A stretch of DNA of 64,000 nucleotides from Bacteriovoracaceae bacterium (GTDB taxonomy: Bacteria; Bdellovibrionota; UBA1018). Both the position numbers and the translations under genes were made by a program. Location of the stretch: the NCBI GenBank assembly GCA_947447665.1, contig CANFJX010000002.1, positions 209,659 through 273,658 on the forward strand. Direction: 5' to 3'. The notes below the pieces were generated by a model. The model had not been told where the DNA came from and made no database searches. It saw only the letters and a list, made by a program, of their open reading frames with translations. Below, one piece after another: positions 1-64,000 of the stretch. Within the stretch, counting starts at the first letter, position 1. The number at the start of each line of letters is the position of its first letter.

Positions 1-635
1 GCAGTTGATAGTGTTACTCCTTCGCGTACACAAGTCATCGCATCTTGAAGTGGGCGTCGCTCAGGTCGATGGTAGTGCACGTCGTTGGTAGCGATTACTT
101 TAAGATCCCATTCTCTCGCTTTTTTTAAAGTGAGCGCGGTACGTTCATCATCCATCCCGTCGAGATAGCGAGCCAGAGAGAGCGAGAATCGCTCCTCAAA
201 TGCGGTCTTGAGTGGTCCATACTGAAGTGATTTGGATGCTGGACAAGAGCCAAGCAAACCCTTGGACTCGGTTCTCTCTAAAAATTGAAGGAACTGCGCC
301 AGGGTAAGAATCCCATGACCTTTTTCTTTGCCCTGGTGAGCGGCAGTAAGAATGCGACACATAATTCCGTAAGCCGCGCGATCTCGGGCGATGAGTGAAA
401 TCGGTGGATGATCCTGGATTTTAAGTTCGCACCCGGAGATCAATCGAACTTGAGGAAACCGTCGGGTCGCCTCATAGGCTCGGGGTAAGGCATAGACTCC
501 GTTGAGATCCGTGATGGCGATAGCAGGGATTCCCATTTCAAATGCGCGCTGGATATATTCAGCTGCATCGGAAGCCCCGCGAAGGAAAGAGAAGTTAGTT
601 TTACACTGGAGTTCAACGTACGAGACCTTACTCAT
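1..635 (-). CDS. dnaE2: Error-prone DNA polymerase DnaE2/ImuC, N-terminal PHP domain (5' part only; the gene continues beyond the window start).
   Basis: Reverse-strand translation from the ATG at 635 gives MSKVSYVELQCKTNFSFLRGASDAAEYIQRAFEMGIPAIAITDLNGVYALP..., the hallmark N-terminus of DnaE-type PHP domains. It overlaps the imuB stop by 8 nt. It is absent from the ORF track because no stop codon falls inside the window. Confidence 0.8.
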   Translation of the reverse strand, partial: MSKVSYVELQCKTNFSFLRGASDAAEYIQRAFEMGIPAIAITDLNGVYALPRAYEATRRFPQVRLISGCELKIQDHPPISLIARDRAAYGIMCRILTAAHQGKEKGHGILTLAQFLQFLERTESKGLLGSCPASKSLQYGPLKTAFEERFSLSLARYLDGMDDERTALTLKKAREWDLKVIATNDVHYHRPERRPLQDAMTCVREGVTLST

Positions 636-1947
636 AGTAACCATGAACAAAATAGTGGTGTTGGGGATCTGAGAATATCCAAAGGGTGCGTCCACCTTCG
701 AGCTCGACTTGATAGTAGTTTCGAGCATGAGTATCGTTGAGCCAGTCGAGAGAGAGGCGCTCGAGTTTTGACCAGCAAATGGATTTAAATTTTCTCCCTT
801 TAAATAAAATTCTATCTTGAATAATAGAAACGGGAACAGGGGATTTAAAAATTCGGGTAGGTCGTTTTGGATAGCGATTTTCCAAGTCGGCTTGAGGAGC
901 TCCCTTTTGGGAACTTCTCACCCAACTCTTTTCTGGTAAGCGCTCCTCTGTCGTTCTTGCCCAAAAAACATGGTTCTTGCCTAGAAACTCCTCTAGCTCT
1001 CCAAAGAGAGAGCCTAGGACTTCTTGATGGTCTAAGTGGGAGTTTCCATCTTGATTGTTAAAGAAATCTTTTTGCGTGCTTCTTCCCGCTGTGGTCGCAA
1101 GGACAGAGCATCTCAATGTGTGAACAAAAGAGTGGATCGGTGCCTGGCTTAGATCTCGGTTCAGACGTTCGCGTAAGATCGGTAAGAAGCCGAGGGTTGA
1201 GCCCTGCGGGGTGATAAGCTCAAACGTCCACTCTCTTGTAGGGTTTTTCACGGTCGAGTATTTCTCAAGCTCTATTGCAAAAGAGATTCTCTCTGCTCGG
1301 AGTGATCGACCTCGGAGCCGACTAAAGAGTCGATCCAGCATGGCTTTAGAGTAAAACAGCAATGGCTCAATTTCGGAGCAGTACTCAGAAGGTAGAAGCT
1401 CGAGCTTTTCTTTAAAGTGCTCGGGCGGATTCCAGCTCGGCCAAAGCAGGTCGGAGGCACTTTCAAGTCTCTGTCGACACAAGAGACTGAGTCCCCCAAA
1501 TCGAGAAGGGAGACTGGCAGTGGGGATTTGTTTAAACTCGGACAGAGTCTCTACCCCGAGGCTTTTGAGTGATTCAATCATCACCCGAACCGATTTTCTC
1601 CCTAAGGGGTCCACGCCGAAAGGATCAGCAAAGTCGATGAGGGCCTCGATGGGGAGTGAATTGAGTGTTGATCCAGAAGCTCCTGAATGGCGCGCCAAGG
1701 CGAGAGATGAGGGGATGTCGTGGGAGAGTGCTATTTTTGCGACCCATCCCAGGCGACGAGCAAGAGACTGCGCTCGGAGAACAAAAGAGCGATCGGAGTA
1801 GAGCGATTTACACTTACCAATTTCAATGAAAATAGCCTCGGGCTCACGTACGGAGATTTGAGGACTGAATCTGAAACACGCTTCCGCAAGCGAGTATAGA
1901 CTCGACTGAGAACTCGACTCATGGAAAAAGAGGCAGGCCACTTTCAT
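628..1947 (-). CDS. imuB: ImuB, a Y-family polymerase-like mutasome subunit
   Basis: 439 aa. Y-family/DinB-like fold that lacks the canonical acidic catalytic N-terminus. It sits in the imuA-imuB-dnaE2 gene order and overlaps both neighbours. Confidence 0.7.
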   Translation of the reverse strand: MKVACLFFHESSSQSSLYSLAEACFRFSPQISVREPEAIFIEIGKCKSLYSDRSFVLRAQSLARRLGWVAKIALSHDIPSSLALARHSGASGSTLNSLPIEALIDFADPFGVDPLGRKSVRVMIESLKSLGVETLSEFKQIPTASLPSRFGGLSLLCRQRLESASDLLWPSWNPPEHFKEKLELLPSEYCSEIEPLLFYSKAMLDRLFSRLRGRSLRAERISFAIELEKYSTVKNPTREWTFELITPQGSTLGFLPILRERLNRDLSQAPIHSFVHTLRCSVLATTAGRSTQKDFFNNQDGNSHLDHQEVLGSLFGELEEFLGKNHVFWARTTEERLPEKSWVRSSQKGAPQADLENRYPKRPTRIFKSPVPVSIIQDRILFKGRKFKSICWSKLERLSLDWLNDTHARNYYQVELEGGRTLWIFSDPQHHYFVHGYYE

Positions 1948-2501
1948 GAGCTCTCCGATCGAGTGAACTTGGATTTAATCACTTCGACTGAGTAGGTGTG
2001 GACGCCTGGATGATTCCAATCCGCACTGAGCTGAAATGCAATAGCCCATGCATGCATCGGAACTTTCGATAGGAAAAAAACTGTCGCATTGGACTCTCGA
2101 GCAAAAAGTTGGAGGGCCTTGAGCATCTTAACTTCTTCAATCGCGCCGGGGAGCACGACACACTCGAAGAGTTTAGTTCTGAGCGCTTTCCTTAGTGCTT
2201 GAAATAATCGATCCCCTGCCTCTGCGATCAGAACTCGAGAAAGATCCACGCCTCGTTGCTGCATAGCAGTGGGGAGGATCGTGAGCTGCTCTTCGATCCA
2301 AAAAGTATGGAGTGATGGATTTTGCTGTAAGAGACGTAGAATCCACTCCGTACGCGCGGAGCCTGTGATCTCGCAAATGACACCACGAGGCACACCTCCG
2401 GGCACTGTGTCACAGTTTAAGAATTCTCTTTTTTGGATCCCATTCCATTGGGTCAGCTTCTCCCGAATTTCGGCAAGCTGGGGACGATCCTGTCTTTCCA
2501 T
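1944..2501 (-). CDS. imuA: ImuA/SulA-like protein (RecA-fold, lacks ATPase motifs), first gene of the mutasome cassette
   Basis: 185 aa. Position immediately upstream of imuB with a 4-bp overlap. RBS-like AGGGTGA lies upstream of the ATG. Confidence 0.55.
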   Translation of the reverse strand: MERQDRPQLAEIREKLTQWNGIQKREFLNCDTVPGGVPRGVICEITGSARTEWILRLLQQNPSLHTFWIEEQLTILPTAMQQRGVDLSRVLIAEAGDRLFQALRKALRTKLFECVVLPGAIEEVKMLKALQLFARESNATVFFLSKVPMHAWAIAFQLSADWNHPGVHTYSVEVIKSKFTRSESS

Positions 2502-3341
2502 TTTTGATCACCCTAACTGAGTTTTCGAATGATGACAAAATCCCCATCGGGAACTCCGTCTTCGATCATCAAATGACTTGAGACTTGGCGAAACAAGGTA
2601 CTGAGCTACCTCCGCATGGGAAAAGGCAAAACCTTGTTTTCACTTAAAATCATTGATCAACTCGATGAAGTACTCTCAGTATAAGCGTAGGTTTGGCGTA
2701 AGTCCAGTTTTTCCCGGGCGGGTACGGCTGGGCTAATTAATCACTCGTGAAGAACTCTTGAATGGCACTTCCACACTCCCTGCACTCAAGGGGAGGCAAC
2801 CCCAAGAGCTTTTCAATAGTAGGTCGAATATCGAGATGACTGAGCTCGCGGCCGGTAGTCGGGGACAGAGGAGAGCTCTTCGCAGAGAGCTTGACCTTTT
2901 TTAGCTGACTCAGCTGTCTCGACGATTTTGTCGAGCATTTGAACACCGTGTGCATCAGCTCCTAAAATTTGTTTTGAGAATTGAGCATATCTATCTATTG
3001 AGGACGTAGTTTTAAATCCTAACCGCCTCGCAGAATCTACAATTTTTTCAGAGTTGACTAAAACTTTCCTGTAATATCCTATATTCAATAATATCAAACA
3101 CTTAGTTCATGACGCGGGGTCCGATGTGGAACACATCTGATCCCGCCGACGATTTAATTATCATCTGATTTCCAGAACTCATTAACCACCTACTCTCATA
3201 ACTGTAACAACGATTCGCCCTGCGATGTGCAATTCGTCAGTCCCTATGACGCCTGACAAGTGGATTCTCGTTAAAACGGTCGTCAACCTAGAACTTGGTG
3301 TCGTTCAATTGACTTTGCTCCAGCTTGTTACAATTTTTACA

Positions 3342-3698
3342 TCATGCTATTTTTGAATCTACAGGAGCAATTCCATATCCATTTAAACTTGCGTCCACTA
3401 GATGGAATATCGCCGCATCCAAGTCTGCAAATGTTTGTCTCCAGTGCTTACCGCCTCGCTCCGACAAAAAGACTTCAAAACCATCGTCGCACTTCATTAG
3501 GTAGTATGCTTTTTTGTCTCTTGGATCGCCATGCCATATTTGGTCAATTAAGTCGGCTCCGTTTCCACCTAATTTCTTGTATTCGGCAATTAGCCCTTGA
3601 ATTGAAATCCTGTCCAAAACATTAGAGCCATATTTGCTAAGCAATTCTTTCTTTTGAAGTCCATTCAAGACATCGACTAATAGACAATTTTGATTCAT
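3342..3698 (-). CDS. Small acidic cytoplasmic protein (118 aa from the M10 start), candidate immunity or partner protein
   Basis: The ORF track gives 3342-3725. An internal ATG at 3698-3696 overlaps the upstream TAA stop as TAATG, and a GGAGG motif lies 6 nt upstream. No signal peptide. The protein has balanced composition, unlike the antisense ORF 3344-3625. Confidence 0.55.
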   Translation of the reverse strand: MNQNCLLVDVLNGLQKKELLSKYGSNVLDRISIQGLIAEYKKLGGNGADLIDQIWHGDPRDKKAYYLMKCDDGFEVFLSERGGKHWRQTFADLDAAIFHLVDASLNGYGIAPVDSKIA

Positions 3699-5884
3699 TA
3701 GAAACCTCCGCCGTTGGTGATCCATGTTCTAGGGACGATTTTATTTACGTAGACTTGATGCCCACCACCCAGAATTTGTCCAACGGGTGTTGGGTTGTTA
3801 AATCTTCTTAGCGCAACTTCACCAACAACGCCTTCATAGAATTTCTCACCTGATGGTACAGTAATTTCAACCCATTTTTTTGCCGAATTACCCCAAGAGG
3901 GGTCCAAAGCAGAATCAAGGACAGCTTGATAGGGACCAGTGGGCTTTACATGAGACCAGTAGGCTGATAGTTCTTTGCCGTCAGTTGCATACACTCGATA
4001 CAGCTTTACTGGCTCTTTCGTCACAATCTCCAGATAGCTAGAACTTCTAAAGGCATCCGCTACCGTTCCCACACCCTCGGTTATTGCGTGGAGTGGACCA
4101 TGATTTATTGGATTAAACTTCTGTATACTCGCCGCAGAATCTAGCATTCTCTGCACCCCTTCAATGCCCTCACTCCTGAGAAGGGTTGAGGCAAGGTCGG
4201 GGGCTTGATCCGCCAGAGCGTTCAGGTTGGTTGCCGCTGCCGCGGTCAGAGACCCTGCACTGTCAGCGGCTAAAACCATTTCTTGAGCTGCAAAGCGATG
4301 AACGACCAGTTCTACCCCTTTTTTGAGAGCGACCTGAGTCTCTGCGGCTAGGGGACATCCGAAAATCAATCCAGTGAGATCAGCCGTGAGTTCTCCGATG
4401 ATTTCGCCTTGTGTTTCCTCATCAGAGTGGATGAACGATTGCCATTTTTCTCGGATCAGGCCTTGAACTCCACTCTGAGATTCCGTAATTGCCTTAACTC
4501 CCTCATAAATGACGTAACCCACCGCTCCAGCTGCTAGGGTGACCGTAACGGCAGGAGGCAAAATAGCTGCTGCAACGACCCCCGCCCCAACGAGCACCCC
4601 TCCTCGAAGAGCTCCCCGGGTAAATCCCTTCAGAGCATCCAAACAGGGCCTTAGCTCCGATAGGGTGTGCTTGAAAGCTGCTGAATGGCCGCTAGCTCCT
4701 AAACGATCCGCCAATAATAAGCCCACTTTCAGACTCTCGGTATGAGAGTTGAAAAAAGAGCATCCCTCAGTATCAATTGCCCCTAGGCCAGGACACTGAT
4801 CTTGGACCATGCTCTGAGCCACGATCACTGTATTTACCGCGGTCCTCACCTCAAAACCCTCGGAGCTTCTGAGAGAAGTAGTCAGCCGAAGGCCCGTGTA
4901 ATCGACTCCGGGTAAATTGTGAATCAGCCCTTGATCATTCAGGATCCCGCGATCGATGAGTTGTTTTTCGATATAGTATCCGGAATTTTGGGTCACCCCA
5001 TCCTTGCTGTTTAGAAATGACTGAATTTCAGACAAAGCCTCTTCGACTGCGTCTAAATGTCTGGAACGATCCGCCCCGCTGAGAGCCTCCACTAACTGGG
5101 TTACGCTCTCATTGAGAATATCTTTAGGATGAGTCGCTCGTTTTGGGTCAAAGCCTCGAGCCTCCTGTTGCCAGACTGAAGCAGCTAAATTCGCTGCCTG
5201 TGGGCGCCGCTCTTGGACGATTTGCTGCTGCCGTTCTTCCATCCTGTTTGAAAATCGAAGGTCCCCGAAATCTCCGGAGGGTGTAACTCCCCGAGGTATT
5301 CCACTTCCGCCTAAGCCTGAGCCAACTGGGGTCAAACTCGCCTTGATGCCTTCTGTGTTTGCTCGTTGCACTCGGTTTAGCTCTCTACTCCAACCCTCAC
5401 GAGCAGCGTGGGAAGCTACTGCACCCCATCCCGAAGTGTCTTGGGACGGAGGCGAGATCATCCCTCCGGCAGGAGCATCTGTCGATCCTTCGTTCGTGGG
5501 CGCAGTTTGTGCTGGCAAACCTGGAGCTAGATCACGCAAATCAAAGCTGGCAGGGATATTCTGCCGCAGAGGGGTAGACTCCCCTGTATGCCGCGGAATT
5601 TGTGGGTTGGTCAGGCAATGACTAAAATAGTGTTCGACGGTGATCGCTCCTTCAACGGAGCGATGCTGAACCGACTGCTCCCAGCAAACCCGATCCACGC
5701 CTCGAAAATCTACGGTCCTTGGATCTTGGATGTATTCCTTATCCCCTCCCCTTTCGATAAAATATCGAATATCATCCTCGACGGCGTGAGAGGGCAGACT
5801 CGATAATCCGAATGCGAGCATCAAAATCGATGTAATTGACAGAGGTGTTCTACTCTTCATTTTTTTGTAAATTTTAGCTACCAT
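3698..5884 (-). CDS. Secreted 728-aa protein with a signal peptide, a central glycine-zipper segment and a C-terminal domain of unknown function
   Basis: N-terminus MKSRTPLSITSILMLAFGLSSLPSHA is Sec-like. The central segment GALRGGVLVGAGVVAAAILPPAVTVTLAAGAVGYVIY is a glycine zipper. The C-terminal ~130 aa (LYRVYATDGKELSAYWSH...GGGHQVYV) matches no family I can name. Confidence 0.65.
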   Translation of the reverse strand: MVAKIYKKMKSRTPLSITSILMLAFGLSSLPSHAVEDDIRYFIERGGDKEYIQDPRTVDFRGVDRVCWEQSVQHRSVEGAITVEHYFSHCLTNPQIPRHTGESTPLRQNIPASFDLRDLAPGLPAQTAPTNEGSTDAPAGGMISPPSQDTSGWGAVASHAAREGWSRELNRVQRANTEGIKASLTPVGSGLGGSGIPRGVTPSGDFGDLRFSNRMEERQQQIVQERRPQAANLAASVWQQEARGFDPKRATHPKDILNESVTQLVEALSGADRSRHLDAVEEALSEIQSFLNSKDGVTQNSGYYIEKQLIDRGILNDQGLIHNLPGVDYTGLRLTTSLRSSEGFEVRTAVNTVIVAQSMVQDQCPGLGAIDTEGCSFFNSHTESLKVGLLLADRLGASGHSAAFKHTLSELRPCLDALKGFTRGALRGGVLVGAGVVAAAILPPAVTVTLAAGAVGYVIYEGVKAITESQSGVQGLIREKWQSFIHSDEETQGEIIGELTADLTGLIFGCPLAAETQVALKKGVELVVHRFAAQEMVLAADSAGSLTAAAATNLNALADQAPDLASTLLRSEGIEGVQRMLDSAASIQKFNPINHGPLHAITEGVGTVADAFRSSSYLEIVTKEPVKLYRVYATDGKELSAYWSHVKPTGPYQAVLDSALDPSWGNSAKKWVEITVPSGEKFYEGVVGEVALRRFNNPTPVGQILGGGHQVYVNKIVPRTWITNGGGF

Positions 5885-5919
5885 AAATAAAAATCCATAG
5901 ATAAACTGATTGTCCTGGC

Positions 5920-6867
5920 CTACATCTGTGTTCTTGCAAAATTAATCCCATCTTCATGAATTCGATCTAACTCCTCTTGAGTCATAGGGATCACTCCTAA
6001 TAACCCAGGTTCGCCAACTACATTTTGGAGCATGGGCCTAATGGTCTCCCAATTCGGTAGTGGATCTGGCTTAAAATTCGCGTGGAAAGATAAGATTTCC
6101 CAATATTTCCTCCAAACGCGCTTGATTGGTGGGGGCGAGTTCGTATGGAATGCTGTGATTGCTGTCATTAGCAGTAAGTTGACTTCTCCCAATTCCTCAC
6201 GCTTCAAGACGGATGTTAGAATTTTAAAGTCATCCACCATTCCAGCAATGTTAAAACCGGCTCGACCTAAAAATTTTCCACATGCGACACCCCGTAATCC
6301 TGTTTCTGTTCCATCACCTCGGGTCGACCTAATTCTCTGCTCTGCCATTCTTCGGACCAGCCTAAAGTCATGGCGATTCATCCGCTCTCTCTCAAGAGAC
6401 TCTGTCCTTAGGTTCTCAAAACGGATTAATTGTTGAATCGCAGGCGCAATCTCAATTGAGCAATTTTGAAATTGCTCCAGATTAAAAACAAGTCCTTCGG
6501 CTCTTGGAATTGTGACCGCTTTTTCACCTCTAGGAACTCGTCGAACTAACTCGAAGTTCCTGATTTCATTTCTTAGAATTCCAAAATGCCGGTCTGTGTC
6601 TCTGATGAGAGTAGCGCTTCCTTCTTTCCCTTCAGACATCAGGTGACTGAAAGACTTTGTTTGAGGCGAGGCAGATGGGGCAGGATGGATCCTTTCCGAC
6701 AAAACGGTGCCAGAATTAAGGGCATCGACGGACAAACCCAGAATAAAATGATCTGGCTCAGACCTGAAGGTTAACTGTTCAGTCACAACGCGATCTGCGT
6801 AACTAGAAAAAGCCTCGCCGAACAAAACAGCAGAACACATTAAAAATCTATTCAAGCTTTTAATCAT
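5920..6867 (-). CDS. Secreted hypothetical protein (315 aa)
   Basis: N-terminal hydrophobic signal MIKSLNRFLMCSAVLFGEAFSSYA. Tightly packed in the operon. Confidence 0.55.
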   Translation of the reverse strand: MIKSLNRFLMCSAVLFGEAFSSYADRVVTEQLTFRSEPDHFILGLSVDALNSGTVLSERIHPAPSASPQTKSFSHLMSEGKEGSATLIRDTDRHFGILRNEIRNFELVRRVPRGEKAVTIPRAEGLVFNLEQFQNCSIEIAPAIQQLIRFENLRTESLERERMNRHDFRLVRRMAEQRIRSTRGDGTETGLRGVACGKFLGRAGFNIAGMVDDFKILTSVLKREELGEVNLLLMTAITAFHTNSPPPIKRVWRKYWEILSFHANFKPDPLPNWETIRPMLQNVVGEPGLLGVIPMTQEELDRIHEDGINFARTQM

Positions 6868-6883
6868 ATTAAAACAAATTCTT

Positions 6884-8182
6884 TCATTGCAAGGCTCTTC
6901 CGATAAGCGATGGTTTTAATGACTCCCATGGATCACTCGTCAATCGCGAAAACAATGCGTCGCCAATCACGAGGCTAGTCCAAAAATTCTGCAAAACACT
7001 ACCTCTGTCGATCACTGGTTCCCGAAGTTGAAAAAAATAGGGGGCAATCCCCTGTTTAATGAAAAGAAAAGATGCTCTACTTTCCTGCTGACGAATCGAA
7101 TATGACTTATCTAGTTCTGTGAGAACAGCGTCCTCAAGGTGTGGGAAGTAAGAGTCCTCTAAATCACTCATCAGCTCACTCCATCGATTTTTTAAACCTT
7201 GCCAATCTCCCTTGATACTTTCCACATAGGCTACTACCTGATTCAGGTGCTCCGAGTTGAGCTCCAGTGCAGCTTGAATCTTAGGTTCGAACTCAGGAAG
7301 CAAAAAATCTTCGCAAACCGCAGTAATCAGTAAAAGTGCGCCTTCATCGATTGCACTTATGGCGCGGATCTGGTGTTGTCGAATCTCCTGAATCAGCTCC
7401 CACTGACGGCTGATCTTGCCCGATTCGATTGCAGAATCAATCGAGCTCCAAACAGCTAGAACCGCAACAGCCACGACTGCGCCTACTGGTCCAGCTGCAG
7501 AAGTCGCGACCAAACCCTTCAGTACTCCAAGTTTGACTGCAGTACCAGCGGCGGCACCGGCGAGTGATCCGACAACACCCTTCGCATTGGTTCCGCCCTG
7601 AGAATGAGCCTCGCCTGCCGAATCTATTGAGATGGTGCAATCTTCTTGTGGAGGCAGAAGAGCAGCTAGATTAGGCAGTACAAAGATCTTCTTAGGTTGA
7701 TTGCGATCGAGAGCCCACTGCAATCGGTCGTTTGCGCATCGGGTTTTCCAAAATTCGGAGATTGAACTCAGATCGCTTCTCACGTTTCGAAGCGTAACAA
7801 GCTCATCTTCGAGATCTTTTTGGATGAGGAGTATTTTTAATACACTTTCGGAGAAAGATGCAGGTGTAGCCCGCATGATTTCTTGCATTTTTAGATCCCA
7901 ATTATTTTTGAGCTGCTCAGATTTATTTGAGGCAGTCTCTTGCATTTCTAACAGGATCTGAAAGGCGTCCCAGTAGTCGGATAACCGCTGTAAGAAATGG
8001 GTCTTAATATCTGATTTAAACTTTTTATCTACGTAATCCTTGTAGCTAACTTTGGTCTCATGGAGAATTTCTGATAAGAGCGTAATATTATCATCTAATT
8101 TGTCGGCAAAGGCAGGGGTAATTGTGTTGGAATTTAATGAAATACAAATAAAAATTGCGATTATTTTGTTTTTATTTTTCAT
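6884..8182 (-). CDS. Secreted coiled-coil and glycine-zipper protein (432 aa), paralogous in its central domain to the 728-aa protein
   Basis: Signal peptide MKNKNKIIAIFICISLNSNTITPAFA. The glycine zipper GVVGSLAGAAAGTAVKLGVLKGLVATSAAGPVGAVVAVAVLAV is followed by ESGKISRQWELIQEI, to be compared with ESQSGVQGLIREKWQSF in the 728-aa protein. Confidence 0.6.
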   Translation of the reverse strand: MKNKNKIIAIFICISLNSNTITPAFADKLDDNITLLSEILHETKVSYKDYVDKKFKSDIKTHFLQRLSDYWDAFQILLEMQETASNKSEQLKNNWDLKMQEIMRATPASFSESVLKILLIQKDLEDELVTLRNVRSDLSSISEFWKTRCANDRLQWALDRNQPKKIFVLPNLAALLPPQEDCTISIDSAGEAHSQGGTNAKGVVGSLAGAAAGTAVKLGVLKGLVATSAAGPVGAVVAVAVLAVWSSIDSAIESGKISRQWELIQEIRQHQIRAISAIDEGALLLITAVCEDFLLPEFEPKIQAALELNSEHLNQVVAYVESIKGDWQGLKNRWSELMSDLEDSYFPHLEDAVLTELDKSYSIRQQESRASFLFIKQGIAPYFFQLREPVIDRGSVLQNFWTSLVIGDALFSRLTSDPWESLKPSLIGRALQ

Positions 8183-8188
8183 ATTTTT

Positions 8189-10162
8189 TTAATTTCCAGC
8201 CAAACTCGTCAATACACTGAGGTGGAGAGATAATCTCTGAATTGCGTCCTCTGGAGTAATCATTTTAAAACCGGTAATCACAGATGCGGGTGATACTAAT
8301 GCGGAATTGGGAATCAATTTCCTAACCTTTTCGATTTCGACTGTTTTCTGGTTTAAAAATAAAATATCAAAATTGGCATAAGCTGATTGGATAGCGATTA
8401 AATCTCCGAAAATTTTATCGAACCAGCCAAAAATATGAAAAAACCGGGATGAATGAGTCCGATCTAAAGCAACTCTTTCTGGATTTGGAGCCACCAGATC
8501 CGGAGATATGACTTCGGATCTGACATGATCTGGAACGGTTGAGTTGTAGCTTGGAAAGATATCATACTTAGCTTTTATGTTTTTAGGATCTCTCAAATCA
8601 GGATTGCCCAAGCAGACTGGGATCTCGAAATGACTTGTAAAATTAATAATTTGATCTTTAAGTCCTTCAGTTGCCTTGTTGTATTTTAAGCACTTTTGGA
8701 GTGATTGATGGAGACTCGATTTAAAAAAACTATCCACCTCGAACAGAGAGTCCTCCAATTGCTTTTTGATCAGCGTCAGATCGGGATGCGCATGATTAAT
8801 CTCTCGCATTGCCTCTAAAAGGGGTTCGGCTACCTGCAACAATTGATCACGCGAAACCACCGCACCTGGGACGTTTTCCTGTTCAGTAAGTGGCCGGACC
8901 AAGTGGCGGTCCCAAGCTTCAATCAAGGCTGCTCCCCGGGCCAGGAGGATGGGATTAATCTCCTCTGCAAGAAATTGAAGCTCTCCCGTAAAGATGTCAT
9001 CACTGTCTTTCCGAGAGAACAAATGGGTGATGCTTTCAGAAACGAGGAGCCGGAGAATCCGAGACCAGTGAAACTGAAACCAACTTCGAGCCACGTCAGT
9101 TCTCATCTGCTCCAACTCGTAAAAGTCTCGCACTACGGACCCTCGAGTTAACTCGAAACCCGCATCAAGGAAATTTTGATAGTATTCGTAATTTCCTGGC
9201 ACGGAAGGTCCAGGAGTACCGGACGGTCCTACCCCTAAACTCGAAGGGCTCGGGGTGCTAGAATCCACCTGACCACAGGCTCCTGGGCCCAGCTTCTTCG
9301 TGCCAAGGACTCGCCAACAAGAATCGCCGTCACCCCCTTGGCCAGGCCTTCCCTCGTCGCCCACTGGACCGCCTTCGCCTCCTGCTCCGCCTAATCCGGG
9401 AGAAGATTTTACGAAATTTAGCTGGAGCTCGCTTACGGTCTTTTTGGAAGTGAGAAAAACAATCGGAACTGAGCCACCACCCTTGCCTCCTGGGCCACCT
9501 TGGCCTCCCTGGCCTCTTTGTCCTGAATCGCCCCCATGGCCTGCTTCCCAGCTCCAAACAAGCCCAACCCAAGCCTTCTCGCCTCGGCCACCGGCGCCAC
9601 CGGTGCCACCCTTTCCACCGGTGCCACCTTGACCGCCTTTTTGTCCAGTTCCATCAATCGTTGGAGTTCCGATGACTTCAGCCGCAAAGACCAAAATCGG
9701 ACTTGGGGAGGCCTTTGCTGAAGGTCCAGTATATCCTGTGGCTCCAGTCCCTCCTACTCCCCCCTTTTCTCCATCATGCGTGCGCTCGCTTGATACATTC
9801 CTACAGGAATCACATCCAGTGGATCCTTGAACACCCACTGCAGGCATCAAATGGTTCCGCGCCATGGGGAGAGAATAAGCCTTAATCGTCGCGCCAGCCT
9901 TAAACTCAAGTCTGCGGGTATCGATCAGGAGCTGATGGCCCCGAGTCACAATGGTCCCATTAATGATGACTTCATCCGCTTTGATAACCGTGGGACCGGT
10001 CAAAACGTAAACTGGATTTCCCAATGTGACTCGATCATGCGACCTTCTCATTGCGCCTGAAAAATCTTCGAATTCGCTGGGGGGTGGCAGCTCAACACAC
10101 AACGCTTGATGTACCATTGTGAACCAAGCGCACGCCACCGTCCAAACGCTGAATTTACTCAC
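8189..10162 (-). CDS. Secreted bacterial collagen-like protein (657 aa): N-terminal beta-rich segment, several interrupted (G-X-Y)n runs, C-terminal helical domain
   Basis: Runs such as GEKGGVGGTGATGYTGPS, GQKGGQGGTGGKGGTGGAGGRGEK and GLGGAGGEGGPVGDEGRPGQGGDG keep Gly at every third position. The 8-bp start/stop overlap with the upstream gene is another sign of operon packing. Confidence 0.65.
   Translation of the reverse strand: MSKFSVWTVACAWFTMVHQALCVELPPPSEFEDFSGAMRRSHDRVTLGNPVYVLTGPTVIKADEVIINGTIVTRGHQLLIDTRRLEFKAGATIKAYSLPMARNHLMPAVGVQGSTGCDSCRNVSSERTHDGEKGGVGGTGATGYTGPSAKASPSPILVFAAEVIGTPTIDGTGQKGGQGGTGGKGGTGGAGGRGEKAWVGLVWSWEAGHGGDSGQRGQGGQGGPGGKGGGSVPIVFLTSKKTVSELQLNFVKSSPGLGGAGGEGGPVGDEGRPGQGGDGDSCWRVLGTKKLGPGACGQVDSSTPSPSSLGVGPSGTPGPSVPGNYEYYQNFLDAGFELTRGSVVRDFYELEQMRTDVARSWFQFHWSRILRLLVSESITHLFSRKDSDDIFTGELQFLAEEINPILLARGAALIEAWDRHLVRPLTEQENVPGAVVSRDQLLQVAEPLLEAMREINHAHPDLTLIKKQLEDSLFEVDSFFKSSLHQSLQKCLKYNKATEGLKDQIINFTSHFEIPVCLGNPDLRDPKNIKAKYDIFPSYNSTVPDHVRSEVISPDLVAPNPERVALDRTHSSRFFHIFGWFDKIFGDLIAIQSAYANFDILFLNQKTVEIEKVRKLIPNSALVSPASVITGFKMITPEDAIQRLSLHLSVLTSLAGN
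9170..9780 (-). repeat. Low-complexity GGN/ACC-rich coding repeats, e.g. ccaccggtgccacc units, that encode the collagen-like G-X-Y tracts
   Basis: The visible reiteration of ccaccggcgccaccggtgccaccctttccaccggtgccacc gives rise to spurious Pro-rich antisense ORFs. Confidence 0.6.
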
Positions 10163-12515
10163 TTTCGATCTCCTCTTGATTCTGGCTAAAACTGCCTAAG
10201 TCGCCCTTGGGTCCATCCGGATTCACAGGCCCTAGGGTTCCTGCTGGCAGCTCGAAGCTCCGCGTTTTAACTTGGGGTAAGATTTGGTGATCTAACAGGT
10301 CCTTGGCAGCTATTTGTTCCTGAAGAGCAAGAAGGGCTTGCTCGGCACGCGCACGAATACAATCTAAATTGATTCCTGGGCAAACTCGATTGAGTTTTTG
10401 AGCCTGTTGCGTGGGAGAGAGGTAGCTAAAGTCTTCCTTGATAAACACTTGAATTGTCGGATCCGTCTCAGACTTTCGTGTAGCCGACTCAAACAGGAGG
10501 CGTAGGTCATGAATAGATGGATTGTCTAAAAAATGATCGCCACTAGCGGTCGAAGCCTCAGCAGATCGCGATAAACTCCATCGCCTAGTAAATTGAATAA
10601 AAGTAGCTAAATCCAAGTCCGTAGCGTCGCCATCACCACCTCGTCGCGCAGGCACGGCCCTTTGTCCTGAACCACCTTGGCTCTCTAAGATAGGAAAAAA
10701 ATTCACTCGGGGCGCCTGGTCTGCCCCTCCAGGCCCAGGTCTCAATCTTACCCTGAGGCTACCACCAGAATAACCTTTCAAGGCTTTCGCAAGAGCAGCT
10801 CGACCCGGTTGGGCTTCTTTTTCGATCACATGGAGAACAAAATAATAGGTTCCCTGGCCCCTGGAGAAATCAGGATGGTTCACCTGGAAACCTACGATCA
10901 ACGGAAACGTGATCGCAGCATCTTCTTTTAGGGGACTCTCTGCGGGCAAGTCCGGATGCTTTAGGGCTGAGCTCAGATCAAATAAGGATCCATCGATTTG
11001 TGTAGTCACCCAATCTAAGCTCACATCAGGAGCGATGATAGCAGAGTCAAACGGCATATTCACTGTGGGTGTCTCTAGTTCAACCCGGGTCGGACCGACC
11101 GCTCCGTCAACAAAAGTGCAACCGCGCTCTTCTATTAGATGGGCTAAGTCTGCGGCATTTCCGACTGAAATTCTCCTTGAGGGAATACCAGCAGCATCCA
11201 GCGCACCACAAAACGATTGAATGGAAGCAGTCGTTGGGTGGAGATAGGCATTCAGTCGAAAGGTTAAAATTCGGTCAAGCAGAGTCAAGCTTGCAGGGAC
11301 CGGTAAAACGGGGACAGAGGCTAGTTCAGGAAATGCTACACTGGGCATGACTCGCTGAATTCTCAGTCGAAACCACATTGCATCCAACGATTGATGCGTA
11401 TATCCGCTGGGTAAGCTCTCCAAAAACTCAGAAATCGGCTGATTACTTCTCTGTAGTTCAGTCTCATAGCGTCGGTACAAGTCCTCAATCCAAGCAAGAG
11501 CGTGAACTGATGAATGGACAGGACTCAGTTTTCTCTCGATCTCTCGCAAGTCCATAAGTAAATTCCATCCCAGTCGAAGTTTGGAATATACCTGCTCTTT
11601 TTCAGTAGGTTCTCTTCCTCGATTCTGGAGTAGTTCAGAAAAAAAGGCCTGCTTCAGTCGATCGAGAAATTCGTTCAGTTGATCTTGTCTTAGGTTTAGA
11701 AAAATAGACTCGCTCGAACTCATGAAAAGTTGTATTAAATTGGAGAATCTAAATTTATTCAAAAGTAAGTTAAATGTTTCTGGGCTTTTAATGATGGAAT
11801 CAAGAGTCCTGTTTAGAAAATGAACATGCCCCAATTTTTTTAGATGAAATTGGACCAGTGAAATGACAAGAGAACTATTAGGGTTCTCTTCGGAAAGCAG
11901 GGACTCGACTACTTTTTGCCAAGTTGGAGCTGAAAAAATTCCAATCAACTCTCGCCAGTTAAGATTTTGATTCAGCTTTGATTCTTCAGTCAATAATTCT
12001 GCCAAATAGGTGGAATTCTCAAGAAGATCGATTGGATCCTGTTGACGGACTAATTGAGTGTTCAGCTCGGATAGAATTGCGCTCAGCGCATCAGGTGATA
12101 GAGGCGTGGTACATTTCTTAAGTGGCTTTAATAAGTAAGCTAGACCGTGAGCATGAGTGCGAGCAACCTCTCCAAAGGATTGGAAATGCTCGATTTGGCA
12201 AGAAATCGAATGTAATTGAAAAAGTTTATCTCGATTGTCGGGCTCAAGCTGGTCTAAAATATTTCTACTTAGAACCTCGCCCCAGAACTTAGACCACCCA
12301 AAGTCTGCTGGAATACTTTTTTTAATTCTGTCTAATGCTTGTGATCTCTCTTGGTTATTGGAGGCTTTTCTTAAAATATAGATTGCAGTATCTGCATTGA
12401 ATGTAGGGTGCACGCTGACGCCAACTAAGCCACGGCTGCAGCTAGTGGCAAAAAAAAGCGTTAGAACACATGGATAAATCAGCTGAAACAATGTAGTTTT
12501 TAAATCCATTTTCAT
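10155..12515 (-). CDS. Large secreted or lipoprotein-like hypothetical protein (786 aa), first gene of the operon
   Basis: N-terminus MKMDLKTTLFQLIYPCVLTLFFATSCS is a signal peptide with a possible lipobox. The rest is mostly helical with no recognisable catalytic motif. Confidence 0.6.
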   Translation of the reverse strand: MKMDLKTTLFQLIYPCVLTLFFATSCSRGLVGVSVHPTFNADTAIYILRKASNNQERSQALDRIKKSIPADFGWSKFWGEVLSRNILDQLEPDNRDKLFQLHSISCQIEHFQSFGEVARTHAHGLAYLLKPLKKCTTPLSPDALSAILSELNTQLVRQQDPIDLLENSTYLAELLTEESKLNQNLNWRELIGIFSAPTWQKVVESLLSEENPNSSLVISLVQFHLKKLGHVHFLNRTLDSIIKSPETFNLLLNKFRFSNLIQLFMSSSESIFLNLRQDQLNEFLDRLKQAFFSELLQNRGREPTEKEQVYSKLRLGWNLLMDLREIERKLSPVHSSVHALAWIEDLYRRYETELQRSNQPISEFLESLPSGYTHQSLDAMWFRLRIQRVMPSVAFPELASVPVLPVPASLTLLDRILTFRLNAYLHPTTASIQSFCGALDAAGIPSRRISVGNAADLAHLIEERGCTFVDGAVGPTRVELETPTVNMPFDSAIIAPDVSLDWVTTQIDGSLFDLSSALKHPDLPAESPLKEDAAITFPLIVGFQVNHPDFSRGQGTYYFVLHVIEKEAQPGRAALAKALKGYSGGSLRVRLRPGPGGADQAPRVNFFPILESQGGSGQRAVPARRGGDGDATDLDLATFIQFTRRWSLSRSAEASTASGDHFLDNPSIHDLRLLFESATRKSETDPTIQVFIKEDFSYLSPTQQAQKLNRVCPGINLDCIRARAEQALLALQEQIAAKDLLDHQILPQVKTRSFELPAGTLGPVNPDGPKGDLGSFSQNQEEIESE

Positions 12516-12596
12516 AAATTTTTAGTTTCTATTTAAAATAAACGGATGTATATTACGAAACGCATTTATAAGTCAACTATTCATTGTTGGTATTAA

Positions 12597-13304
12597 ATGA
12601 GAATTTTTAAACGAATTAATTCGAGTGAAAGCATGAAGATTTTTATTTTCATAATATTTTGCACCATTCTTGGTCCAGTAGTCCAAGCCGAAGACCTACC
12701 TGTTGCAATTAATTTAAACGAAGAGATTCCACAGAAGCTGATCTATGGCGATGTTTTTATTGGGCAAAGCATTGAACCTAACCAGCATAAACTTAACTCT
12801 TACATTCAGTATAGTTCAGGTACTAACAGTCCCCAGTACTCGCTCACAGGTGCTAATTTAGGTTCAGATTATTGGCTTCTAAATTCACTTATGGTTGGTA
12901 TGAGTCTAAATTACTATTCAAGTTCTCCACTTTTACTTCAAGAAGTTCTCAGTAATGAACTCCGACTCAATGCAGTTTCACTTAAATATTACAGCCCAAA
13001 ATTCGGAATCTACGCCCATTTGGGGTATGTCCCACTTCAGGGGATCTTCAATCTATTTGAGAAGTTTGTAATTAAATCGAGTCTCATTGTGGGACTCGGT
13101 TTAGGGACGACCCAATATAGTGATCACGCATTTTATCCAGGCATAAAGATCTTTATCGAAGAAAGACTCCTTCTCTACAAAACATTTGGAATTAGCTTGG
13201 GTATTACGCATTTCTGGGAAGGAAACCATCCTCAACTGGAATCTCAAAATACTCATTGGTTAAGCAGGGATCAAGTGGTTTCGGGGGTCTACCTTGAACT
13301 CTAG
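12597..13304 (+). CDS. Small secreted protein, probably an outer-membrane beta-barrel (235 aa; the start may be the internal Met at 12633)
   Basis: Signal peptide MKIFIFIIFCTILGPVVQA. Alternating hydrophobic pattern. It is divergent from the secreted operon across an AT-rich intergenic region. Confidence 0.5.
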   Translation: MRIFKRINSSESMKIFIFIIFCTILGPVVQAEDLPVAINLNEEIPQKLIYGDVFIGQSIEPNQHKLNSYIQYSSGTNSPQYSLTGANLGSDYWLLNSLMVGMSLNYYSSSPLLLQEVLSNELRLNAVSLKYYSPKFGIYAHLGYVPLQGIFNLFEKFVIKSSLIVGLGLGTTQYSDHAFYPGIKIFIEERLLLYKTFGISLGITHFWEGNHPQLESQNTHWLSRDQVVSGVYLEL

Positions 13305-13818
13305 AATTAAAACCACTTTAACCTTAGGGCTGACTGCATTCTTTCTTCTCGGGGCGCTAGACGGCTTTTCCTCCCAAGAAAGGGCCAACTTAGACCTGGG
13401 TCGCCTCATGAATGCCCAAAAGAAAAGCTACCTAGAAAGGAATTGGGATGCATTTTTTGGGACTGCTCAAGTGTATCGGCTCGCTTGGTGGAACGAGGTT
13501 CCATCCGTGACGCTGATCGCCCTCGAAGCTCTGGCGCTCGCTCGTCATTGCCGATATGCAGAGGCTGAATTGCTCATTGCCACCTTGGGTTCTCATTCAA
13601 GCGCCCGACGTGGTGAAACGGAGGCCATCCAGCAAGTCAAACACCTTCTGACTTCTGTTAAAAAGTTAGGCATCCAGGCACAAGAGAATTCCTCTCTCCA
13701 TATCTCGTCGAGAGCTAATCCCGAAGTATTTTGGCCGATCCAAAACTTATCACTTTGGAAGCGTTTACCGCCCACTTCCTTCCGTGTGCATATGGAGAGT
13801 AAATGTCGTTTAGAATGA
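13294..13818 (+). CDS. Secreted helical-repeat (TPR-like) protein, 174 aa
   Basis: Signal peptide MNSRIKTTLTLGLTAFFLLGALDG. Overlaps both neighbours. Confidence 0.5.
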   Translation: MNSRIKTTLTLGLTAFFLLGALDGFSSQERANLDLGRLMNAQKKSYLERNWDAFFGTAQVYRLAWWNEVPSVTLIALEALALARHCRYAEAELLIATLGSHSSARRGETEAIQQVKHLLTSVKKLGIQAQENSSLHISSRANPEVFWPIQNLSLWKRLPPTSFRVHMESKCRLE

Positions 13819-15773
13819 ATCTCATTCGATTGGCTCCTCTAGTGTTCGGCGCCTTTTCTCCGGCCTGGGGAGTCGCTCTCCCTTCGGTGGATGACGTCCG
13901 CCCTCCGGTCAAGGCGTCAGACACGATCTCATCAGCTTCCGCCCTTCTGGCGGCAGGGGAGCCAGAGCAGGCGATTACCATTTTAAGGGCGATTTTTTCT
14001 TCCAAAAGGGCAGGAGACATTCGGTTTAATGCGGCTCTTCTTTTGGCTTCATTTGGCCCAGGCACGAGTGCCTTCCCTGATCGTGCCGTTTATGCAGAAT
14101 TTGTTCTGAGTCATCCTCTGGCTGTCAGCAGGTTAAAAAATTCAGATCGAATTCGACTCCTCAGGAGCGCAGGACTCGGTTGGTTTAGTTTGGCGAGATG
14201 GCCCGAGGCCTCCCTCTCGTTCGAAAAGCTGCGGAACCTCGGAGGACCTGACGATGGCTCCCTCTCCGAGCTTCATCTCGGCTGGATTGAGTTGAACCAA
14301 AAGAATCCAAAGCTAGCTCTGCAGCGTTGGTTAAGTTTTCTCGGTCATCACCAGCATGAGGTCGATCAACCATGGGGACCCACGCTCATCCGGGACCTGG
14401 GTCATGTCTGGATTGAAGCTGGAGGGTTCCCGCCCGAGGTTGGTGAGCAAATCGACCGACTCATCCAAAGTCATGATGAACTCAAATATTTCCGGGAGGG
14501 GATGTCACAAGGACTAGGTTTGATTCCTTTGGATTCTCCCACATGGGCCAGTTTTCGGGGCTCAGCATTAAAAACTCGTATGAGTCGCCACCTAGCGGAT
14601 TTACTCCTCAAAAACCCTGAGGCAATCGAGTCACATCCCTGTGAAATCTTAGACTGGATCAAGCAGGACGGCTCCATCGGAGGCGGCGAAACTCAGGGTC
14701 AATTATTTGTCTCGCTCCAGAACTGCTTAAAGTCCCCTGGGATTACCGAAGGGGAAAATCGCAAAGTACTACTCACTTTATTGCATCCATGGATGTCTCA
14801 CCTCAGGAAGAGCTCGGGCATTTCGATTGAGGATCGGAGATTCGCTCTTCTTCATATTTTTTATCTTCAAAATGAACCAGACCTCAAAAAGAGGCAGGAG
14901 TGGTTAGAGAAATTTTACCCCAGCCCATCGGAAGTCAAAATCCTTAAGAATGGCCCAGTAGCTCTCCTGTGGTTGGAGGTTCTGCAAAGGCGCGCACATG
15001 ACGAAGATACTTCAATGATCAGAAAGTCATGGATTGATAATTTTTTAGAGAATCCGAGTCAATTTGAATTTGTACCCATACCTCCAGATGACCTCACACT
15101 CATTGCCTTGCAAATCAGTCAACAAGAACAAGTTTGGCTCCCGATCTGGAATTATCTCAATCGACTTGGGACAAAGATTTTCACTTCAGAAAGGGTTTTG
15201 GGATCACTTCACGTTTGGCTAACTAGCTTCATTTCACGTGCATTCTTGGACGGAAGCCTTCCGCCTGAGCCGTCAGTTGAATCGATTACTCAACCCTATT
15301 TTAATATCGTTCGATTTTTTATCTATTTGGAAAATCAATTTAACCAAAGTTTACAGCCCAGTGTTGAGTCTGACTTAGTTGGAGCATCCTGCCTAAAGGA
15401 TCATCTTAACGCTCAATTTAACACTCAATCTAGTCCGATATTTTCGGCCTACCATAGTACACGCGATGGCATAACTAGTTTAAAATCTGCATTAAAAATA
15501 AAAATCAAATTAGAATCTTCGCACTTCTTTAGCGACTTAAAAAAGCAAATAAGTTTCATCAAAAGTGGCTCATTATTTCTAAGAAAGGCTGGAATTTTAT
15601 TTCCGCCTGTCAAGCAAACCATGGCGAAAGTGTCAAATCTATATATTGACTCAATTCGATCTAACATTCAAGCGATAGAAGCACCCAATGAGTGGTCAGT
15701 GCCTGATCAAGAATCTTGGCGTGCCCAAAGGAAGCAGATTGCAGATGGCCTAAACGAGTGGAGAGCTGAATGA
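13803..15773 (+). CDS. Secreted 656-aa protein with an N-terminal TPR-like region
   Basis: Signal peptide MSFRMNLIRLAPLVFGAFSPAWG. The helical-repeat N-terminus includes AITILRAIFSSKRAGDIRFNAALLLASFG. Confidence 0.55.
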   Translation: MSFRMNLIRLAPLVFGAFSPAWGVALPSVDDVRPPVKASDTISSASALLAAGEPEQAITILRAIFSSKRAGDIRFNAALLLASFGPGTSAFPDRAVYAEFVLSHPLAVSRLKNSDRIRLLRSAGLGWFSLARWPEASLSFEKLRNLGGPDDGSLSELHLGWIELNQKNPKLALQRWLSFLGHHQHEVDQPWGPTLIRDLGHVWIEAGGFPPEVGEQIDRLIQSHDELKYFREGMSQGLGLIPLDSPTWASFRGSALKTRMSRHLADLLLKNPEAIESHPCEILDWIKQDGSIGGGETQGQLFVSLQNCLKSPGITEGENRKVLLTLLHPWMSHLRKSSGISIEDRRFALLHIFYLQNEPDLKKRQEWLEKFYPSPSEVKILKNGPVALLWLEVLQRRAHDEDTSMIRKSWIDNFLENPSQFEFVPIPPDDLTLIALQISQQEQVWLPIWNYLNRLGTKIFTSERVLGSLHVWLTSFISRAFLDGSLPPEPSVESITQPYFNIVRFFIYLENQFNQSLQPSVESDLVGASCLKDHLNAQFNTQSSPIFSAYHSTRDGITSLKSALKIKIKLESSHFFSDLKKQISFIKSGSLFLRKAGILFPPVKQTMAKVSNLYIDSIRSNIQAIEAPNEWSVPDQESWRAQRKQIADGLNEWRAE

Positions 15774-16036
15774 AAATTCTATCGAAAATGGCGATTATTT
15801 TCGTACTTTTTGTCTGCACAGCTGGACTGGTAATCCAAACCAAGGCTCAACCGCCTCAAGAAGAGGTTGACCTAGGGATCCTATCGGTTGAAGGCAGCAT
15901 TCGCTACCCAAGTTTCCAGGTGATCGAAAACCCTGAAACCCTCAGGAAGGTAACTCGCGAAGCATTGGGCCGTGAGCTGACTAGAATTGAGGAAGAAGTA
16001 CTCAGGTCTTGCGGGAGTGAAAATGAAACTGAATAG
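15770..16036 (+). CDS. Small secreted protein (88 aa)
   Basis: ATGA overlap with the upstream gene. Hydrophobic N-terminus MKILSKMAIIFVLFVCTAGLVIQT. Confidence 0.4.
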   Translation: MKILSKMAIIFVLFVCTAGLVIQTKAQPPQEEVDLGILSVEGSIRYPSFQVIENPETLRKVTREALGRELTRIEEEVLRSCGSENETE

Positions 16037-17120
16037 CCTTACTCAGATCTTTGCTCCCTGCCAAATTAGGGATAACCTTCGACTGAGCGTGGTGCCGCAG
16101 TCATTACTCCAGTCTCCCCCTCCCTTCGAGGCGAAGATGTCTCGAAACGGGCTTGAGATCCAGATCAAATCTTCTGACTCCCTTAAGGTCGTCAAAGCTG
16201 GGGTCGTCATTTATGACGGTAGACAGCTGATTTTTGAATCTAATTCTAATTTTCGAATTTTTGGAAGTTACGAGGACACTCTCGTGATTTCAAATCACTT
16301 CGGAGACTCATGGACTGTGTCGTTTAAATACGAAATGGCTTCGCCAGATGACCAGCAAGCGGGGATGTTTGCAAAATCATTTTTCGAGTCAGGCATGGCA
16401 CATTTGCTCCTCGTGATCCTGATAGCAGGGGCAATTTACGCCCAGAGCATACCCCTCCAACGATCGTCACCTCTCGACTCATCTTTAGGCCTCCGAATAG
16501 AAAGTAGAAATTCTGAGGCACCTTTAATTACATTTACGCCGTTTTCTGGGATGAGTCTGCGTGAATTTGAAATGCCAGAGTCATCGGAGCATTCAAATAC
16601 GAAGCGGACGTTTCAGCCTTTGAAGGCCCTTGGAAAAACGGCCTCATTTCTCAAATCATTCTTCGGCGGGAAGGCGAATCAGGCCCTCGAGATTACGTCA
16701 GGCCGATCCGCTTTGAGTGCAGTCGAGACAGCAAAAATTGACACCAGTCGACTGCTCGAGTCCACCCTAAAAAGGGACAACAGAATAGCCGGGGGCTCCG
16801 AGCAATTGGCAGCTCGAGCTAAGTCAAACGAACGAGAAAATAAATTAAGGCAAAAACTAGAGTCACTCAAACCAAAATTGACTGAAGCATTCGATCAAGC
16901 GGTTCGAATGGATCCGGCATTTTCTGTGAGTGTAACTATCGAGGGCTTGGTAAATAGTCGTGGACGGCTGTCCAGCGTCGAGCTCAAGTCTAGAGGTCAT
17001 TCTACTCCCCTGGCGCTAGCTGCCTTCGAAAGGCAAATCAGAAATATTCTTGAATCAGTAGAAATAGGCAATGAATTCTCAGGGCTCAAGTTACGAACGG
17101 AACATGTTTTTATCAAGTAG
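15987..17120 (+). CDS. TonB C-terminal-domain protein with atypical topology: about 125 aa come before the single TM helix (the start may be the ATG at 16023)
   Basis: TM segment MAHLLLVILIAGAIYAQSI at about residue 125. The C-terminus SVSVTIEGLVNSRGRLSSVELKSRGHSTPLALAAFERQIRNILESVEIG resembles the TonB-C fold signature. ExbB and ExbD genes lie directly downstream. Confidence 0.55.
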   Translation: MRKKYSGLAGVKMKLNSLTQIFAPCQIRDNLRLSVVPQSLLQSPPPFEAKMSRNGLEIQIKSSDSLKVVKAGVVIYDGRQLIFESNSNFRIFGSYEDTLVISNHFGDSWTVSFKYEMASPDDQQAGMFAKSFFESGMAHLLLVILIAGAIYAQSIPLQRSSPLDSSLGLRIESRNSEAPLITFTPFSGMSLREFEMPESSEHSNTKRTFQPLKALGKTASFLKSFFGGKANQALEITSGRSALSAVETAKIDTSRLLESTLKRDNRIAGGSEQLAARAKSNERENKLRQKLESLKPKLTEAFDQAVRMDPAFSVSVTIEGLVNSRGRLSSVELKSRGHSTPLALAAFERQIRNILESVEIGNEFSGLKLRTEHVFIK

Positions 17121-17150
17121 GAATAATTATTTTAGGAGGACAGTAATTTT

Positions 17151-17795
17151 ATGATTAAGACGTTGTTTGATATTTTTCTTTTTTTGGGATCTGAGTGGGT
17201 TTTGTGGATTTTGGGAGGTTGTAGCCTTCTTTGTATTGCAGTGATTTTTGATCGTAGACGGGCGATTAGCGCTCAGGATCGGGTTGGAGAGAGGCTTTGG
17301 GCGGGTGCACTAAGAGTTTGGGTTACGGATCAGGTTCCTGCCGACTGGGCACTTCAGGCACCTGAGTTTTTGAAGCGGTATCCTTGCGTAGAAGCTAGGC
17401 TCCTCAACTCGTTAGCCAATCGAAATCGTATCACTACCGGTGATATTGAAAAGATCAGCCTAAGTGTTTTAGCCGCCGAAAGATTAGAGTTAGAACGAAA
17501 CCTGGCAATCCTAGGTACCCTTGGAAATTCTGCCCCATTTATCGGTCTTTTTGGAACCGTTCTGGGAATTATCAAGGCTTTTTCGCAACTCGATCAGGCC
17601 GCCAGCGGAAGCGGACTTAATTCAGTGAGCGGTGGCCTAGCTGAGGCGTTGGTCACGACCGCGGCAGGCCTTTTAGTTGCCCTTCCGAGTGCGATAGCAT
17701 TCAATTACTTTCAGCGTAAAATAAAAGCGATTTTCTCTAGATCCATGAGCATAGCTGGTGCAGTGGGCTCAAGCCACAAAGAGGAGCGAATATGA
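17151..17795 (+). CDS. exbB: MotA/TolQ/ExbB-family proton channel
   Basis: 214 aa, three TM segments. Motif GTLGNSAPFIGLFGTVLGIIKAF is typical of ExbB/TolQ. Confidence 0.85.
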   Translation: MIKTLFDIFLFLGSEWVLWILGGCSLLCIAVIFDRRRAISAQDRVGERLWAGALRVWVTDQVPADWALQAPEFLKRYPCVEARLLNSLANRNRITTGDIEKISLSVLAAERLELERNLAILGTLGNSAPFIGLFGTVLGIIKAFSQLDQAASGSGLNSVSGGLAEALVTTAAGLLVALPSAIAFNYFQRKIKAIFSRSMSIAGAVGSSHKEERI

Positions 17796-18202
17796 ATGTA
17801 CATGATTTAGAGTCTGATGGACTCATCACTGAGATCAATGTCACACCCTTTGTCGATGTAGTATTAGTGCTACTCATCCTCTTCATGCTCGCAGCCCCGG
17901 CAGTCTACCAGTCAGCGCTTAAAGTAAAATTGCCTACTGTCACTTCTGCGAGTAAGGTGAAGCATGTCACACTTCATTTTTTTGTGAGTTCCAAAGGGGA
18001 GATTCAGGTGGATCGCGAGAGGATCCAAGCCCACGCAGTTGAGGCGCTTGTGAAGCGCGCAATTTCAATCGATCCAAACGCTGACGCGATGATCTCAGCA
18101 GATAAAAGCGTCGCCCATGGCAACGTAATTGAGATCATTGACCTGATCAAGACGAGTGGAATTCATGAAGTGGCTTTGGCGGCCACTGAGAGAAAGATTT
18201 AG
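17792..18202 (+). CDS. exbD: ExbD/TolR-family biopolymer transport protein
   Basis: 136 aa. The single TM helix carries the conserved Asp (PFVDVVLVLLILF). ATGA overlap with exbB. Confidence 0.85.
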   Translation: MNVHDLESDGLITEINVTPFVDVVLVLLILFMLAAPAVYQSALKVKLPTVTSASKVKHVTLHFFVSSKGEIQVDRERIQAHAVEALVKRAISIDPNADAMISADKSVAHGNVIEIIDLIKTSGIHEVALAATERKI

Positions 18203-18608
18203 CGGGCGCAACGAACTGATTTTGCATTGGCGTTGTAGTCGCCATGTGTGTAGCCATTATGTCCATTGCTAGCCGCAAAAGAAGTGGAGGACATGAGTGA
18301 AGGTCCCAGGGTCATTTGAGCCAACCATGCAAAAAATAGAACTTTATTAGGAATAAAAAAAAATTTAAATCTACTCATAAATAAATCACTTTTATTACTT
18401 AAATCGTTACTGGGCATCAAGACCACTGGTCAATCAATAGTTGATCACCCATGAGGCGTTAAAGCAATTCAAGTGCCAACTGGAAACAGTGTGACATTGC
18501 TTGAAATTTGAGGGTTTTTGCTTGTGATGTGTTTAGGTAGGGAAAGGGACTTACAGAGATGTCAAAAAGTTAATTGAAAAAAAGGCTCTCCAGCTCTAAT
18601 TCAAATGC

Positions 18609-19094
18609 TTAGAGCTGCTTTCGAGTGACGATCACGATCAGCTGTTCGCCTTGGAGCATGGGACAGGGCAAAACGAGATTCTTGCGAGTCTTACTTCCAG
18701 GGATCACTCGGACCACCTTCGACTCAAATAGACAACCCTCTTGAACAAAGATCTCTGCGTAATTAGCTTCTACTTTCGGCCAGTCACGGTCAAGGTAAGT
18801 CGAAACACGAATCTCAGGCGAGGGCGAAGACATCAAGTAATCGAATGTAGTGTCTTGGACGGCGACAGTGAGATCATCTGGGCTCTGAACCCCTTGCTGG
18901 ACCCGAATTTCAATCGTTTTCATCGCTTGTATATCGGCCATCAGCAGCTCAATGTCAAGCCGGAGGCGTTTTGGGTCTTCTTGGCTCAGACTTTGTTGAG
19001 CTAGGGTTGAGTTCCTATTTGCAGGAATCTCCAGGAGGCCGTAGTATTTTTTTAAGATCGACCTCGCTAGGAAGACTGATCGCCGCCTTGACAC
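18609..19094 (-). CDS. Hypothetical small protein (GTG start on the track; more likely about 110 aa from the internal Met), directly downstream of the 798-aa secreted protein
   Basis: The ORF overlaps the end of the 798-aa gene by 80 bp. No recognisable motif. Confidence 0.3.
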   Translation of the reverse strand: MSRRRSVFLARSILKKYYGLLEIPANRNSTLAQQSLSQEDPKRLRLDIELLMADIQAMKTIEIRVQQGVQSPDDLTVAVQDTTFDYLMSSPSPEIRVSTYLDRDWPKVEANYAEIFVQEGCLFESKVVRVIPGSKTRKNLVLPCPMLQGEQLIVIVTRKQL

Positions 19095-21411
19095 GGAATG
19101 AGCCGATGAGTTCCCGATTGTCCTGACTGATGTATCTCGAGCGATGATCAGTTGAGTCGATCCATTCGATTTTACGTGAAGGACTCATACTTGGCTCTTT
19201 TAGAAAATGGCTCAAGCCCTCATTGTATCGCTTTACCTCCAGGGTCGACGGGTAATCTTTGGTATGGCAAAAACTATCCAGGTAGCATATGCGCGCCAAG
19301 CGGATTAAGTTTTCTTCTTTCGATCGATCCATCTCCGAGAGAGCTACATAGATCAGCTCGGGGAAGGCCCCCTGATCCAACCCTCGCAGCTTTGAGTAAG
19401 GACATTCTGAGAAGAACTGCATTTTTTCTGCCTCGGTTTCGAATGGATGGTCAGCTAACTTGAGGGCGGCCACGAAAGCTTTCCACTTGCCGCGAAAATG
19501 AGGGAATTGAGACGCTTCAGCAAAGTCCATGGACTGGGGGAGTTTTCCGGTAGTTTGAGTCTGCTGGAGGACTAGATCAAGAATTTTTGGCCAATAAGGT
19601 TCAGATTTAACCTTGCTCATAAAGCTAAAAGCCACGGGCCATTGAAGATGACCTTGCATGGCTGTTTTCATCATCTGTTTAAAGAGTTCCTCTCGCACTG
19701 GATTAAATCGCTCGTCCCATTCAACTTCGCTTAAGAGTTCAGGGTCGCTTTGGTAGATGGACTCAAGATCGTTGCTCCGGCTGTAAGGGTGTTGATTTCG
19801 CTGGTTCAAAATGTCATCTAGGCTCACCGAAAGCTCACTACGCATAATTAGATATCTAGCCTTATTCAAGGGAGCGAGATCAGCAGATCCAAAACTACTT
19901 TGACTTCGATCTAAATTTAAAAAGATTCGTGCGGCTAGATGTTGAGCTTCGGTCAAATTTAACTGTCTAAGGACGTCAACTTGGTTCGTCTTCGAGTTGG
20001 GAGAGAGCTCTTCTGCAACTCCGCTTCGTTTTGGATCATCTAAAATTTGCGCAGCAAATAGCGCCCGCTGCAATAAATTCATTTCCGAAAATTTTGGAGA
20101 TGGAAGCTGAATTGGAACCTGTGAAATAGATTTCCAGCCCCGAGTCCGCTGAGGCAGCGTATCCAGTGATTCTAGAGACACCATCACTGCGGCGCTAATG
20201 TCGTTGGGGTTGTAATAGTTATGATATCCCGAGTGATCCTTTGCCTGAAATTTGGAAACAATCGAGAAGCCATTTGGCAATTCGACTTGCATTTTGATTC
20301 CTGATTTTGAAGTCATGGCCTGTCGAATGTCTGGGTGATTCACTAACGAATCATTCGCAAAAAAATTAGGTAAAATTAAATCATTCACGCCTGATTTTTT
20401 TGCAATCAGCTCCATGATTTTTTTAGCGTGATGCTCATGAAGGGCTGGGCCACTGATGGTCAGAATATAAGGCAGTTTCTTTCCGTCGGGCGTGGTCGCA
20501 TCGATGACGACGGTATACCCCTTGATTTTTTCACCTTCCTTAACCCAGTAAGCTTGAACTCCACGACTCAGAACGTAGTGAGGAACTGAGGCAATCGAGC
20601 AGTCACCTCCAAAGATACCTCGAAAGGGGGTAGCGGCAGTCGGGATCTCCTCTAGGGTGAGTGTTTTTGGGAAGAGATGGGCGCCTTCAGTGCTCACCGG
20701 GGTGGTAGCTTTCGCGATCTGCTTTCCGATAAAATCACGTTTCACTTGAACCCATCGCTCACCTAAAACTCCAAGTCCTGGAGTCACCCTCAGCTCGTCC
20801 ACCTGATTTTTAAGGTGTTCTAAATTAGATTGAGAGTAGATTTCGTTCAACTGATCACCCTTGACGGAATCGAGGAAGCTTTCAGGATTCCCTGGGGCTG
20901 CTTTTAAAATGGGATAGGCGCGGAGGTAACTTGAAACTCGTTTCTTAAAGTCCTCCTCTCGCTTTCTTACGTCTTTTTCCGAGCGAGCTGAGTCCTTCCA
21001 ATCTCTGAGAACCTTTTTAAAATCTAATGGGTCGGAACCACTCTTGATTGCAGCACGGAGGACAGCCAGGTCGTGAAAGAGAGAGTCCTGGATAGACTTG
21101 ATCGCCCTTGGGTCGACACGTCCTTCTGAGTCAAAATAACTGATCGAAAGCCTCTCGACGGAGTTAAAGGCCAAAGGCTTGGCCTCGGCCCCTAAAAGGT
21201 GATGAACCTCGTTAAGATTTTCAACGGTGAGCATCAGATTACGCCGATAGTCTAAATGAGTGGCAAAAAGTTTATCACCATAGAGGCGGTCGAGTGATCG
21301 CAAAAACGCTACGCGACTCAGTGCTGTCGATAGGTCAGGTTCGTCATTTCCCCCATAGCAAAGACTGCCATTCATCATCCATAAAATGACTATAACGATT
21401 AGGGAGCGCAT
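19015..21411 (-). CDS. Secreted hypothetical protein, 798 aa
   Basis: Signal peptide MRSLIVIVILWMMNGSLCYG. No confident domain assignment. Confidence 0.6.
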   Translation of the reverse strand: MRSLIVIVILWMMNGSLCYGGNDEPDLSTALSRVAFLRSLDRLYGDKLFATHLDYRRNLMLTVENLNEVHHLLGAEAKPLAFNSVERLSISYFDSEGRVDPRAIKSIQDSLFHDLAVLRAAIKSGSDPLDFKKVLRDWKDSARSEKDVRKREEDFKKRVSSYLRAYPILKAAPGNPESFLDSVKGDQLNEIYSQSNLEHLKNQVDELRVTPGLGVLGERWVQVKRDFIGKQIAKATTPVSTEGAHLFPKTLTLEEIPTAATPFRGIFGGDCSIASVPHYVLSRGVQAYWVKEGEKIKGYTVVIDATTPDGKKLPYILTISGPALHEHHAKKIMELIAKKSGVNDLILPNFFANDSLVNHPDIRQAMTSKSGIKMQVELPNGFSIVSKFQAKDHSGYHNYYNPNDISAAVMVSLESLDTLPQRTRGWKSISQVPIQLPSPKFSEMNLLQRALFAAQILDDPKRSGVAEELSPNSKTNQVDVLRQLNLTEAQHLAARIFLNLDRSQSSFGSADLAPLNKARYLIMRSELSVSLDDILNQRNQHPYSRSNDLESIYQSDPELLSEVEWDERFNPVREELFKQMMKTAMQGHLQWPVAFSFMSKVKSEPYWPKILDLVLQQTQTTGKLPQSMDFAEASQFPHFRGKWKAFVAALKLADHPFETEAEKMQFFSECPYSKLRGLDQGAFPELIYVALSEMDRSKEENLIRLARICYLDSFCHTKDYPSTLEVKRYNEGLSHFLKEPSMSPSRKIEWIDSTDHRSRYISQDNRELIGSFRVKAAISLPSEVDLKKILRPPGDSCK

Positions 21412-21465
21412 GATTAATTATTAAATAAATGGACGCCTCTGGCTAGCTTATAGTGAGTGGCCCAA

Positions 21466-22224
21466 TTATTCCTTGAGCGCCTGGACGTAATCCCGTCGCA
21501 TTTGAGCGATGGTGTCGATTGAAATTTCCTTTGGACAAGCAGCCCGGCACTCGCCGATATTGGTGCAGTTTCCGAAACCCTCTAAGTCCATCTTTTGAAC
21601 CATTCGGAAGACGCGCTTGGATCGCTCAGGATTTCCTTGAGGCAGCAGGCCGAGATGGGAGATCTTCGCTGCTGTAAAAAGGGACGCAGAAGCATTCGGG
21701 CAGGCTGCTACACAAGCGCCACAACCAATGCAGGTCGCGTTGTCCATGGCTTGATCGGCTACTGGCTTAGGAATTAAGTGAGAGTTCGCGTCTGGGTGGG
21801 GACCTGTTTTCGTTGAGACATATCCACCAGCAGCGATAATCCGGTCGAATGCCGAACGATCTACCACCAAATCCCGAATGACCGGGAACGCTTTGGAGCG
21901 CCAAGGCTCGATAATGATCGTGTCTCCATCTCCGAAGTGTCGCATGTAGAGTTGGCAAGTAGTCGTCGCTTGCAGAGGACCGTGAGCTTGTCCATTGATG
22001 ATGACTCCACAAGAGCCACAAATCCCCTCGCGGCAGTCACTATCAAACTCGACCGGCGCTTTGCCGGATTTGATGAGTTGCTCATTGAGTAAGTCGAGCA
22101 TTTCTAAAAAGGAGATATCATCATCAATGTCAGACAACTGGTAAGGCTCAAAGGAACCCTGGGCTTCTGGGTTTTTCTGCCGCCAAATTTCCAAGTTAAG
22201 CTTAAGTTTTGGCATAGTGCTCAC
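21466..22224 (-). CDS. sdhB: Succinate dehydrogenase/fumarate reductase iron-sulfur subunit
   Basis: Cys clusters [22 protein letters not shown] and [12 protein letters not shown]. Confidence 0.9.
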
Positions 22225-22233
22225 CTACTCTTT

Positions 22234-24162
22234 TTATTTATAACTTCTTTGGGAGAGTTTAATGCTCTCGAAATGGAGGTCTTCCTTATTCAGGGTCTCT
22301 GGCTTATTCTGGCCGGTATAACCCCAGGCTGCTACATAGCAAAAATTCTCGTCATCTCGTAATGCCTCACCTTCTGGAGTTTGGCTTTCCTCTCTGAAGT
22401 GTCCACCACAAGACTCGGATCGATTCAAGGCATCGGCAGCCATGAGTTCACCTAACTCAAGAAAATCAGCAACTCTTCCGGCCATTTCCAGGTTTTTATT
22501 GAACTCAGTTGCCTCGCCTGGGATCAAAACCTCATTCCAGAATTCTTCGCGAAGCCCTTGAACCTTTTGAATGACGGTTTTCAGTCCCTTCTCATTCCGG
22601 GCCATGCCGACATGATCCCACATGAGGTGACCCAGTTCGCGGTAGAATTCGAGTACTGTTTTCTTCCCTGTTTTTCCAACGGTGAGAAGCTTTTGAATTT
22701 CAGAGCGGACCGAATTCTCTGCATCGGCAAAAGCAGGATGTTGTGTATCCACTGCAGGCAAAGGGGTCGAAGCAATGTAATGCCCGAGGGTGTAGGGTAT
22801 TACAAAGTAACCATCGCAAAGACCCTGCATGAGGGCGCTCGCACCGAGGCGATTCGCTCCGTGGTCTGAGAAATTAGCCTCGCCTAGGACGTGGAGCCCT
22901 GGGATGTTTGACATCAAATTATAATCCACCCAGAGTCCACCCATCGTGTAATGGATGGCAGGGTAGATCCTCATGGGCGTCTGATAAGGATTCTCATTGG
23001 TAATTTTATCGTAAATCTCAAATAGATTTCCGTACTTTTCCTTAATCGTTTGGAGGCCATCGCGTTGAATCGCATCCTTGAAGTCGAGGTAAACTGCATA
23101 GCCGCTTGTACCCACTCCCCTACCTTCGTCGCAGACCTCTTTGTTATTTCGCGAAGCAACGTCACGTGGCACTAAGTTACCAAAGCTTGGGTACTTTCTT
23201 TCTAAGAAATAATCTCTTGCATCCTCCGAGATTTGGCTCGGAGGCTTTGAAGCGTCTTCTTTTCTTTTAGGCACCCAGACACGACCATCGTTTCTCAAGC
23301 TCTCAGACATGAGAGTGAGCTTGGACTGATGGTCTCCGGAGACCGGAATGCAGGTGGGATGAATTTGAGTAAAGCAAGGATTGGCGAAAAGTGCCCCACG
23401 CTTATGGGCGCGCCAGCTTGCTGTACAGTTGGAGTTAAACGCATTAGTCGAGAGAAAGAAAACTCGTCCATAGCCACCTGTAGCCAAGAGGACGGAGTCG
23501 CCTGCATAGCGTTCCATCGCGCCCGTAGTTAGGTTTCGGCAGATGATTCCTCGGGCCTTGCCGTCTATCATCACGAGATCCAGCATTTCGCGGCGGGAGT
23601 ACATCTCCACTTTGCCCGCATCAACCATTCTCATCAGGGCTTGATAAGCACCTAAGAGGAGCTGTTGGCCGGTCTGCCCTCGAGCATAAAAAGTTCTAGA
23701 AACCTGTGCCCCGCCGAACGAACGATTGGCGAGTTCGCCGCTGTATTCGCGGGCAAACGGGACGCCCTGAGCTGCACATTGGTCGATGATATTGGAACTG
23801 AGCTCAGCGAGGCGATAAACGTTCGCTTCTCGGGACCTGAAATCCCCGCCTTTGATGGTATCGTAGAAAAGCCGATAAACACTATCCCCGTCATTTGGGT
23901 AGTTTTTAGTCGAGTTGATTCCGCCCTGGGCGGCAATGCTATGGGCTCTTCGAGGAGAATCTTGAATGCAGAAGCATTTTACGTTGTATCCAAGCTCAGC
24001 GAGCGAGGCTGCTGCTGAGGCACCTGCGAGTCCGCTTCCTACCACTAAAACCGTGTGTTTTCGCTTATTCGCCGGGTTGACGAGCTTAATCGAGCCTTTG
24101 TGATTGCTCCATTTTTCCGATAAGTCACCTGAAGGAATTTTTGAATCTAGGTTCATACTCAC
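22234..24162 (-). CDS. sdhA: Succinate dehydrogenase/fumarate reductase flavoprotein subunit
   Basis: N-terminal FAD-binding motif [19 protein letters not shown]. The His for covalent FAD lies in the SIAAQGGIN context. 642 aa. Confidence 0.95.
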
Positions 24163-24170
24163 GATTTCCT

Positions 24171-24866
24171 TTAAATTGAAGCTCCGAAATAAATCCAGGC
24201 CGGGATAATCAGGAATCCTACGCCGAGCAAGACGCCAAGAATTGCGCCTAGCAATCTGAGCGGCGTGGTCGTCCGACTTCGAGTCATACCAAGAGATTGA
24301 AGAGCGCTCCAGATCCCATGTCTTAGATGCAGTCCGAGAAGTATCATCACAACGCTATAAAAAAGAAACATCACAGGATTTTTCAAGGTCTCAACAACTA
24401 GGCGGTAGAGGTCTCGAATCTGCTCCTGACCCTGGGTTGCAATATAGCCCTGACTCATTCCTGGGCCGAAGCGAAACTGCCAAATATGGATGCCCAAGAA
24501 CAATAGAATGAGTGAGCCAGAAACCGCCATATTTCTGGAGGAAAGATTGCTCGGCGTGTCGCCCCCTTTGGATCGCCACTGGCGGTAGGCAACTGGGCGG
24601 GCATCGAGATTTCGTTTTTTTGTCGTGAGTACGGTGACAATATGAATCAAGAATATTGCGAGAAGTCCTATTTCAGCAACCGCCAGGAGGGGACCAAAAC
24701 TCTCGAGCTTGGCAGCATAGGCGTTGAACGCTGCTCCGTCCGACCGTAGAAGGGTCAAATTGCCAAGAAGGTGAACCACGACAAATCCTACTAGGCCGAG
24801 TCCGGACAAGGCGATGAGGAGCTTCTTAAAAACAGTAGTAAAACTTTTAACTTGCGGGTAGCTCAT
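24171..24866 (-). CDS. sdhC: Succinate dehydrogenase cytochrome b membrane anchor (single-subunit, 5-TM type)
   Basis: 231 aa polytopic membrane protein directly upstream of sdhA. Confidence 0.75.
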
Positions 24867-25044
24867 GATTCAAGCTTCAACCTTTCTCGCATTTTTATTC
24901 TGGAAAGCTATTTATAGTGAAATAGATCAGCATTTCAAGAAAATGTTTTTTATTCTGGGCGGTCCTGGGAACAACCTCAGTGCAAAATGACCGGTCTCTA
25001 CGAAGCCTACCCTGCAAGTATGGTTGATTTGAGGGAGAAATGCA

Positions 25045-25080
25045 TTTTAAAAAGGCGAAAAAGTCGGAAGGATTCCGAGC
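25045..25080 (-). terminator. Rho-independent terminator downstream of the small Cys/His-rich gene
   Basis: Minus-strand RNA contains UCGGAA-UCC-UUCCGA, a perfect 6-bp stem with a 3-nt loop (plus-strand coordinates 25064-25078). It is followed by CUUUUUCGCCUUUUU. Confidence 0.5.
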
Positions 25081-25152
25081 TTTTCTTGGGTTCTTTTTCC
25101 GTCTTCTGATTGTCGAATTTTTGACGGGCCTTCAGTAGCTCCAGAGCCTGCT

Positions 25153-25530
25153 TTAATGGTGTCCGCCATGCCCTCCATGTTCGCCGTGCCCATGGTCGTG
25201 GTCGTGGCCTCCGTGTCCATAACCCCAACCATATCCCCCACCGTACTCGTAACTGTAATAGCAATCGCACAGGTTGCAGCAATAGCCACTCAGGTCGCAC
25301 GAGTAGTAACCACAACTATAGACAGTGTAACTCAGATGAGTGACTCCGTCTTCGCCGTCCTCCATAAAGTCGAGAACGTCCGGTTCTAGATATCCCTGAG
25401 TCTCTGCCGCCTGGGTCGCGTTCAAGTCAAGAGTCTCCTCTCCTTTTTTGAAGGAGTCAGCCATGATTGGCGTGCTCATTAAGTTCAGTCCAAACAAAGC
25501 AGCTGAAAAAATCATTAAATTGTTTTTCAT
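25153..25530 (-). CDS. Small secreted Cys/Tyr/Gly-rich protein with a His/Gly-rich C-terminal tail (125 aa), putative metal-binding
   Basis: Internal start MKNNLMIFSAALFGLNLMSTPIMA is a signal peptide with GGGAG 7 nt upstream. The mature part includes YSCGYYSCDLSGYCCNLCDCYYSYEYGGGYGWGYGHGGHDHDHGHGEHGGHGGHH. The 5' extension on the ORF track (to 25647) lacks an RBS and overlaps the EamA gene. Confidence 0.6.
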   Translation of the reverse strand: MKNNLMIFSAALFGLNLMSTPIMADSFKKGEETLDLNATQAAETQGYLEPDVLDFMEDGEDGVTHLSYTVYSCGYYSCDLSGYCCNLCDCYYSYEYGGGYGWGYGHGGHDHDHGHGEHGGHGGHH

Positions 25531-25583
25531 TTTAATCACTCCCAAAATAAACCGCTGCTTAGGGTGTACCAACAAACGATCAG

Positions 25584-26429
25584 CTACACTCGGTCTGCAA
25601 GGCAGGTCCCCGCCGAGGCAGATATAATGAGTAAGATCGCCAGACATTGAGTGAAAGAAAGACTCTCGTGCAAAAAAATAAATCCTGAAAGGGCGGCTAA
25701 GACGGGTTCTAAACTCATTAAGATGCTAAAGGTCTTGTGGGGTAACTTCTTGAGCGCGACCATTTCTAAGGAGTAAGGTAGAGCGCTCGAAAGGAGGGCT
25801 ACCCCAAGTCCCCACGGGAGCAACTCGGGCCGGAAAAGCTGAGCTCCTTGTTGAACTATGCCAAAAGGTAGAACGACTAGAGCAGCGACGAGCATACCTG
25901 CAGCGGTTGCCTGGCCGCTGTGGACGTCAGTTCCGATTCGCTTTCCAAAAACAATATAGAGCGCCCAGCAGACACCCGCACCGAGAGCAAAACCAACTCC
26001 TGATAGTGAAATATTCTGGGTGGCGGTTGCCTGAAGTGGGAGAATCAAAAGAATCCCGCAGGCTGCCAAAATAGACCATAGAAAGTCGAGTCCGCGCCTA
26101 GATGCCACCACAGCCACTACCAAAGGACCTGTAAACTCTAAGGCTACGGCGATCCCGAGTGGAACACGCTCTAGGGATAAGTAAAAGAGGAGATTCATCC
26201 ACCCTAGGGAGGCTCCATAAAAGCCGATCATGAGTAGCTCATGCCTCTTCCACTTTCGCCTCCAGGGCCGCCAGAGAACTAAAAGAATTAAGCTCGCAAA
26301 AGCTAATCGAAGGGAAGTTGCCCCTAGGGGTCCAATCTTAGGAAATAGATGCTTAGCAAAAGAGGCTCCGGTCTGGATCGATACCATTGCCAAAACTAAA
26401 CTCAACGAAGGGTGGCTAAAATTAAGCAC
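25584..26429 (-). CDS. EamA/DMT-superfamily transporter
   Basis: 281 aa with 10 predicted TM segments and a duplicated EamA-like architecture. Confidence 0.8.
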   Translation of the reverse strand: MLNFSHPSLSLVLAMVSIQTGASFAKHLFPKIGPLGATSLRLAFASLILLVLWRPWRRKWKRHELLMIGFYGASLGWMNLLFYLSLERVPLGIAVALEFTGPLVVAVVASRRGLDFLWSILAACGILLILPLQATATQNISLSGVGFALGAGVCWALYIVFGKRIGTDVHSGQATAAGMLVAALVVLPFGIVQQGAQLFRPELLPWGLGVALLSSALPYSLEMVALKKLPHKTFSILMSLEPVLAALSGFIFLHESLSFTQCLAILLIISASAGTCLADRV

Positions 26430-27744
26430 TCCTCGTGCTTAGCATAGTCTCCTGATTTTCTCCGAAAATCTGCCTCAGATCAGGCGTCAGAAAAACGGAG
26501 TGGGGATCCATTTCTTTTCTGAGCCTCTGAAATTCTTCCCACTTTGGGTAAATCGACCGCAACTCTCCTGCCCCTAGAGAATGCAATTTTCCCCAGTGCG
26601 GACGTCCCTCGTATTTTCTAAAGATTTTTTCCATCGCATCAAAATAAGCCCGATGAGGCATTCCTTGATACATGTGCACCGCGATGAGCGCTGAGTCTCT
26701 GCCATAAGCTGGGCTCAACCAAATTGAGTCCCGTTTGACAAATCGACACTCAATGGGGAAGTGGACGCGATGATGACTTTTTTTGATCTCGGTCTGAATT
26801 TCTTGGACTACTTCTGGGAAGCTCTCGATCGGTACTGCGTACTCCATTTCTAAGAACTTTACCCATCTCTCTGTGGCAAAAACGCGGTGACTCCAATCCC
26901 TTCGATGACTCTCGCCCGCAGCTGCGGCGCAAAACTGGCTCACTTTTGGAGTAATCGGGGGGATCCACCGACAAATTCCGCTCAGAGCACCGAGTGCCAT
27001 ATTCTCCAGAACGATGTCATTGAATTTCTGGCCCAAGCTCGGGCTTAATGGGGATTCTTGGCTGATGTGGGAGCGTTTAACTAGAGCTGTCTCGGTGTGG
27101 GGGAACCAGAAGAACTCAAAATTTCTCTCGTCTTGAAGTTCTCGGCGAAAGTTGCTCATCAACGATCCCAGTGACTCTTTGGTTTGCCGCATTTCTAGGA
27201 TGTATTTTGGCTTTAATTTAAGCTGAATTTTGGTGATGACTCCCAAAGCGCCGAGAGATACACGAGCCGCGTCGAGGAGATCTGCGTTTTTTTTCTCATG
27301 AATCTCAACTTTTTGACCGAGCCCGTTCCAAAGCTCCATCCCCACGACTTGCGTCGAGAGACTGCCTAAATCAATTCCAGTCCCATGGGTTCCAGTACTG
27401 ACAGCTCCGGCAATCGATTGGACGTCGATATCCCCCAAATTCTCCATAGCATACCCTAGATCATGGAGTTGGGTACCTAGGGCTCGAATCGGTGTACCTC
27501 CCCAAACCCAGCCTTCGAGTCGACCTGGGTCGATCGCGACCACGCCCTGAAGGCCGCTCAAGCTCATTGAAATTCCAGGGGTAGCTACCAAAGGATAAAA
27601 TGAATGGCCACTGCCTATCACTCGAAGGGGCAGCTTTTCGCGAACTGCCCGGTGGATCACCGCTTCGACCTGTTTCTCCGACTCGATGGTTTCAGTCGCA
27701 GCCGGGGTAAAACTAACATTGCCTGCCCAATTGGTTTTGTTCAT
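26422..27744 (-). CDS. FAD-linked oxidase of the D-arabinono-1,4-lactone / L-gulonolactone oxidase family
   Basis: N-terminal FAD-binding PCMH region (RVIGSGHSF...GTHGTG) and a C-terminal ALO-like domain. 440 aa. Confidence 0.75.
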   Translation of the reverse strand: MNKTNWAGNVSFTPAATETIESEKQVEAVIHRAVREKLPLRVIGSGHSFYPLVATPGISMSLSGLQGVVAIDPGRLEGWVWGGTPIRALGTQLHDLGYAMENLGDIDVQSIAGAVSTGTHGTGIDLGSLSTQVVGMELWNGLGQKVEIHEKKNADLLDAARVSLGALGVITKIQLKLKPKYILEMRQTKESLGSLMSNFRRELQDERNFEFFWFPHTETALVKRSHISQESPLSPSLGQKFNDIVLENMALGALSGICRWIPPITPKVSQFCAAAAGESHRRDWSHRVFATERWVKFLEMEYAVPIESFPEVVQEIQTEIKKSHHRVHFPIECRFVKRDSIWLSPAYGRDSALIAVHMYQGMPHRAYFDAMEKIFRKYEGRPHWGKLHSLGAGELRSIYPKWEEFQRLRKEMDPHSVFLTPDLRQIFGENQETMLSTRSA

Positions 27745-27751
27745 TCAATCC

Positions 27752-29080
27752 TCACATCCATTGTTGGCCTTCCCCTCGGTAAGTGGGGGTTTCTTGTATC
27801 CATTGACCATCCCGAATTAGCTGAAGAGATGAGAACCGCTCACAGAGCTCTCCTGCCTTAGGATGGCGAAAAAAGATGAGGTCCCCCAGATGGATTTGGG
27901 ACTCGTTTGGAGTTTGGTACCGGACCGGTGTTTGAACTTCTCCAGCTCCTTCGAGCGAAAGAAGCTCTAGGTTGCTCGGTAGGTAAGGCGTGGGTAGACG
28001 ATCTGATCCAGCAGAGCCCGAAGCTGGATACCCGCCTCCGTTGCAGGTGATAACACCATTTTGAGGGCGCCGTGAAACTCGCAGTGCAAAACCCAATGAG
28101 GGCTGCAGAGTTAAATCCCTAAACGAGTCAAACAGCACGGGAGCGTAAAAACCACTGCCAACAGTCACCTCGGTGATGGAAGGATCTTGTGAGGTCCAGG
28201 CAAGGCTCCCGGTACCCCCACCATTGACAAACTCTAGCTCGACGTCATGATTTCTTAAGCAAGCAACGGCTTCTTGCCGTCTCTCTAAGACTTGGGACTT
28301 CGAACGTCTTTTTAAATGCTGAACCGCCCATCCTTTGAGCGTATTGGTGAGCGTATTGGAATAAAAATCTGGGACACCCGCAAGCTGGGCTTCATAAGCC
28401 ATGAGGCCGACCCATTCCACCCTAGGCCACTGTTTTCGAAGCGCTAACAGAGCGCTCAAGTCGTCGACCGTCTTAATCGACGACCGATACACGCCGAAAT
28501 GAAGAGGTCCAAAATCAGAGGAAACATCCAAATCGATTGCAACTCGGAGATTGAGACTCTCTGAATTGGCGTAATATTGGATCAAATCTAAATGCTCAGG
28601 TCGATCAGCCATCAAGGTGATTTGAGCTCCATTTTTTACCGCTTGGGCGAGTCCACGGAAATCGGCACTCTGTGCAGTGGGATATGCCACCAAGAAATCG
28701 TTCAAGCCCTTTTCAAAAAGCCAAACTGCCTCGGGAATGCTCATCGCTAAAATACCCTTGAAAATAGGGCTTCTTTTTAAAATAGTTTCCATTACCCAGC
28801 GAGACCGTAAAGACTTGCTGCCGATTCTTATTTTTTTTGAGTGAGACTGCTGTGAGATCCAATCCATATTCTTTTCGAATGCGACCAGGTCGAGCCATGC
28901 CAATGGGGCCATTTTTGATTTGAGGGCTTGACTGTATTCTACTAATAATTTTGATTTTAGTTCTTGAGAGATTTGGATGATACCCATCTGTTCACATTGT
29001 ACCCTCCTCTTTTGTTGAGGGCGAGAGTCATGATTTTGTCGGTCATTCAGAGCTTGGTCCGGGGTTTGCATGCTGCGCAA
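27752..29080 (-). CDS. PLP-dependent protein with an alanine-racemase-like N-terminal fold (DSD1 / D-threonine aldolase-like). The true start is probably internal.
   Basis: Core from about MAPLAWLDLVAFEK resembles D-serine dehydratase-like/YhfX-family proteins. The about 55 aa of 5' extension look non-native. Confidence 0.55.
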   Translation of the reverse strand: MRSMQTPDQALNDRQNHDSRPQQKRRVQCEQMGIIQISQELKSKLLVEYSQALKSKMAPLAWLDLVAFEKNMDWISQQSHSKKIRIGSKSLRSRWVMETILKRSPIFKGILAMSIPEAVWLFEKGLNDFLVAYPTAQSADFRGLAQAVKNGAQITLMADRPEHLDLIQYYANSESLNLRVAIDLDVSSDFGPLHFGVYRSSIKTVDDLSALLALRKQWPRVEWVGLMAYEAQLAGVPDFYSNTLTNTLKGWAVQHLKRRSKSQVLERRQEAVACLRNHDVELEFVNGGGTGSLAWTSQDPSITEVTVGSGFYAPVLFDSFRDLTLQPSLGFALRVSRRPQNGVITCNGGGYPASGSAGSDRLPTPYLPSNLELLSLEGAGEVQTPVRYQTPNESQIHLGDLIFFRHPKAGELCERFSSLQLIRDGQWIQETPTYRGEGQQWM

Positions 29081-29102
29081 AGAACTTTAAAGGACGTCAA
29101 AA

Positions 29103-29912
29103 ATGAATTCAGACCCTCAAACCTGTTCTATTCCTCAGGAGTGCCAACGATCTGCTCAGTGCAGAAAGCGCGATGAAGAGCTAAAGATCCTCAAGTCGAA
29201 AATGAGTATGCTCCAATCTCGAGAGGAGCTCTGGGCGATTCTTTCGCATGAGCTAAAAAGCCCACTGACAGCACTATCTATGATGAGTGAGCTGATTGAA
29301 CGGGAAAAGGGGGAATCTGAAAAAAACACAATGACCCAACGACTTTCTCACACCATTAAAACAACCGTTCATCAAATGCTGACCCTGACGTCGGACCTCA
29401 TTGATCTAAATAAATTGGAACAGGGCCATCTCAGACTTGAGCTCTCCAAGGTATCAGTTGAGAACCTCATCGAGGCCGCCTTTACGACCCACACCTTCTC
29501 TGCGGAAGCGAAGAAGATCCAACTAGAGGCGTGCCTATCTCCTCGTCATCTTTCAGTCGTTTGTGATCCCTCCCGAATCCTCCAGGTCTTATCTAACTTA
29601 TTAGGAAATGCGATTCGGTTCTCCCCCTCAGGGGGTAAGGTCTCGGTAGAGGCCTTTGAGCAGAAAAAGGAGGTAGTCATCCGCGTCAAAGACCAAGGTC
29701 AAGGGATTGACTCCCATCAAATTCCTCATTTGTTTGAAAAATTTTGGCAAGCGAAGCACCAAAATGGCCTCGGATTTGGACTTGGCCTCTTTATCACGAA
29801 AAAAATCATCGATGCTCATGGGGGGCGAATCTGGGTAGAGAGTGCCCCGCTTCAGGGAAGTTCCTTCTACGCTAGTTTACCCAATCTGGGAGTCAGTGAG
29901 TCTCTTCAGTGA
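29103..29912 (+). CDS. Cytoplasmic sensor histidine kinase (HisKA + HATPase_c); no cognate response regulator adjacent
   Basis: H-box ILSHELKSPLTAL. N/G boxes LLGNAIRFS and GLGLGLFITKKIIDAHGG. Confidence 0.8.
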   Translation: MNSDPQTCSIPQECQRSAQCRKRDEELKILKSKMSMLQSREELWAILSHELKSPLTALSMMSELIEREKGESEKNTMTQRLSHTIKTTVHQMLTLTSDLIDLNKLEQGHLRLELSKVSVENLIEAAFTTHTFSAEAKKIQLEACLSPRHLSVVCDPSRILQVLSNLLGNAIRFSPSGGKVSVEAFEQKKEVVIRVKDQGQGIDSHQIPHLFEKFWQAKHQNGLGFGLGLFITKKIIDAHGGRIWVESAPLQGSSFYASLPNLGVSESLQ

Positions 29913-30778
29913 GTCTCTGATGAATTCGGGCTCTCCAAAGCCTTCACCGAACTAAAGTAATAGTCGCCAATGACGTGCCCTTCCTGAAATATTTGAAAGT
30001 GGTCCAATAAAGAAGTCGTAGCATTGAACTCAAAATGAACTTCATAGAAACTTTTTGGAACGGAAATCTTGACTGGTTTTTTTCTGACAAACACATCTCG
30101 CAAAGAGTCGAACTGATCGCGATTTTCTTGGAAAATAATATAGGCTAAAGTACCTAGCTGGTGTTCTAACTCAAAAATAGAGTCCGATGGCTGCAGAGTA
30201 ACCTGAGTTTTTCCAGAAAGGTGGGGTATGTATTTTACCTTACAAGTCCCAGGTGCTCCTAAGGAGAATCCACCCTCTGAACTCGACTTGACGCTCTCCA
30301 AAGATTTGCTCAGGATCCAAGCAAGAAAGTCAAATCCAGTACGATTAATCGTGAAAACCTCTCCTTCCAATGCACGGGCATCGAAAATCGACATCGAATC
30401 GCCGATCAGAGCTGAGGCAGCACTATTCGCAAAAAATCCTAGGACATTCGTGGAGCCTAGCTTGATTTTCAATTTTTCGCTCCCCGAGTACTCAACCTTC
30501 ATTCCATTATTGCGGATTCCCGTAGCTCCCGAATTCATGTACTTCATCTGAACTCGGTTTTTCGATCGCGAGACGGTTACCTCAATTTTTTCGTCATGGA
30601 GCTCTCTCCCCTGAATGTCCCATTCCTTTTTTAAAAGTACGGCCTCGTAATCAGGAAGCTTACGATTCGCTTCAATGAATTTTTCGATGCACACGATCGC
30701 CGATGGGTCCGATGCGGCCCGAGAATCAGACAAGAAACTGAAGAATAGCACAACAAATATGAAGGAGATGGGTCTCAT
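29906..30778 (-). CDS. Secreted hypothetical protein (290 aa, LolA-like / DUF-type)
   Basis: Signal peptide MRPISFIFVVLFFSFLSDSRAA. Confidence 0.5.
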   Translation of the reverse strand: MRPISFIFVVLFFSFLSDSRAASDPSAIVCIEKFIEANRKLPDYEAVLLKKEWDIQGRELHDEKIEVTVSRSKNRVQMKYMNSGATGIRNNGMKVEYSGSEKLKIKLGSTNVLGFFANSAASALIGDSMSIFDARALEGEVFTINRTGFDFLAWILSKSLESVKSSSEGGFSLGAPGTCKVKYIPHLSGKTQVTLQPSDSIFELEHQLGTLAYIIFQENRDQFDSLRDVFVRKKPVKISVPKSFYEVHFEFNATTSLLDHFQIFQEGHVIGDYYFSSVKALESPNSSETH

Positions 30779-30803
30779 AGCTTAAATTCTGTTTGATTTT
30801 CAG

Positions 30804-33206
30804 GTGCGAGTCAAGTCAGATCAAGGGATGAAAGCCACCCGTAACCGACCGATCAATCGTAGTCAGGCCTATTTCGATTGTAATGCTACTACTCCTGTAT
30901 TTTCCAAGGCAGCCAAGGCTGCTCTCGCAGTCATGCAAGAACAGTATGGGAATCCGAGTAGCTCTCATAAAATCGGACTCCAGGCTCGGCGCCTGTTAGA
31001 GTCGAGTCGAAAAACAGTAGCAAAATCTGTGGGGGCAAAACCTGAACAGATCGTTTTTACTAGCGGAGCGACCGAATCAATTCAGACCGCTATTTTTTCT
31101 TGTCTGCAATTCTGGAAGAACCATCCCAATCTCCCGGATCGGCCAAAAATTCTATTTTTATCCACTGAACACAAAGCGGTTCCAGAGGCGATTCATCATT
31201 GGGTTAAAACTCTTGAGTTGAATTACGAGCTCGTTGAGCTTCCAGTGGACTCCAACGGCCAGATCGAGTTTCAAAAATTAAAATCAGAACTCCCCAAGGC
31301 CATTCTTCTTTGTACGATGTGGGTTAATAATGAGACTGGCGTGATCCAGAAACTCGATGAGATCGAGAAGCTCCTAGTGCAGCAGAAGTCTCAAGCTCTC
31401 TGGCTCATCGACGGAGTCCAAGCACTCGGAAAATTGGACATGCACCTCAACTCCACTCGGATCGATTATGCAGTTTTCAGCGGGCATAAGATCTATGCAC
31501 CCAAAGGCATTGGATTTCTTTACTTTAAGCGGGAAGAGATCTTTCATCCTTTAATGGTGGGAGGTGGCCAGGAAAAGGGACATCGCTCGGGATCAGAAAA
31601 CCTCCCAGGAGTGGTTGGACTTGGGGTTGCGCTAGACGGCCTGAGCGATCGTGCAGGCCGGTCTCCTTTTCAGCCTTCCGCGAGGCTCTTTGAATATCGT
31701 CATCAAATTCTTACATCGCTCCGAGAATCTTTTCCTAGTGTGGTTTTAAATACCCCACTTGACTGCTCAGTCCCCACGACGATTAACTTCTCGATGCCGG
31801 GGTTTAAAAGCAGTGAACTTTTGGATGTTTTTGATTCGGTGGGCTTAAGAGTCAGCGCGGGCTCTGCCTGTACCTCTGCTTCGGCCGAGCCCAGTCACGT
31901 GCTCACAGCGATGGGCGTTCCGGACTGGAGGAGTCGATCATCTATTCGTTTGTCTTTCGGACCTCTCACGTCCCAAAAAGAAGTAGATCGAGCTTGCAAA
32001 TTACTCAAGAAGTCTGCTTCGGCGCTCTCGGATTCGGGACTTTTATCCCGCGCTGTTTCGAGGAAGACCATTTCAAACGATTTAAACGGGGTCATCCAGT
32101 TACGCTCAGGTCCGATCAATAGCTGGCTGATTTTAAATAATACGGCTAAAACCTGCATCATCATCGATCCAGTGTCATCAATTTTTGATCGAGTCACTCA
32201 GGTCGTAAGATCGCATGATTTTAAGGTTCTCGCGGTCCTCGACACCCACGACCATGCAGATCATGAAACGGCTCGACCGACTCTTCAATCTGAGCTTGTG
32301 GACCAGATCAGCTCCGAAGCTGTGTCTCTCGGATTGCTGGGTTGGCCTATGGTGGGTCGAAGTAGAACAAGAGTCCTCCTGAAAAGTGGCGATCTTGCAG
32401 ACGCTCTCATTTTAGAAACTCGAGGCGACTCGATGATCGTTCTTGCCCGAGTCGAGACCCCCGGACACACTGAAAATAGTACGACTTATTTATTTGGCTC
32501 TGCCCGAGAAGGGGCGGCTCTTCAGGTGCAAATGGCATTTTGCGGAGACTTAATTTTGAGCGGTGGGATCGGACGCTCAGACCTTGGTCCAGGCGATACA
32601 CAACAGCTTTTCTACTCTTTAGCCAAAATCAAGGAAATCACCCAAGAGAACACACTTTTTTGCTCAGCTCATGATTATGTCAATAGTTTTGCAACCACCT
32701 TTAAAAGAGAACTGAATACCAGTGAGATTCTAAGACTGACTCTCAATCCTGAAAGTCAGACAAACTTAACGTCATTTGTAAAAAATAAGAACCATCTCGA
32801 TGAAGAGCTTCGGGATCAAGGACAAAAACTACAGGCCGTTCTATGTGGGGTCACGTCTGCCCCATCGCTTGATCGGCAGTCATCGAGCTCTATTTCAATT
32901 TCTGAGCTCGATGCTTTTTTAAATCAAGTGTCTACTCCTCCCCTTCAATTGATTGATGTTAGAGAGCGACAGGAATTTATTCTATGTAAAAATTGGAAGC
33001 AATTAGGTCTTAAAGAAGCCCCGAGAAATGTCCCTCTCTCCCAGTTAGTTAATTTAATGAGCGAACTGTTAAACACCCAAGACCCTCAGCCCCGACTTCT
33101 TTTTCTTTGTCGAAGCGGAAATCGAAGTCTTCAAGCAGCTCAGGCCCTTCGGCAAATCGGCTACCTCTCAGTCTGGAGTTTAGAAGGCGGAATTTCAATT
33201 CTCTGA
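30804..33206 (+). CDS. Tri-domain fusion: class-V aminotransferase cysteine desulfurase (NifS/IscS-like), metallo-beta-lactamase fold (persulfide dioxygenase-like) and rhodanese
   Basis: Desulfurase PLP-Lys context SGHKIYAPKGIGF and active-site Cys SAGSACTSA. MBL motif LDTHDHADH. Rhodanese active-site loop CRSGNRS. 800 aa. Confidence 0.8.
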   Translation: MRVKSDQGMKATRNRPINRSQAYFDCNATTPVFSKAAKAALAVMQEQYGNPSSSHKIGLQARRLLESSRKTVAKSVGAKPEQIVFTSGATESIQTAIFSCLQFWKNHPNLPDRPKILFLSTEHKAVPEAIHHWVKTLELNYELVELPVDSNGQIEFQKLKSELPKAILLCTMWVNNETGVIQKLDEIEKLLVQQKSQALWLIDGVQALGKLDMHLNSTRIDYAVFSGHKIYAPKGIGFLYFKREEIFHPLMVGGGQEKGHRSGSENLPGVVGLGVALDGLSDRAGRSPFQPSARLFEYRHQILTSLRESFPSVVLNTPLDCSVPTTINFSMPGFKSSELLDVFDSVGLRVSAGSACTSASAEPSHVLTAMGVPDWRSRSSIRLSFGPLTSQKEVDRACKLLKKSASALSDSGLLSRAVSRKTISNDLNGVIQLRSGPINSWLILNNTAKTCIIIDPVSSIFDRVTQVVRSHDFKVLAVLDTHDHADHETARPTLQSELVDQISSEAVSLGLLGWPMVGRSRTRVLLKSGDLADALILETRGDSMIVLARVETPGHTENSTTYLFGSAREGAALQVQMAFCGDLILSGGIGRSDLGPGDTQQLFYSLAKIKEITQENTLFCSAHDYVNSFATTFKRELNTSEILRLTLNPESQTNLTSFVKNKNHLDEELRDQGQKLQAVLCGVTSAPSLDRQSSSSISISELDAFLNQVSTPPLQLIDVRERQEFILCKNWKQLGLKEAPRNVPLSQLVNLMSELLNTQDPQPRLLFLCRSGNRSLQAAQALRQIGYLSVWSLEGGISIL

Positions 33207-34478
33207 GCGCAGCGAACGATCGAGTCTCGCTAGTAAAATGAAACTGGGAACCGCGAGAAAAATCGCAATCAAGAAATAATTAGACCACCCGACCGAGTTA
33301 ACGAGCCAGCCGGCAGGAGCTCCAATGAGGGTACGACTGAGGGCCATCAAACTGGTGAGCAAGGCGAGCTGAGTCACTGTGTATTTCGGATGGCAAAGAC
33401 TCATCAAAAAAGCGGCATAGGCTGCATTACCCATCCCACTAAAGAAGTTTTCAGCAGCAATGGTGACAATCATCATCGTCATGTGATGACCCAGGTGGGC
33501 AAGAAGATAAAAGCAAGATCCAGAAATCCCCTGAAGGACCCCAAAAATCCAGAGCGAGCGCCGGATGCCCAATCGACTGAGCCAAAATCCGCCGACGAAC
33601 GTGCCTGCAAGTGTGGCGAAGATGCCAAACCCTTTTGTTACGGTTCCGATTTCTGTTCGAGTAAATCCCAAATCCATTAAGAAAGGAGTCATCATCGCTA
33701 GAGCAACCACTACGTCCAGCTTATAAAGAGTGATGAACGCCAGGATTTCAGCAGATCGCCTACGACTAAAAAACTCTCGAAAAGGCTCAATCACAGCAGA
33801 GTGAAGGTCGGGAGGCGCAATGGCCTGCCTGGTGGGCTCGGGTGCGAGGAGTGTGCTCAAGAGGCCGGCACCCAGGACAGCGGCCATGAGGAGGTAGACC
33901 CATCGCCAAGGAAGGTGATCCGAAAGAATCAGTGCGATCGAGCCTGAGAAGATCATCGCCAAACGGTACCCTAAATTAGAGATCGCAGAACCCTGGCCGT
34001 ACTCGAGAGTTTCCAATGCCTCGGTTCGATAAGCATCAATTACCATGTCCTGACTGGCTCCGCCGAGTGCGACTGAAAAGGCCAATAAACCCATGAGAAA
34101 TGGTGTCTGAGAGGGCTCACAAAATGCCATAGCAATCAGGCAAAGAACCACCCAGAGCTGAGCTAGGATAATCCACCCCCGCCTACGACCGAGAAATGGG
34201 GGGACATACCGATCCATTAATGGTGCCCAGAGAAACTTCAGCGTATACGGAAGTCCGACGAGAGAAAAAATACCGATCAAAGCATAATCTACGTGACTCG
34301 TGACCATCCAGGCTTGTAGAGTTCCACCGACAAGCGCGACTGGAAGGCCTGAGGAAAACCCAAGCAGCAAAATCGCCCAATAACGGCGGTCACTTAACCA
34401 GCTTGGCAAAATTTCCTTCCTCAGGCTCATGGCGAAACTCCTTAAGTTGAATCGTAAAATGAAGAATAGCACGAGCAC
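33195..34478 (-). CDS. ampG: AmpG-family MFS permease (muropeptide transporter-like)
   Basis: N-terminus LSDRRYWAILLLGFSSGLPVALVGGTLQAWM is typical of AmpG. 12 TM segments. Confidence 0.7.
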   Translation of the reverse strand: MLVLFFILRFNLRSFAMSLRKEILPSWLSDRRYWAILLLGFSSGLPVALVGGTLQAWMVTSHVDYALIGIFSLVGLPYTLKFLWAPLMDRYVPPFLGRRRGWIILAQLWVVLCLIAMAFCEPSQTPFLMGLLAFSVALGGASQDMVIDAYRTEALETLEYGQGSAISNLGYRLAMIFSGSIALILSDHLPWRWVYLLMAAVLGAGLLSTLLAPEPTRQAIAPPDLHSAVIEPFREFFSRRRSAEILAFITLYKLDVVVALAMMTPFLMDLGFTRTEIGTVTKGFGIFATLAGTFVGGFWLSRLGIRRSLWIFGVLQGISGSCFYLLAHLGHHMTMMIVTIAAENFFSGMGNAAYAAFLMSLCHPKYTVTQLALLTSLMALSRTLIGAPAGWLVNSVGWSNYFLIAIFLAVPSFILLARLDRSLRSEN

Positions 34479-34511
34479 GAATCATCGATCTATAAAGATC
34501 AAAAGGAAACT

Positions 34512-34829
34512 ATGACACAGCACATTAGTATGGATGACCTTCACGAACAGTTAGCCCAAATCGGGAACAAGGATCTGATCCTCGATGTTCGTACGCCGGA
34601 GGAATATGTTTCAGGTCACGTCCCCGGGAGTAAGAACATTCCTCTTGGCGAGATTGGCGGACGCCATTCAGAGCTTCATGGCTTTGATAAAATTTTTGTG
34701 TACTGCCAAGCTGGGCGAAGATCTCAAGTGGCTGCCATGACCCTAGAGAGTCTAGGCTTTAAAAATATTATTTGTATCTCCACGTTTGGGATGGGTCACT
34801 GGATTGCCTCAGGATTTCCAGTAGAATAG
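34512..34829 (+). CDS. Single-domain rhodanese sulfurtransferase
   Basis: 105 aa. Active-site loop YCQAGRRS. Confidence 0.8.
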   Translation: MTQHISMDDLHEQLAQIGNKDLILDVRTPEEYVSGHVPGSKNIPLGEIGGRHSELHGFDKIFVYCQAGRRSQVAAMTLESLGFKNIICISTFGMGHWIASGFPVE

Positions 34830-34904
34830 TAGATTTGTAATTATTCTGTACAATCTAAATCACCCCATGATAAACCGCTCATATAAGTATCTGGGGGGAT
34901 ATTT

Positions 34905-36731
34905 ATGCATATGGGGAGAGGGTGGCTTGGTTTTACTATAATTTTTGTTTTTCACTCTTTTTTCGGAACAATCGGGAATGCTGCGAGTAAAAAACCAAGA
35001 TTAATTACTGAGTTTGCTGATTTCACTCCTGGACAAAAAGAAGATCAAGTTCGATCAAAAATTGAGTTTCTAGATGGCGGACAAACCCGAAAGATCAGTA
35101 TCGCTGATCTTTCGGTTCCAGACGCGGTGAGCGGTTGCCCCGTTGACACCATGCCGATGGAGCTTTCGCTCATGATTTCTCAACTCACTAATAAAGTGGG
35201 TGCTCTGGTTCAAAAAATGGCTGATGATCAAGCGGATCATTGCTCCGCCCTCAGCTCTCGGCTGAAGGCCACCCAAAGTCAGGTAGGCACAGCGTTTCAA
35301 TATCGACTCGTTGCGGGTGGTCCCATTACTTCAGGTGCTAGCCAGGACATAATCAACCAACAGACTCAGCAGGCCAGTGCAGTCAATCAAATGATCCTCA
35401 CTACTTCTGACATTCTTCAAAACTGCGTGTCTCGAGAAACTTTAGGAGATCAGCAGGTCATCCAAAAGCTGATAGCTCAAATTGTGACGTTGACTGGGCT
35501 TTTTATGGGGGGATGGCAAGGTATCGCAATCGCTACAGGCGGACAGATTATCGGAGCCATTCCGTTGTTTACGGGAGATCTTGAAAATGCTCTGAAGCAG
35601 TTTAAGCGCTTCGATCAGATGGGCGAACGAGGGTCTTTTTTGTGCTATCTCAGGCAAATCCGAAAAACCTCTTGTCTCCTTTTTGCAAATGAAGATGATC
35701 AATTTATTAATGGTCTAGATCTTTCATTTAATACAGGACCAGTTCATACGACGATTGAGTCGATTGAAAAATTTAAGAAAGAAGCACCTCAAGCTGTCAG
35801 TGATCTTGAGATGCTTCGGAAAATAAAAGCTCAGAGTGATGATTTTATGACCACATTCACTCAAATCGAGGCTCAGGCTAATCGAGTCAATAACCCAAAC
35901 TTATCTCCTCTCCTCAAGGCTACCTTAGACCAAATGAACGCATTTTGTCATGAGGTGGCGCCGCTTCACGATCTGAGCGATCCAAGGATTTTCAACGAAG
36001 TCATTCAAACAGAAATTCGTGAGATGAGTAAAGTTTGTTCTCATGAAACTCAGCTGATTTCTCTCTCGTTTAGTCAGATATCAAATTTTTATTGGCAAAT
36101 CTATTCGCTGAGCTCTTTTTATCAAGAGATCATTAAAGACGAATCGACTGAAATTGGAAAAATCGGACGAACCATTGAATCGATGAAGTACTTCGAGGGA
36201 CTTAAGAAATCTGTCACACAATACGCAGATTCAAACGCAGGAAATCAGAACCGAATGCAATTTCTTGATCTCAGTCGTCAATTGAGTAAAAAGCTTGGAG
36301 TGAGTACTTTTAAAAAGTTATTCAAAGATGATTTTGAAAAATTTTTACGGTCTGAATCTATGATTCAGGGGTGCTATTATAGTGATGCTGCTCATGAGCC
36401 TAGCGAACACGGCGATGTGCGGGGTCGAGCCCTGCGAGCGATGATTGATCTCTGCATGACTTTTGATCCGACTTTGACTTGCATGGACGTAGGTAATCCT
36501 AAAAAGGATCCCCTTTTCAAAACCTGGATTCAGCACTGTGTAGGTCCAGAATCTAATCTCTGCCGAGATTCCCTCAGGCGGCGTGAGAGAGCCATTTTCT
36601 TAAAGGACCAGCGCTATCGAACCTACTTTGATTCACTCTGTGGCCCTGAGGAAAAAATTGAACCAGACCTAAGGCTACCGCCCGGCCTACCTAATCAGGA
36701 GAGTGCTCCGGGGGCAATTCACGCAGGCTAA
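34905..36731 (+). CDS. Secreted hypothetical protein (608 aa)
   Basis: Hydrophobic N-terminus GWLGFTIIFVFHSFFGTIGNA. Largely helical. Its 3' end overlaps the recombinase gene convergently by 41 nt. Confidence 0.5.
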   Translation: MHMGRGWLGFTIIFVFHSFFGTIGNAASKKPRLITEFADFTPGQKEDQVRSKIEFLDGGQTRKISIADLSVPDAVSGCPVDTMPMELSLMISQLTNKVGALVQKMADDQADHCSALSSRLKATQSQVGTAFQYRLVAGGPITSGASQDIINQQTQQASAVNQMILTTSDILQNCVSRETLGDQQVIQKLIAQIVTLTGLFMGGWQGIAIATGGQIIGAIPLFTGDLENALKQFKRFDQMGERGSFLCYLRQIRKTSCLLFANEDDQFINGLDLSFNTGPVHTTIESIEKFKKEAPQAVSDLEMLRKIKAQSDDFMTTFTQIEAQANRVNNPNLSPLLKATLDQMNAFCHEVAPLHDLSDPRIFNEVIQTEIREMSKVCSHETQLISLSFSQISNFYWQIYSLSSFYQEIIKDESTEIGKIGRTIESMKYFEGLKKSVTQYADSNAGNQNRMQFLDLSRQLSKKLGVSTFKKLFKDDFEKFLRSESMIQGCYYSDAAHEPSEHGDVRGRALRAMIDLCMTFDPTLTCMDVGNPKKDPLFKTWIQHCVGPESNLCRDSLRRRERAIFLKDQRYRTYFDSLCGPEEKIEPDLRLPPGLPNQESAPGAIHAG

Positions 36732-38076
36732 TTTCGCCCGGTAGCGCTTGCGAATCGGTGGGCTCGAGGAGCGGGAGACTTAAATTTTCACTTATCGGAG
36801 TTGAATCCGTAGGATTCGCAGACTCGGTGGATTGAGGTAGGATCCGATTCTCCGCACCGTAGGAGATGGCATGCGCCGCCGAATCCTCGACCGCGGTCCG
36901 TCGTTTATCGTATCGAGTAATCATATCGGGGGAAGCCCATCCGGCAAACTCCTGAATCGCACGATCAGGAACCTGATGGTCACGAGCATTGGAGATGGCC
37001 GTAGCCCGACATGAGTGAGGTGATACGCGATTCGCAATGCCAGCCAGCTTTGCATATTTGGTGACGATATAAAAAATCATGGAGGGGTCAATTGACTTCT
37101 TGGTATTCTCGGTCCGATTATTTCGGATTGGCATAAAAAGGGGTTGATCTAAAGCCATGTCACGGCGAGTGATCAAGAATAAATGCTTCAAGGCGTTCCA
37201 AACGGGAGGAATCATCACTATGACTCGCTCTGCGTTTCCCTTCCCTCTGAGACGCAGCACCCTCTGGTTGCGCTCGGTCCCTAAGTGAATTGTCCTCAGT
37301 CCACATGCCTCGGACCGTCTCAATCCGCAGTAAAACAACACCATAAGAACAGCATAATGAAGGGAGCCGACTCGAGTGTGAAGATCTGGCACAGCCAAGA
37401 TCTTTTTGACTTCTTCATCGCTAAATCCAATTGTTGTAGAAAGTCGCTTGGGGTTAAGAAATCGAACTCCGTCTGCAGGACTTCGGGTCAAGAGTCCGTC
37501 TTCGACAAGCCATTTAAAAAAACTTTTGAGGGTTGCCAAATGTCGATCGACCGTCGTGTGTTGGAGGCCCTCGGTCAGTAGAGATTCTTTATAGGCAATT
37601 AAAATCGTGCGATTCAGCTCGGAGGGGCCCAGCTTAAAATTCCTGAAACTCAAAAACATCATGAATCGTTTGAGATCTTTGCCGTAGGCGCGGCGGGTGT
37701 GCTCGGACCTCTGATCAAGTAAGAACCCTTCCATGCTTTGCTTCAGTTGGTCATTCGGCCGCATCAGCTCCGAACTGGAGAGGGATCGAAACTCAAAGGA
37801 CGTTTGAATCGACGGCTGAATAGAGGGTTGAATCGTAGGTTGAATCGTAGGTTGTATCGACGCTTGAATTTCTGGCGTGAGCGCAGGCAGTTGTGGCGGT
37901 TGAGGAACCTCTTTTTTCCCACACTTGCGAGAAAGCTTGATGGAAAGTTTAGATTGACTGGATTTTCTAGTAATCGACCTCTGAATTTTTCGTACAGGGG
38001 TCCGGCTCCGAGGGCTCTGGGAGCGCTTTGACTTTTTCTTAGTCCATCCCTGAAGGAGAAAGCGCCCTAATTTCAC
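36691..38076 (-). CDS. Tyrosine recombinase/integrase-family protein with an N-terminal basic plus (IQPx)6 repeat extension and a C-terminal tail
   Basis: Catalytic-domain motifs include LRRSEACGL (Arg I) and HSCRATAISNA (HxxR). The last 4 bp overlap the upstream BtpA-like gene. Confidence 0.75.
   Translation of the reverse strand: MKLGRFLLQGWTKKKSKRSQSPRSRTPVRKIQRSITRKSSQSKLSIKLSRKCGKKEVPQPPQLPALTPEIQASIQPTIQPTIQPSIQPSIQTSFEFRSLSSSELMRPNDQLKQSMEGFLLDQRSEHTRRAYGKDLKRFMMFLSFRNFKLGPSELNRTILIAYKESLLTEGLQHTTVDRHLATLKSFFKWLVEDGLLTRSPADGVRFLNPKRLSTTIGFSDEEVKKILAVPDLHTRVGSLHYAVLMVLFYCGLRRSEACGLRTIHLGTERNQRVLRLRGKGNAERVIVMIPPVWNALKHLFLITRRDMALDQPLFMPIRNNRTENTKKSIDPSMIFYIVTKYAKLAGIANRVSPHSCRATAISNARDHQVPDRAIQEFAGWASPDMITRYDKRRTAVEDSAAHAISYGAENRILPQSTESANPTDSTPISENLSLPLLEPTDSQALPGEISLRELPPEHSPD
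37802..37873 (-). repeat. In-frame 12-bp tandem repeat of about 6 units (plus strand ggttgaatcgta and variants) encoding IQPT/IQPS reiterations in the recombinase N-terminus
   Basis: Direct reading: ggctgaatagag ggttgaatcgta ggttgaatcgta ggttgtatcgac gcttgaatttct. Confidence 0.6.
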
Positions 38077-38909
38077 CTTCGCTTTTTACCCTTTTTCACG
38101 GGCTTTTTGGAGGCGGCGTCGAAAGCTCGAATAAAATCTCGTGTCCTTTTCAGGTCAAGGTCTGCGCCGGCCACTCCCCCAGTCCTCAGGTCGGAGCCGA
38201 CAATCACACCTTCTACATAGGGTCGAAGTTCCTGGATGCTCTCCCGAGTGACGCCGCTACCCAAGTAGAGGGGGATTTTGAGATGGCGTGCCGTGCGCGA
38301 AGCCACCTCGAGGGCAGCACGATCGACGAGTCGTCCAGTCGTTCGCCCTGTAATAATCACCCCATCAGCCAGGGATCTGGCTCCGACTTCCTCTAGAGCA
38401 ATTCCTAAATCTAAACTGGAAAAAGTCACTGCATGCTTCACATGCACATCAGCCAAAATAGCAACAGATGAGTGGATTCGATCACGTTCTCTTGCTAGAA
38501 ACGCAGCATCCCCTTCAATCCAGCCCTGATCAGTCGCGGCAACTCCGGATAGGACATTTACTCGGATAAAATCGCACCCAGTCACTGCCGCAATGGCTAG
38601 AGCTGATCTTGCGTCATTACGAAGAACGTTAATTCCGATCTGAACTTCTACCGTCTCTCGAACAGCTGCAGCGATGATCGCCATGCTGGCGATCGTTTCT
38701 GGCGGAACTTGAGTCTTATAAAAGGGGGTGTCGCCAAAATTCTCCAAAATAATACCATCATAACCGGCCTTAGCGAAAAGCTGAGCCTCGCGCACTGCTC
38801 TGAGCCCAGCATTTTGTAGTGCTTCAGCAGGTTGCTGTTGAAAGGCGCCCGGCGAACCAGGAAGGGGTGGAAGATGGACCACTCCAATGAGACGGGGTAA
38901 TTTCATCAA
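38073..38909 (-). CDS. BtpA/SgcQ-family TIM-barrel protein
   Basis: N-terminus [19 protein letters not shown] is typical of BtpA/SgcQ. 278 aa. Translationally coupled (4-bp overlap) to both neighbours. Confidence 0.65.
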
Positions 38910-39496
38910 GCGGAATCATCCTTTTTGCCAACCATCTTGCCCCAAAATTTGCCCAATTTGGAAGGTTCATGATCAGGGGATTGCGCCTGCTCAGGGATCG
39001 GCACAGATAGAAGCTGATCAGCCTGCTCGGGTGAGAGCTTTCCTTCGGCTACTGCTTTTGCAATAACGTCCTTCGCCTGATCTACGCTCATCTCGGGTGT
39101 GGACGGTGGGACGACTTCTGCCTCGATGGCAGGATTCATTTCTCCGAATTGTCCAGCCAGAGACATCATCAAATTTTGAAAATCTGGAGGGAGTCCCTTT
39201 TCAAACTCGGCTGCCTCAGCGGCCACATCTTTTCCGCTCATTGCTTTTTGCATCAGTGATTGGAGGCGTTGGATTTGGCCTTTGGGGAGTCGCTGCAATG
39301 CTTGCGACATTTGCATCATCATCTGGGGGTCAAAATTTCCCAAAGCGCTCGGATCCATCTGACCCGGGAAATTCTCGGCGGGCGCTTTCGGCTGGGAGAG
39401 TTTTGGAGCAGCGTTGGCTCCGCAACATCGTTTGTACTTTTTTCCACTCTTGCAAGGGCAGGGCTCATTTCGTCCAATCATCGGGGTTTCTGTCAT
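38906..39496 (-). CDS. SEC-C metal-binding motif protein
   Basis: N-terminal [14 protein letters not shown]. Confidence 0.6.
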
Positions 39497-39572
39497 GATC
39501 TCTTCCTTCTACCCAAGAGTTTTCATTTTGTCACTCTTGACCGATGGAATTTATCCAACTAACCTCTTCTAA

Positions 39573-40880
39573 GTGTGGAATACATCAAAAGCCAAACTAT
39601 CAGCTGTTCTGATCTACCTTTTCTGTCAGATTTTATTTTTATTTAATCTTCAATATCCCAGAGGTCAGAACTTTGATGAGTTCCATTACGTTCCATCAGC
39701 AAAACAATTCCTAGCCTTACAAGCTAATCAGAATTGGGAGCACCCTCCCCTAGGCAAACTGCTGATGGCCGTAGGCATCGGAATTTTCGGAGATGATCAG
39801 ATCGGATGGCGAGTCATGAGCACGCTATTCGGCTCCCTCTCTTGCGTTGGGGTTTACTTTCTCGCCTTGGTGCTTTTCCAAACTCAAGAAGCTGCACTCT
39901 GGACCGTTGGTCTAACGCTGGCCAATCAATTGCTTTACGTTCAATCGCGAATCGGAATGCTCGACACGTTTATGTATGCCTTTTTAATCTGGGCATTGGT
40001 GGCCTTTTGTGCAACTTGGTTGCCCGCCCAAAAGCGATGGAAAAGTTCAACGCTTTTTCGATGGACTGGCGCGCTCTTAGGCTACACCATCGCTTGTAAA
40101 TGGTTTGGAGTGGTTGCCTGGGGTGCGTGCGTGATCCTTTTTGTGGGAATTCGACTGATTCAGCAAACTCATTTTCAGTCCAAATCCCCTACCGAACAGT
40201 CATGGCAGCCCAAGCACCTGTGGCGTGATATTTCTTGGCTAGAGTTTGGACTCTCATTTGGGCTGATTCCTGCTGTTTGTTACTTCTCCACCTTTATCCC
40301 TTATTTGTTCCTTCAGGATGGTCTGACGCATTCTCCCCTGGATTGGTGGGACATGCAGTTTAGAATGTTTGATGGGCAGTTGAGGGTCATCACCCATCAC
40401 CCCTACATGAGTGATTGGACCGGGTGGCCGCTGATGCTACGTCCGATCTGGTATGCTTTTGAAGCCGAATTAGGAGATCCGAATTACGTACGAGGGGTTT
40501 TACTACTTGGCAATCCCATCATCATGTGGATCGGCCTTTTAGCTCTAATTCCCTGCCTAGTGGATGGGATTCGACGGCAAAGTCGTCAGGGCTTCTTAAT
40601 TGTCTTCTTCTACTCAGCATTTTATTTTTGCTGGAGTTTAATTCCCCGAAAAATTTCATTTTACTATTACTACTATCCCGCCGGCATGATGCTCAGCTTT
40701 GCCCTAGCTTATGTCTTTTTCCAGTGGAAGCCATTCAGAGCCCAAAAACTTCAAATCGGTAAATGGATCTTTTTAGGAACAGCATGCATCCTTTTTCTCT
40801 ATTTCTTTCCTGTTTTGGCGGGCTTTAAAATTCCTGCCAACTCTTTCCGACAGTGGATGTGGTTTCAAAGCTGGATCTAA
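39573..40880 (+). CDS. GT-C membrane glycosyltransferase of the PMT/ArnT (GT39/GT83-like) family
   Basis: Polytopic. N-terminal loop FDEFHY...EHPPLGK resembles the PMT_2 catalytic loop. Confidence 0.65.
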   Translation: MWNTSKAKLSAVLIYLFCQILFLFNLQYPRGQNFDEFHYVPSAKQFLALQANQNWEHPPLGKLLMAVGIGIFGDDQIGWRVMSTLFGSLSCVGVYFLALVLFQTQEAALWTVGLTLANQLLYVQSRIGMLDTFMYAFLIWALVAFCATWLPAQKRWKSSTLFRWTGALLGYTIACKWFGVVAWGACVILFVGIRLIQQTHFQSKSPTEQSWQPKHLWRDISWLEFGLSFGLIPAVCYFSTFIPYLFLQDGLTHSPLDWWDMQFRMFDGQLRVITHHPYMSDWTGWPLMLRPIWYAFEAELGDPNYVRGVLLLGNPIIMWIGLLALIPCLVDGIRRQSRQGFLIVFFYSAFYFCWSLIPRKISFYYYYYPAGMMLSFALAYVFFQWKPFRAQKLQIGKWIFLGTACILFLYFFPVLAGFKIPANSFRQWMWFQSWI

Positions 40881-41854
40881 CTCGTTGTTTGTTCTTGAGG
40901 TCGCTTTGCCAGAAGTGTTTCGTAAGACCGAAAGGCGTAGGTCGTTCTGAGTCCGAGTCGGGCCTGCACCTCCTGCTGGGAGAGCCCCTCAGAAAACCAC
41001 TGAATAATTACCGAGTGTCTAAAAGTCCGCGGAGTCAGCTCGGGATGCCCCAGTTTTGAGCCATAGGCTTTCACCAAGAGCTCTACACCACGAGCAGAGA
41101 TGGGTGCGCCCAGCGATCCAAACTTGTTAAAGCCGAGAAAGATCCAAGGGCTTTGCGTAGCGCCTTCACGCATGCGATGAACTTCCTTGAGCAGATCGGC
41201 AGAAACAGGGATATTTCGTGGGGATTTACCCAAAATCTCAACTTGTCCTATCTGTTCTGTTTTTTGAGTCCACTGCTCGTACCGAAAAGCGATGACCTCG
41301 CTCACCTGACAACCCGTCTCCGCGAGTACCCAAAGGAGAACTCGATTCCTCGCTTCAATCAAGGTCACGGCAGGAAGCTTCTTGATCCGATCCAAAAGCT
41401 CACGAGAAGAGACGGTGAATGGAATCCGCTCAATTTTGTGGGGGGCAGGAAGCTGAGTCGCTAAATTGGTGGGCAGCTTGTTTCTCTTAGACAGGTAAGT
41501 CAAGAACTGGGAAACGGTCAGGATTTTTCGTCTGCGAGTATTGGTCTTCAATCCCTTTTTTTGCAAAAACTGGCGATATCGAGTCAAATCATCAGCAGAA
41601 ATCTCAGAAGGTTGAATGAGCTTCCCAGAGTACTCCTCAATCAGGAATTCATGAAAAGCCGCAAGATCCAGGGAATAGTTCTTGATGGTATGGAGGGACT
41701 TTTGGGTCCCCTCCAAATATCCAACAAAACTCCGAATTGCTTGCGGGAAATTGATTTTCTTCTTCTGTATTTTTGTTGGCATTCGTTGACACTCACTCTT
41801 GGGTTGAATCATACTGAGATTGAGATCCTGGGTCAACCAGGTAGGGGAATTCAA
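40877..41854 (-). CDS. XerC/XerD-like tyrosine recombinase
   Basis: SAM-like N-terminal domain. Catalytic region includes ETGCQVSEV, TPRTFRHSVI and LRTTYAFRSYE (Tyr). 325 aa. Confidence 0.75.
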   Translation of the reverse strand: MNSPTWLTQDLNLSMIQPKSECQRMPTKIQKKKINFPQAIRSFVGYLEGTQKSLHTIKNYSLDLAAFHEFLIEEYSGKLIQPSEISADDLTRYRQFLQKKGLKTNTRRRKILTVSQFLTYLSKRNKLPTNLATQLPAPHKIERIPFTVSSRELLDRIKKLPAVTLIEARNRVLLWVLAETGCQVSEVIAFRYEQWTQKTEQIGQVEILGKSPRNIPVSADLLKEVHRMREGATQSPWIFLGFNKFGSLGAPISARGVELLVKAYGSKLGHPELTPRTFRHSVIIQWFSEGLSQQEVQARLGLRTTYAFRSYETLLAKRPQEQTTS

Positions 41855-41879
41855 AAGTTTGAATTAAGGGAGGGGTACT

Positions 41880-43082
41880 GTGAGTTACAAAAAAATTAGT
41901 GTACAAAATCGTTTTTTCACCGCCTATTTCATGGGCCTCCTGCTGTCACAGTGGATTTCGGGCTGTAAGCCTCACGCTCTGAGCTTATCCCAGGGAAATG
42001 TTCGAGAGCCCTCCGCGCAGAATCAAGCTACGATTCGCGTCGGCGAGGTGAGTTCCATGACTGGGTCTGAGGCTACTTTTGGGATTTCGACCCACCGGGG
42101 TATTGAACTCGCATTTGAGGAGATCAACCAATCGGGTGGGGTTTTAGGTAAGAAACTGCAGCTCATGACCCTGGACGATCAAAGTAAGCCCGAGGAAGCT
42201 GCAACCGCAGCTACCAAGTTGATTTCAGAAAATCAGATCGTGGCACTTTTAGGCGAGGTGGCGAGTTCAAGAAGCATCGCTATGGCGCCCATCGCTCAGA
42301 ACTCTAAAACCCCGATGATCTCCCCCTCCTCGACTAATCCAAGAGTCACTGAAATGGGGAACTACATTTTCCGCGTGTGTTTTATCGATCCTTTCCAAGG
42401 CGAGGTGATGGCAAAATTTGCGCTCAATGACTTGAAAGTAAAAAAAGTAGCTGTCTTAAGAGATGTTGATAGCGACTACAGCACCGGCTTGGCAGACTAC
42501 TTCACGACTGCCTTTAAAAAAGGGGGCGGCTCGGTAGTGATCGATGAAAGCTACACCTCATCAGACATGGATTTTAAATCGCAGCTGACCGCTATTCGGG
42601 CTAAGAAGCCTGAGGCGATTTTAGTTCCCGGCTACTACACCTCGGTGGGTCTCATTGCTCGCCAAGCGCGCGAGCTGGGACTTCAAATCCCGCTCCTGGG
42701 AGGGGACGGCTGGGATTCTCCTAAGCTTGTTGAAATTGGTGGAAAAGCCCTGGAAAACTCTTACTTTTCAAGTCATTACTCGACCGAAAATACTTCTCCT
42801 AAAATTCAGACCTTTGTCAGTAAGTTCCGCCAACATTACCAAGCAAATCCGGATGGAATGGCCGCGATGGGTTACGATGCTGCGATGATTCTAGCGGATT
42901 CAATGAAGCGATCGAAAACGCTTTCTAAGCAAGATCTCCGTGAGGCCATAGCTACGACTCAAAACTTCCCTGCAGTTACGGGGAATATTACGCTTAACGA
43001 AAAAAGAAACGCCGTCAAGCCGGCCGTGGTTTTGAAAATCGTAGACGGAGCTTTTCACTATCAAACCACGATTCAACCCTAA
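41880..43082 (+). CDS. livK: Branched-chain amino-acid ABC transporter substrate-binding protein (lipoprotein)
   Basis: Type I periplasmic binding fold. Possible lipobox LLSQWISGC. Confidence 0.8.
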   Translation: MSYKKISVQNRFFTAYFMGLLLSQWISGCKPHALSLSQGNVREPSAQNQATIRVGEVSSMTGSEATFGISTHRGIELAFEEINQSGGVLGKKLQLMTLDDQSKPEEAATAATKLISENQIVALLGEVASSRSIAMAPIAQNSKTPMISPSSTNPRVTEMGNYIFRVCFIDPFQGEVMAKFALNDLKVKKVAVLRDVDSDYSTGLADYFTTAFKKGGGSVVIDESYTSSDMDFKSQLTAIRAKKPEAILVPGYYTSVGLIARQARELGLQIPLLGGDGWDSPKLVEIGGKALENSYFSSHYSTENTSPKIQTFVSKFRQHYQANPDGMAAMGYDAAMILADSMKRSKTLSKQDLREAIATTQNFPAVTGNITLNEKRNAVKPAVVLKIVDGAFHYQTTIQP

Positions 43083-43108
43083 GTTGTTGAAAAAGAGGCG
43101 GAGAATCG

Positions 43109-44011
43109 ATGATTGAATTGGTCCAGCACCTCATCAATGGGCTTTCCATGGGGAGCATTTACGCGCTCATCGCACTCGGGTACACCCTTGTTTTCGGGAT
43201 ACTCCAGCTCATCAACTTTGCTCACGGCGATATCTACATGGTCGGTGCTTTTGCAGGGTTCTACGCGATCCGATTTTTTGGATTTGCGGAGCATCCCTCT
43301 TGGCTGGCGCTGGGAGTAACCCTTCTTTTTGCTATGCTCGGAAGTGGCTGCCTCGGTTGGTGCATCGAACGACTGGCCTACCGCCCACTTCGACGATCGC
43401 CAAGAATCAACGCTCTCATCACAGCGGTCGGGGTCTCATTGCTACTCGAGTTTTCTGGGCAGCTCATCTTTGGGGCCGACCCCAAGTTTTTTCCTCAAAT
43501 CCTTATATTTGACGGTGGATGGTCTTTTGGGGAATTAAAACTCAATCCACTCCAGATTTTGATTTTTCTTATTTCCATTGCCCTCATGCTCGCGCTCGAT
43601 TGGCTGATCTTTAGAACCCGGATGGGACGAGCTATGAGGGCAACGAGCTTTAATCCAGAGTGTGCGGCACTCATGGGTATTCCTACCGACCAGGTAATTT
43701 CACTGACGTTTGTTCTGGGTTCTGCTTTAGCAGGCGCAGCAGGTGTTCTCGTCGGCCTGGCCTACCCCAAGATTGATCCCTTGATGGGTGTCTTACCCGG
43801 GCTTAAGGCTTTTGTTGCTGCGGTACTGGGTGGAATTGGAAACGTGCGAGGAGCAGTCGCCGGAGCTATGATTTTGGGACTTTCCGAGGAATTTCTCGTC
43901 GGATATGGAGCCCCGACTTTTCGAGATGCACTTGCCTTTGGTTTGCTCATCATCATTCTTTTATTCAAACCGACCGGACTCTTTGGGATCAAGCGAGCTG
44001 AGAAAGTATGA
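43109..44011 (+). CDS. livH: Branched-chain amino-acid ABC permease
   Basis: 300 aa. LivH-type membrane permease. Confidence 0.9.
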   Translation: MIELVQHLINGLSMGSIYALIALGYTLVFGILQLINFAHGDIYMVGAFAGFYAIRFFGFAEHPSWLALGVTLLFAMLGSGCLGWCIERLAYRPLRRSPRINALITAVGVSLLLEFSGQLIFGADPKFFPQILIFDGGWSFGELKLNPLQILIFLISIALMLALDWLIFRTRMGRAMRATSFNPECAALMGIPTDQVISLTFVLGSALAGAAGVLVGLAYPKIDPLMGVLPGLKAFVAAVLGGIGNVRGAVAGAMILGLSEEFLVGYGAPTFRDALAFGLLIIILLFKPTGLFGIKRAEKV

Positions 44012-45009
44012 TCGACTCATTGAAACAAGGCAACAAAACCACTTTATTTTGGCTTTTCTCGCTTCTCGCTGTTTGGATGGCCCAGGCGACCTGGATTGAT
44101 CAACTCAATCCTTATTACCTTTCAATTTTGATCTATGCGGGCATTAATATCATCTTGGCCGTTAGCTTAAATCTCGTCAACGGCTTCACGGGGCAGTTCT
44201 CTATGGGACATGCCGGATTTATGTCCGTGGGCGGCTACTTCTCCGCTTTTTTAACCACTACCTACCTCGCTAAAAATCCTGAGCTCATGTCCGAATTTCA
44301 ATCATTTCTAGTTTTTCTAGGCTCCTTGCTCGCGGGTGGAACCATCGCAGCACTCGTTGGCTACGGTGTAGGCCTCCCCTCTCTGCGACTTAAGGGAGAT
44401 TATCTTGCGATTGTCACACTAGGGTTTGGCGAGATTATTCGAGTGGTCGTTCTCAATTTGGACGTAGTCGGAGGAGCGAGGGGATTGCCCAATATTCCAG
44501 GATTTTCTAATTTTGGTTGGGTTTATTCCGGTGTGATGATTTGCATCTTTGTGATTTGGAGAATCATCCACTCATCCTACGGCAGAGGGTTCTTGGCGGT
44601 CAGAGAAGACGAGATCGCTGCTGAAGCTATGGGCATTAATACCACCCAGGTCAAAGTGCGAGCTTTTGTTATCGGTTCTTTTTTTGCCGGTATCGCAGGC
44701 GGGCTTTTCGCTCACACACTTCGCTACCTCAATCCACAGACCTTTGATTTTAATCGGAGCTTTGAGATCATCATTATGGTGGTTTTGGGCGGCATGGGCA
44801 GTATTACGGGTTCCGTAGTTGCGGCCGTCTTTCTAACCACTCTTCGAGAGCTGCTCCGTCCCCTTCAGGAATGGACCCACATTGACTTTAGAATGGTGAT
44901 CTACTCCCTTATGCTCATCTTCACAATGCTCCTGCGGCCCCAGGGATTACTGGGAACTCGTGAGCTATTTCAACGTCGAAAACAGCTCGAGCCGGGAGTC
45001 ACCCCATGA
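44008..45009 (+). CDS. livM: Branched-chain amino-acid ABC permease
   Basis: 333 aa. LivM-type membrane permease. Confidence 0.9.
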   Translation: MIDSLKQGNKTTLFWLFSLLAVWMAQATWIDQLNPYYLSILIYAGINIILAVSLNLVNGFTGQFSMGHAGFMSVGGYFSAFLTTTYLAKNPELMSEFQSFLVFLGSLLAGGTIAALVGYGVGLPSLRLKGDYLAIVTLGFGEIIRVVVLNLDVVGGARGLPNIPGFSNFGWVYSGVMICIFVIWRIIHSSYGRGFLAVREDEIAAEAMGINTTQVKVRAFVIGSFFAGIAGGLFAHTLRYLNPQTFDFNRSFEIIIMVVLGGMGSITGSVVAAVFLTTLRELLRPLQEWTHIDFRMVIYSLMLIFTMLLRPQGLLGTRELFQRRKQLEPGVTP

Positions 45010-45821
45010 CCGCAACTCCTCTATTGGCTCTGAGGACTCAGGGGCTTTCGATACAGTTTGGCGGACTCAAGGCATTGACGGATCTGCATCTGGAAGTTCC
45101 GGTCGGTGGGATTTATGGTGTCATTGGGCCAAATGGAGCTGGAAAAACAACATTTTTTAATCTCCTCACGGGAGTGTATCAGCCGACCTCCGGAACTGTT
45201 GAAGTCTTTGGCGTGAGCATCCTGGGTCGCAAGCCTTTTGAGATTACAAAGTTGGGGATTGCCCGAACTTTTCAAAACATTCGGTTATTTAAGAACCTCA
45301 CGGTTTTAGAAAATATTCTCATTTCTTTAGATTCAAATGAAAAAATGAGTCAGCCGGGCTGGCCAGCCTCTATTTTTCGCTCCAAGAGATTTCACTTTGC
45401 TGAGAAACAGAAACGAGAAAAAGCCCTCGAAATTTTGAGTCACTTTCAGCTCTCTTCCAAGAGTGCAGAGCTTTCGAAGAGCCTTCCGTACGGAGATCAG
45501 CGAAGATTAGAGATTGCACGAGCTATGGGGACGGGAGCGCGTTTGCTCATTTTAGATGAGCCTGCAGCAGGAATGAATCCGGATGAAACCCTCAAACTCA
45601 TGGAAACCCTGAGAATCATCCAGAGGGATCACCAGCTTACCTTGCTCCTCATTGAGCACGATATGCGAATGGTCATGGGTATCTGCGAAAAAATTGTGGT
45701 TTTAGATTATGGCGTTAAAATAGCAGAGGGGTCACCCAATGAAATTCAACGTGACCCCAAAGTCATCGAAGCTTACCTAGGAAAGGCAGCCCCTCTTGAA
45801 TCCAACAGCACCCATTCTTAA
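45006..45821 (+). CDS. livG: Branched-chain amino-acid ABC ATPase
   Basis: Walker A GPNGAGKTT. Signature LSYGDQRRLEIARA. Confidence 0.9.
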   Translation: MTATPLLALRTQGLSIQFGGLKALTDLHLEVPVGGIYGVIGPNGAGKTTFFNLLTGVYQPTSGTVEVFGVSILGRKPFEITKLGIARTFQNIRLFKNLTVLENILISLDSNEKMSQPGWPASIFRSKRFHFAEKQKREKALEILSHFQLSSKSAELSKSLPYGDQRRLEIARAMGTGARLLILDEPAAGMNPDETLKLMETLRIIQRDHQLTLLLIEHDMRMVMGICEKIVVLDYGVKIAEGSPNEIQRDPKVIEAYLGKAAPLESNSTHS

Positions 45822-46524
45822 GGTCGACGGGATCCGAGTTCATTACGGAGTGATTCCTGCCCTCGCCGAAGTATCATTTGAGATCTTACCAGGTCAGATT
45901 GTAGCCCTCATCGGAGCCAATGGAGCTGGAAAGACCACGATTCTTAGATCAATTTCCAATCTGGTTCCGCTCTCCTCAGGGCAAATTCACTTTCTTGGAG
46001 AGCCCATCTCTGGCCTCCCCACTCACCAGATCGCCCGCCGAGGGATTTCTCATGTGCCCGAAGGGCGCGGCATTTTTCTGAACCTCTCTGTGGAAGAAAA
46101 TTTAGATTTAGGAGCTTGGGCCGCGCCCAATGCACGTTCTTATCGAGAGGATTTGGAAACCGTATACGAACTTTTTCCCCGCCTGGCTGAGCGGAGGAAA
46201 CAGAATGCCGGTACCCTTTCTGGTGGTGAGCAGCAAATGTTAGCCTTGGGGCGCGCCTGGATGTCCCAACCTCGCCTTCTACTTTTAGATGAGCCAAGCT
46301 TGGGGCTCGCCCCCCAAATGATCGAGAGAATTTTTGAACTGATCCAAGAACTGAATCGAAGGGGCGTCACCCTTCTTTTAGTTGAACAAAACGCCCTTCA
46401 AGCGCTCCAAATCGCTCACGAGGCCATTGTGCTGGAGACCGGAAAAATAGTAATGAAGGGAGATGCCCGAGCGTTGTCGAAAACTGACGAGGTCAGACGA
46501 GCTTATTTGGGTGGGTACCTTTAG
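45796..46524 (+). CDS. livF: Branched-chain amino-acid ABC ATPase
   Basis: Walker A GANGAGKTT. Signature LSGGEQQMLALGRA. Confidence 0.9.
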   Translation: MNPTAPILKVDGIRVHYGVIPALAEVSFEILPGQIVALIGANGAGKTTILRSISNLVPLSSGQIHFLGEPISGLPTHQIARRGISHVPEGRGIFLNLSVEENLDLGAWAAPNARSYREDLETVYELFPRLAERRKQNAGTLSGGEQQMLALGRAWMSQPRLLLLDEPSLGLAPQMIERIFELIQELNRRGVTLLLVEQNALQALQIAHEAIVLETGKIVMKGDARALSKTDEVRRAYLGGYL

Positions 46525-46592
46525 GTTTTAGTGTTTTAAAGAAGTTGAAGTGCTTAAGGATATGCGTACTTAAAGAAATGGATGGAATAACC

Positions 46593-47396
46593 ATGCTGAT
46601 GAAAACGAACTCGCACAAACGAACAACCCAGTTTCTTCTCCTTTCACTTGTTCTAGGGCGCCTCCACCTGGGTGCTTCGCACGCTTGGGCGGCGCTTCCC
46701 GAGCCCTCCATAAGTCCCTCTCCTTCACCTTCTCCCGTCGCAAAGCGAAAGTCGCTCGTGGTGGATATTGATGCACTCAGGCCTCAATTTGGGATTCAAC
46801 TTTTTACATCTCCCTCCCTGATTGATAACAAGAAAGCACGGCAATTTTTTACGCAGCAAGGGTTCACTGGGGGCACTGACTCAACCGGTAATCCGACTGC
46901 GCCGACTCCATCGATTAGCGCGATCGGCCTCATGTTGGACTACCAGCCTGCGTTTATGCAGTTTTTCGGCGTCCTCGATTTAGGGGCCTCAATTGCCATC
47001 AACCCGATTTTTCCTACTCCGAACACCTACGTCAATTCGATTTTGAGCCTCTATTCTGCTGGACTTCAGGCCCGCTACCAACTTCGATTTTTCCGAGGTC
47101 AGCCATTGGTTCCTATGATCGGTTACTACGCCGATGCTTTTTCATATAGCTTCAGCGGAAGCACTGCTCTCGGGGACTCCATCAATCTCAGCGGCAGGAC
47201 GATGATCCATGGACGGATAGTGGGAGCGTGGCTTTTACTCAACTGGATTGAGCCCACCGTTGCTCGCGAATATTTTATTGATTCGGGTGCGAGTCGGTCT
47301 TATTTAACTTTCGAGGCAAGGGAATTGCTTTCGAATGGGCCGAGCTTCAACGTCAGCGGTTGGTCTTATTTGTTTGGCTTTCGCAGCGAGTTCTAA
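46593..47396 (+). CDS. Putative outer-membrane beta-barrel protein with a C-terminal Phe
   Basis: Internal start MLMKTNSHKRTTQFLLLSLVLGRLHLGASHAWA is a signal peptide. The protein ends in ...FGFRSEF. Confidence 0.5.
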   Translation: MLMKTNSHKRTTQFLLLSLVLGRLHLGASHAWAALPEPSISPSPSPSPVAKRKSLVVDIDALRPQFGIQLFTSPSLIDNKKARQFFTQQGFTGGTDSTGNPTAPTPSISAIGLMLDYQPAFMQFFGVLDLGASIAINPIFPTPNTYVNSILSLYSAGLQARYQLRFFRGQPLVPMIGYYADAFSYSFSGSTALGDSINLSGRTMIHGRIVGAWLLLNWIEPTVAREYFIDSGASRSYLTFEARELLSNGPSFNVSGWSYLFGFRSEF

Positions 47397-47420
47397 TTTT
47401 TTTCGAGGAGTCTCCCTTCT

Positions 47421-48566
47421 ATGAATTTAAAAAAAATTACGACTCTAGCGATGGGCGGAATACTTCTAGCTAAGGTCCCTATCTCATTCGCTCAGCCGAC
47501 TGCCCAGGAGTTAAATAGAGAGTTTTGCGAGCAACTTCAAAACTACGTCATGAATGGTCATCAGACATCTCAGCGGCAAGATCAACTCCACCAGCTTTCA
47601 GAAGCCGCTACCAGAATCCAAGATCCCACCGTAGGCGAATGGGTGAGAGAGCTAAGCAATCTGCACTCAGGCGTGGTGAGTTCACCGCAACCGCCTGCAA
47701 CTACCCTCCCCTCTGCAAGCAGCGGAGCTTACGGCTCACCGCCAAGGCAATCCCAGAGGGACAGAAGCATCGAGATCAGGAGATCGTTCGCTATCCTTCC
47801 TCCCCTAGCAGGGACCCCTGAAGTAGTCCGAAGTTGCTTTTCGGAGATTCCCGATCCTCAGTTCCCTGTTGTGCCCACCTGTGGGAAAAGACTGCGCGGT
47901 AGCGAAATTCGATCGGTCTGTTTTCAAAAACCAGAAATTCTCTCTCAGATTTTAAAAATCTCCATGCTCGGAGACGCCGTTAGCTTTTGGAGTAGCTATC
48001 ACAAACAAGCTCTCCATCTCGTGCAACAAATCGCTACGAAGTCCTGTGGACCTACGGTGATTTCTATGCGCCTCCTCGACTTGGGATTACCTGGCCCCCC
48101 TTCCGCAAAGCGCGCACAAGATGGCCTCACTAACGTCGACGATCTAGAGCGTGAAATCCGAGGTTCCGGACCTGATCTTTTAACCACAGAAAAATTTAAA
48201 TTCAAAATTGCGTCTAAAAATCAGCTCTATCTGGAAAATACAACTGGCGAATTCGACAGTTTTAAAAAAGACGACCAGCCCACACTCAGCAAAGTGAGCT
48301 TCATTGATTTTTTAGAAAGACGCCTGAGAATCTATGGCCCAGTTATCACCAGTATCACTGACCCAAAATTAGGTGGGCACTGGATCATCGTAGACGAAGT
48401 TTCTAAAACTGACGGGAGCGTTCGAATTCGTGATCCCTATCATGGTCGGATGATCGACATCCCGATTGATGCTTTCATCAAGCGTTTCATCGCTAAAGGA
48501 GTCGATGAGGGCATGACCGAAACAATGCTCTGGGCGTGGAAGGAGCCACGAAACGAATCTCGTTAG
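47421..48566 (+). CDS. Secreted protein with a possible papain-like (Cys...His...Asp) peptidase domain at the C-terminus
   Basis: Signal peptide MNLKKITTLAMGGILLAKVPISFA. Candidate catalytic residues are the C of KSCGPTV, the H of GGHWIIVD and the D of DPY. Confidence 0.45.
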   Translation: MNLKKITTLAMGGILLAKVPISFAQPTAQELNREFCEQLQNYVMNGHQTSQRQDQLHQLSEAATRIQDPTVGEWVRELSNLHSGVVSSPQPPATTLPSASSGAYGSPPRQSQRDRSIEIRRSFAILPPLAGTPEVVRSCFSEIPDPQFPVVPTCGKRLRGSEIRSVCFQKPEILSQILKISMLGDAVSFWSSYHKQALHLVQQIATKSCGPTVISMRLLDLGLPGPPSAKRAQDGLTNVDDLEREIRGSGPDLLTTEKFKFKIASKNQLYLENTTGEFDSFKKDDQPTLSKVSFIDFLERRLRIYGPVITSITDPKLGGHWIIVDEVSKTDGSVRIRDPYHGRMIDIPIDAFIKRFIAKGVDEGMTETMLWAWKEPRNESR

Positions 48567-48595
48567 CGATTTTTTGGCGAATTGAATCCTCAAAC

Positions 48596-49519
48596 CTACC
48601 CTAGCCATTTTCTAAAATGGCGAACTGCCTGATCGCTTGGGAACAGAACTTCCTCGGTGGCTAACCTTACGTCAATGGGTTCTTGGCTCGTAACTACTTG
48701 CCGATCTTCATTTAAGATCCCCCGAGTGCGGCGGAGCATCAGAAAGTTGATAACCCTATTAAGGCCAGGAATATTTGCAAATTTGCGATAACTCTTAAGA
48801 TACAAATCAGTGTGCTGATCATCCACAGGCACGAAAGCTAGAGTAATGGAGTACTTCTCCGAGATCCGATTGATCCATACGTTCGGAAAACGGAATTCAA
48901 TAAAACTTTGCGGCTCTAAGCCGTCTGCGCGAGGGAAAAACCATTTAATCCGTTCTTCATCCATCTTAAATTCAGGATATCTCTGAATAGGCGTGGCGTA
49001 TTTTCCGATCGAATTTCGGTGGACAAACGGAAGATGGGCGTAATCCAGTTGATTTTCGACCGAACGTGAAAAATGAGTTTTCCAGCTGGCTTTCATGTAA
49101 GCAGTACAAAAGGTATCGTCAACTTCTGTAAACCAGGCGGGCATCTTGTCAGCGGGCTCCCCGTCTCCCCACCACATCCAAACCCACCCGTCTTTCTCCC
49201 TGTTCTGATAAGTTTTCACTGAGAGCTTCGGCGCTGCTCGGTTGAGCTCAGGCACCCACTGACAAGTCCCGACTGCATCAAATTGAAATCCGTGAAAGGG
49301 GCAGGCTAACTTCCCATTCTTTAACTCCCCCAAACTGAGCTGAGCACTTCGGTGCGGGCATCGATCATCCATAATCGTCAGTGCACCCTGGATATCTCTC
49401 CAAAGAACTAAACGCTGTCCGAAACGAGTCAGAGATAAAATTTTATTTTTCTTAATCTCGGGCGACCGAGCAATCACATACCAGTGCTTTGGTAGATTCA
49501 TCCTTAAACTATAGAACAC
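48596..49519 (-). CDS. Rieske [2Fe-2S] non-heme iron oxygenase (small alpha-subunit-type)
   Basis: Rieske motif CPHRSAQLSLG...CPFHGFQF. Confidence 0.8.
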   Translation of the reverse strand: MFYSLRMNLPKHWYVIARSPEIKKNKILSLTRFGQRLVLWRDIQGALTIMDDRCPHRSAQLSLGELKNGKLACPFHGFQFDAVGTCQWVPELNRAAPKLSVKTYQNREKDGWVWMWWGDGEPADKMPAWFTEVDDTFCTAYMKASWKTHFSRSVENQLDYAHLPFVHRNSIGKYATPIQRYPEFKMDEERIKWFFPRADGLEPQSFIEFRFPNVWINRISEKYSITLAFVPVDDQHTDLYLKSYRKFANIPGLNRVINFLMLRRTRGILNEDRQVVTSQEPIDVRLATEEVLFPSDQAVRHFRKWLG

Positions 49520-49602
49520 CTATATTGTTATGTAAATTTATCTTATTGAAAAAAATAAAAAGAGAATATCATATCTCCTTTGCTGATGATAGAGTACTTG
49601 AG

Positions 49603-50244
49603 ATGAGTATTTTGGCCTGGGCTCAAATAATTGCCCTTTTCAAAGTGATAGCGATTGACGTGACACTAGCTGTAGATAATGCGGTCGTTATGGCTGCCAC
49701 TGCTGCAAGGTTGCCCAGTTCAATACGAGGAAGAGCGATCTGGATCGGTGTCGGAGCAGCGGCTTTTTTCAGAATAATTTTCGCCTGCTTTGCAGTGCAG
49801 CTACTCAATATATTGGGACTACTTCTGGCCGGTGGGCTGCTACTCCTATGGGTGGCGTGGAAATTTTGGCGCGAGATTCGGTCAAACTCTAATCAACATG
49901 GCAAGATAGCCCAAGAACACATAACTACCCGCGTCAAAATTCGCGGAGATTCATCCAAACAGGCTGTTTTTCAGATTATTCTCGCTGATTTTTCTATGTC
50001 ACTCGACAATACTCTGGCCGTTGCTGGCGCAGCCCATAACCACTTCTGGATCATGACGATTGGACTTATTTTCTCTGTTGTTCTCATCGGGCTAGCCGCA
50101 ACTTTTTTGGCCCACTTGTTCCATAAGTACCGATGGATTTCCTACCTAGGACTCTCCATCGTCCTCTATGTAGCTCTATCCATGATTTGGGATGGTGCTC
50201 AAGCGGTTGGGCACGCTTATTTGACTGCGGGTTTGACTCACTAA
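49603..50244 (+). CDS. TerC/YkoY-family integral membrane protein (start taken at the internal Met)
   Basis: Two DNA-V/L motifs (LAVDNAVVMA and SLDNTLAVAG) in a polytopic protein. Confidence 0.7.
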   Translation: MSILAWAQIIALFKVIAIDVTLAVDNAVVMAATAARLPSSIRGRAIWIGVGAAAFFRIIFACFAVQLLNILGLLLAGGLLLLWVAWKFWREIRSNSNQHGKIAQEHITTRVKIRGDSSKQAVFQIILADFSMSLDNTLAVAGAAHNHFWIMTIGLIFSVVLIGLAATFLAHLFHKYRWISYLGLSIVLYVALSMIWDGAQAVGHAYLTAGLTH

Positions 50245-50350
50245 TCGCCCGCATCGAGGACCCTCTTGTTTGAGTCTCCTTAGTGGTGCTTTTCATACAT
50301 TACACTTTTCATACATTGCACTTTTTTAGGTCGACCATTATAACTATTTT

Positions 50351-50758
50351 GTGGCTGCAGAAACCCTACCCATCCAAATTAGAAGCTCCTCCGGCGTCCT
50401 CACCTCGGGGAGCCTTTCGGTTGAGCGATGGACTCCAGCCCAGCGTCGCGGCCGAGCACTTAAGTTTGTTTCTCGGATATTCATCAGATTCTTACTCGTC
50501 TGTACGTTCGCGATTTTTGTTCACCCGCTGATCATTCCCACGATCATTGCTCTGATCTTATCACCTGTGATTTTAACTTACCTTTACTCTTATCGAGCGG
50601 GGCAAGAGGCCACATTTCTTTTTGCCGAGGGCAAATGTCCGAATTGTGAGCAAGATGGAAAACTCAATCCCTACCTTTGGAACACGCTCGCGGACGAAAT
50701 GTCTGTCATCTGTCCTGGGTGTGGGCAAACCTGTCAAGTGATCCTACCTGCCTCATGA
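50351..50758 (+). CDS. Small membrane protein with a C-terminal CxxC...CxxC zinc ribbon (the start is uncertain)
   Basis: TM segments, then CPNCEQ...CPGCGQ. Confidence 0.35.
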   Translation: MAAETLPIQIRSSSGVLTSGSLSVERWTPAQRRGRALKFVSRIFIRFLLVCTFAIFVHPLIIPTIIALILSPVILTYLYSYRAGQEATFLFAEGKCPNCEQDGKLNPYLWNTLADEMSVICPGCGQTCQVILPAS

Positions 50759-51121
50759 CGTAGAAAGGCACATACGTTCGGGCGGCCTGATGAGTCTACC
50801 CAAAACCTATTAAGACTGAATCACTGTATCGGGCAACTCCGATTTTAGAAGCTCGGAAATCACCATGGGGTAGAGCTCGAGAGATATGAGCCTGCCGGTG
50901 AGAGATTCGCTAATCGCCTTACTACTCGAAAAACGCACCGATCCAGTGAGGACAAATTGCCCAGGCCTTTTGTTGTGCCGTACCCACTCCTTGAGTGCAG
51001 GAAAGATCTTGGGAGCATACTGGCACTCGTCAATCGCTGTGCATGTCTTGCTCTCACATGTGCCGTCATATTATCTGATAGTAGCGGTTTTACACTCAAC
51101 ACAATCTTCAAAGCCTATCAG

Positions 51122-54100
51122 CTACTCAGCGGCCTCAGGGCTTTCTAGTTTCGAAATCAGGCTATAAACGCATGGGACAACGAACAAGGTTAGGATTGTC
51201 GATGCGATGACTCCACCAATGATCGAGATCGCCATCGGGATCGTCGTCTCCGACCCAGGCCCCAGGGAGAGCGCCTCTGGCAATGCCCCAGCAACAGTAG
51301 CGACGGAGGTCATCAAAATGGGCCTAAGGCGAACGGGACAGGCCTGAATCAGTGCTGTTTGAACATCAGCCCCTTCGCGTCGACACTGATTGGTAAAATC
51401 GACTAACAAAATCGAATTCTTCTTCACGATCCCCATGAGAAGAATAAATCCGATCATACTATACATATTGATGGACTGATTGCAGAGCCAAAGAGCAATG
51501 AAAGCTCCTGAAAAACTAAAGGGTAGAGCCATCAGCACGGTAATTGGATGGATAAAACTATTAAACTGAGATCCGAGCACCATATAAGAGACTACAATTC
51601 CCAAGAGTAGTGCGATCATTAAACTTTGAAAAGACTCTCGAAAACTCTGCGAGCTCCCTATCATCTTCAGCGTGTATCCCGGAGGCAGCATGGACCGAGC
51701 TAACTTCTCTGAGTACTCCATAGCCTCTTGTTGGGAGTGACCTGGAGCTGGATTTCCGTAAACAGTAATAGCCCGAGCTCGATTAAGTCGAGAAATCAGC
51801 AGAAGATTAGGCTCTACCTTTACATCGACCAATTCTGAAAGTGGAACCCGCTGCCCGCGGTTATTACGAATCATCACATTCTTTAAATCAGGTAACTTAG
51901 CCCGTTCAGAAGCCTGAAGACGAACCTCGATCTCATATCGATGCATCGCCTTGGGATATTCCGTTTGTCCATTGAGGATCAATCCTCCCACTAATGTGTT
52001 GATGGTGTTCGTCACGGTTTGGACCGAGACCGCGTGCTGGGCTAATTTCTCGCGATTGGGAATAATCCTAACTTCTGGCATCCCACTTTGAACGTCCGTG
52101 TTCACATCCACGGCCAAGTGGGACTCCTTCATTTTATCCATGATCTTCTTGGTTAAGTCCGTGAGCTGCTCCCAGTTTGGCCCCTGAATAATGAACTCAA
52201 TTGGAAACCCCCGAGAGGCTGCAAACCCTCGAAGCGAGAGATCCTGAATGACACTTTCCATCCCAGGCACTAAATCCCGAATCTCTTTTCTAATTTTTTT
52301 AGTAAAATCAGCCTGGGAGACTTTCCTCTTATTTCGATCCACCATGGTAGCAAATGCCATACCTTGATTGACGGCGTCACCACCAAATCCACCTACGGCA
52401 CTAAAAATTCCGCTCACCTCAGGCTTCGTGAGAAGATAGTTTTCAACCTGCTTCATTTTTTCATTGGTCACACCGAGTGAGGTTCCAACGGGAAGTTTAA
52501 ACCTTAGCATGAACATCGACTGATCCTGAGGCGGCATCATTTCACCTGGAAGGCGCTTGGCGATGAGAATACTACAGCCAAAAAAAAGGAAAGTCACCCC
52601 GAGCGTCTTCCATCGATGTTTAAGCAAGACTCGAAGCAAGGCCTCGTAATTCCTCGCTAGCTTTTTAAACACCTGATCAACAAAATATCCCAACCCTTGC
52701 GAATTATGCTCGACTGTCAGATAGCGAGAGCAGCGCATCGGAGTCAGAGTCAGAGCCTCCAAAAGAGACAGCAGCACTGCTACTGTTACAGTCAGGCCAT
52801 ACTGGAGGAAATACCGGCCAATAATTCCCTTCATGAAGACCACGGGAATAAAAATCGCTACGACTGCGATCGTCGCGGCCATCGCTGCGAAAGTAATCTC
52901 CTCTGAGCCTTTTAAGGCCGCTGCAAATTTTCTCTCCCCCTTTTCGCGGTGCCTGACAATATTTTCAAGCATCATGATCGCGTCGTCGACCACTATCCCA
53001 ATCGCCAAGCTTAATCCTAATAGGGTGAAGGTGTTCAAGGTGAAATGAAAAAAGTAGAAGGAAATAAAAGTCCCAATAATGGACGTCGGGATCGCCATGA
53101 GGACATTCATGGTCGAGGTCCAAGATCCCAAAAACAAGTAGCATACTAAAGACGTGAGTAATGCCGAGAGCCCCAGAGTAAAGATGAGCTGATCAACGGA
53201 TTGCTTAATAAAACGGGTACTATCCGTCCGCATTTCGATATGAAATTGTTTAGGCAGAGTTTCTGAGATCTCAGCTAATTTCTTACGAACCCCTTGAGCG
53301 ACTTCAACGGCGTTTGCCCCGTGTTGTTTAATGACTCCGATACCGACTGCGGTCTTGCCATTCACTCTAGAAATTCTGCGAATGTCAGCGGTTCCCTCTT
53401 CGATCTTAGCAACCTGGTTCAGAAGGGTAGGTCTGTAGTTCACACCCTGAAATTTGCGAGTGTTAATCCGAATTTTCCCAAACTCCTCCGGACTTACCGC
53501 TTCACCGAGTACCCGCAAATTAAACTCACCTTGATTATTATGAAGTATGCCAGCCGGAGTCTCAATTTGCTCCTGCTGGATTGCAGTCACAATATCCCCG
53601 GGTCCAATATCAAATTGGTCCATTTTTTTAGCGTCAGCCCAAACTCGGAGTGCCGGATCGACATACCCACCCACCACAATATTGCCTACGCCTGGAACCA
53701 TTCCAAATTCATTTTGAAGATGGGTCTTTGCATAAATCATGAGATCAATGAGAGGCGTCTTAGGGTCATTGGCCATAAATCCCAGCCACATAATGGGTTG
53801 ATCTTCGGGATTCGTTTTCCTTAGGACAGGCGGGAAAAGCGCAGTGGGCAAAAGGTTTCGAACCTGCTGTATGTGATTTCTTACGTCCTGAAGGGCCTGG
53901 TCGATATCTTGATTGAGCTCGAACTCAACAGAAATACTGGCCGAACTCTGCTGTGCGGTGGACGTAATGCTTCGAATCCCATCTAATTGCATAATCGAGT
54001 CTTCGACCGGGTCCAAAACCTGACTTTCCATGACCGCGGGTGCTGCACCGTTGAGACTAAACGACACACTGACCACCGGAAAATCTACGTCCGGCAACAG

Positions 54101-54208
54101 ACTCACCCCAAGGCGGTGAAACGAGATCGCCCCAAATACGATCAGAGCTGCCATCAGCATCCAAGCAAAAACCGGTCGTCGAATTGAAATCTCAGGCAAG
54201 CTCATCAT
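51122..54208 (-). CDS. RND (HAE1-type) efflux permease
   Basis: 1028 aa, 12 TM segments with large periplasmic loops. AcrB/MdtC-like. Confidence 0.95.
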   Translation of the reverse strand: MMSLPEISIRRPVFAWMLMAALIVFGAISFHRLGVSLLPDVDFPVVSVSFSLNGAAPAVMESQVLDPVEDSIMQLDGIRSITSTAQQSSASISVEFELNQDIDQALQDVRNHIQQVRNLLPTALFPPVLRKTNPEDQPIMWLGFMANDPKTPLIDLMIYAKTHLQNEFGMVPGVGNIVVGGYVDPALRVWADAKKMDQFDIGPGDIVTAIQQEQIETPAGILHNNQGEFNLRVLGEAVSPEEFGKIRINTRKFQGVNYRPTLLNQVAKIEEGTADIRRISRVNGKTAVGIGVIKQHGANAVEVAQGVRKKLAEISETLPKQFHIEMRTDSTRFIKQSVDQLIFTLGLSALLTSLVCYLFLGSWTSTMNVLMAIPTSIIGTFISFYFFHFTLNTFTLLGLSLAIGIVVDDAIMMLENIVRHREKGERKFAAALKGSEEITFAAMAATIAVVAIFIPVVFMKGIIGRYFLQYGLTVTVAVLLSLLEALTLTPMRCSRYLTVEHNSQGLGYFVDQVFKKLARNYEALLRVLLKHRWKTLGVTFLFFGCSILIAKRLPGEMMPPQDQSMFMLRFKLPVGTSLGVTNEKMKQVENYLLTKPEVSGIFSAVGGFGGDAVNQGMAFATMVDRNKRKVSQADFTKKIRKEIRDLVPGMESVIQDLSLRGFAASRGFPIEFIIQGPNWEQLTDLTKKIMDKMKESHLAVDVNTDVQSGMPEVRIIPNREKLAQHAVSVQTVTNTINTLVGGLILNGQTEYPKAMHRYEIEVRLQASERAKLPDLKNVMIRNNRGQRVPLSELVDVKVEPNLLLISRLNRARAITVYGNPAPGHSQQEAMEYSEKLARSMLPPGYTLKMIGSSQSFRESFQSLMIALLLGIVVSYMVLGSQFNSFIHPITVLMALPFSFSGAFIALWLCNQSINMYSMIGFILLMGIVKKNSILLVDFTNQCRREGADVQTALIQACPVRLRPILMTSVATVAGALPEALSLGPGSETTIPMAISIIGGVIASTILTLFVVPCVYSLISKLESPEAAE

Positions 54209-54211
54209 GGC

Positions 54212-57200
54212 TTAGGCTCCTTCGACTTTCTCGGTGTGCTCAAATCGAGTCAAAAGACTGTAAACGCAAGGAACAACAAAAAGAGTCAGAACGGTCGATA
54301 CTAAAACACCACCAATAATAGAAATCGCCATGGGGACTCGAGTCTCTGCTCCCGCTCCAAAATTGAGCGCCTCAGGAATTGCCCCAGCAATCGTTGCTAC
54401 GGAGGTCATAAGAATCGGCCTCAATCGAACCGGGCAGGCTTCGAGTAGGGCTTGAGTCGGTGGCACCCCCTCAGCCCTTCTTTGATTGGTAAAATCAACG
54501 AGCAGAATCGAATTTTTCTTTACGATCCCCATGAGAAGAATAAGACCAATAATACTAAACAGACTCAAAGACTGATGGGTAAAGAAAAGGGCTGCCAGGG
54601 CTCCTGACAAGCTAAAGGGCAGGGCCATCAGCACCGTGATAGGATGAATAAAACTATTAAATTGAGACGCCAAAACCATGTAGGCCACGACAATTCCTAA
54701 AACAAGGGCAAAGAACAATCCACTAAATGCATCATGAAAAGCCTCCGCGCTCCCTGTGGCCTTCAATACGTAACCTGAATGAGGAGGAAGAACCTCCTGC
54801 CCAATTCGTACCACCGCCTCTAAGGCATCTTGCTGGGAGCGATGATTGACGACATTCGCATAAACAGGAATCGCCCGTGCCCGATTCACCCGCGAGATGA
54901 GTTGTGGTCCTGTGGTTAGCTCAACATCGGCTACCTCCGAAAGCGGAACAAGCGTGCCACCCGTTCCACGATCGTTACTCAAAAGGAGTTTTTTAATATC
55001 ATCGATGCTCCCACACTGGCCAGGTTCCGATCTAGTCCTTATGTAATAGCGATGTTCATCTTTAGGGTATTGGGTATTCGCGTTAAAGATTTGCCCGCCT
55101 ACCAGGACACTGACCTCTTGCCCTAAGGTAGTGGTCGATACACCGCGAGACGCTTCCTTTTCTCGATTAGGAATTACATGAATTTCAGGCATTCCTACTT
55201 GAAAATCAGTATTCAGATCTTCCACCAGCCCGGTCGCCCGAAGTTTTTGATTGATCACAGTAGTATAATCGATGAGCTTTTTCCAATCGGGGCCCTCAAC
55301 GGTGAACTCGACGGGAAATCCCCGAGATGCACTAAAGCCCGTCAGCGAAAGATCCTGAGTCGAGATCTCATCTTGCGGCAATATTTTTTTCAATTCACCC
55401 TTGGTACGGTCCATGATTTCGCGCTGACTCTGAGTCCGATACTTTGGATCCTTTAGGATGACGTAAATCACACCCGCATTCACTACATTATTGTTCTGGA
55501 AGTTCCCGATCGTGGTGTAGAGATCTTGTACTTCTGGCTGTTTTTTCAAGTAAGCTTCGGCCTTTTGATAGACTTGATCGGTAGCCTCAATAGCGGTGCC
55601 TGGAGGAGTCTTGATGGAAAGGAGAAACAGGGATTGATCTTGCGCAGGAATCAACTCCTTACGGAGAGTCACCATGAAAACCATCGAGCCTGCAAAAACA
55701 ACCAACGATAGCACAACGATCCGAGTCCGGTGACTCAGACACCAATGAAGCAAGCTACTGTATTTTTCACTCAAGCGGTCCATCAGCCTGTCCATGGTCT
55801 TAAGTGTCCACCCCGGATTTCCCGACTTACCTGAGTGTAAGAAACGAGCACAGCGCATCGGAGTGAGAGTCAAAGCCTCGAGTAGCGACAGAAAAACGGC
55901 CGCCGTAACGGTGATCCCGTATTGGTAAAAGAACCGACCTACTACCCCCTGCATAAAAATTACGGGAATAAAAATCGCTGCGATAGCGAGGGTTGTTGCC
56001 AAGGCTGCAAACGTGATTTCATTTGATCCATCTGTCGCCGCTTTTTTACGAGTCTTGCCCATATCAAAATGACGAACGATATTTTCTAACATCATGATCG
56101 CGTCATCGACCACGATCCCGATCGCCAAGCTGAGTCCTAAGAGAGTGAAGGTGTTGAGGGTGAAACCAAAAAAGTACAGCGCGCTGAAGGCCCCTACAAT
56201 CGAGGTAGGAATGGCAAAAAGGACATTAATCGTCGACGACCAAGAACCCAGAAAAAGAAAGCACACGATCGAGGTTAGAATCGCCGAGTAGAGCAACGTC
56301 ATATTCAGTTCATTGACCGAATCCCGAATATACTGCGTCGTATCGAGACGAACATCGACATGATAGCCGGACAAAAGCGACTTTTGAATTTGTGCGACCT
56401 TCTGGGTGACTAACTTTGAAACCTCTACAGCATTCGCACCGTGTTGCTTGACGATACCCAAGCCGACGGCTGTCTTCCCATTAAACCGAGAGATTTGGCG
56501 AAGATCCGAGATCCCCTCCTCAACCCGAGCTACCTCATGCAAAGCGATCGGCTGATAATTGGGAGCTCCATTTCGGGTATTGATTCTAATCTTCCCAAAG
56601 TCTTCTGCCGTCCGAGCTTCACCTAAGACTCGAATATTGGTTTCGTTCAGAGGTGACTCAATCCGGCCAGCGGGCTGTTCGACTTGCTCCGCCTGAATGG
56701 CAGACAAAATATCGGTCGAGGTCAGATTAAAATGATAGAGTCGATTGCGATCAATCCAAACGCGGAGGTTTGGATCGACGTAACCTGCAAATGTAATATT
56801 GCCTACTCCAGAAAGCGTCGAAAGTTGGTCTTTAATGGTATTACGAGCGTAGATCATTTGTCGATAGAGCGGAACGCCCTCATCCGCACTCACCATCACC
56901 CACATAATCGGCTGATCTTCCGGGTTGGTTTTAGTAATGACGGGTGGGTAGAGCAAAGTAGGTAGCAGATTGGAGGATTGTTGAATTCGATCTTCCACCT
57001 CTTGAAGCGCTACATTGACATTGTGATTCATTTCGAATTCACAGGTTACATTAGCAATACCCTGGCTGACATTTGAGGTAACCTTTTTGAGGCCCTGAAT
57101 CCCCATCACCGCATCTTCGATGATATCTACAACATCGACTTCCATCAGCTCGGGAGCTGCATTGTCGAGCCGAAGGCTAATATTCACTACAGGAAAATCA

Positions 57201-57319
57201 ACATCCGGCATTTGACTAATGCCCATTCGCTGAAATGAAATTGCCCCGAATAGAATTAGACCTAGCATGAGCATCCATGCAAAGACTGGGTTTCGAATTG
57301 ATACTTCCGATATACTCAT
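54212..57319 (-). CDS. RND (HAE1-type) efflux permease, tandem paralogue (MdtB/MdtC-like pair)
   Basis: 1035 aa. 4-bp spacing to the downstream RND gene. Confidence 0.95.
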   Translation of the reverse strand: MSISEVSIRNPVFAWMLMLGLILFGAISFQRMGISQMPDVDFPVVNISLRLDNAAPELMEVDVVDIIEDAVMGIQGLKKVTSNVSQGIANVTCEFEMNHNVNVALQEVEDRIQQSSNLLPTLLYPPVITKTNPEDQPIMWVMVSADEGVPLYRQMIYARNTIKDQLSTLSGVGNITFAGYVDPNLRVWIDRNRLYHFNLTSTDILSAIQAEQVEQPAGRIESPLNETNIRVLGEARTAEDFGKIRINTRNGAPNYQPIALHEVARVEEGISDLRQISRFNGKTAVGLGIVKQHGANAVEVSKLVTQKVAQIQKSLLSGYHVDVRLDTTQYIRDSVNELNMTLLYSAILTSIVCFLFLGSWSSTINVLFAIPTSIVGAFSALYFFGFTLNTFTLLGLSLAIGIVVDDAIMMLENIVRHFDMGKTRKKAATDGSNEITFAALATTLAIAAIFIPVIFMQGVVGRFFYQYGITVTAAVFLSLLEALTLTPMRCARFLHSGKSGNPGWTLKTMDRLMDRLSEKYSSLLHWCLSHRTRIVVLSLVVFAGSMVFMVTLRKELIPAQDQSLFLLSIKTPPGTAIEATDQVYQKAEAYLKKQPEVQDLYTTIGNFQNNNVVNAGVIYVILKDPKYRTQSQREIMDRTKGELKKILPQDEISTQDLSLTGFSASRGFPVEFTVEGPDWKKLIDYTTVINQKLRATGLVEDLNTDFQVGMPEIHVIPNREKEASRGVSTTTLGQEVSVLVGGQIFNANTQYPKDEHRYYIRTRSEPGQCGSIDDIKKLLLSNDRGTGGTLVPLSEVADVELTTGPQLISRVNRARAIPVYANVVNHRSQQDALEAVVRIGQEVLPPHSGYVLKATGSAEAFHDAFSGLFFALVLGIVVAYMVLASQFNSFIHPITVLMALPFSLSGALAALFFTHQSLSLFSIIGLILLMGIVKKNSILLVDFTNQRRAEGVPPTQALLEACPVRLRPILMTSVATIAGAIPEALNFGAGAETRVPMAISIIGGVLVSTVLTLFVVPCVYSLLTRFEHTEKVEGA

Positions 57320-57357
57320 GTTTTAACCTTCCCTAGAGTGAATGAGAGAGACGGGTC

Positions 57358-58791
57358 TTAGGGCTTTGGAATTTTAATCTCGTTGACCTCTGACCTTTGA
57401 CCTGTCGAGGCAAGGAGCTTGACTCCATCAGAATGGTACTGGATACGCATATGATCAAGCTGCCGCACCGCTACCTGATAAGTGGTCATTGCTTGAAAAA
57501 CATCTAGATTAGTGACCAGGCCACGGCGATAATATTCTAGTTCCGTTTCATAATTCTTTTTAGATATATCCAGGAGGTCAGTGAGCTTAATGACCTGTTT
57601 TCTATCAGCCTCAACCGCATCATAGTAAGTACGAACCTCTTGTTCTGCGAGGCGGCGGGTCTGAGACAAGACCAAACTATATTGTCTCGATACCGAATTC
57701 GCTTGCCGGACTTGGGACTGAATCACCCCCCCTTGAAACAGAGGGAAAGTAATCGCGATGGAAGCATCCCAATCAACATTTTTCAGAGCCCCGGGGCGAA
57801 ACAAATAGTAATCGGCGATTAAATCGATCGAGGGAAAATGAGCTCCAAACGCAATCGGAATTCCCTCGTTATTCGCTTTTACGTGATCGAGAGCTGAGCG
57901 TACGTCAGGACGATTTTCAATTAGATCTAAATAGGATTGAATTGGCTTTGGGGCATCCAGTACCCTTGCACTATTGGCACTCGACGATTGAGCACCTCGT
58001 TCGGAGGATCGAAAAAGAACCTCAGTATCTCTGAGAGTAGTGCCTCGATCCCATCCCGTCAAATAGGCGAGGACTTCTTTTGCAGTTTCGAGCTGACCGC
58101 GAGTCATTTCTAGCTGAGCCTCGAGAGAGGCAATATTCGCTTTGAATGTGAGCACGTCAGTCAGTTGTGATCGGCCAATTTTAAAGAATTCCTCTAGCTC
58201 TACCAGTCGCTTCTGATTCAACTCGATTTCAATCTGGTAATTGATCACATCTCGCTCGTAAGCCAAGACATTGTAATAAGCTGTGGAGAGATCATAGAAG
58301 AGTTGCTTTGCAGCGTTTAAGTAGGCTCCAACTTGTGCATTAACCAGAAGCTTTTTTTGCCGAAGCGCAGCAAAATCCCTGAGTCCTCGAAACAAAGGCT
58401 GATCGAGGGTCAGTTTGCCTGTATTTTGCGATGCGGGAAAAATCGCACTCCCAGTCGCACTGGCCGGGGTCTCTTGCCTTAAAAAAGAAAATGAACTGTT
58501 CAAAGTCGGAAATATAGCACCCACTGCTTGTGCATCGACTTCATGAGCTTGCACTAAAAGTTCTTCCTGCATGCCCACGGTTTCGCTTCGGCGAACCGCC
58601 GCCTCGAAGGCTTCCTGAAGACTCTTCGGTAAACCCAAGGGAGGAGCAGGCCTATGACTTGAGTCCAGACTCATCGAAAATCGATAGGCTTCACTCGGAA
58701 TCACATCCCCTTTAGCATCAGCAATCTGAGAGAAAAAATTAAAAAAGAAAAATAGAAGGCAAATCGATTGCATCCCTCGAGTTGAATTCAT
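57358..58791 (-). CDS. Outer-membrane efflux protein (TolC/OEP family)
   Basis: Signal peptide. Two OEP repeats rich in coiled-coil. Confidence 0.8.
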   Translation of the reverse strand: MNSTRGMQSICLLFFFFNFFSQIADAKGDVIPSEAYRFSMSLDSSHRPAPPLGLPKSLQEAFEAAVRRSETVGMQEELLVQAHEVDAQAVGAIFPTLNSSFSFLRQETPASATGSAIFPASQNTGKLTLDQPLFRGLRDFAALRQKKLLVNAQVGAYLNAAKQLFYDLSTAYYNVLAYERDVINYQIEIELNQKRLVELEEFFKIGRSQLTDVLTFKANIASLEAQLEMTRGQLETAKEVLAYLTGWDRGTTLRDTEVLFRSSERGAQSSSANSARVLDAPKPIQSYLDLIENRPDVRSALDHVKANNEGIPIAFGAHFPSIDLIADYYLFRPGALKNVDWDASIAITFPLFQGGVIQSQVRQANSVSRQYSLVLSQTRRLAEQEVRTYYDAVEADRKQVIKLTDLLDISKKNYETELEYYRRGLVTNLDVFQAMTTYQVAVRQLDHMRIQYHSDGVKLLASTGQRSEVNEIKIPKP

Positions 58792-59049
58792 ATTGAGAAT
58801 GGCCCCTTTAAGATCTTAAACTGTGGTGAGATGCGACTCATTTTATAGCCTAAAGTAACTGAATTCATTCAGAATTGAATCTTTTTTTTATTTTTTAATA
58901 TTTAAAAGTGGGAGTCCATGAAACATCATCCATGATAAAAAATTACAACCTGAGTTCGGATCTGAAATGAATCACCTCATGCGACGTGCTCGCCACTGGA
59001 GCGAGCATCCGAACCGGCCACAAAAATAGCGCTCGCTGAAAACCACCGC

Positions 59050-59078
59050 TTGACTCCGGGCGCAACTCCGATTACTAC
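59050..59078 (+). promoter_or_regulatory. Candidate sigma70-type promoter for tRNA-Leu
   Basis: TTGACT (59050-59055), a 17-bp spacer, then TACTAC (59073-59078), about 32 nt upstream of the mature tRNA 5' end. Confidence 0.3.
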
Positions 59079-59109
59079 AGGTCTCAGCCCTCACCTTGAG
59101 TAGCAGTTT

Positions 59110-59194
59110 GCGGTCGTGGTGGAATTGGTAGACACGTACGTTTGAGGGGCGTATACCGAAAGGTGTGACGGTTCAAGTCCGTCCGGCCGCACCA
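59110..59194 (+). tRNA. tRNA-Leu (anticodon GAG), type II with a long variable arm and encoded CCA
   Basis: Hand-folded. Acceptor GCGGTCG/CGGCCGC. Anticodon stem TACGT/GCGTA with loop TTGAGGG. T-arm GACGG-TTCAAGT-CCGTC. 3' ACCA. Confidence 0.85.
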
Positions 59195-59370
59195 TTCTTT
59201 TCTTCTTTACCCCTACCTACTGAAACTCTCCCAAAAGAAATCAACACTATCAAGCACTTAAGTTAAATCACTGAGGACACATTCCAGAAGCATCAAAAAC
59301 GTTTTATCCTTTAACTAGGGTAGTTTCGCCTTAGGCAATCTATCCCACAGGAGAACGTTGACGGTGTTGT

Positions 59371-60753
59371 ATGCTGAAGAATAAAAACACACGGCTTGCC
59401 CGACTTCGGCTCGGAGCTTTTACCCTCCTGTCGTCCTCACTCATGGGATGTATAGGCAACTCCATGGTAACAGGGATTCTGGTCGACGACTCCGCTTCAA
59501 ATTCCATTTCTTCACAAACCTCCCCCAACACTTGGACGGACTCGGCGGGCAATATCTTCATCGCTGACTCAGGAAACCATGCCGTAAGAGTCATTGCAGC
59601 CACTTCAGGATCCACTCCGATCCTTGGGATCTCACCTTCGCAGCTAGCATCCCCCGTGGGGAACTGGATCGCAGGTCATATTTATACCATTGCAGGCACT
59701 TTAGGGGTCCCTGCCGGATCTGGAGATACCGACTCCTCCCCCATTCTCGCAACACAAGCACAGCTCCAGACGCCTACCGCCATTGCTCTCGATGGCGAAG
59801 GAAACCTCTACATCGCGGACTCGGCCGATTGCACGATTCATGAAGTGAGCGCATCCACCGGAAAAATCGCCATTATTGCGGGCATATCGCAAAACTGTGA
59901 CATCAGCGGAGATGGTGTTGCGACCTCAGTTAAGTTAAATGGACCCGTCGGCCTCGCCGTCGATCGATCCAACCATCTTTATATCGCGGACCAAGGTAAT
60001 GCCGCGATCCGAGTGTTCATAAGTACTCCAGGGATCGCAACCATCGCTGGAATCACCCAAGTCTGGGAGGCGAGACAAATCTACACGATCGCAGGCACCC
60101 TAGGCTCATCTGGCAGCACGGGCGAAGACCAATCTGCTACTCAAACCGCACAGCTCCAGGCTCCATCCAGCATTACCCTCGATGCCTCGGGCAATCTCTA
60201 CATCGGTGACTATGTAGCGGTACGAGTCGTAACTAATACGACCGGTACCTATACGGTCGGTGGAATCACGAAGGCATGGACGGCTGGAAATATTTATACA
60301 GTAGCAGGGAGCCTGACCACATCGGGAAATAATGATCAAGCGTCTGCACTGGGGACCACTCTTGGAAGCGATGCATCAATTACCGCACTAACAACTCCTA
60401 TCAGTGGAGTGATTGTCGATACGTCGGGAAATCTCTACATTGATGACCCAGGAAATAACAGCATTCGAGTTGTGCCCAACTCGAGCGGCAGATTTAATCT
60501 CCTCGGAACAACGCTGGGTTCTCCTTGGCAAGCAGGAAACATTAATTCAATTATCCCGAACTTGTCCTACATCACCAATGCCATTTCTTTAGATTCTTCG
60601 GGTAACCTCCTCATCTCAGACACCTCTTCACATAGTATCCACAAGGTGAGCGGCTCAAGTGGCACTGCGACAGTCATCGCGGGAGGACAAGGCTCTGGCT
60701 CGACCGGCGACCAGGGGCCTGCGACCAGCGCACGCTTGAATACTCCATTTTAA
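59371..60753 (+). CDS. NHL-repeat beta-propeller lipoprotein
   Basis: Lipobox LSSSLMGC. At least six repeats of the form GNLYIADSxxxxIRV. Confidence 0.75.
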   Translation: MLKNKNTRLARLRLGAFTLLSSSLMGCIGNSMVTGILVDDSASNSISSQTSPNTWTDSAGNIFIADSGNHAVRVIAATSGSTPILGISPSQLASPVGNWIAGHIYTIAGTLGVPAGSGDTDSSPILATQAQLQTPTAIALDGEGNLYIADSADCTIHEVSASTGKIAIIAGISQNCDISGDGVATSVKLNGPVGLAVDRSNHLYIADQGNAAIRVFISTPGIATIAGITQVWEARQIYTIAGTLGSSGSTGEDQSATQTAQLQAPSSITLDASGNLYIGDYVAVRVVTNTTGTYTVGGITKAWTAGNIYTVAGSLTTSGNNDQASALGTTLGSDASITALTTPISGVIVDTSGNLYIDDPGNNSIRVVPNSSGRFNLLGTTLGSPWQAGNINSIIPNLSYITNAISLDSSGNLLISDTSSHSIHKVSGSSGTATVIAGGQGSGSTGDQGPATSARLNTPF

Positions 60754-60773
60754 GACGAAAGCCTCACTCGTAT

Positions 60774-61484
60774 TCACCAAGAAGAACAGCACCGTTGAGT
60801 CACATGAGGGACTAAGCCCCTCTCGACTTTTTGAGCGCCCCGTTCATCGATCGAGGCAGACTCGGGAGAAACCAAAAATGCAGGGACAGGAGCCGGAGCA
60901 ACGGCAGTTTCCTCAGCAGCGGCCTCGACGAGAGTTTCTGGCTCGAGCACGGCAACTGAAGTCACGGGAGACAAAGCGAGGCTGACCTCACCGATTCGGA
61001 ACTGAAGACCTCCCTCTTCGAAGGTTTTATCAGCTAAGACGGCGACGATTTCACCCGGGGGTCCGAAAGAAATTTTCTTATTGTCCTCAGAACAATTCCC
61101 TTCGAAAGTTTCCGATGCCTGAGCATAAGTCAAAGAGATCTGACCACCGGATGAATTGACAGTGAGAGCTCTCGACACGACGCAACCCTCTTGAACCTCG
61201 TGGGACAAAGTGCTGGAATTTTCGCTAATCGTCAAAATTGCGCCTGCCTTCATCAAGAACATGAAGCTTTTCATTGTTTCCGAACCATCCAGAGTTTCCG
61301 AATTATCCAGAAAATCATCTGAGCTTCCATTTGGACTCAGAAGTTGCCAACGTCCGCTCACGACCTTCACTGAGTCACTCGAGGAGCTCTCTACCTGACT
61401 TTGCTGACTCATCTGATTGCAAGCTGCTAATAGAAGACTCAACACCACACAGCTCACGAGCTTCAGTCTTGATGAATAATTCAT
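60774..61484 (-). CDS. Hypothetical lipoprotein
   Basis: MNYSSRLKLVSCVVLSLLLAACN lipobox. Confidence 0.5.
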   Translation of the reverse strand: MNYSSRLKLVSCVVLSLLLAACNQMSQQSQVESSSSDSVKVVSGRWQLLSPNGSSDDFLDNSETLDGSETMKSFMFLMKAGAILTISENSSTLSHEVQEGCVVSRALTVNSSGGQISLTYAQASETFEGNCSEDNKKISFGPPGEIVAVLADKTFEEGGLQFRIGEVSLALSPVTSVAVLEPETLVEAAAEETAVAPAPVPAFLVSPESASIDERGAQKVERGLVPHVTQRCCSSW

Positions 61485-61655
61485 TTTTTATTTCCCCTTT
61501 TATTCTGATCAATTTTTTGTGACTTATTCGGGATTATAGCGCGGCGCACTAAATAACAAGTAAAAGATCCATGATGAGTGATTGATTTGGCCGAAGGCCC
61601 GTCAAATCGACGACCCAAAATCTTGACCCCCCCCGATATTCTGCTAAAGTCTCGA

Positions 61656-64000
61656 AATGACTCAAGACTTAATCCTCTCCCCGCGTTCGCAGATGCTCAT
61701 CCATGCACTAGAAAACCGCATCCTCGTGATCGACGGCGCCATGGGTACGGCGATCCAGGATCTTCAACTCAAGCCGGAGGACTTCGGCGGACCGGACTTA
61801 GAGGGCTGCAACGAGATTCTTGTTTTCTCCAGGCCCGATTTGATCCTTCAAATTCATCGAGGTTACCTCGAAGCGGGCTGCGACATCGTCGAGACCAACA
61901 CGTTTGGCAGCACTGCTCTCGTCCTCAACGAATACCAACAGGGTCACCGAGCGCTTGAGCAAAATCGAATAGCAGCGCAGCTTGCGCGTGAGGCGGCGGA
62001 TGCTTTTTCTACCCCCGACAAGCCTCGCTTTGTGGCCGGGGCAATCGGCCCCACAACCAAGGCGATCTCAGTCACCGGAGGAATCACATTTGAAGAACTT
62101 CAAGAGAACTTCTCTACGCAAGCCCAGGGGCTTTTCGAGGGAGGCGTCGATTACTTCCTGATCGAAACCTGCCAAGACACCCGGAATATCAAAGCAGCAC
62201 TCATCGCCATTGAAACTCTATTCAAAAAAATCGGGCAGCGACTTCCGATTGCTATCTCTGGGACGATCGAAGCGATGGGCACGATGCTCGCGGGCCAATC
62301 CGTCGAGGCGCTTTTAGCCTCCGTCAGTCACCTGGATCTCCTTTACCTGGGACTTAATTGCGCCACCGGCCCTGAGTTCATGACGGATCCGATTCGATCA
62401 CTGGCCCAACTCTCCCCATTTCGTGTTTCTTGCGTTCCCAACGCAGGACTACCTGATGAGAACGGCTGCTACCTTGAGACGCCTGAAATGGTCTCTCAGA
62501 TCCTCTCTCGATTTGTGTCTCAGGGCTGGATCAATGTCTTAGGTGGTTGCTGCGGAACACACGCAGGGCATATTCGAGCTCTGAGTCAACTTGCCTCTCA
62601 GTACCCCCCGCGTAGGCCCTCCACTGCCCGCCGATCCTTTCTCTCCGGAGTTGATTATCTCGAAATTACCGATGAAATGCGACCAGTCATTGTAGGGGAG
62701 CGAACCAACGTCATCGGAAGTAAAAAATTTAAGACCCTCGTTTGTGAGGAAAAATTTGAAGAAGCCTCCGAAATCGCTCGCGCCCAAATCAAAAACGGGG
62801 CTCAGATCGTCGACCTTTGTCTTGCGAACCCGGATCGCGACGAGATTAAGGATATGCGAAGCTTTATGGAGTTTGCGGTGAAGAAAATCCGAGCCCCGCT
62901 CATGATCGACTCCACCGATGCTGAAGTGATCGAACTCGCGCTCACTTATTGTCAGGGCAAGGCCATCATCAACTCCATTAACCTCGAAGACGGCGAGGAA
63001 CGATTTGAACAGGTCATTCCACTCGCCAAGAAATATGGCGCAGCTCTCGTCGTGGGAACGATTGACGACGACCCGCACCAAGGGATGGGCGTCAATCGTC
63101 AGCGCAAATTAGAAATCGCCGAGCGCTCCTACGAGCTCCTCACTCAGAAGTACGGCGTCCAGCCTGAAGATATTTACTGGGACCCGCTGGTTTTTCCGTG
63201 CGCGACCGGAGACGCTCAGTATGTCGGATCAGCCGTTGAAACGATCGAAGGCATTCGCCTCATCAAGGCCCGGTTCCCCGCGACCCGGACGATTTTAGGC
63301 ATTTCGAACGTTAGTTTTGGACTACCCACGGCAGGACGGGAGGTGCTCAACTCCGTTTTTCTCTACCACTGCGTCCAAGCAGGATTAGACCTCGCCATCG
63401 TCAACTCAGAAAAACTCGAGCGCTACGCCTCGATCCCGGACGAGGAAAAACTCCTAGCGGAAAATCTGATTCGTTCCTCACCCGAGCAGTCTCAAGACGC
63501 GATCACAGCGTTTGCCGCTCATTTCCGTGAGCGTAAAAAAGTGGAGACCACTCGAGAGCGACTCCCACTGATGGAGCGCCTCCCTCGCTACATCATCGAA
63601 GGATCAAAGGACGGTCTGATCGAGGATCTCAACGAAGCACTCCAGAACCTCCCCCCCTTGGAGATTATCAACGGCCCGCTCATGAAGGGCATGGATGAAG
63701 TCGGACGGCTATTTAACTCCAATCAACTCATCGTAGCGGAGGTCCTCCAATCCGCTGAGGTGATGAAGGCGGGAGTTTCTCATCTCGAAAAGTTCATGGA
63801 GAGATCCGAGACCTCTTCTCGCGGCAAAGTGCTTTTGGCCACGGTCAAAGGGGACGTCCATGATATCGGAAAAAACCTCGTTGAAATTATTCTCGCCAAC
63901 AATGGATTTCAGGTCATTAATTTAGGAATTAAAGTCCCTCCCGAGCAATTAATCCAAGCCGTGCGCGAGCATCATCCCGACATCGTGGGGCTTTCGGGTC
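61656..64000 (+). CDS. metH: Cobalamin-dependent methionine synthase, N-terminal about 780 aa (Hcy-binding, pterin-binding and the start of the B12-binding domain). The gene continues beyond the window end.
   Basis: Translation from the ATG at 61656: MTQDLILSPRSQMLIHALENRILVIDGAMGTAIQ...GLNCATGPEFM...GGCCGTHAGHIRA...VKGDVHDIGKNLV. The last of these is the B12-binding DxHxxG region. It is absent from the ORF track because no stop codon falls inside the window. Confidence 0.95.

Follow-up and report, generated by a model that had tools for sequence, protein, structure and literature searches.

Described systems closest to the locus

Polymorphic toxin systems were defined by Zhang et al. 2012 (PMC3482391). 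In the MafA/MafB/MafI system of Neisseria, the toxin bears a Sec signal and a lineage-restricted constant region followed by a polymorphic C-terminal toxin domain. The immunity gene immediately follows the toxin gene, a lipoprotein gene that is conserved and not polymorphic precedes it, and no dedicated secretion system is known (PMC3482391, PMC4287609). The same arrangement, with a presumed immunity gene, is found in the six-gene operon g1-g6 of the window (the whole 64-kb stretch of DNA analysed). The likeness is architectural only, as MafB-N/DUF1020 and MafA give no match in g1-g5 (Pfam). Furthermore, four accessory genes are present here versus one in Maf, the constant region has a hairpin with a glycine zipper, and this window has no downstream array of alternative C-terminal cassettes. 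Within it, the g5 C-terminal domain, the constant region and g6 each occur only once. Orphan cassettes are frequent in polymorphic toxin systems, not obligatory.

The SitA/SitB/SitI proteins of myxobacterial outer-membrane exchange are also envelope-targeted polymorphic toxins encoded with accessory and immunity genes. They belong, as this locus probably does, to a former deltaproteobacterial lineage, and their C-terminal enzymatic toxins must reach the target cytoplasm (PMC5562445, PMC8546572). Unlike g5, which has no lipobox Cys, SitA toxins are lipoproteins, and there is no sequence similarity. With Tse6/Tne1, Tne2, Tne3-5 and M. tuberculosis TNT, the g5 C-terminal domain shares an ADP-ribosyltransferase-like fold in its predicted model. 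HMMER detected no similarity between these toxins and g5, the immunity protein is unrelated, and delivery differs from the T6SS and ESX routes, the PAAR, Rhs and LXG domains being absent. PT-TG/LXG toxins of Bacillota carry the same C-terminal family, the g5 domain being 31-32% identical to that of Bacillus plasmid toxins and at most 72% identical to that of PT-TG proteins from metagenomes, whereas g5 lacks the WXG/LXG and PT-TG trafficking domains and the T7SS dependence.

The operon is best explained, at a probability of about 0.7, as a Sec-dependent polymorphic toxin-immunity system with dedicated, co-inherited envelope accessory proteins. For g5 and g6 taken by themselves, confidence is high that they are a polymorphic toxin and the matching immunity protein. 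Homologues of g5 retain a conserved trafficking region while differing in their C-terminal domains, and the C-terminal cassette is common to toxins of other secretion routes, both being defining traits of polymorphic toxins. TPS/FHA repeats, PAAR/VgrG/Rhs and WXG/LXG domains were found neither in g1-g6 nor in the neighbours scanned. Membership in a T6SS, T7SS, CDI or Rhs system was rejected, no marker domains being found.

Layout of the operon and its conservation

The six minus-strand genes span positions 3342-12515 (ORF analysis; Table 1) and are separated from g1 to g6 by -8, +6, +16, +35 and -1 nt. The preliminary description had read them as one unit of packed genes with two overlapping junctions and gaps of -8 to +35 nt, and this was confirmed: the genes are one tightly coupled set of exported proteins. 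Its signal-peptide or lipoprotein-like N-termini on five products were borne out by inspection of the leaders in the N-terminal sequence. The g1/g2 overlap reads GTGAGTAA, and GGCGGAGG precedes the g5/g6 overlap. Gene callers start g2 and g4 later than the ORFs do (642 vs 657 aa and 306 vs 315 aa), and the longer forms are favoured by the orthologue N-termini. The longest ORF of g6 has 127 aa vs the 118 aa listed.

Table 1. Features of the operon and of its upstream flank (positions in the window)
Feature	Position	Strand	Basis or remark
g6, 118-aa cytoplasmic protein, presumed cognate immunity protein	3342..3698	-	ATG overlaps g5 stop (TAATG); GGAGG upstream
g5, 728-aa polymorphic toxin precursor	3698..5884	-	Sec signal, N-domain, constant helical region, C-terminal toxin domain
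g5 C-terminal toxin domain, residues 588-728, predicted ADP-ribosyltransferase/NADase fold	3701..4123	-	family-invariant residues, AF2 model
g5 constant (family-defining) region, residues about 300-570	4175..4987	-	family alignment
g5 glycine-zipper hydrophobic hairpin, residues 424-460, GGVLVGAGVVAAAILPPAVTVTLAAGAVGYVIY	4505..4615	-	hydropathy; conserved in family alignment
g4, 315-aa protein with Sec signal	5920..6867	-	ORF; leader ends SYA, then D
g3, 432-aa helical protein with Sec signal	6884..8182	-	ORF; leader ends AFA, then D
g2, 657-aa exported/lipoprotein-like protein	8189..10162	-	GTG start with GAGGAG Shine-Dalgarno 5' of it; 8-nt overlap with g1
g1, 786-aa predicted lipoprotein	10155..12515	-	ORF; lipobox-like FFATSC
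presumed operon promoter region, 81-bp divergent intergenic	12516..12596	.	position only, upstream of g1
u1, 235-aa outer-membrane beta-barrel protein, divergently transcribed	12597..13304	+	TIGR04565 OMP_myx_plus, E 6e-5, below family cutoff

Exact copies of all six proteins are found on up to 13 same-species contigs, and divergent syntenic homologues of g1-g5 are present in other lineages; the six genes are therefore considered real. The DNA of the g1/g2 junction is identical across all strain contigs. The source organism is known from metagenomes only. Promoter and terminator scans of the operon performed no better than on shuffled sequence. A homologue of u1 (E 4e-8) is located divergently beside the g1-like gene of lineage L099, and u1 may be associated with the operon. 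An ExbB/ExbD-type cluster lies near the operon, and its homologues also flank the syntenic L099 locus.

Synteny of the accessory genes with the toxin gene extends to four further lineages known from metagenomes, with identities of about 20-40%. The gene order is g1-g2-g3-g4-toxin in L099, g2-g3-g4-toxin in L017, a g2 fragment followed by g3-g4-toxin in L016, and g3-g4-toxin in L012. Thus the gene set, whose conservation in related genomes the preliminary description had proposed to check, is kept as a unit and is complete for g1-g5 in L099. In the toxin relatives L013 and L014/L100 the upstream genes are different, so members of the toxin family can occur without the accessory set; with hhalign, no relationship to g3 or g4 was detected for the proteins encoded upstream in L013 and L014.

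These relatives, together with the g1-like gene that was not found upstream in L017 and the lack of a detectable link between g1-g4 and any secretion system in family and PDB searches, would agree with g1-g4 being an unrelated envelope operon (e.g. for a surface structure or adhesion) in which a toxin-immunity pair is lodged at the 3' end and is not functionally coupled. However, this is unlikely: g3 and g4 are directly 5' of a toxin-family member in 4/4 other lineages found, the pairing persists despite the 20-40% identity, differing flanks and differing C-terminal domains, and the overlaps and tiny gaps tie g1-g4 to g5. No homologue of g2, g3 or g4 was found away from the toxin, in searches that are insensitive. 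The word-index protein homology search returned nearly all self-matches and missed members found otherwise, and with a concatenated g1+g4 query it did not recover the cluster of g4 itself; as known members were missed, its negatives carry little weight. Searches of GTDB species genomes, JGI metagenome contigs and IMG/VR with profiles of g2 and of the g5 constant region gave no match.

Putative toxin g5 and its presumed immunity protein

The leader of g5 ends in ...LPSHA followed by VED, a signal peptidase I-type site. The constant region is helical, with two near-invariant Cys and the motifs KWQxF...GEIxGExT...GLxYGG and AAxEMxLAA. It is 23-50% identical in 7 homologues, and alignments show the C-terminal similarity to be decoupled from it. 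In the L012 homologue the constant region scores 676 (50% identity) and the C-terminal domain only 50, while for the L017 homologue these scores are 101 (23% identity) and 379 (55% identity). Toxin relatives keep the constant region and have other C-terminal domains with other small genes downstream.

The C-terminal cassette is, judging by the predicted model, a large ADP-ribosyltransferase/NADase-fold toxin family of at least 800 clusters that is absent from Pfam. It is always C-terminal in 802 clusters, in proteins of 123-2773 aa, and is common to PT-TG, LXG, CdiA and Rhs toxins. Among the carriers scanned (n=82), PT-TG was found in 37/82, CdiA-type domains in 3/82, and RHS repeats, the T7SS signal domain and PT-HINT in 1/82 each. 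Bacillus toxins annotated as 'pre-toxin TG' or 'WXG100 family T7SS target' carry the cassette, and each is followed by a gene of ~100 aa. The sole library match of the domain is phrog_24213. A phage tail or prophage module was rejected, as no viral loci were found and the PHROG match is limited to this domain.

The AF2 model of the C-terminal domain (pLDDT 88) resembles the NAD(P)+ glycohydrolase toxins Tne2 and Tse6, which are the top Foldseek matches. In hhalign, the domain is linked (94% probability) to the C-terminal domain of protein P0013, which in turn has a weak Pfam TNT match (E 0.022, below cutoff). Directly, g5 gave no match to Pfam TNT (PF14021) at E<=10, and the profile of the domain found nothing among PDB sequences. 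The invariant residues are R630, Q653, D657, N666, G706, G708 and Q710. A Gln-Asp-Gln active-site cluster has been described in the Serratia Rhs NADase (PMC10539506); the set R630/Q653/D657/Q710 resembles it and was counted for an NADase-type fold. On this model the domain is rather likely to target NAD(P)+. A macromolecule-modifying ADP-ribosyltransferase, acting on protein or rRNA as Tre1/Tre23 do, would have the same architecture and is a less probable identity than an NAD(P)+ glycohydrolase, although the fold by itself fits either activity. The effector-like C-terminal domain and coupled partner of the preliminary description thus correspond to the toxin cassette of g5 and to the cytoplasmic, translationally coupled g6. 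The cassette is of a widespread type with a predicted ADP-ribosyltransferase/NADase fold.

The g6 protein has neither a hydrophobic segment nor a signal peptide. A small unrelated ORF occupies its position in every relative with a visible downstream gene and differs between loci, while the contigs of the two closest C-terminal-domain relatives end at the toxin gene. No similarity was found between g6 and the small ORFs after related toxins, including those of the same C-terminal family, and tblastn gave no g6 match in plasmids. Since no homologue of g6 is detectable, its position is the one argument for the immunity role, and g6 is probably the immunity protein for g5. Orphan immunity-like paralogues follow the small ORF in L013 and L014.

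Swapping of C-terminal domains and immunity genes, together with such orphan paralogues, is a signature of conflict between related strains. This argues against the operon being a weapon that a Bdellovibrionota predator delivers to prey at attachment or invasion in place of competition among relatives. All components are envelope-targeted, as such a weapon would require, and a toxin that destroys NAD+ and has a membrane-insertion element would stop prey metabolism. For the SdhA encoded in the window, the best match is in a Bdellovibrionota genome (76% identity), with near-equal matches in other phyla; this single marker is the basis of the taxonomic assignment. The organism is uncultured and there is no sign of a predatory habit, so that predation is considered a rather improbable use of the operon.

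Glycine-zipper segments are located at residues 223-253 of g3 and 424-460 of g5 (hydropathy), in agreement with the two glycine-zipper proteins noted previously, and are conserved in both families. Glycine-zipper toxins are known (PMC10434224), and g3 and g5 could in principle be pore formers like TelE or CdzC/D, with membrane permeabilisation as the lethal activity and a secondary C-terminal domain. This is very unlikely, as the part exchanged among homologues is the enzymatic C-terminal domain and not the hairpin, and g6, the presumed immunity protein, is a soluble cytoplasmic protein, as expected if the toxin is an enzyme acting inside the cell rather than a pore in the membrane. No supporting evidence was obtained for the adhesion machine or stand-alone pore-forming apparatus suggested in the preliminary description.

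Accessory proteins and possible toxin delivery

The large products had been described as having no nameable family, and no named family match was obtained for them in Pfam, NCBIfam, PHROGs and PADLOC. For g1-g4, PDB was also negative, and g6 and the orthologues of the operon proteins likewise gave nothing in the four family libraries. Against PDB sequences, neither individual proteins nor family profiles (C-terminal domain, g2, g3, g4) gave anything above noise.

In g1, the lipobox-like sequence is followed by SRG, and its Cys is kept in the orthologue; the N-terminal half is helical, and the motifs HPDLPAE and SQGGxGQxAVP are conserved. The L099 orthologue (787 aa, 25.7% identity over 756 aa, E 6e-65) occupies the same position. 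Pfam, NCBIfam and PDB searches with g1 found no match. The g2 protein has a hydrophobic leader, a beta-rich N-domain (ADEVIINGTI...), three Gly-X-Y blocks and a helical C-terminal half. Its orthologues are found in L099 (30% identity, E 4e-36) and L017 (26% identity, E 2e-8), the latter with a clean lipobox, AISGC. The three blocks have exactly 8 triplets each, with 54-58% Gly and 0-2 Pro; the run was reproduced in 0/2000 shuffles, and the blocks are kept in two orthologues. No PDB or Pfam family was found for g2, including the Pfam Collagen model. A canonical collagen or collagen fibre was rejected, the blocks being short, Pro-poor and without a Pfam match, and the 'collagen-like fibre' of the preliminary description was an overstatement.

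In the g3 protein, a Gly/Ala-zipper hydrophobic segment covers approximately residues 195-253, and the motif W..RC(S/A)D is conserved. Orthologues of g3 occur in L012 (33% identity), L016, L017 and L099, and the PDB profile search gave no match. In g4, two Cys and the motif R-x-D-G...G..CG..LG are conserved. Its orthologues in L012 (38.5% identity, E 1e-74), L016, L017 and L099 are each directly 5' of the toxin gene; no family match was obtained in Pfam, NCBIfam or the PDB profile search.

Two of the g1-g4 products resemble lipoproteins and two have signal peptides; one of the latter contains a glycine zipper itself. As no fold or family is predicted for them, we infer their role from synteny and localisation signals, and the chances that they serve toxin export or delivery are about even. 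Under the toxin-immunity reading, Sec would export g5 into the periplasm, where g1-g4 would keep it stable, carry it to or through the outer membrane and possibly establish contact with the target. The hydrophobic hairpin would help the C-terminal domain to cross the target inner membrane; in T6SS effectors such as Tse6, transmembrane domains have been implicated in this crossing (PMC7773334). The hairpin could instead anchor g5 in the producer inner membrane. The C-terminal domain would then destroy or misuse the NAD(P)+ of the target, and g6 would remain in the cytoplasm of the producer, neutralising the toxin in producer and kin cells. It is a tentative and rather doubtful extension that g1-g4 and the g5 constant region constitute an undescribed envelope apparatus, by which the toxin, once exported by Sec, is brought to or through the outer membrane and delivered to other cells; the adjacent outer-membrane barrel and the ExbB/ExbD-type cluster might cooperate with this apparatus.

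The locus was initially regarded as the likeliest place in the window for an undescribed system. Undescribed are g1-g4 and the g5 constant region, while the kind of locus, polymorphic toxin-immunity, is known; the new part is the set of upstream genes. No paper joining Bdellovibrionota, toxin and NADase was found in the literature, and the locus adds a polymorphic toxin system in a probable Bdellovibrionota lineage. Since the toxin constant region is inherited together with four dedicated proteins of the envelope, g1-g4 are concrete candidates for the step, so far missing, by which Sec-dependent polymorphic toxins like MafB are exported from diderm cells or delivered to a target. If the proposed envelope apparatus exists, it would be a new route of toxin export and delivery in Bdellovibrionota-like bacteria.

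The operon and its leaders

Six ORFs of 786, 657, 432, 315, 728 and 118 aa (g1 to g6) lie on the minus strand, as the preliminary description stated. They form an operon with gaps of -8, +6, +16, +35 and -1 nt between successive genes and no anomaly in base composition. Genes g1 and g2 overlap in GTGAGTAA, and a ribosome-binding site, GAGGAG, precedes the GTG of g2. The DNA of this junction shows no differences among all contigs of the species compared; the 642-aa g2 of some pipelines is therefore a mere start-codon choice. TAATG is common to the stop of g5 and the start of g6, with GGCGGAGG upstream. On inspection of the sequences, g1 has a lipobox-like FFATSC at its N-terminus, g2 carries a hydrophobic leader (its orthologue at locus L017 has a clean AISGC lipobox), and g3, g4 and g5 each start with a classical signal peptide of the AxA type.

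No matches of g1 to g6 were found to Pfam, NCBIfam or PADLOC models or to PDB sequences. The exact proteins are limited to one metagenome-assembled species (GCA_947379915.1, one ENA assembly and several Logan runs), in which the gene order is constant. The word-indexed protein search misses the cluster of g4 itself and the g4 homologues of loci L012 and L016; because known proteins of the same collections are not returned, its 'no homologue' results are weak evidence.

A C-terminal toxin cassette in a mosaic protein

A full HMMER search with g5 as query, run on 1.84 billion cluster representatives, yielded 802 matches. Nearly all are confined to residues ~573-728, and the matched stretch always lies C-terminally in the matching protein (123-2773 aa). 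Among 82 cassette-bearing proteins, 37 contain PT-TG and three are CdiA-like; RHS repeats, a T7SS signal domain and PT-HINT occur once each. On Bacillus plasmids the cassette ends 'pre-toxin TG domain-containing' and 'WXG100 family type VII secretion target' proteins, each followed by a gene of ~100 aa. At locus L009 (JGI 3300047388), a 1066-aa toxin with an LQxxAGNxAV eCIS-type leader has the same cassette at its C-terminus, and is neighboured by an eCIS_core (DUF4157) protein and a second protein with this leader. These sequences suggest that extracellular contractile injection systems are also loaded with this cassette. Because it is C-terminal in such diverse toxins, the last domain of g5 (residues 588-728) is a polymorphic-toxin cassette.

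Ten HMMER matches cover residues ~130-583 of g5, with the C-terminal domain not matched, or not alone. Homologues of this constant region all begin with a signal peptide and have in common two nearly invariant Cys, a Gly-zipper hairpin (g5 residues 424-460) and the motifs KWQxF...GEIxGExT...GLxYGG and AAxEMxLAA. Similarity in the constant region is decoupled from that in the C-terminal domain: the L012 homologue scores 676 against g5 in the former (50% identity) and 50 in the latter, and the L017 homologue 101 (23%) and 379 (55%), respectively. The toxin family is thus mosaic. Its member at L013 lies just past genes for a phage-type integrase and an HTH_17 protein, and carriage on mobile islands is therefore possible; it is followed by a 123-aa immunity-like ORF and the truncated 88-aa paralogue of that ORF.

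In a 34-sequence cassette alignment, R630, Q653, D657, N666, G706-708 and Q710 (g5 numbering) are invariant. AlphaFold2 with this alignment gave a model (pLDDT 88, pTM 0.80) whose Foldseek matches of appreciable probability were confined to one protein set; the model has an ADP-ribosyltransferase/NADase fold. By sequence, the cassette has no direct match to Pfam TNT or PDB entries. Its family profile aligns with the C-terminal domain of protein P0013 at 94% probability, and that domain matches Pfam TNT weakly (E 0.022). In its invariant Gln, Asp and Gln residues the cassette is reminiscent of a Serratia Rhs NADase, for which a Gln-Asp-Gln cluster has been described (PMC10539506). The fold is taken as shown; NAD(P)+ glycohydrolase activity is the most likely function, ADP-ribosyl transfer being a possible one.

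The small g6 product is soluble and has no signal peptide, and its translation is coupled to that of g5. Every toxin relative has a small ORF at this position. They show no relationship to one another, even behind C-terminal domains of the same family; at two loci the small downstream ORF has an orphan paralogue. No g6 homologue was found in the resources searched; its putative immunity role is therefore read from its position.

Accessory genes and surroundings

Contigs with constant-region homologues keep the gene order of the operon. L099 (41.8 kb) has a divergent OMP barrel, a g1-like gene (787 aa, E 6e-65), an extra 203-aa gene, g2-like (643 aa, E 4e-36), g3-like (455 aa) and g4-like (331 aa) genes, a 585-aa toxin with a different C-terminal domain and a 279-aa ORF. 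The extra gene duplicates only the N-terminal beta-rich domain of g2 (45% identity over 38 aa to residues 62-99). L017 (NCBI GCA_054034315.1) carries a g2-like lipoprotein, g3-like and g4-like genes, a toxin with the g5-type C-terminal domain and a small ORF; no g1 homologue was found there. L016 has a g2 fragment, g3-like and g4-like genes, a toxin with a third C-terminal domain type and a 117-aa ORF. L012, from a freshwater metagenome, has g3-like and g4-like genes (the latter 38.5% identity, E 1e-74), a toxin with a TNT-like C-terminal domain and a small ORF. From these gene orders, the conserved core is g2-g3-g4-toxin-immunity, with g1 in at least two lineages. The accessory genes are thus syntenic with the toxin, and their orthologues have no Pfam or PDB match. 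In two other toxin contexts, the L013 integrase island and L014/L100, the upstream proteins are unrelated.

The C-terminal half of g2 is helical. Residues 131-279 contain three Gly-X-Y blocks, each exactly eight triplets long (54-58% Gly, 0-2 Pro), with short beta-like segments between them; no such run arose in 2000 shuffles. Block number and length are kept in orthologues of only 26-32% identity. As a lead only, the blocks may recall the polyglycine(-II) motifs of phage gp38 adhesins (PMC12032242). A separate Gly/Ala zipper is present in g3.

Features of the window and of related loci
Feature	Position	Strand	Match or content
imuA-imuB-dnaE2-type mutagenesis cassette	1-2501	minus	directly downstream of operon
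DnaE2-like gene start, 1008 aa	~644 to window edge	minus	Pfam PHP/DNA_pol3_alpha on same-species contigs
ORF in ImuB position, 439 aa	628-1947	minus	no family match
ImuA-like ORF, 185 aa	1944-2501	minus	NF033429 E 2.8e-8, below cutoff
840-bp gap, g6 to imuA	2502-3341		doubtful small ORFs only
72-aa gene (pipeline call)	2737-2955		no family match
94-aa ORF, TTG start	2813-3097		no family match
g2 Gly-X-Y blocks	~9330-9770	minus	
Divergent upstream cluster	12597 to ~18200	plus	OMP barrel, then genes including ExbB and ExbD
u1	12597-13304	plus	OMP beta-barrel, OMP_myx_plus-like
ORFs of 174, 656, 88, 377 aa after u1		plus	no family
ExbB, then ExbD	17151-17795 (ExbB)	plus	PF01618 (ExbB)
798-aa ORF between ExbBD cluster and sdhB	19015-21411	minus	no Pfam, PHROGs or PADLOC match
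L009 toxin	10001-15301		
L013 toxin and integrase	5344-13882		
L099 203-aa gene	5109-5720		
L099 homologues of divergent cluster	1957-2604; 13964-16401		

No terminator-like site was found after g6 on the minus strand. A Y-family polymerase and YolD are also encoded next to the Bacillus plasmid toxins that end in this cassette of g5; the polymerase genes near both toxins are probably a coincidence. The L099 operon is flanked by homologues of u1 (E 4e-8) and of the nearby genes u3 (E 9e-5) and u4 (E 5e-5), arranged differently, which could reflect a functional link or residual synteny. The SdhA of the window is closest to that of a 'Bdellovibrionota bacterium' (76%), with several more Bdellovibrionota among the matches; assignment to this phylum is only moderate because matches in other phyla reach 68-74%.

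Proposed mode of action

The g5 toxin would be exported by Sec, and g1 to g4 would handle it, pass it through the outer membrane or display it on the surface. The hairpin may assist its entry into the target; the cassette would destroy NAD(P)+, and g6 would neutralise the toxin. By architecture, the nearest analogue is MafA/MafB/MafI of Neisseria. Zhang et al. class this system among the Sec-dependent polymorphic toxins; its constant domain is specific to the lineage, and a lipoprotein is encoded upstream (PMC3482391, PMC4287609). Where Maf has one accessory gene, the locus in the window has four, and the two systems show no sequence relationship. As a toxin-immunity locus it follows ordinary logic; g1 to g4 and the constant region of g5 are undescribed and rare.

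Follow-up and report, generated by a model that had tools for sequence, protein, structure and literature searches.

The gene pair described here raises the question of whether a large secreted protein and the small cytoplasmic protein encoded at its 3' end form a toxin and its antidote, and which chemistry the toxin would use. Both genes were located in the window (the whole stretch of 64,000 nucleotides that was analysed). A sequence-only reading of this DNA had placed them correctly without naming the strand, which was the minus strand according to the ORF list. The same products of 728 and 118 residues were present in public gene calls, and an identical 728-residue call was found in public assemblies. 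The pair and its junction contained the following features.

3698..5884, minus strand: putative toxin gene tox728, 728 aa, from the ORF list and the sequence, with the TAA stop (3698..3700) included.
3342..3698, minus strand: putative immunity gene imm118, 118 aa, with a cytoplasmic product and the TGA stop (3342..3344) included.
3705..3709, minus strand: Shine-Dalgarno sequence GGAGG for imm118, read from the sequence and built from the terminal Gly codons of tox728.
3696..3700, minus strand: TAATG overlap of stop and start (translational coupling), read from the sequence.

The tox728 protein was divided into an N-terminal carrier region and a C-terminal module, in which four features were recognized.

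5783..5884, minus strand: Sec-type signal peptide, residues 1–34, recognized by inspection from a basic n-region, a hydrophobic core and a cleavage-like site between SHA and V.
4595..4966, minus strand: carrier residues 307–430, with 27% identity over 124 aa (BLASTP, E 5e-10) to a 908-aa protein of locus L001.
4508..4615, minus strand: Gly/Ala/Val-rich hydrophobic stretch, residues 424–459, from a Kyte-Doolittle scan.
3701..4165, minus strand: C-terminal toxin module, residues 574–728, with a predicted ART-like fold of the TNT/Tne NADase type.

The N-terminus, MVAKIYKKMKSRTPLSITSILMLAFGLSSLPSHA followed by VEDD, resembled a Sec signal when the translation was inspected, in agreement with the earlier description of the protein as secreted. 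Residues 1–573 matched no Pfam or NCBIfam model and contained no recognized trafficking or pre-toxin domain. Within the N-terminal carrier, a relative could be detected for residues 307–430 only. This relative, the 908-aa protein of L001, shared the carrier core but had a different C-terminal domain and a different downstream gene. The tail of that protein, with a GGGIE motif, appeared related by eye, yet it was not detectably of the same sequence family and was rejected as a member. Residues 424–459 formed the only 19-mer stretch of tox728 at a Kyte-Doolittle value of at least 1.6, and may be a membrane-insertion or translocation segment.

The conserved module comprised about 140–155 residues (~574–728) with a sharp boundary. 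A distinct C-terminal domain had been proposed at about 130 residues; its discreteness was borne out, whereas the extent of homology gave the larger size. The C-terminal 149 residues alone matched at least 836 cluster representatives at E ≤ 1e-3 and 568 at E ≤ 1e-10, the clusters being defined at 50% identity and the count of 836 being a lower bound. A word-indexed search with the full 728 residues returned only the protein itself and one tail match, and the family became visible only in a sensitive full-library search; the genome scan for relatives used a tight alignment of eight sequences. The module ended no more than 9 residues from the protein C-terminus in 148 of 158 domain matches, and was preceded in these matches by N-terminal regions of 0–3314 residues. 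When the module was sought on other N-termini, as had been proposed earlier, it was found behind RHS carriers with PT-HINT, CdiA-like carriers (TPS/Fil_haemagg/DUF637), PT-TG carriers (~40 of 111 scanned proteins) and a T7SS signal domain. The protein P0005 was 72% identical to tox728 across residues 574–728, with no identity upstream. The C-terminal domain was thus reused behind different carriers with a sharp homology boundary, as in polymorphic toxins, whereas tox728 itself had neither a recognized trafficking domain nor an association with a secretion system; T5SS, T6SS and T7SS genes were absent from the flanking genes scanned. The GC content of the toxin C-terminal part (0.459) and imm118 (0.398) was below that of the carrier (0.523), a modest shift of the cassette at the 7.6th percentile of sequence windows, and no further copies were present in the window.

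The polymorphic toxin systems with PT-TG, RHS, CdiA and LXG carriers (Zhang et al. 2012, PMC3482391) resemble the tox728 family in that the tip is exchangeable and sharply bounded, that the immunity gene follows directly 3' and that the tip is reused on secretion-system-specific carriers. Both also include orphan tips that are truncated while the immunity gene is intact, which for tox728 occur in relatives. Unlike them, the tox728 carrier has none of the recognized trafficking or pre-toxin domains.

Searches of Pfam, NCBIfam and PDB sequences with both proteins, their neighbours and 37 family members gave nothing relevant. In the survey papers searched, neither a prior name nor a matching motif was found for the tail, which does not prove that it is unnamed. 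As judged from these sequence searches, the toxin tail and imm118 are families without a description in the curated databases (Pfam, NCBIfam, PDB sequences), and the module is a new sequence family inside a well-known kind of system.

Structure prediction for each protein alone, which had been suggested before, gave AF2 models with pLDDT values of 83.8 for the module and 89.2 for imm118. The module model (pTM 0.77) had the ART-like palm-domain fold and was matched by Foldseek to Tne2 with a probability of 1.00. The five best structural matches were all NADases, with Z values well above that of any transferase. Four groups of conserved residues were recognized in the family alignment.

3995..3997, minus strand: codon of R630 in the LYR motif, conserved in 157/158 and placed on strand β1 of the model; a candidate Arg for NAD binding.
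3953..3958, minus strand: codons of W643–S644 (YW[ST] motif), aromatic residue and Ser/Thr of the R-[ST]-Q pattern, W in 154/158 and S/T in 156/158.
3914..3928, minus strand: codons of Q653 to D657 (GPxQxxxD helix), a near-invariant polar pair, Q in 157/158 and D in 157/158.
3755..3757, minus strand: codon of Q710 in the GGGxQ motif, a Gln conserved in 156/156 that lies 18 residues before the C-terminus and is a candidate for the catalytic residue.

Tne2–Tni2 of Pseudomonas protegens (PDB 6B12) pairs a T6SS effector that is an NAD(P)+ glycohydrolase with the cognate immunity protein. As in tox728/imm118, the toxin is the C-terminal module of a larger secreted protein and the cytoplasmic immunity gene lies directly downstream. 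The two modules shared 13% identity in the structural alignment, their similarity being undetectable by sequence, and the carriers differed, with PAAR/T6SS in Tne2 and a Sec signal with a lineage-specific region in tox728. The TNT-type NADases include M. tuberculosis TNT (CpnT C-terminus, PDB 4QLP, Pfam TNT PF14021), A. fumigatus AfNADase, Serratia Rhs1-CT Db10 (Tne3) and Rhs1-CT 1036 (Tne4), and P. aeruginosa Tse6 (Tne1). In these enzymes a Gln some 20 residues before the end of the domain is strictly conserved, and an Arg and an aromatic residue precede it (PMC10539506). Compared by sequence position, Q710, R630 and Y642/W643 of tox728 followed the same order. R630 may be equivalent to R757 of TNT and R129 of AfNADase, and Q653 and D657 may be analogous to the Gln/Asp/Gln cluster of Serratia Rhs1-CT. 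The spacing between the Arg and the Gln was 65 residues in TNT and AfNADase, as against 80 in tox728 and 69 in its short-loop members (counted by hand). The motif context of the family was its own (TFRSxSY, LYRVY, YW[ST]R, GPxQxxxDxAL, WGN and GGGxQ), and none of the 37 members was matched by any Pfam or NCBIfam model, TNT included. The A1 profile retrieved no Tne, TNT, ART or other NADase from all PDB sequences at E ≤ 10. Sequence-level membership was found neither with Pfam TNT PF14021 nor with the PDB representatives of Tne1–Tne4. The NADase assignment therefore comes from the predicted structure and the residue analogy, by which NAD(P)+ hydrolysis is the favoured, moderately probable chemistry.

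Proteins of the ART fold can switch from hydrolase to transferase chemistry and back, and the fold alone is no arbiter. The module could instead be a toxin of this fold with protein, rRNA/tRNA or DNA as the acceptor of ADP-ribose, and imm118 would still be its immunity factor. A loose resemblance to R/S/E ADP-ribosyltransferases had been noted from the sequence. Members of the R-S-E clade have an Arg on β1, a Ser/Thr on β2 and a catalytic Glu (ExE/QxE) on β5 (PMC3482391). The R-[ST]-x pattern of tox728, with R630 and S/T644, was consistent with this clade, and E684 of the YEG sequence was conserved in 87% of members. However, the position before the last strands was the invariant Q710 (156/156), as in TNT, AfNADase and Rhs1-CT, whereas transferases have a Glu or ExE there, so that only the first two positions of the resemblance were retained. 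E684 was replaced in 20 of 158 members, by Arg, Val, Gln or Leu in some, and was rejected as the catalytic residue on conservation. The tip fitted none of the signatures Tox-ART-RSE, Tox-ART-PARP, Tox-ART-HYE1, Tox-ART-HYD1 and Tox-ART-HYD2 (PMC3482391), and no Pfam ART model matched it. Together with the Z values of the five NADase matches, these observations make protein, RNA or DNA transfer unlikely. PDB entry 6xtd, considered as an ART transferase toxin, was rejected as such; the literature describes it as the Serratia Rhs1-CT NADase. At its level of conservation, E684 could still matter.

The imm118 protein contained no hydrophobic 19-mer, in line with the earlier statement that it has no signal peptide, while the acidity ascribed to it was only marginal (16 Asp/Glu against 14 Lys/Arg). 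Its family consisted of 14 clusters of 106–127 residues with identities down to 18–38%, in all of which the frame was open, so that the ORF is conserved. The predicted model (pTM 0.84) had no known relative of its fold, and searches with imm118 in Pfam, NCBIfam and the PDB sequences gave no match. The C-terminal tail of imm118, D-[ST]-K-I with K116, was conserved; in Tni2, Arg153 is a basic residue that reaches into the active site. It showed neither sequence nor fold similarity to the NADase immunity families Tsi6, Tni2, IFT and RhsI1; immunity proteins are likewise unrelated between the TNT-type NADase families.

Homologues of imm118 were found directly 3' of the module in L001/L002, L004, L007, L008, L011-13, L014, L015 and L016. 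Wherever a member of the imm118 family was present, a toxin tip lay directly upstream with an overlapping stop and start. More distant tips were paired with other small proteins, of ~88 residues in L003/L009 and 233 residues in L005; the small downstream gene thus co-varied with the tip. Three independent loci among the relatives, all outside the window, contained a decayed tip beside an intact immunity gene. The tip of L001/L002 was 5'-truncated with an in-frame stop and a frameshift, L011-13 retained only module residues 87–149 beside an IS66 transposase, and L016 retained only residues 35–149. By their sequences, these intact 118-aa genes behind decayed tips are a classic orphan immunity pattern.

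These loci also bear on a non-antagonistic role, in which tox728 would be a secreted enzyme of predation or nutrient scavenging and imm118 either a chaperone or assembly factor or a protein with no connection to it. Such a role is consistent with the carrier, which has a Sec signal only and no recognized interbacterial delivery domain, and with the operon, which includes four other uncharacterized proteins (p315, p432, p657 and p786), signal-bearing by inspection. It is also consistent with the nearest relatives being in MAGs of the Bdellovibrionota/Oligoflexia, a group that includes predatory bacteria. However, the module also forms the tip of RHS, CdiA-like and T7SS-signal proteins, whose dedicated role is to carry toxins between bacteria. 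Intact small genes beside decayed toxins in three independent contexts fit immunity and not the chaperone of a lost partner, and the pairing of other members with unrelated small downstream genes is typical of immunity diversification. A non-antagonistic pair is accordingly improbable. Modularity, the strict downstream linkage of imm118 and the orphan immunity loci supported the polymorphic toxin layout first proposed for the locus, and tox728 and imm118 are very probably a toxin/immunity pair.

The junction of the two genes was as described before. The 728-residue product ended in WITNGGGF, followed by TAA. The GGAGG sequence (3709..3705) was separated by six nucleotides (TTTCTA) from the ATG of imm118 (3698..3696), the last two nucleotides of the spacer being the first stop bases, and the ATG shared one A with the TAA (3700..3698). 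An overlap (TAATG, TGATG or ATGA) was found in all 11 related junctions examined, and purine-rich Shine-Dalgarno equivalents in Gly codons preceded it in each of them, so that the arrangement is not due to chance. Short ORFs and Gly-codon GGAGG motifs can arise randomly, and no library names imm118, but a chance frame with a coincidental TAATG/GGAGG is effectively refuted by the conservation of the family, of its position and overlap in 11 loci, and by the confident AF2 model. Scans for promoters and terminators gave sites no more numerous than in shuffled sequence.

The full explanation, a Sec-exported carrier with an exchangeable NADase-type tip and a coupled imm118, was given a probability of about 0.7. 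The tox728 protein would be exported via Sec through its N-terminal signal. The lineage-specific N-terminal ~570 residues would act as the carrier, and the hydrophobic stretch may aid crossing of the target membrane. The exchangeable toxin module would consist of the last ~150 residues, in a TNT/Tne-type palm fold that resembles that of ADP-ribosyltransferases. NAD(P)+ would most likely be bound via R630 and the aromatic Y642/W643, while Q710, which is invariant, would position the nicotinamide ribose with the help of Q653 and D657. NAD(P)+ would be cleaved to nicotinamide and ADP-ribose, and depletion of the cofactor in the target cytoplasm would stop growth. Translational coupling would yield imm118 in fixed proportion to the toxin, and imm118 would bind and neutralize the module in the producer cytoplasm, probably by covering the active-site cleft. 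The structure of the genes, the modularity, the strict linkage of toxin and immunity genes, the orphan immunity loci, the predicted fold and the pattern of conserved residues are shown by the analysis; the NADase chemistry, the binding and occlusion by imm118, the route of export and delivery and the nature of the target cells are what we infer.

A wider reading is put forward tentatively. The tail may represent a sixth family of TNT/Tne-like NAD(P)+ glycohydrolases, large and unnamed (at least 836 clusters, on RHS, CdiA, PT-TG and T7SS carriers), whose partner at this locus is an immunity protein with a new fold. Bdellovibrionota/Oligoflexia-like bacteria would deliver this toxin on a Sec-dependent carrier, independently of the known contact-dependent secretion systems, to compete with one another or to kill prey. 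Delivery might then involve segment 424–459 and the co-transcribed p315, p432, p657 and p786. Homologues of p657 and p432 co-occurred only in the closest relative, L001/L002, and were absent from PT-TG-type loci; the upstream operon proteins were rejected as a conserved delivery apparatus, an idea that is speculative.

Few weapons used between bacteria are as potent as toxins that deplete NAD+. To our knowledge, each new family of these toxins has brought a new immunity protein and new catalytic details. The carrier of tox728, without a recognized trafficking domain, raises the question of how a protein with a Sec signal only, from an organism that is Bdellovibrionota-like by its nearest relatives, brings a cytoplasm-acting toxin into another cell. 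Since searches of Pfam, NCBIfam and the sequences of solved structures miss the module, its members are annotated as hypothetical; with a profile of TFRSxSY...LYR...YW[ST]R...GPxQxxxD...GGGxQ, hundreds of RHS, CdiA and PT-TG toxins could be annotated. At the junction, the conserved Gly-Gly-Gly-x-Phe codons of the toxin end also provide imm118 with its ribosome-binding site, a dual coding that hard-wires production of the antidote to production of the toxin.

The candidate toxin gene tox728 and the candidate immunity gene imm118 were joined on the minus strand by an overlap of stop and start codons. The features of the pair were as follows:

3698..5884, minus strand: tox728, an ORF of 728 aa with the C-terminus ...PRTWITNGGGF, then TAA
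3700..3698, minus strand: TAA stop codon of tox728
3709..3705, minus strand: GGAGG Shine-Dalgarno sequence of imm118
3698..3696, minus strand: ATG start codon of imm118, an ORF of 118 aa ending at 3342

The junction was ggc GGA GGt ttc TAATG, in which the ATG of imm118 had one base in common with the TAA of tox728 and the GGAGG lay 6 nt upstream of that ATG. The NGGGF end, the Shine-Dalgarno spacing, and the TAATG overlap described in the sequence-only reading were all found in the minus-strand sequence. The observation was thus confirmed. The overlapping ATG started the separate 118-aa ORF, and the gene calls in public assemblies were exactly 728 and 118 aa. By inspection, the N-terminus of tox728, MVAKIYKKMKSRTPLSITSILMLAFGLSSLPSHA|VEDD, reads as a Sec signal. 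The imm118 protein, described as acidic and lacking a signal peptide, had no hydrophobic segment, but its acidity was overstated, with a net charge of only −2.

The overlapping stop and start codons (TAATG, TGATG or ATGA) were retained at 11/11 junctions, each preceded by a GGAGG-like sequence made of the conserved terminal Gly codons of the toxin. The Gly codons of the toxin C-terminus, W-x-x-x-G-G-G-x-F, doubled as the imm118 Shine-Dalgarno sequence in the window (3701..3715, minus strand) and at the junctions of the related loci L001, L004, L007, and L011–16. The tail of the toxin protein and the ribosome-binding site of imm118 are dual-coded and conserved together.

Apart from tox728 itself, a word-indexed search with the full-length protein matched a single metagenomic protein, P0002 (1066 aa), and this over residues 589–685 alone. 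Residues 580–728, run by full HMMER against 1.84 billion cluster representatives, matched 836 proteins at E ≤ 1e-3, of which 568 reached E ≤ 1e-10 and 38 reached E ≤ 1e-30. Within the 150 best proteins, the module ended at most 9 residues from the C-terminus in 148 of the 158 instances and was preceded by 0 to 3314 residues. A Pfam scan of 111 module-bearing proteins assigned a domain to the tail itself in none, and identified as carriers RHS repeats with PT-HINT, CdiA-like TPS with haemagglutinin repeats and DUF637, PT-TG (about 40 proteins), and the T7SS signal domain, which are hallmarks of polymorphic toxins. The closest tail, in the PT-TG protein P0005, shared 72% identity over residues 574–728 and was unrelated upstream, with a sharp boundary at residue 574. 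Conversely, the sole relative of the carrier region in the window, a 908-aa protein of locus L001 (Bdellovibrionia MAG; 27% identity, residues 307–430), had a different tail and a different small gene downstream. Module exchange was thus seen in both directions.

The tail of the 908-aa protein (L001, 1400..4398), ...IYRIGT...FWS...GGGIEVVV, showed an R...S...E pattern by eye, was not detectably in the sequence family of the tox728 module, and was followed by its own 86–89-aa ORF; these are possibly a second, Glu-type ADP-ribosyltransferase-like toxin/immunity pair. In locus L003 (10001..15301), P0002, of actinobacterial type, adjoined a 245-aa protein with an eCIS_core domain (PF13699), and an 'LQ..AGN.AV' motif occurred in this protein and neighbouring ORFs. 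This arrangement suggests that an extracellular contractile injection system delivers the same toxin tip in the lineage of P0002.

The profile search with imm118, covering 5.8 billion clusters, yielded a small family of 14 clusters of 106–127 aa, none of which has a name; their sources were metagenomes and MAGs of Bdellovibrionales, Oligoflexales, and Bacteriovoracaceae. A family member directly followed the toxin module in every readable locus:

L004: 374-aa toxin, then an imm118-family gene
L007: toxin module, then an imm118-family gene
L008: toxin module, then two tandem divergent imm118-like copies
L014: 144-aa stand-alone module, then an imm118-family gene
L015: PT-TG toxin, then an imm118-family gene

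The tandem copies of L008 (6431..7252, Bacteriovoracaceae MAG), 127 aa each and ~90% similar, followed one PT-TG toxin and represent an immunity gene duplication. More distant toxin-family members had other small partners, which in L003 and L009 belonged to an ~88-aa family and in L005 was a CpXC-like zinc-ribbon protein of 233 aa; such diversification is usual for immunity.

In three further contexts, an imm118-family gene stood beside a decayed module only. The tip in L001/L002 started at residue ~644, contained a frameshift, and had its conserved 'DPSWG' Trp codon replaced by TGA. The immunity gene was intact, 63% identical, and kept its TAATG overlap with the stop of the remnant. Module residues 87–149 alone were left in L011–13, and residues 35–149 in L016. 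A small gene kept beside a decaying toxin is expected of an immunity gene but not of a chaperone. In L011 (656..2273), L012 (2327..3944), and L013 (496..2113), an IS66-family transposase gene lay ~130 bp upstream of the tip remnant, which preceded an intact immunity gene; the same layout was found on at least 14 metagenomic contigs. In L016 (558..2452), five small co-directional ORFs (127, 139, 118, 108, and 124 aa) ended with the truncated tip and the imm118-family gene; the array may be an orphan cassette or of the poly-immunity type.

The proposed structure prediction, run with AlphaFold2 for residues 580–728 on a 37-sequence alignment, gave a confident model (pLDDT 83.8, pTM 0.77). Among its structural matches, PDB 6xtd represents the Db10 domain of Serratia Rhs1-CT, experimentally an NAD(P)+ glycohydrolase (PMC10539506), so that the five best were all NADases. 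An independent Foldseek search placed Tne2 first (E 4.7e-3, probability 1.00, TM 0.52/0.63) and Tse6 next. Over 158 domain instances, Arg630 (157/158), the Trp of Tyr642/Trp643 (154/158), Ser/Thr644 (156/158), Gln653 and Asp657 (157/158 each), and Gln710 of GGGxQ (156/156) were conserved, and the Glu of 'YEG' was replaced in 20. TNT-type NADases have a common palm fold and a strictly conserved Gln (TNT Q822, AfNADase Q194, Rhs1-CT Q1452), preceded in the sequence by an Arg and an aromatic residue (R757 and Y765 in TNT), and Rhs1-CT has an additional Gln-Asp-Gln cluster (PMC10539506). Gln710 lies 18 residues from the C-terminus, compared with about 21–24, by published residue numbers, in Rhs1-CT and TNT. 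The Arg-to-Gln spacing was 80 residues in tox728 and, by our count, 69 in members without the variable loop, compared with 65 in TNT and AfNADase. From residue pattern, fold, and literature, the pattern was read as R-[ST]-Q, and the modelled toxin module is probably an NAD(P)+ glycohydrolase with candidate catalytic residues matched by analogy. The ADP-ribosyltransferase families listed in polymorphic toxin surveys have other residue signatures.

The pair stood at the end of a minus-strand operon (p786, p657, p432, p315, tox728, imm118) with gaps or overlaps of −8 to +35 nt. The upstream and flanking features were:

5920..12515, minus strand: p315, p432, p657, and p786, co-directional and tightly spaced, with signal-like N-termini by inspection
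17151..17795: ExbB/MotA-family gene, after four plus-strand ORFs

These four ORFs (12597..17120, plus strand; 235, 174, 656, and 377 aa) were consecutive, divergent from the toxin operon, and had no Pfam match. p657 contained a Gly-rich GGxGG repeat region, and a Gly/Ala/Val-rich hydrophobic stretch of p432 (residues 223–253) resembled residues 424–459 of tox728. Homologues of p657 and p432 adjoined the L001 locus but were not found beside PT-TG-type loci, so a part in delivery is no more than possible. Scanning of flanking genes showed housekeeping genes (succinate dehydrogenase, ExbB/MotA, and an ImuA-like gene), with no T5SS, T6SS or T7SS genes among them. The ImuA-like gene (1944..2501), whose match to NCBIfam ImuA_translesion (E 2.8e-8) fell short of the curated cutoff, overlapped the start of a 439-aa ORF without a family match (together 628..2501, minus strand); the two are possibly an imuA-imuB mutagenesis cassette. 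The GC content was 0.459 in the C-terminal module and 0.398 in imm118, against 0.523 in the carrier part. The lower GC of the cassette (7.6th percentile) is compatible with cassette exchange without deciding the matter. No further copy of either module was present in the window.

Searches of Pfam, NCBIfam, and all PDB chain sequences gave no meaningful match for tox728, imm118, p315, p432, p657 or p786. The polymorphic toxin/immunity layout proposed from the sequence was upheld by the module exchange, the downstream small gene in every readable locus, and its retention beside decayed toxins; judged by sequence, tox728/imm118 is a polymorphic toxin system in architecture and predicted function. 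By analogy, its working would be closest to that of Tne/TNT NADase effector-immunity pairs. At the level of sequence, nothing connected the toxin module with a described Tne or TNT family, and it belonged to no other described family tested; imm118 and the tox728 carrier are new. The polymorphic toxin surveys searched gave no name for the tail family, which may still be named elsewhere. Because the set of Tne-like families is still growing, with Tne5 added in 2026, a specialist would find the tox728 module useful rather than surprising.

Follow-up and report, generated by a model that had tools for sequence, protein, structure and literature searches.

Do two genes of one operon in a Bacteriovoracaceae bacterium carry copies of a single duplicated membrane module? 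The question arises in a stretch of 64,000 nucleotides (the window), in which the predicted 728-aa and 432-aa proteins each contain a segment rich in glycine, alanine and valine. The sequences originally quoted are present letter for letter at aa 424-484 of the 728-aa protein (GALRGG...GYVIY followed by ITESQSGVQGLIREKWQSF; nt 4433-4615) and at aa 202-267 of the 432-aa protein (GVVGSL...VLAV followed by AIESGKISRQWELIQEI; nt 7382-7579), and the GxxxGxxxG runs are genuine (G420/G424/G428 and G205/G209/G213, respectively). The compositional observation is real and unusual: among the 52 ORFs of at least 150 aa in the whole window these are the 40-aa intervals richest in G+A+V (73% and 65%), with the next hydrophobic interval at 53%, and each segment is the other's reciprocal best local match (Smith-Waterman score 52, versus at most 45 for any other ORF).

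The cassette and its proteins

Both genes belong to a five-gene toxin cassette with an additional small ORF that is rare, unannotated and found only in metagenomes (Table 1). The same order of genes, 786-657-432-315-(728-like toxin)-small ORF, is found on several unrelated metagenomic contigs, and is conserved at L009 (same flanks), L011, L012/L013 (different flanks), L014, L010 and L017. The cassette proteins have no match in Pfam or NCBIfam; the GGxGGxGG repeats of the 657-aa protein are invariant, and the 315-aa gene is invariably flanked by the 432-like gene and the toxin gene.

Table 1. Features of the cassette, in the order of its genes; the slash in a signal peptide marks the cleavage site.
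Feature	Position	Strand	Basis
786-aa predicted lipoprotein (lipobox ...FFATSC), first cassette gene	10155..12515	-	ORF; neighbourhood comparison
657-aa secreted protein, second cassette gene	8189..10162	-	ORF; neighbourhood comparison
Gene, 432-aa secreted helical protein (family A1)	6884..8182	-	ORF; alignment A1
Signal peptide, 432-aa protein, aa 1-26 (...TPAFA/DKLDD)	8105..8182	-	sequence and family
Gly/Ala/Val-rich hydrophobic insert, aa 202-245	7448..7579	-	hydrophobicity; 432-family alignment
Conserved helix after insert, aa 246-275, SSIDSAIESGKISRQWELIQEIRQHQIRAI	7358..7447	-	432-family alignment
315-aa (or 306-aa) secreted protein	5920..6867	-	ORF; neighbourhood comparison
Gene, 728-aa polymorphic toxin, putatively Sec-exported	3698..5884	-	ORF; homologue alignment
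Signal peptide, 728-aa protein, aa 1-34 (...LSSLPSHA/VEDD)	5783..5884	-	read from sequence
Conserved helical pre-toxin domain, 728 family, aa ~251-583	4136..5134	-	alignments A2, A6, A7
Glycine-zipper hydrophobic hairpin, 728-aa protein, aa 420-461	4502..4627	-	family alignment; hydrophobicity
Polar helix after hairpin, aa 462-484, EGVKAITESQSGVQGLIREKWQSF	4433..4501	-	728-family alignments
C-terminal toxin domain (alpha/beta), aa 584-728	3701..4135	-	sequence matches; predicted fold
118-aa cytoplasmic ORF, candidate immunity protein	3342..3698	-	position

Comparison with homologues, which have aa ~243-583 in common and different C-termini, shows that the 728-aa protein has the architecture of a polymorphic toxin, with a helical pre-toxin domain that is kept and a C-terminal domain that is swapped between members. 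P0004 is identical to the allele in the window, which has C414 where the other assemblies have Y. The signal peptide has a hydrophobic h-region at aa 17-35, and the N-termini of family members are likewise signal-like. The pre-toxin domain has a conserved pair of cysteines (C364/C375) as well as the motifs LLLADRL, KWQ.F and GEI.GE.T....GL..GG, and in the AlphaFold model its pLDDT is mostly 70-95 at aa 250-430, below 50 at aa 432-470, and mostly 50-80 at aa 471-583, though under 50 at aa 507-513. The hairpin itself is laid out as G420xxxG424xxxG428...G433.G435, a turn at L442-P443-P444, and a second helix running to Y457..Y460, with a Kyte-Doolittle 19-aa maximum of 2.19; its length is fixed and its Gly, Leu-Pro and Tyr positions are conserved across the family. 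In two distant members, P0031 and P0105, the region is far less hydrophobic (Kyte-Doolittle 0.59 and 1.18), and P0031 has the same toxin domain despite this, so that strong hydrophobicity of the hairpin is not obligatory.

The toxin domain has the conserved pattern YR...P.GP.Q..D.AL...N...GGG.Q, and is modeled with a pLDDT of mostly 83-96, falling to 67-70 in one block at aa 651-670 and to 49-61 in another at aa 691-710. A combined 432+728 query matches 554 library representatives at E <= 1e-10, and in most of the 150 listed among these the matched region is the toxin domain alone. PT-TG lies just upstream of the domain in 29 of 50 carriers, and RHS, Fil_haemagg_2/DUF637 or PT-HINT in others; sequence matches thus show this domain recurring elsewhere after PT-TG, RHS and CdiA-type scaffolds. 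P0002 adjoins an eCIS_core gene, and phrog_24213 matches the toxin domain with E = 4.9e-10. The top Foldseek match is Tne2 (6b12_A; probability 1.00, E = 0.05, TM 0.59) in a list that includes the fungal NADase 8r15_A; a Pfam search gave no TNT match and a sequence-level search of the PDB no match. This one predicted-fold match suggests that the domain may be a Tne2/TNT-like NADase, and RHS and T7SS toxins are known to carry Tne2-like domains (PMC10539506).

The start codon of the 118-aa ORF overlaps the toxin stop codon (ATGA). The ORF is called in all assemblies of the species, and small ORFs are also found 3' of the toxin gene in L011, L015 and L017. A signal peptide is absent, and Pfam, NCBIfam and a further family search gave no match; its position in the cassette points to a product that may neutralize the toxin.

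The 432-aa protein has six homologues with 22-42% identity (alignment A1), and the family has a conserved AFA/D cleavage site and invariant cysteines, C149 and C290, on either side of the insert. It is modeled as a bundle of very long helices (aa 24-103, 107-146, 235-293 and 298-387), and Foldseek returned no significant structural neighbor (best E = 0.19). The first half of the insert is amphipathic, with G205xxxG209xxxG213 accompanied by K217 and K222, and a hydrophobic helix without charged residues makes up the second half (aa 223-245); the Kyte-Doolittle maximum is 2.09 and the pLDDT 23-37. Across the members the insert is 41-60 aa long (aligned aa 195-250 region) and its sequence is poorly conserved.

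Descent and possible membrane role of the two segments

The original prediction took the two segments, each with a similar polar stretch immediately after it, as a module duplicated inside the operon, and this claim is unsupported: the alignment is insignificant and the similarity is of the low-complexity kind. BLASTP of the 728-aa against the 432-aa protein gives nothing significant (best E = 2.4) and no alignment in the proposed register. Against shuffles made within the hydrophobic and polar parts separately, the whole-module Smith-Waterman comparison has z = 1.29 (p = 0.12), and its score is therefore a composition effect; the hydrophobic parts alone have z = -0.15, and the polar tails on their own score like shuffled sequence (z = 0.23). 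Profile comparison by hhalign, using shallow family alignments (n=7 for the 432 family and n=11 for the 728 family), aligns the signal peptides only, with a probability of 0.55%, and when limited to the two modules gives 0.3%. At the DNA level there is no repeat beyond a single 17-nt chance match. Polar stretches do follow both segments, after 5-6 intervening residues, so that "immediately" is loosely true, but they do not form a common motif: the spacing from E to W is 13 residues in one protein versus 7 in the other, and in the 432 family Q260, L263 and Q271 are invariant and the "ES" is not conserved. The conserved signature of that family is QW.L..EIR..Q, and that of the 728 family is E...G..G....KWQ.F.....E..GEI.GE.T....GL..GG, in which E468, G472, G475 and KWQ.F are conserved within the 728 family only. 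The architectures also contrast: the 728-family hairpin has a constant span of 48 columns and turns at LP(P/E), and the 432-family insert varies in length.

We think it probable that the two segments represent independent hydrophobic elements between which no homology can be detected, carried by different components of a single conserved toxin cassette, and regard this as the best explanation of the locus as a whole. A truly ancient paralogy, in which one glycine-zipper module was duplicated in the cassette and diverged past the reach of sequence methods, would fit the presence of both genes in one operon, the co-occurrence of 432-like and 728-like genes in every cassette that has a 728-like gene plus upstream genes, the reciprocal best match in the window, and the W- and Q-containing helix after both segments. 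It would also fit a global shuffle z of about 3.1, but that signal is lost on separate shuffling, and the very low hhalign probabilities, the dissimilar architectures and conserved positions, the 6-residue difference in motif spacing and the lack of a DNA repeat make such a duplication the least probable of the readings considered here.

The proposal that these zippers are membrane-active fares better. They are probably not signal anchors, since each protein has a separate, cleavable N-terminal signal peptide, and a membrane role remains plausible. The two segments have uncharged runs of 26-33 residues with Kyte-Doolittle maxima of about 2.1-2.2, and in both proteins they are the low-confidence, unpacked part (pLDDT <50) of otherwise confident helical models. 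A crude Hessa-type sum puts their insertion energy at about +3 kcal/mol per 19 residues, a marginal value similar to those of the signal-peptide cores of both proteins, and gives no strong stop-transfer signal. From hydrophobicity and context we infer that both segments insert in membranes.

Which membrane they would enter, if any, is where other readings diverge. As anchors in the inner membrane of the producer, either stop-transfer helices or a helical hairpin, they would hold periplasm-facing proteins that are not released; long uncharged stretches with Kyte-Doolittle values >2 in Sec-translocated proteins are in keeping with this, as is the lack of an evident outer-membrane export route among the cassette proteins (no Pfam match). 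The crude insertion estimate is marginal for such anchors, however, a toxin whose C-terminal domain is of a type that acts in the cytoplasm, and whose candidate immunity protein is cytoplasmic, would be of use only outside the producer, and a single span would put C149 and C290 of the 432 family into different compartments, all of which makes anchoring unlikely. We are rather more doubtful of a reading as flexible low-complexity linkers that play no part at the membrane and resemble each other through compositional bias. While both are mostly coil with a pLDDT of 23-48, the 432-family insert varies in length and sequence, and the hairpin region is polar in P0031 and P0105, disordered linkers are normally polar and few stretches of either protein are as hydrophobic as these segments; moreover, hydrophobicity is kept in 7/7 members of the 432 family and 8/10 of the 728 family, and the Gly, Leu-Pro and Tyr positions are invariant in the six closest 728-family members.

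If the segments are independent membrane-active elements, the 728-aa toxin would be exported by Sec, and its NADase-like C-terminal domain would have to reach the cytoplasm of a target cell. The marginally hydrophobic hairpin just upstream of that domain would insert in the target membrane and help it across, as proposed for the Tde1 glycine zipper and for transmembrane helices in Tse6-type effectors, and such aid to translocation is the most likely role of the hairpin; the product of the 118-aa ORF would neutralize the toxin. The central hydrophobic insert of the 432-aa helical bundle would likewise be membrane-active, and the protein may form part of a pore or translocon, or may be a partner of the toxin hairpin that shields it or packs against it, roles that are speculative because its model has no significant structural neighbor. 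The likeness of the segments would then reflect not common descent but a common physical requirement, for small-residue helix packing together with a hydrophobicity low enough for the Sec translocon of the producer.

Comparison with known systems

Neisseria MafB/MafA/MafI and Myxococcus SitA/SitB/SitI are Sec-exported polymorphic toxins of diderm bacteria with accessory genes, in which the toxin has a signal peptide, a conserved N-terminal part, a variable C-terminal toxin domain and an adjacent immunity gene, and at least one exported or lipoprotein accessory gene lies alongside. The cassette combines the same kinds of parts; it differs in having no detected sequence similarity (no Pfam or NCBIfam match) and in its four accessory genes, none of which has a known domain. 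ClyA-family alpha-pore-forming toxins (ClyA, Hbl/Nhe, XaxAB/YaxAB) are secreted long-helix bundles with a mid-sequence hydrophobic element that inserts in membranes, a layout that the model of the 432-aa protein appears to resemble. The Foldseek matches are, however, insignificant (ClyA 6mrt_A, E = 1.0, TM 0.16/0.22; HblL1 7nmq, E = 1.4) and rank under generic coiled-coil proteins, and the 432-aa protein has no sequence match.

The pre-toxin domain PT-TG (PF14449) of polymorphic toxins resembles the 728 hairpin region in being short, rich in Gly, helical and partly hydrophobic, and it occupies the same place directly upstream of the same toxin domain in those 29 of 50 other carriers. In contrast, the 728-aa protein has no Pfam PT-TG match at E <= 1, hhalign of the mid-region of its family against our own PT-TG profile gives a probability of 2% over 18 columns, and its module sits in a far larger conserved helical domain of about 330 aa. 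The N-terminal glycine zipper of Tde1, a T6SS DNase effector, is needed for membrane permeabilization and prey translocation but not for secretion (Ali et al. 2023, PMC10240207). Compared by motif description, Tde1 and the 728-aa protein share repeated GxxxG motifs outside the catalytic region of a toxin, an antibacterial one in the case of Tde1. For its delivery Tde1 relies on the T6SS, with the adaptor Tap1, and its zipper is at the extreme N-terminus; in the 728-aa protein the signal peptide is of the Sec type and the hairpin is internal, and T6SS genes are not seen near the cassette.

Effector transmembrane domains have been implicated in translocation (PMC7773334). Relative to the Tse6/Tne2-type prePAAR effectors (PMC7773334, PMC10539506; PDB 6B12), the cassette has no PAAR/prePAAR motif, Eag chaperone or T6SS context, and the similarity of the window's domain to Tne2 is at the level of predicted fold only (E = 0.05), with no sequence match. 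These effectors nonetheless provide the best structural match of the C-terminal domain, and their layout is similar to that predicted for the cassette: hydrophobic helices come before a C-terminal NAD(P)+ glycohydrolase domain whose site of action is the target cytoplasm, and a small cognate immunity gene lies downstream.

The two glycine-rich segments

The putative Sec-exported polymorphic toxin of 728 aa and the secreted helical protein of 432 aa each contain a hydrophobic segment rich in Gly, Ala and Val that is followed by a polar tail, and the original prediction was that these represent a single glycine-zipper module duplicated within the operon. The strings on which it was based are present verbatim: in the 728-aa protein at aa 424-484, encoded by nt 4433-4615, and in the 432-aa protein at aa 202-267, encoded by nt 7382-7579. 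Their composition is extreme, with Gly, Ala and Val making up 73% and 65% of the richest 40-residue stretches and 53% of the next hydrophobic one among all 52 ORFs of 150 aa or longer across the 64 kb of the window. In local alignment each segment scores highest against the other (Smith-Waterman score of 52, versus no more than 45 elsewhere in the window). The raw observation is therefore real and non-trivial, but the segments share no common motif above chance.

Glycine zippers are defined, in the passage of PMC10240207 that cites Kim et al. 2005, as (G/A/S)xxxGxxxG, and GxxxGxxxG spacings do occur inside the hydrophobic, helix-forming stretches of both proteins: G420-G424-G428 and then G429-G433 in the 728-aa protein, and G205-G209-G213 and then G219-G223 in the 432-aa protein. 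The six closest members of the 728 family all keep G420, G424 and G435. Members of the 432 family are rich in small-xxx-small motifs (three to nine each), at positions that are not conserved. Neither segment is an N-terminal targeting signal, as a plain signal-anchor helix would be: they occupy aa 420-461 and 202-245, and each protein carries a distinct signal peptide ending in an AxA-type cleavage site, at aa 1-34 in the 728-aa protein and aa 1-26 in the 432-aa protein. Membrane activity of the two segments is plausible.

Common ancestry fares less well, and neither pairwise nor profile alignment bears out a duplicated module. Against a global shuffle the Smith-Waterman score of 52 is mildly unusual (z = 3.1); against a segment-preserving shuffle, in which the hydrophobic part and the polar tail are randomised apart and the hydrophobic-then-polar layout is retained, it is ordinary (z = 1.29, p = 0.12), and no signal is left relative to shuffles when only the hydrophobic parts (z = -0.15) or only the tails (z = 0.23) are aligned. 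BLASTP comparison of the two proteins with composition adjustment gives a best E of 2.4, outside the proposed register. The family alignments are shallow, and when the 432-family alignment (A1) is compared with the 728-family alignment (A2) using hhalign the probability is 0.55% with signal peptides the only aligned part, while profiles limited to the modules give a probability of 0.3% (E = 0.19), again outside the proposed register. At the DNA level a repeat search between the two regions finds only one 17-nt match of 82% identity, encoding AAG(A/P)VG.

The polar motif ES(x)G...R(x)xW(Q/E), proposed to follow both segments at equal spacing, is neither conserved nor equally spaced in the two families, the distance from E to W being 7 residues in one protein versus 13 in the other. 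Within the 432 family E253 and S254 vary (IEA, DVS, NAS, AYV and others) and only Q260, L263 and Q271 are invariant in this region, giving the signature ...Q260-W-x-L263-xx-E-I-R-xx-Q271; the 728-family signature is E468...G472..G475....KWQ.F.....E..GEI.GE.T....GL..GG. The hydrophobic element of the 728 family has a fixed length, with L442-P443 and Y457/Y460 also invariant in the six closest members, and reads as a helix, an LP(P/E) turn and a second helix. That of the 432 family is of variable length (41-60 residues across aligned aa 195-250), contains indels and is poorly conserved by position. Paralogy of the two segments is not supported by these comparisons, which give the insignificant alignment that the original prediction set as its own refutation, and their likeness is best explained as convergence on one physical solution. 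Hydrophobic stretches rich in Gly, Ala and Val align through composition alone, and claims of duplication need composition-matched controls.

Families and predicted folds of the two proteins

Homologues came solely from an exhaustive HMMER search with the concatenated 432+728 query; k-mer-indexed searches with the 728-aa and 432-aa proteins returned only self-matches and one C-terminal relative, and a k-mer-indexed search with a concatenated two-family profile returned only the library protein P0001. About ten relatives of the 728-aa protein share a common region at aa ~243-583 (A2). The homologues P0014/P0029, P0020, P0052 and P0105 align over aa ~243-583 and then differ in the C-terminus; P0023 and P0031 retain the C-terminal domain of the window protein. 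Judging from these alignments, the 728-aa protein has the anatomy of a polymorphic toxin, with a kept central domain and exchanged C-termini. The predicted toxin carries a new, unannotated pre-toxin module.

An AlphaFold model of the 728-aa protein, built on a 35-sequence alignment, has low confidence in the N-terminal 250 residues, followed by a helical domain at aa 250-430 (pLDDT mostly 70-95). The pLDDT falls below 50 at aa 432-470, which is exactly the hydrophobic hairpin; moderately confident helices then extend to aa 583, and the alpha/beta C-terminal domain is largely confident (pLDDT mostly 83-96) with two lower stretches. Foldseek comparison of this model with viral structures gave no significant match. 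In P0031 and P0105 the hairpin region is much less hydrophobic.

Immediately before the hairpin, the window allele has a Cys codon (TGT) at position 414 (window 4643-4645). This position is Tyr, part of a conserved 'PY', in six other assemblies of the same species and in nearly all family members, and the Cys414 allele is found in one further sample (locus L008, protein P0004).

The 432-aa protein has six relatives, full-length or nearly so, with 22-42% identity (A1). Its AlphaFold model (7-sequence alignment, mean pLDDT 71) consists of very long helices at residues 24-103, 107-146, 235-293 and 298-387; the sole internal part of low confidence is aa 170-249, which contains the Gly-rich segment (pLDDT 23-37), and invariant cysteines C149 and C290 lie on either side of this insert. 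The layout of a long-helix bundle with a flanked insert recalls the ClyA-family alpha-pore-forming toxins. Foldseek does not bear out a ClyA-like pore-former, with E = 1.0 and TM 0.16/0.22 for ClyA and E = 1.4 for HblL1, and no match to the PDB is significant, the best being a coiled-coil microtubule inner protein at E = 0.19; the resemblance is therefore a lead and not membership.

A weak match (E = 0.0027) was also seen between aa 185-354 of the 432-aa protein, spanning the Gly-rich insert and the next helix, and phrog_167, a tail length tape measure protein family. This match is probably compositional; tape measure proteins have been discussed as glycine-zipper channel formers as well (PMC10240207).

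The gene cassette and its toxin domain

The two genes lie in a string at 3342-12515, all on the minus strand, whose first five products start with signal-peptide-like N-termini.

Positions in the window of the ORFs forming the cassette
Feature	Position	Strand	Type
786-aa predicted lipoprotein	10155-12515	-	ORF
657-aa protein	8189-10162	-	ORF
432-aa protein	6884-8182	-	ORF
315-aa protein	5920-6867	-	ORF
728-aa protein	3698-5884	-	ORF
Small ORF	3342-3698/3725	-	ORF

The order 786-like, 657-like, 432-like, 315-like and toxin is repeated in locus L009, from a related genome where the flanking genes are the same, on L012/L013 with different flanks, and on the shorter contigs L010, L011 and L014. 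In the distant L017 a 657-like fragment is followed by genes for proteins of 438, 310 and 682 aa (the last being the toxin) and then by a 117-aa ORF. None of the five cassette proteins matches Pfam or NCBIfam, PDB sequence searches were negative, and Pfam, NCBIfam and PHROGs together offer nothing for the six ORFs besides the weak tape-measure match and phrog_24213, a PHROG of unclassified function that bears the toxin domain at its C-terminus. Neither the 728-aa protein nor a 3-sequence alignment retrieved a relative from the species-representative genomes (185,579 species, one genome each), and a metagenome scan with the 657 family found no locus beyond one contig already known. The window harbours a rare, wholly unannotated polymorphic-toxin cassette. 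Its species is known only from MAGs and metagenome assemblies, freshwater samples among them. Promoter and terminator scans gave background levels.

Just downstream of the cassette are imuA (NF033429, E = 2.8e-8) and an imuB-like gene (628-2501, minus strand), and on longer contigs of the same species these are followed by a DnaE2-type PHP polymerase, making up a typical SOS mutagenesis cassette. On the other side, four divergent ORFs of 235, 174, 656 and 377 aa (12597-17795, plus strand) have no Pfam match and are followed by an ExbB gene, next to which ExbD is found in L009. These four ORFs are syntenic with the cassette in L009 and absent from the more distant L012, and are therefore neighbours and not members of it. 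The ExbB/ExbD neighbours and the lipoprotein alone suggest a diderm envelope. A search for RNA genes across the window gave one, a tRNA-Leu (GAG) at 59110-59194 on the plus strand.

The 657-aa protein contains period-3 glycine repeats (GGxGGxGGxGG...) at aa ~131-277, behind a conserved beta-rich N-terminal region. The repeat region corresponds to nt ~9330-9770, with DNA repeat family D1 at 9351-9646; it has no Pfam match, and its glycines are invariant in all four aligned homologues. It looks like a polyglycine-II or beta-helix type of repeat, and the protein could have a binding or structural role in the cassette.

At E <= 1e-10 the combined 432+728 query matches 554 library representatives in the exhaustive search, and most of the 150 matches listed of these 554 match the C-terminal domain (aa ~575-728) alone. 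When 50 carriers of this domain were scanned with Pfam, the Pre-toxin TG domain (PT-TG) was directly upstream in 29 of them; other scaffolds were Fil_haemagg_2 (two carriers), DUF637 (one), RHS_repeat with DUF6531 (one) and PT-HINT (one), those with Fil_haemagg_2 or DUF637 being CdiA-type, and the carrier P0002 adjoins an eCIS_core gene. PT-TG (PF14449) was also considered as an identity for the mid-region of the 728-aa protein itself and rejected, there being no Pfam match at E <= 1 and an hhalign probability of 2% against a profile built from the co-carriers.

The best PDB match of the full-length 728 model in Foldseek is Tne2 (6b12_A; probability 1.00, E = 0.05), over 120 columns with an rmsd of 4.5 A and a TM of 0.59 normalised to the target; a fungal NADase (8r15_A) is lower in the list, at E = 1.0. 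Tne2 is an NAD(P)+ glycohydrolase effector, and domains resembling it have been described before on RHS and T7SS toxins (PMC10539506). Pfam TNT (PF14021) matches neither the window protein nor any of the 50 homologues, and a profile search of PDB sequences with the toxin domain gave only chance SSB matches (E >= 0.27). The domain family has invariant R (in YR), Q, D and N residues and an invariant GGG.Q. Because the fold match to Tne2 is without support at the sequence level, we consider an NADase-like toxin domain likely but unproven.

The ATG of a 118-aa ORF overlaps the stop codon of the toxin gene. This cytoplasmic ORF is called in all assemblies of the species and has no signal peptide; in L011, L015 and L017 the toxin gene likewise has small ORFs behind it. 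It matches no family and has no similarity to the ORF following P0002; from its position alone it is a candidate immunity protein.

Two further loci depart from this arrangement. In L015 a gene at 229-1401 (plus strand) for a 390-aa lipoprotein with a Gly/Ser-rich central stretch precedes the 728-family toxin P0020, with no detectable 432-like or 315-like genes ahead of it, and P0020 is followed by two similar small ORFs (132 and 85 aa), which may be an immunity gene and an orphan copy. In the distant cassette of L018 no 728-like toxin comes after the 432-like and 315-like genes. Its place is taken by a gene at 3077-3613 (plus strand) for a 178-aa lipoprotein, which has a Gly-rich hydrophobic stretch of its own (AVFVSFGFAMAGLLGSLLAPSGSSTQAILFGGGLTMAGVELGCGVI); ~7 kb further along is an RHS/Ntox10 toxin. 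From this single case there is a hint that the 432/315 pair acts together with a downstream protein bearing such a Gly-rich segment.

A possible route of toxin entry

For most polymorphic toxins it is an open question by what means a cytoplasm-acting domain gets across the membranes of its target cell. Here a conserved, fixed-length glycine-zipper hairpin directly precedes interchangeable toxin domains, and the predicted Sec-exported protein that contains it has no link to T5SS, T6SS or T7SS and is accompanied by four exported accessory proteins without known domains. Export of the 728-aa toxin would be by Sec. The hairpin is highly hydrophobic (Kyte-Doolittle 2.19), and on a translocon-insertion scale a crude sum gives about +3 kcal/mol per 19 residues, which is marginal and comparable to the core of the protein's own signal peptide; the hairpin could thus pass through the producer's translocon and stay available for later insertion. 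Since an NADase-type domain must reach the target cytoplasm, the adjoining upstream hairpin is the obvious candidate for insertion and translocation, and it would most likely insert in the target membrane and aid translocation of the toxin domain. The 432-like protein may serve as a subunit of a pore or translocon, or may pack against the toxin hairpin as its partner.

The fullest version of this proposal, to which we give only a small chance of being right, is that in an uncultured diderm lineage the five-gene cassette forms a toxin-delivery apparatus not described before, with the 432-like insert and the toxin hairpin co-assembling via small-residue helix packing into a pore for entry of the NADase-like domain. 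If the hairpin, perhaps with a 432-like partner, does mediate entry, the cassette would be a compact, genetically separable system for studying how glycine zippers translocate toxins, and would add an unannotated pre-toxin module to the parts catalogue of polymorphic toxins.

A role in membrane insertion and translocation has been shown for the glycine zipper of Tde1 (PMC10240207), and for Tse6/Tne2-type effectors a translocation role of the transmembrane helices has been proposed (PMC7773334); the role suggested here for the 728-family hairpin would match both. In most other carriers of the toxin domain the equivalent position is held by PT-TG, itself a Gly-rich helical pre-toxin element.

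Follow-up and report, generated by a model that had tools for sequence, protein, structure and literature searches.

A glycine-rich, probably exported protein of Bdellovibrionota with fixed-length GGX runs that probably form a polyproline-II bundle

Does glycine at every third residue of a bacterial protein signify a collagen-like fibre, or can the same spacing belong to a different fold? In the literature a GXX pattern is associated with collagen and GGX with two-layer polyproline-II (PPII) bundles, and (Pro-Gly-Gly)n forms double-layered PPII sheets (bioRxiv 10.1101/2023.11.25.568672; PMC13243192). Folded glycine-rich PPII bundles are rare and of interest to protein design; the natural ones with solved structures comprise about six kinds, including antifreeze proteins, Obg, carboxylases, a phage adhesin tip and ALK/LTK (bioRxiv 10.1101/2023.11.25.568672).

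The question is raised by a gene, here called gene B, within a 64,000-nt window (the whole stretch of DNA that was analysed). An earlier note read its product as a collagen-like protein of the trimeric-fibre type, encoded by reiterated DNA through which the length of the fibre could vary between strains. Here we describe the gene, the conservation and predicted structure of its glycine runs, its relatives and its operon. The runs are short, do not vary in length and consist largely of Gly-Gly-X triplets; most likely they make up a compact bundle of PPII helices, not a length-variable collagen fibre. We place the probability at roughly 60% that gene B encodes a Sec-exported protein in which a β-helix-like base carries an intramolecular GGX PPII bundle, followed by a C-terminal helical domain, and which belongs to a five-gene operon (A-B-C-D-E).

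Gene B and the layout of its product

The open reading frame of gene B begins with GTG, ends with a stop codon at positions 8189–8191 and overlaps the 3′ end of the upstream gene A by 8 nt. It is real, correctly framed and conserved: four assemblies encode the identical protein, and homologues align along its full length, which excludes a frame error. A Shine–Dalgarno sequence lies upstream of the GTG. The coordinates and frame reported earlier are correct (Table 1).

Table 1 Features of gene B and its operon (positions in the window; residues numbered in the 657-aa protein)
Feature	Position	Strand	Basis or remark
Operon gene A, 786 aa, N-terminal hydrophobic segment ending ...FATSC	10155..12515	(-)	No family match
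Shine–Dalgarno AAGAGGAG	10170..10177	(-)	7 nt upstream of gene B GTG; direct sequence reading
Gene B, 657-aa glycine-rich protein	8189..10162	(-)	ORF list, public identical protein, full-length homologue alignment
Probable Sec signal peptide, residues 1–22, hydrophobic core VWTVACAWFTMV	10097..10162	(-)	Inferred from family N-termini and mature-start alignment
N-terminal β-strand domain, residues 43–95, β-helix-like rungs	9878..10036	(-)	AlphaFold2, conservation
Gly run 1, residues 131–148, 6 triplets, G-x-x type	9719..9772	(-)	pLDDT ~95
Conserved β strand ILVFAAEVI, residues 156–164	9671..9697	(-)	AlphaFold2 strand
Gly run 2, residues 173–196, 8 triplets, GGX	9575..9646	(-)	pLDDT 91–96, neither helix nor strand
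Gly run 3, residues 208–231, 8 triplets	9470..9541	(-)	pLDDT 92–95
Gly run 4, residues 256–279, 8 triplets, [G/P]-G-X type	9326..9397	(-)	pLDDT 88–96
Less regular Gly/Pro-rich segment, residues 297–320 (includes 3-triplet run 312–320)	9203..9274	(-)	pLDDT 73–90
C-terminal helical domain, residues 348–657	8192..9121	(-)	AlphaFold2, invariant columns
Operon gene C, 432 aa, signal-like N-terminus, central Gly/Ala-rich hydrophobic stretch	6884..8182	(-)	No family match
Operon gene D, 315 aa	5920..6867	(-)	No family match
Operon gene E, 728 aa, signal-like N-terminus, central hydrophobic segment, C-terminal globular domain	3698..5884	(-)	No family match

Conservation was assessed on 71 family members that are mutually at most 50% identical and share about 25–35% identity overall. 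A hydrophobic N-terminal segment is present in 65 of the 71, and a mature start of the form xELxPPP aligns across the homologues; signal-peptide cleavage probably falls before VELPPP. Public calls of 642 aa begin at M16, the difference from 657 aa being one of start-codon choice, and a product starting there would lose the signal segment.

The layout proposed in the earlier note, with a β-rich N terminus, a Gly-periodic middle and a helical C terminus, agrees with the secondary structure of the AlphaFold2 models. The N-terminal strands are predicted at residues 44–47, 51–53, 58–67, 70–72, 78–87 and 92–94 with pLDDT 91–97, and this region (residues 43–95) carries the conserved motif DEvxLnGxivTnGhxLxID. 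After the conserved strand at 156–164, an I-D-G-T-G-Q motif opens run 2; P153, G165 and G173 are invariant in the family and glutamine occupies position 174 in 66 of 71 members. In the C-terminal domain, four long helices are predicted (348–499), the conserved residues are F364-H365, R368, W417, C491 and C517, and the tail (531–657) is poorly predicted. Six cysteines are present in the mature protein, including C491 and C517, which are invariant among 15 relatives; a cysteine near position 282–284 is nearly invariant among relatives. The hydrophobic N termini of the family and these cysteines both fit an exported protein.

Glycine runs of fixed length

At least five strictly periodic runs of six to eight triplets had been claimed; the periodicity stands, and the count comes to four runs of at least six triplets with two more of three (residues 110–118 and 312–320). 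The example quoted at the time, GQK GGQ GGT GGK GGT GGA GGR GEK, is exact and spans residues 173–196. The period is not a product of chance: when the Gly-rich region was shuffled, none of 20,000 shuffles held four or more runs of at least six triplets, and among the same number of whole-protein shuffles 20 gave any run of that length. A glycine period of three points to a backbone of the PPII type, which collagen chains also use.

The composition within the runs is dominated by the doublet. About 63% of the triplets have a second glycine (GGX), with glycine at 30% of X and 33% of Y positions and proline at 10% of X and 3% of Y. Seven conserved GG doublets occur in run 3, from 210/211 to 228/229, and in the less regular segment that follows run 4, G297, G312 and G315 are conserved.

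Across the 71 members, runs 2, 3 and 4 align without gaps and with at most one insertion. The first glycine of their triplets has a conservation of at least 0.99, the adjacent glycine 0.6–1.0, and a variable, polar residue fills the third position. Taken singly, run 2 has its first glycines at least 99% conserved and its second 61–93%, run 3 has glycine at 0.72–1.00 at the doublet positions, and run 4 has an invariant glycine every third residue, preceded by Gly or Pro, and many G-[DE]-P triplets across the family. Individual glycine columns are 92–100% conserved despite the overall identity of 25–35%. The longest run per protein has a mode of 8 triplets (range 7–11) among the 71 members; in a set of more than 200 relatives it is almost always 8–9 triplets long.

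The underlying DNA is reiterated, as had been noted, although the repeats are weak, short and imperfect: the 14-mer ccaccggtgccacc occurs three times at up to two mismatches, and Tandem Repeats Finder reports only 9-nt or 18-nt periods in 2–5 copies at 75–80% match. The suggested length variation by slippage was not seen in the 71 members. Among close strains, for which a comparison of repeat copy number had been proposed, four near-identical copies from different assemblies (a small sample) have identical repeats, the called start codon being their sole difference.

Predicted structure of the glycine-rich module

The AlphaFold2 monomer model of residues 43–330 has a pLDDT of 88.2 and a pTM of 0.79. 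The glycine runs, at pLDDT 91–96, are among the most confidently predicted parts of the protein, and the full-length model agrees, although repeats can inflate the confidence of AlphaFold2 and the model drew on an alignment of only 51 rows. In both models DSSP assigns the runs to neither helix nor strand, and in the AlphaFold2 model a short β hairpin (198–199/204–205) joins runs 2 and 3.

The Gly-rich segments could instead be flexible low-complexity spacers, or a phase-separating, elastic region without defined tertiary structure. The low-complexity composition and the lack of regular secondary structure in DSSP would suit such a region, and a phmmer search of gene B against PDB sequences matched artificial GGS linkers only. 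Disordered linkers, however, tolerate insertions, deletions and substitutions, whereas the run lengths here are invariant and the glycine columns nearly so; the runs also have the highest pLDDT of the protein, and conserved β strands and cysteines are interleaved with them. We consider a spacer role very unlikely.

Searched against the PDB with Foldseek, the model of residues 43–330 gave 44 matches, of which only two PPII-bundle antifreeze proteins fell below E = 1e-3 (7jjv, 2.2e-5; 2pne, 9.5e-4). Their TM-scores of 0.07–0.23 and probabilities of 0.06–0.10 are so low that the matches may reflect only Gly-rich composition and local backbone state. The non-significant matches include β-helix and β-roll proteins such as EtpA, Ag43, pectate lyases and RTX block V. 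Together with the resemblance of the N-terminal part to β-helix rungs, these would be compatible with a Gly-rich β-solenoid or β-roll of the RTX-like or antifreeze-like kind, with glycine in its turns and possibly binding calcium. Against this, the repeat period is 3 rather than the 9 of GGxGxDxUx, there is no conserved Asp and no Pfam match, the runs are free of strands in the AlphaFold2 model, and every one of the β-helix matches lies above E = 0.2; a solenoid seems to us about as improbable as a disordered spacer.

With the full-length model as query, no significant PDB match was obtained; the best, to the ClyA pore, reached E = 0.068 with a probability of 0.21, and a ClyA-type toxin reading of gene B is unsupported at that level.

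Collagen as an alternative

Gene B could still encode a true bacterial collagen-like protein, trimerized through its C-terminal helices, with short interrupted triple helices, in a surface fibre of the BclA, Scl or phage type. Four runs do have glycine at every third residue, the G-[DE]-P triplets of run 4 are collagen-like, and the long C-terminal helices could serve as a coiled-coil trimerization unit. The annotations of two matches also lean that way: the best hit in a viral predicted-structure library (E = 1.4e-10, TM 0.21) was a phage protein that carries the annotation collagen triple helix repeat, and a distant relative, P0009, is annotated as collagen-like.

The profile and fold evidence nevertheless runs the other way. 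An hmmscan of gene B against Pfam at E ≤ 1 found no family, PF01391 (Collagen) included, and P0009 likewise has no Pfam Collagen match; that profile consists of 20 consecutive G-X-Y triplets. Characterized bacterial collagens have tens of triplets, far above the maximum of eight in the runs of gene B. Host–guest peptide studies show that glycine at X or Y destabilizes triple helices, which makes the frequency of second glycines in the runs unfavourable, and proline is scarce there. A triple helix, moreover, does not require both glycines of a doublet to be conserved, as they are here, and no run-length variation was seen. Collagen entries are absent from the 44 PDB fold matches of residues 43–330. 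The predicted monomer of these residues is compact and confident, which makes partner chains seem unnecessary, although a monomer model is no measure of the oligomeric state. On these grounds the collagen-like trimeric fibre proposed earlier is not upheld, and we regard it as improbable, though somewhat less so than the spacer and solenoid readings. Were gene B merely a short interrupted collagen, the finding would be an ordinary one.

A proposed polyproline-II bundle

We return to the PPII bundle, the geometry of which we infer. The protein would be exported by Sec to the envelope or the extracellular space. Four to five fixed-length segments of the GGX or (Gly or Pro)-Gly-X type would fold back within a single chain as antiparallel PPII helices of the polyglycine-II type, packing by their glycine faces onto each other and onto the small β-helix-like base, and the variable polar third residues would face solvent. 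The resulting rigid module, fused to the C-terminal helical domain, would work with the four probably co-transcribed secreted or membrane proteins of the operon, conceivably by giving an envelope complex a surface for binding or scaffolding.

GGX/GXX segments within one chain and separated by short turns or loops, as found in gene B, are also the mark of known PPII bundles: the springtail and snow-flea antifreeze proteins (2PNE, 3BOG, 7JJV), the phage S16 gp38 adhesin tip (6F45), the ALK/LTK glycine-rich domain, the Obg N-terminal domain and the predicted PE_PGRS domains. Gene B shares with them its GGX-type runs, a (predicted) single-chain fold, (predicted) exposed and variable third residues and nearby disulfide-capable cysteines. 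By phmmer against the PDB and by Pfam, it has no sequence homology to sfAFP, gp38, ALK/LTK or Obg, so any relationship would be one of structural analogy only. It further differs in that strands of a β-helix-like base come between the runs and that a large helical C-terminal domain is fused to the module. Helices in solved bundles span 4–11 residues (PMC13243192), and the 24-residue runs of gene B, two to three times as long, may therefore be kinked or adopt another geometry.

The bacterial and phage collagens (Scl1/Scl2, BclA, tail fibres) have in common with gene B the glycine period, non-collagen flanks and secretion, the last being predicted for gene B. Unlike them, gene B has runs of at most eight triplets broken by folded segments, GG doublets, little proline, a fixed, non-polymorphic length and a predicted monomeric fold.

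Relatives and spread of the module

About 100 full-length relatives of gene B were found at E ≤ 1e-30, and those with names all come from metagenome-assembled genomes (MAGs) of uncultured Bdellovibrionota. Residues ~45–310 are far more widespread, with homologues in 2,153 clusters at E ≤ 1e-3 and profile E-values down to 1e-22 (these roughly 2,000 clusters being counted at 50% identity). A scan of genome contigs with the single gene B protein returned no relative, and one with a five-sequence alignment returned a single locus, which belongs to an uncultured Bdellovibrio MAG. A word-index search with a 15-sequence profile recovered only six proteins that were already known, its candidate list probably being saturated by Gly-rich words.

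The β + GGX module occurs in uncharacterized stand-alone proteins of about 300 aa and in proteins fused to DUF7932, all homologous to gene B residues ~45–310; examples are P0018–P0047, P0075 of Bacillus cereus, P0048/P0055 and a DUF7932 protein of Terrestrivirus. The stand-alone and DUF7932 proteins share with gene B the motif GQxGGxGGxGG... and the run lengths, but have neither its C-terminal helical domain nor the five-gene operon. They lie in unrelated contexts: in a Dongiaceae MAG the module belongs to a three-gene operon, in Bacillus it is on a mobile element, and in a Rhodobacter MAG its gene stands alone. By BLASTP, operon partners A and C have no similarity to the genes flanking the Dongiaceae module.

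A five-gene operon and its possible role

The order A-B-C-D-E is identical in six independent loci, and wherever the combination occurs under a named source, that source is an uncultured member of the Bdellovibrionota. Scans of the five proteins with Pfam, NCBIfam and PADLOC found no family; when divergent neighbours were included in the Pfam and NCBIfam scans, the sole exceptions were ExbB (PF01618), ExbD, taken from precomputed calls, and an outer-membrane β-barrel match below threshold. From its N-terminal sequence, the product of gene A is a possible lipoprotein.

Two further candidate functions were considered and rejected. The C terminus of protein E (…GQILGGGHQVYV) bears what we take to be a resemblance to TNT-type toxins; the isolated domain has no Pfam match at E ≤ 10, however, and orthologues read …GGAREW…, so that a TNT-like NADase was discarded, and neither protein E nor a four-sequence E profile matched any PDB sequence below E = 0.1. 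Proteins C and E were also considered as ClyA/Hbl-like pore formers, a reading abandoned on the ground that orthologues do not conserve the hydrophobic centre of C.

A bolder reading, which we hold only tentatively and think unlikely to be right in full, is that the β + GGX module represents an undescribed and widespread bacterial family of PPII bundles with giant-virus relatives, in which 24-residue helices (~70 Å) would form a monomeric rod. In Bdellovibrionota it would have been recruited, together with the helical C terminus, into an envelope apparatus of five proteins that is specific to the lineage, sometimes adjoins a TonB/ExbBD-like energizer and might have a role on the cell surface, such as prey contact or entry.

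Should the PPII assignment be true, a large, Pfam-unannotated bacterial family with long, length-invariant GGX segments would broaden the class of PPII bundles, and annotation pipelines and human readers alike would be mislabelling GGX proteins as collagen-like. Separately, five conserved, probably co-transcribed and predicted-secreted proteins without a recognizable domain would constitute an unexplored envelope system in a phylum noted for its predators.

An Rfam search of the window that holds the operon returned a single tRNA as its sole match.

Reading frame and glycine periodicity of gene B

The open reading frame of gene B starts at a GTG codon, lies 7 nt downstream of a Shine-Dalgarno sequence (AAGAGGAG) and shares 8 nt with the 3′ end of gene A upstream. 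Because the same protein is called in public assemblies and its relatives (25–35% identity) can be aligned over their full length, from the signal peptide through the C terminus, the frame is correct and the glycine periodicity lies within it. B is identical or near-identical in four public assemblies. The public start calls differ (window positions 10115-10162, minus strand), giving 657 aa from GTG or 642 aa from ATG (M16); the shorter calls are probably truncated, as a strong ribosome-binding site precedes the GTG and a start there brings back the signal peptide of the homologues. Two plus-strand reading frames opposite B, of 110 aa (9300..9632; Pro-rich, …PPSPPAPPNPG…) and 61 aa (9536..9721), were rejected as genes and are antisense shadows of its GGN-rich coding strand.

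The repeat string quoted in the earlier note occurs exactly in B, and four of the at least five glycine-periodic stretches that it described are borne out as runs of 6–8 G-x-x triplets; two further runs contain only three triplets apiece. Chance does not explain this periodicity: shuffling the Gly-rich region (29% Gly) 20,000 times never yielded four runs of at least six triplets, and of 20,000 shuffles of the whole protein just 20 gave even one such run.

Features of protein B, its operon and their surroundings (nucleotide positions in the window, unless another locus is named)
Feature	Position	Strand	Description
Gly run 1	residues 131-148		6 G-x-x triplets
Gly run 2	residues 173-196		8 G-x-x triplets
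Gly run 3	residues 208-231		8 G-x-x triplets
Gly run 4	residues 256-279		8 G-x-x triplets
Gene A	10155..12515	-	786 aa
Gene B	8189..10162	-	657 aa
Gene C	6884..8182	-	432 aa
Gene D	5920..6867	-	315 aa
Gene E	3698..5884	-	728 aa
Divergent gene set	12597-18202	+	adjoins operon
Tyrosine recombinase/integrase gene	36691-38076	-	
RND efflux operon	51122-58791	-	two AcrB-type pumps and OEP
tRNA gene	59110-59191	+	adjoins NHL-repeat protein gene
Stand-alone module gene	L010 6001-6906		301 aa; mobile element in Bacillus cereus-type contig

Composition and length of the glycine runs

A Pfam scan of B at E ≤ 1 gave no match, and hence none to Collagen (PF01391), and an NCBIfam scan was likewise empty. 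The four runs comprise 30 triplets, in which Gly fills 30% of the X and 33% of the Y positions and Pro only 10% and 3%, respectively, a composition unsuited to a triple helix. A single Gly in three leads to collagen triple helices, two in three, with (Pro-Gly-Gly)n and snow-flea AFP as examples, to two-layer polyproline-II (PPII) sheets with Gly inside, and all-Gly to a honeycomb, as in ALK (bioRxiv 10.1101/2023.11.25.568672); a table in a 2026 predictor paper assigns GXX to collagen and GGX to Gly-rich PPII bundles (PMC13243192).

Repetition at the DNA level is modest, with a 14-mer occurring three times at ≤2 mismatches and Tandem Repeats Finder reporting only 9- or 18-nt periods (2–5 copies, 75–80% match). 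Repeat number is the same in the four near-identical copies found in different assemblies, which vary by one substitution and in the start call (642 versus 657 aa). In an alignment of 71 full-length family members, one representative per 50%-identity cluster, runs 2–4 have zero gaps and an insertion in at most one sequence. The first Gly of each of their triplets is ≥99% conserved, the adjacent Gly is 61–100% conserved in runs 2 and 3, and Gly or Pro precedes each invariant Gly in run 4; the one position left varies among polar residues (K, Q, R, D, T, E). Of the more than 200 relatives retrieved, 130 have a longest run of eight triplets and 47 of nine. The fixed lengths and Gly conservation point to a structural element of defined geometry, not a stalk evolving by slippage, and the length variation put forward in the earlier note does not hold. 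Its collagen-like assignment is firmly corrected on the combined grounds of the missing PF01391 match, the Gly-rich and Pro-poor X and Y positions, the fixed run lengths and a confident monomeric structure prediction. A short interrupted collagen trimer, which would keep the strict one-in-three Gly within each run, is unlikely given this composition.

Predicted fold of B

AlphaFold2, supplied with a 51-row alignment, modelled full-length B with a mean pLDDT of 71.5 and residues 43-330 alone with a mean pLDDT of 88.2 and a pTM of 0.79. Confidence peaks in the Gly runs of both models (91–96), where no helix or strand is assigned; a disordered spacer would also lack both, and at such confidence we consider it very improbable. 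Strands at 58-67, 78-87, 156-164, 234-238 and 325-329 alternate with the runs, and a small hairpin (198-199 / 204-205) connects runs 2 and 3, from which we infer that the Gly segments run up and down in turn, with a β-helix-like base as their anchor.

In Foldseek searches of the PDB, the only matches below E = 1e-3 were 7jjv (E = 2.2e-5) and 2pne (E = 9.5e-4), with 3bog (E = 7e-3) just above the cut. Each is an antifreeze protein of a springtail or snow flea, a textbook case of an intramolecular PPII bundle. TM-scores to them are 0.07–0.23, meaning that local backbone state and composition are alike and the fold is not superposable. No collagen peptide was present among the 44 PDB matches, and the remainder were β-helix proteins, all non-significant; a β-roll, with which the predicted strands would agree, seems highly improbable. 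The top match in a viral predicted-structure library (BFVD) was a phage protein with the annotation collagen triple helix repeat, followed by a Mimivirus protein and a DUF7932 protein (TM ~0.2 each). The models suggest PPII geometry for the Gly runs, and a PPII bundle is a well-motivated prediction. The 24-residue runs of B are longer than the PPII helices of sfAFP, S16 gp38 and ALK (4–11 residues; PMC13243192), suggesting that they are either kinked or form an unusually long rod of ~70 Å at 3.1 Å per residue.

The N terminus is hydrophobic in 65 of the 71 family members and a conserved xELxPPP opens the mature sequence, indicating a probable Sec signal peptide. Mature B has six Cys (117, 120, 282, 296, 491 and 517), with C491 and C517 invariant among 15 aligned relatives, a pattern consistent with an oxidising compartment. 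Residues 348-499 are predicted to form four long helices, and the C-terminal helical domain conserves FHW-R, W417 and the two invariant Cys; the final ~125 residues are poorly predicted. The full-length model had no significant structural match in the PDB (best, the ClyA pore, E = 0.068).

We propose, with a probability of about 0.6, that B is exported from the cytoplasm and that a single chain of residues 43-330 folds into one module. In it, four to five antiparallel PPII segments would pack through their Gly-Gly faces, on each other and against a small β-helix base, leaving a flat or rod-like surface that bears the variable polar residues. The C-terminal helical domain would link the module to A, C, D and E in an envelope complex. 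Known PPII bundles function in ice binding, phage receptor binding and, in ALK, cytokine binding. On this analogy, the surface of B would most probably be a rigid recognition or scaffold face. The structural class is already known; none of the libraries and papers searched describes the family, its architecture or its operon. A literature search for DUF7932 returned no paper mentioning it, and the PPII-bundle reviews consulted (including bioRxiv 10.1101/2023.11.25.568672 and PMC13243192) hold no bacterial example of this kind.

A conserved five-gene operon

B is the second of five same-strand genes that overlap or are tightly spaced. Their order and similar sizes are kept, at ~20–35% identity, in six independent loci: the window and, around homologues that are ~30% identical, the retrieved loci L003, L004, L005/L006 and L007 (an uncultured Bdellovibrio MAG), and a JGI contig. 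Pfam, NCBIfam and PADLOC scans gave no match for any of A–E, and PDB sequence searches with B and E, the two operon proteins compared, found no relative. All five N termini are signal-like or hydrophobic, and A–E looks like a Bdellovibrionota gene set for the envelope that is so far undescribed.

Closer relatives also have a divergently transcribed gene set upstream of the operon. In the window it encodes a candidate outer-membrane β-barrel (235 aa; TIGR04565, E = 6e-5, below the cut-off), proteins of 174, 656 and 88 aa that match no family, and a 377-aa TM protein with a C terminus that is TonB-like by eye, and it ends with ExbB (PF01618) and ExbD. Comparable neighbours flank the operon in L003, L004 and L007 and are absent in L005; a functional tie to the operon is possible.

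Protein A has short Gly-rich patches at residues ~600–630 and 755–775 (…ESQGGSGQRAVPARRGGDGD…, …GPVNPDGPKGDLG…) and a possible lipobox (…FFATSC). The C-terminal ~140 aa of protein E (window 3698-4120, minus strand; …LYRVYATDGKELSAYW…GQILGGGHQVYV…) bear what we take to be a resemblance to TNT-type NAD-glycohydrolase toxin domains, which is only a lead; Pfam and PDB sequence searches gave no TNT-type or other match for this region. Orthologues of E carry …IPGGRTxGGAREW…. The remainder of the window is ordinary diderm chromosome, including succinate dehydrogenase.

Distribution of the family and its module

All named full-length members come from Bdellovibrionota MAGs (Bacteriovorax sp., Bdellovibrionales bacterium, Bdellovibrionia bacterium, Oligoflexia bacterium and uncultured Bdellovibrio). 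Of 1.84 billion cluster representatives searched with a profile, 2,153 proteins matched at E ≤ 1e-3, among them 107 at E ≤ 1e-30. About the first 80–100 hits span the entire profile; the rest align only with the β-strand and GGX module (profile positions ~45–310), for which no Pfam model was found among the relatives scanned. Many module-only relatives are secreted proteins of ~300 aa that share the GQxGGxGGxGG... motif with B. Stand-alone modules occur in unrelated contexts: within a three-gene operon of a Dongiaceae MAG, as a lone gene in a Rhodobacter MAG, and on the Bacillus cereus-type mobile element, which also carries integrase, FtsK and Alp7A-like genes. In some relatives (P0048/P0055), including proteins of the giant virus Terrestrivirus, the module is fused to DUF7932, and the Mimivirus match in the BFVD search is a further giant-virus hit. 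Its presence in a mobile element, in DUF7932 fusions and in giant-virus proteins suggests that the module has spread horizontally.
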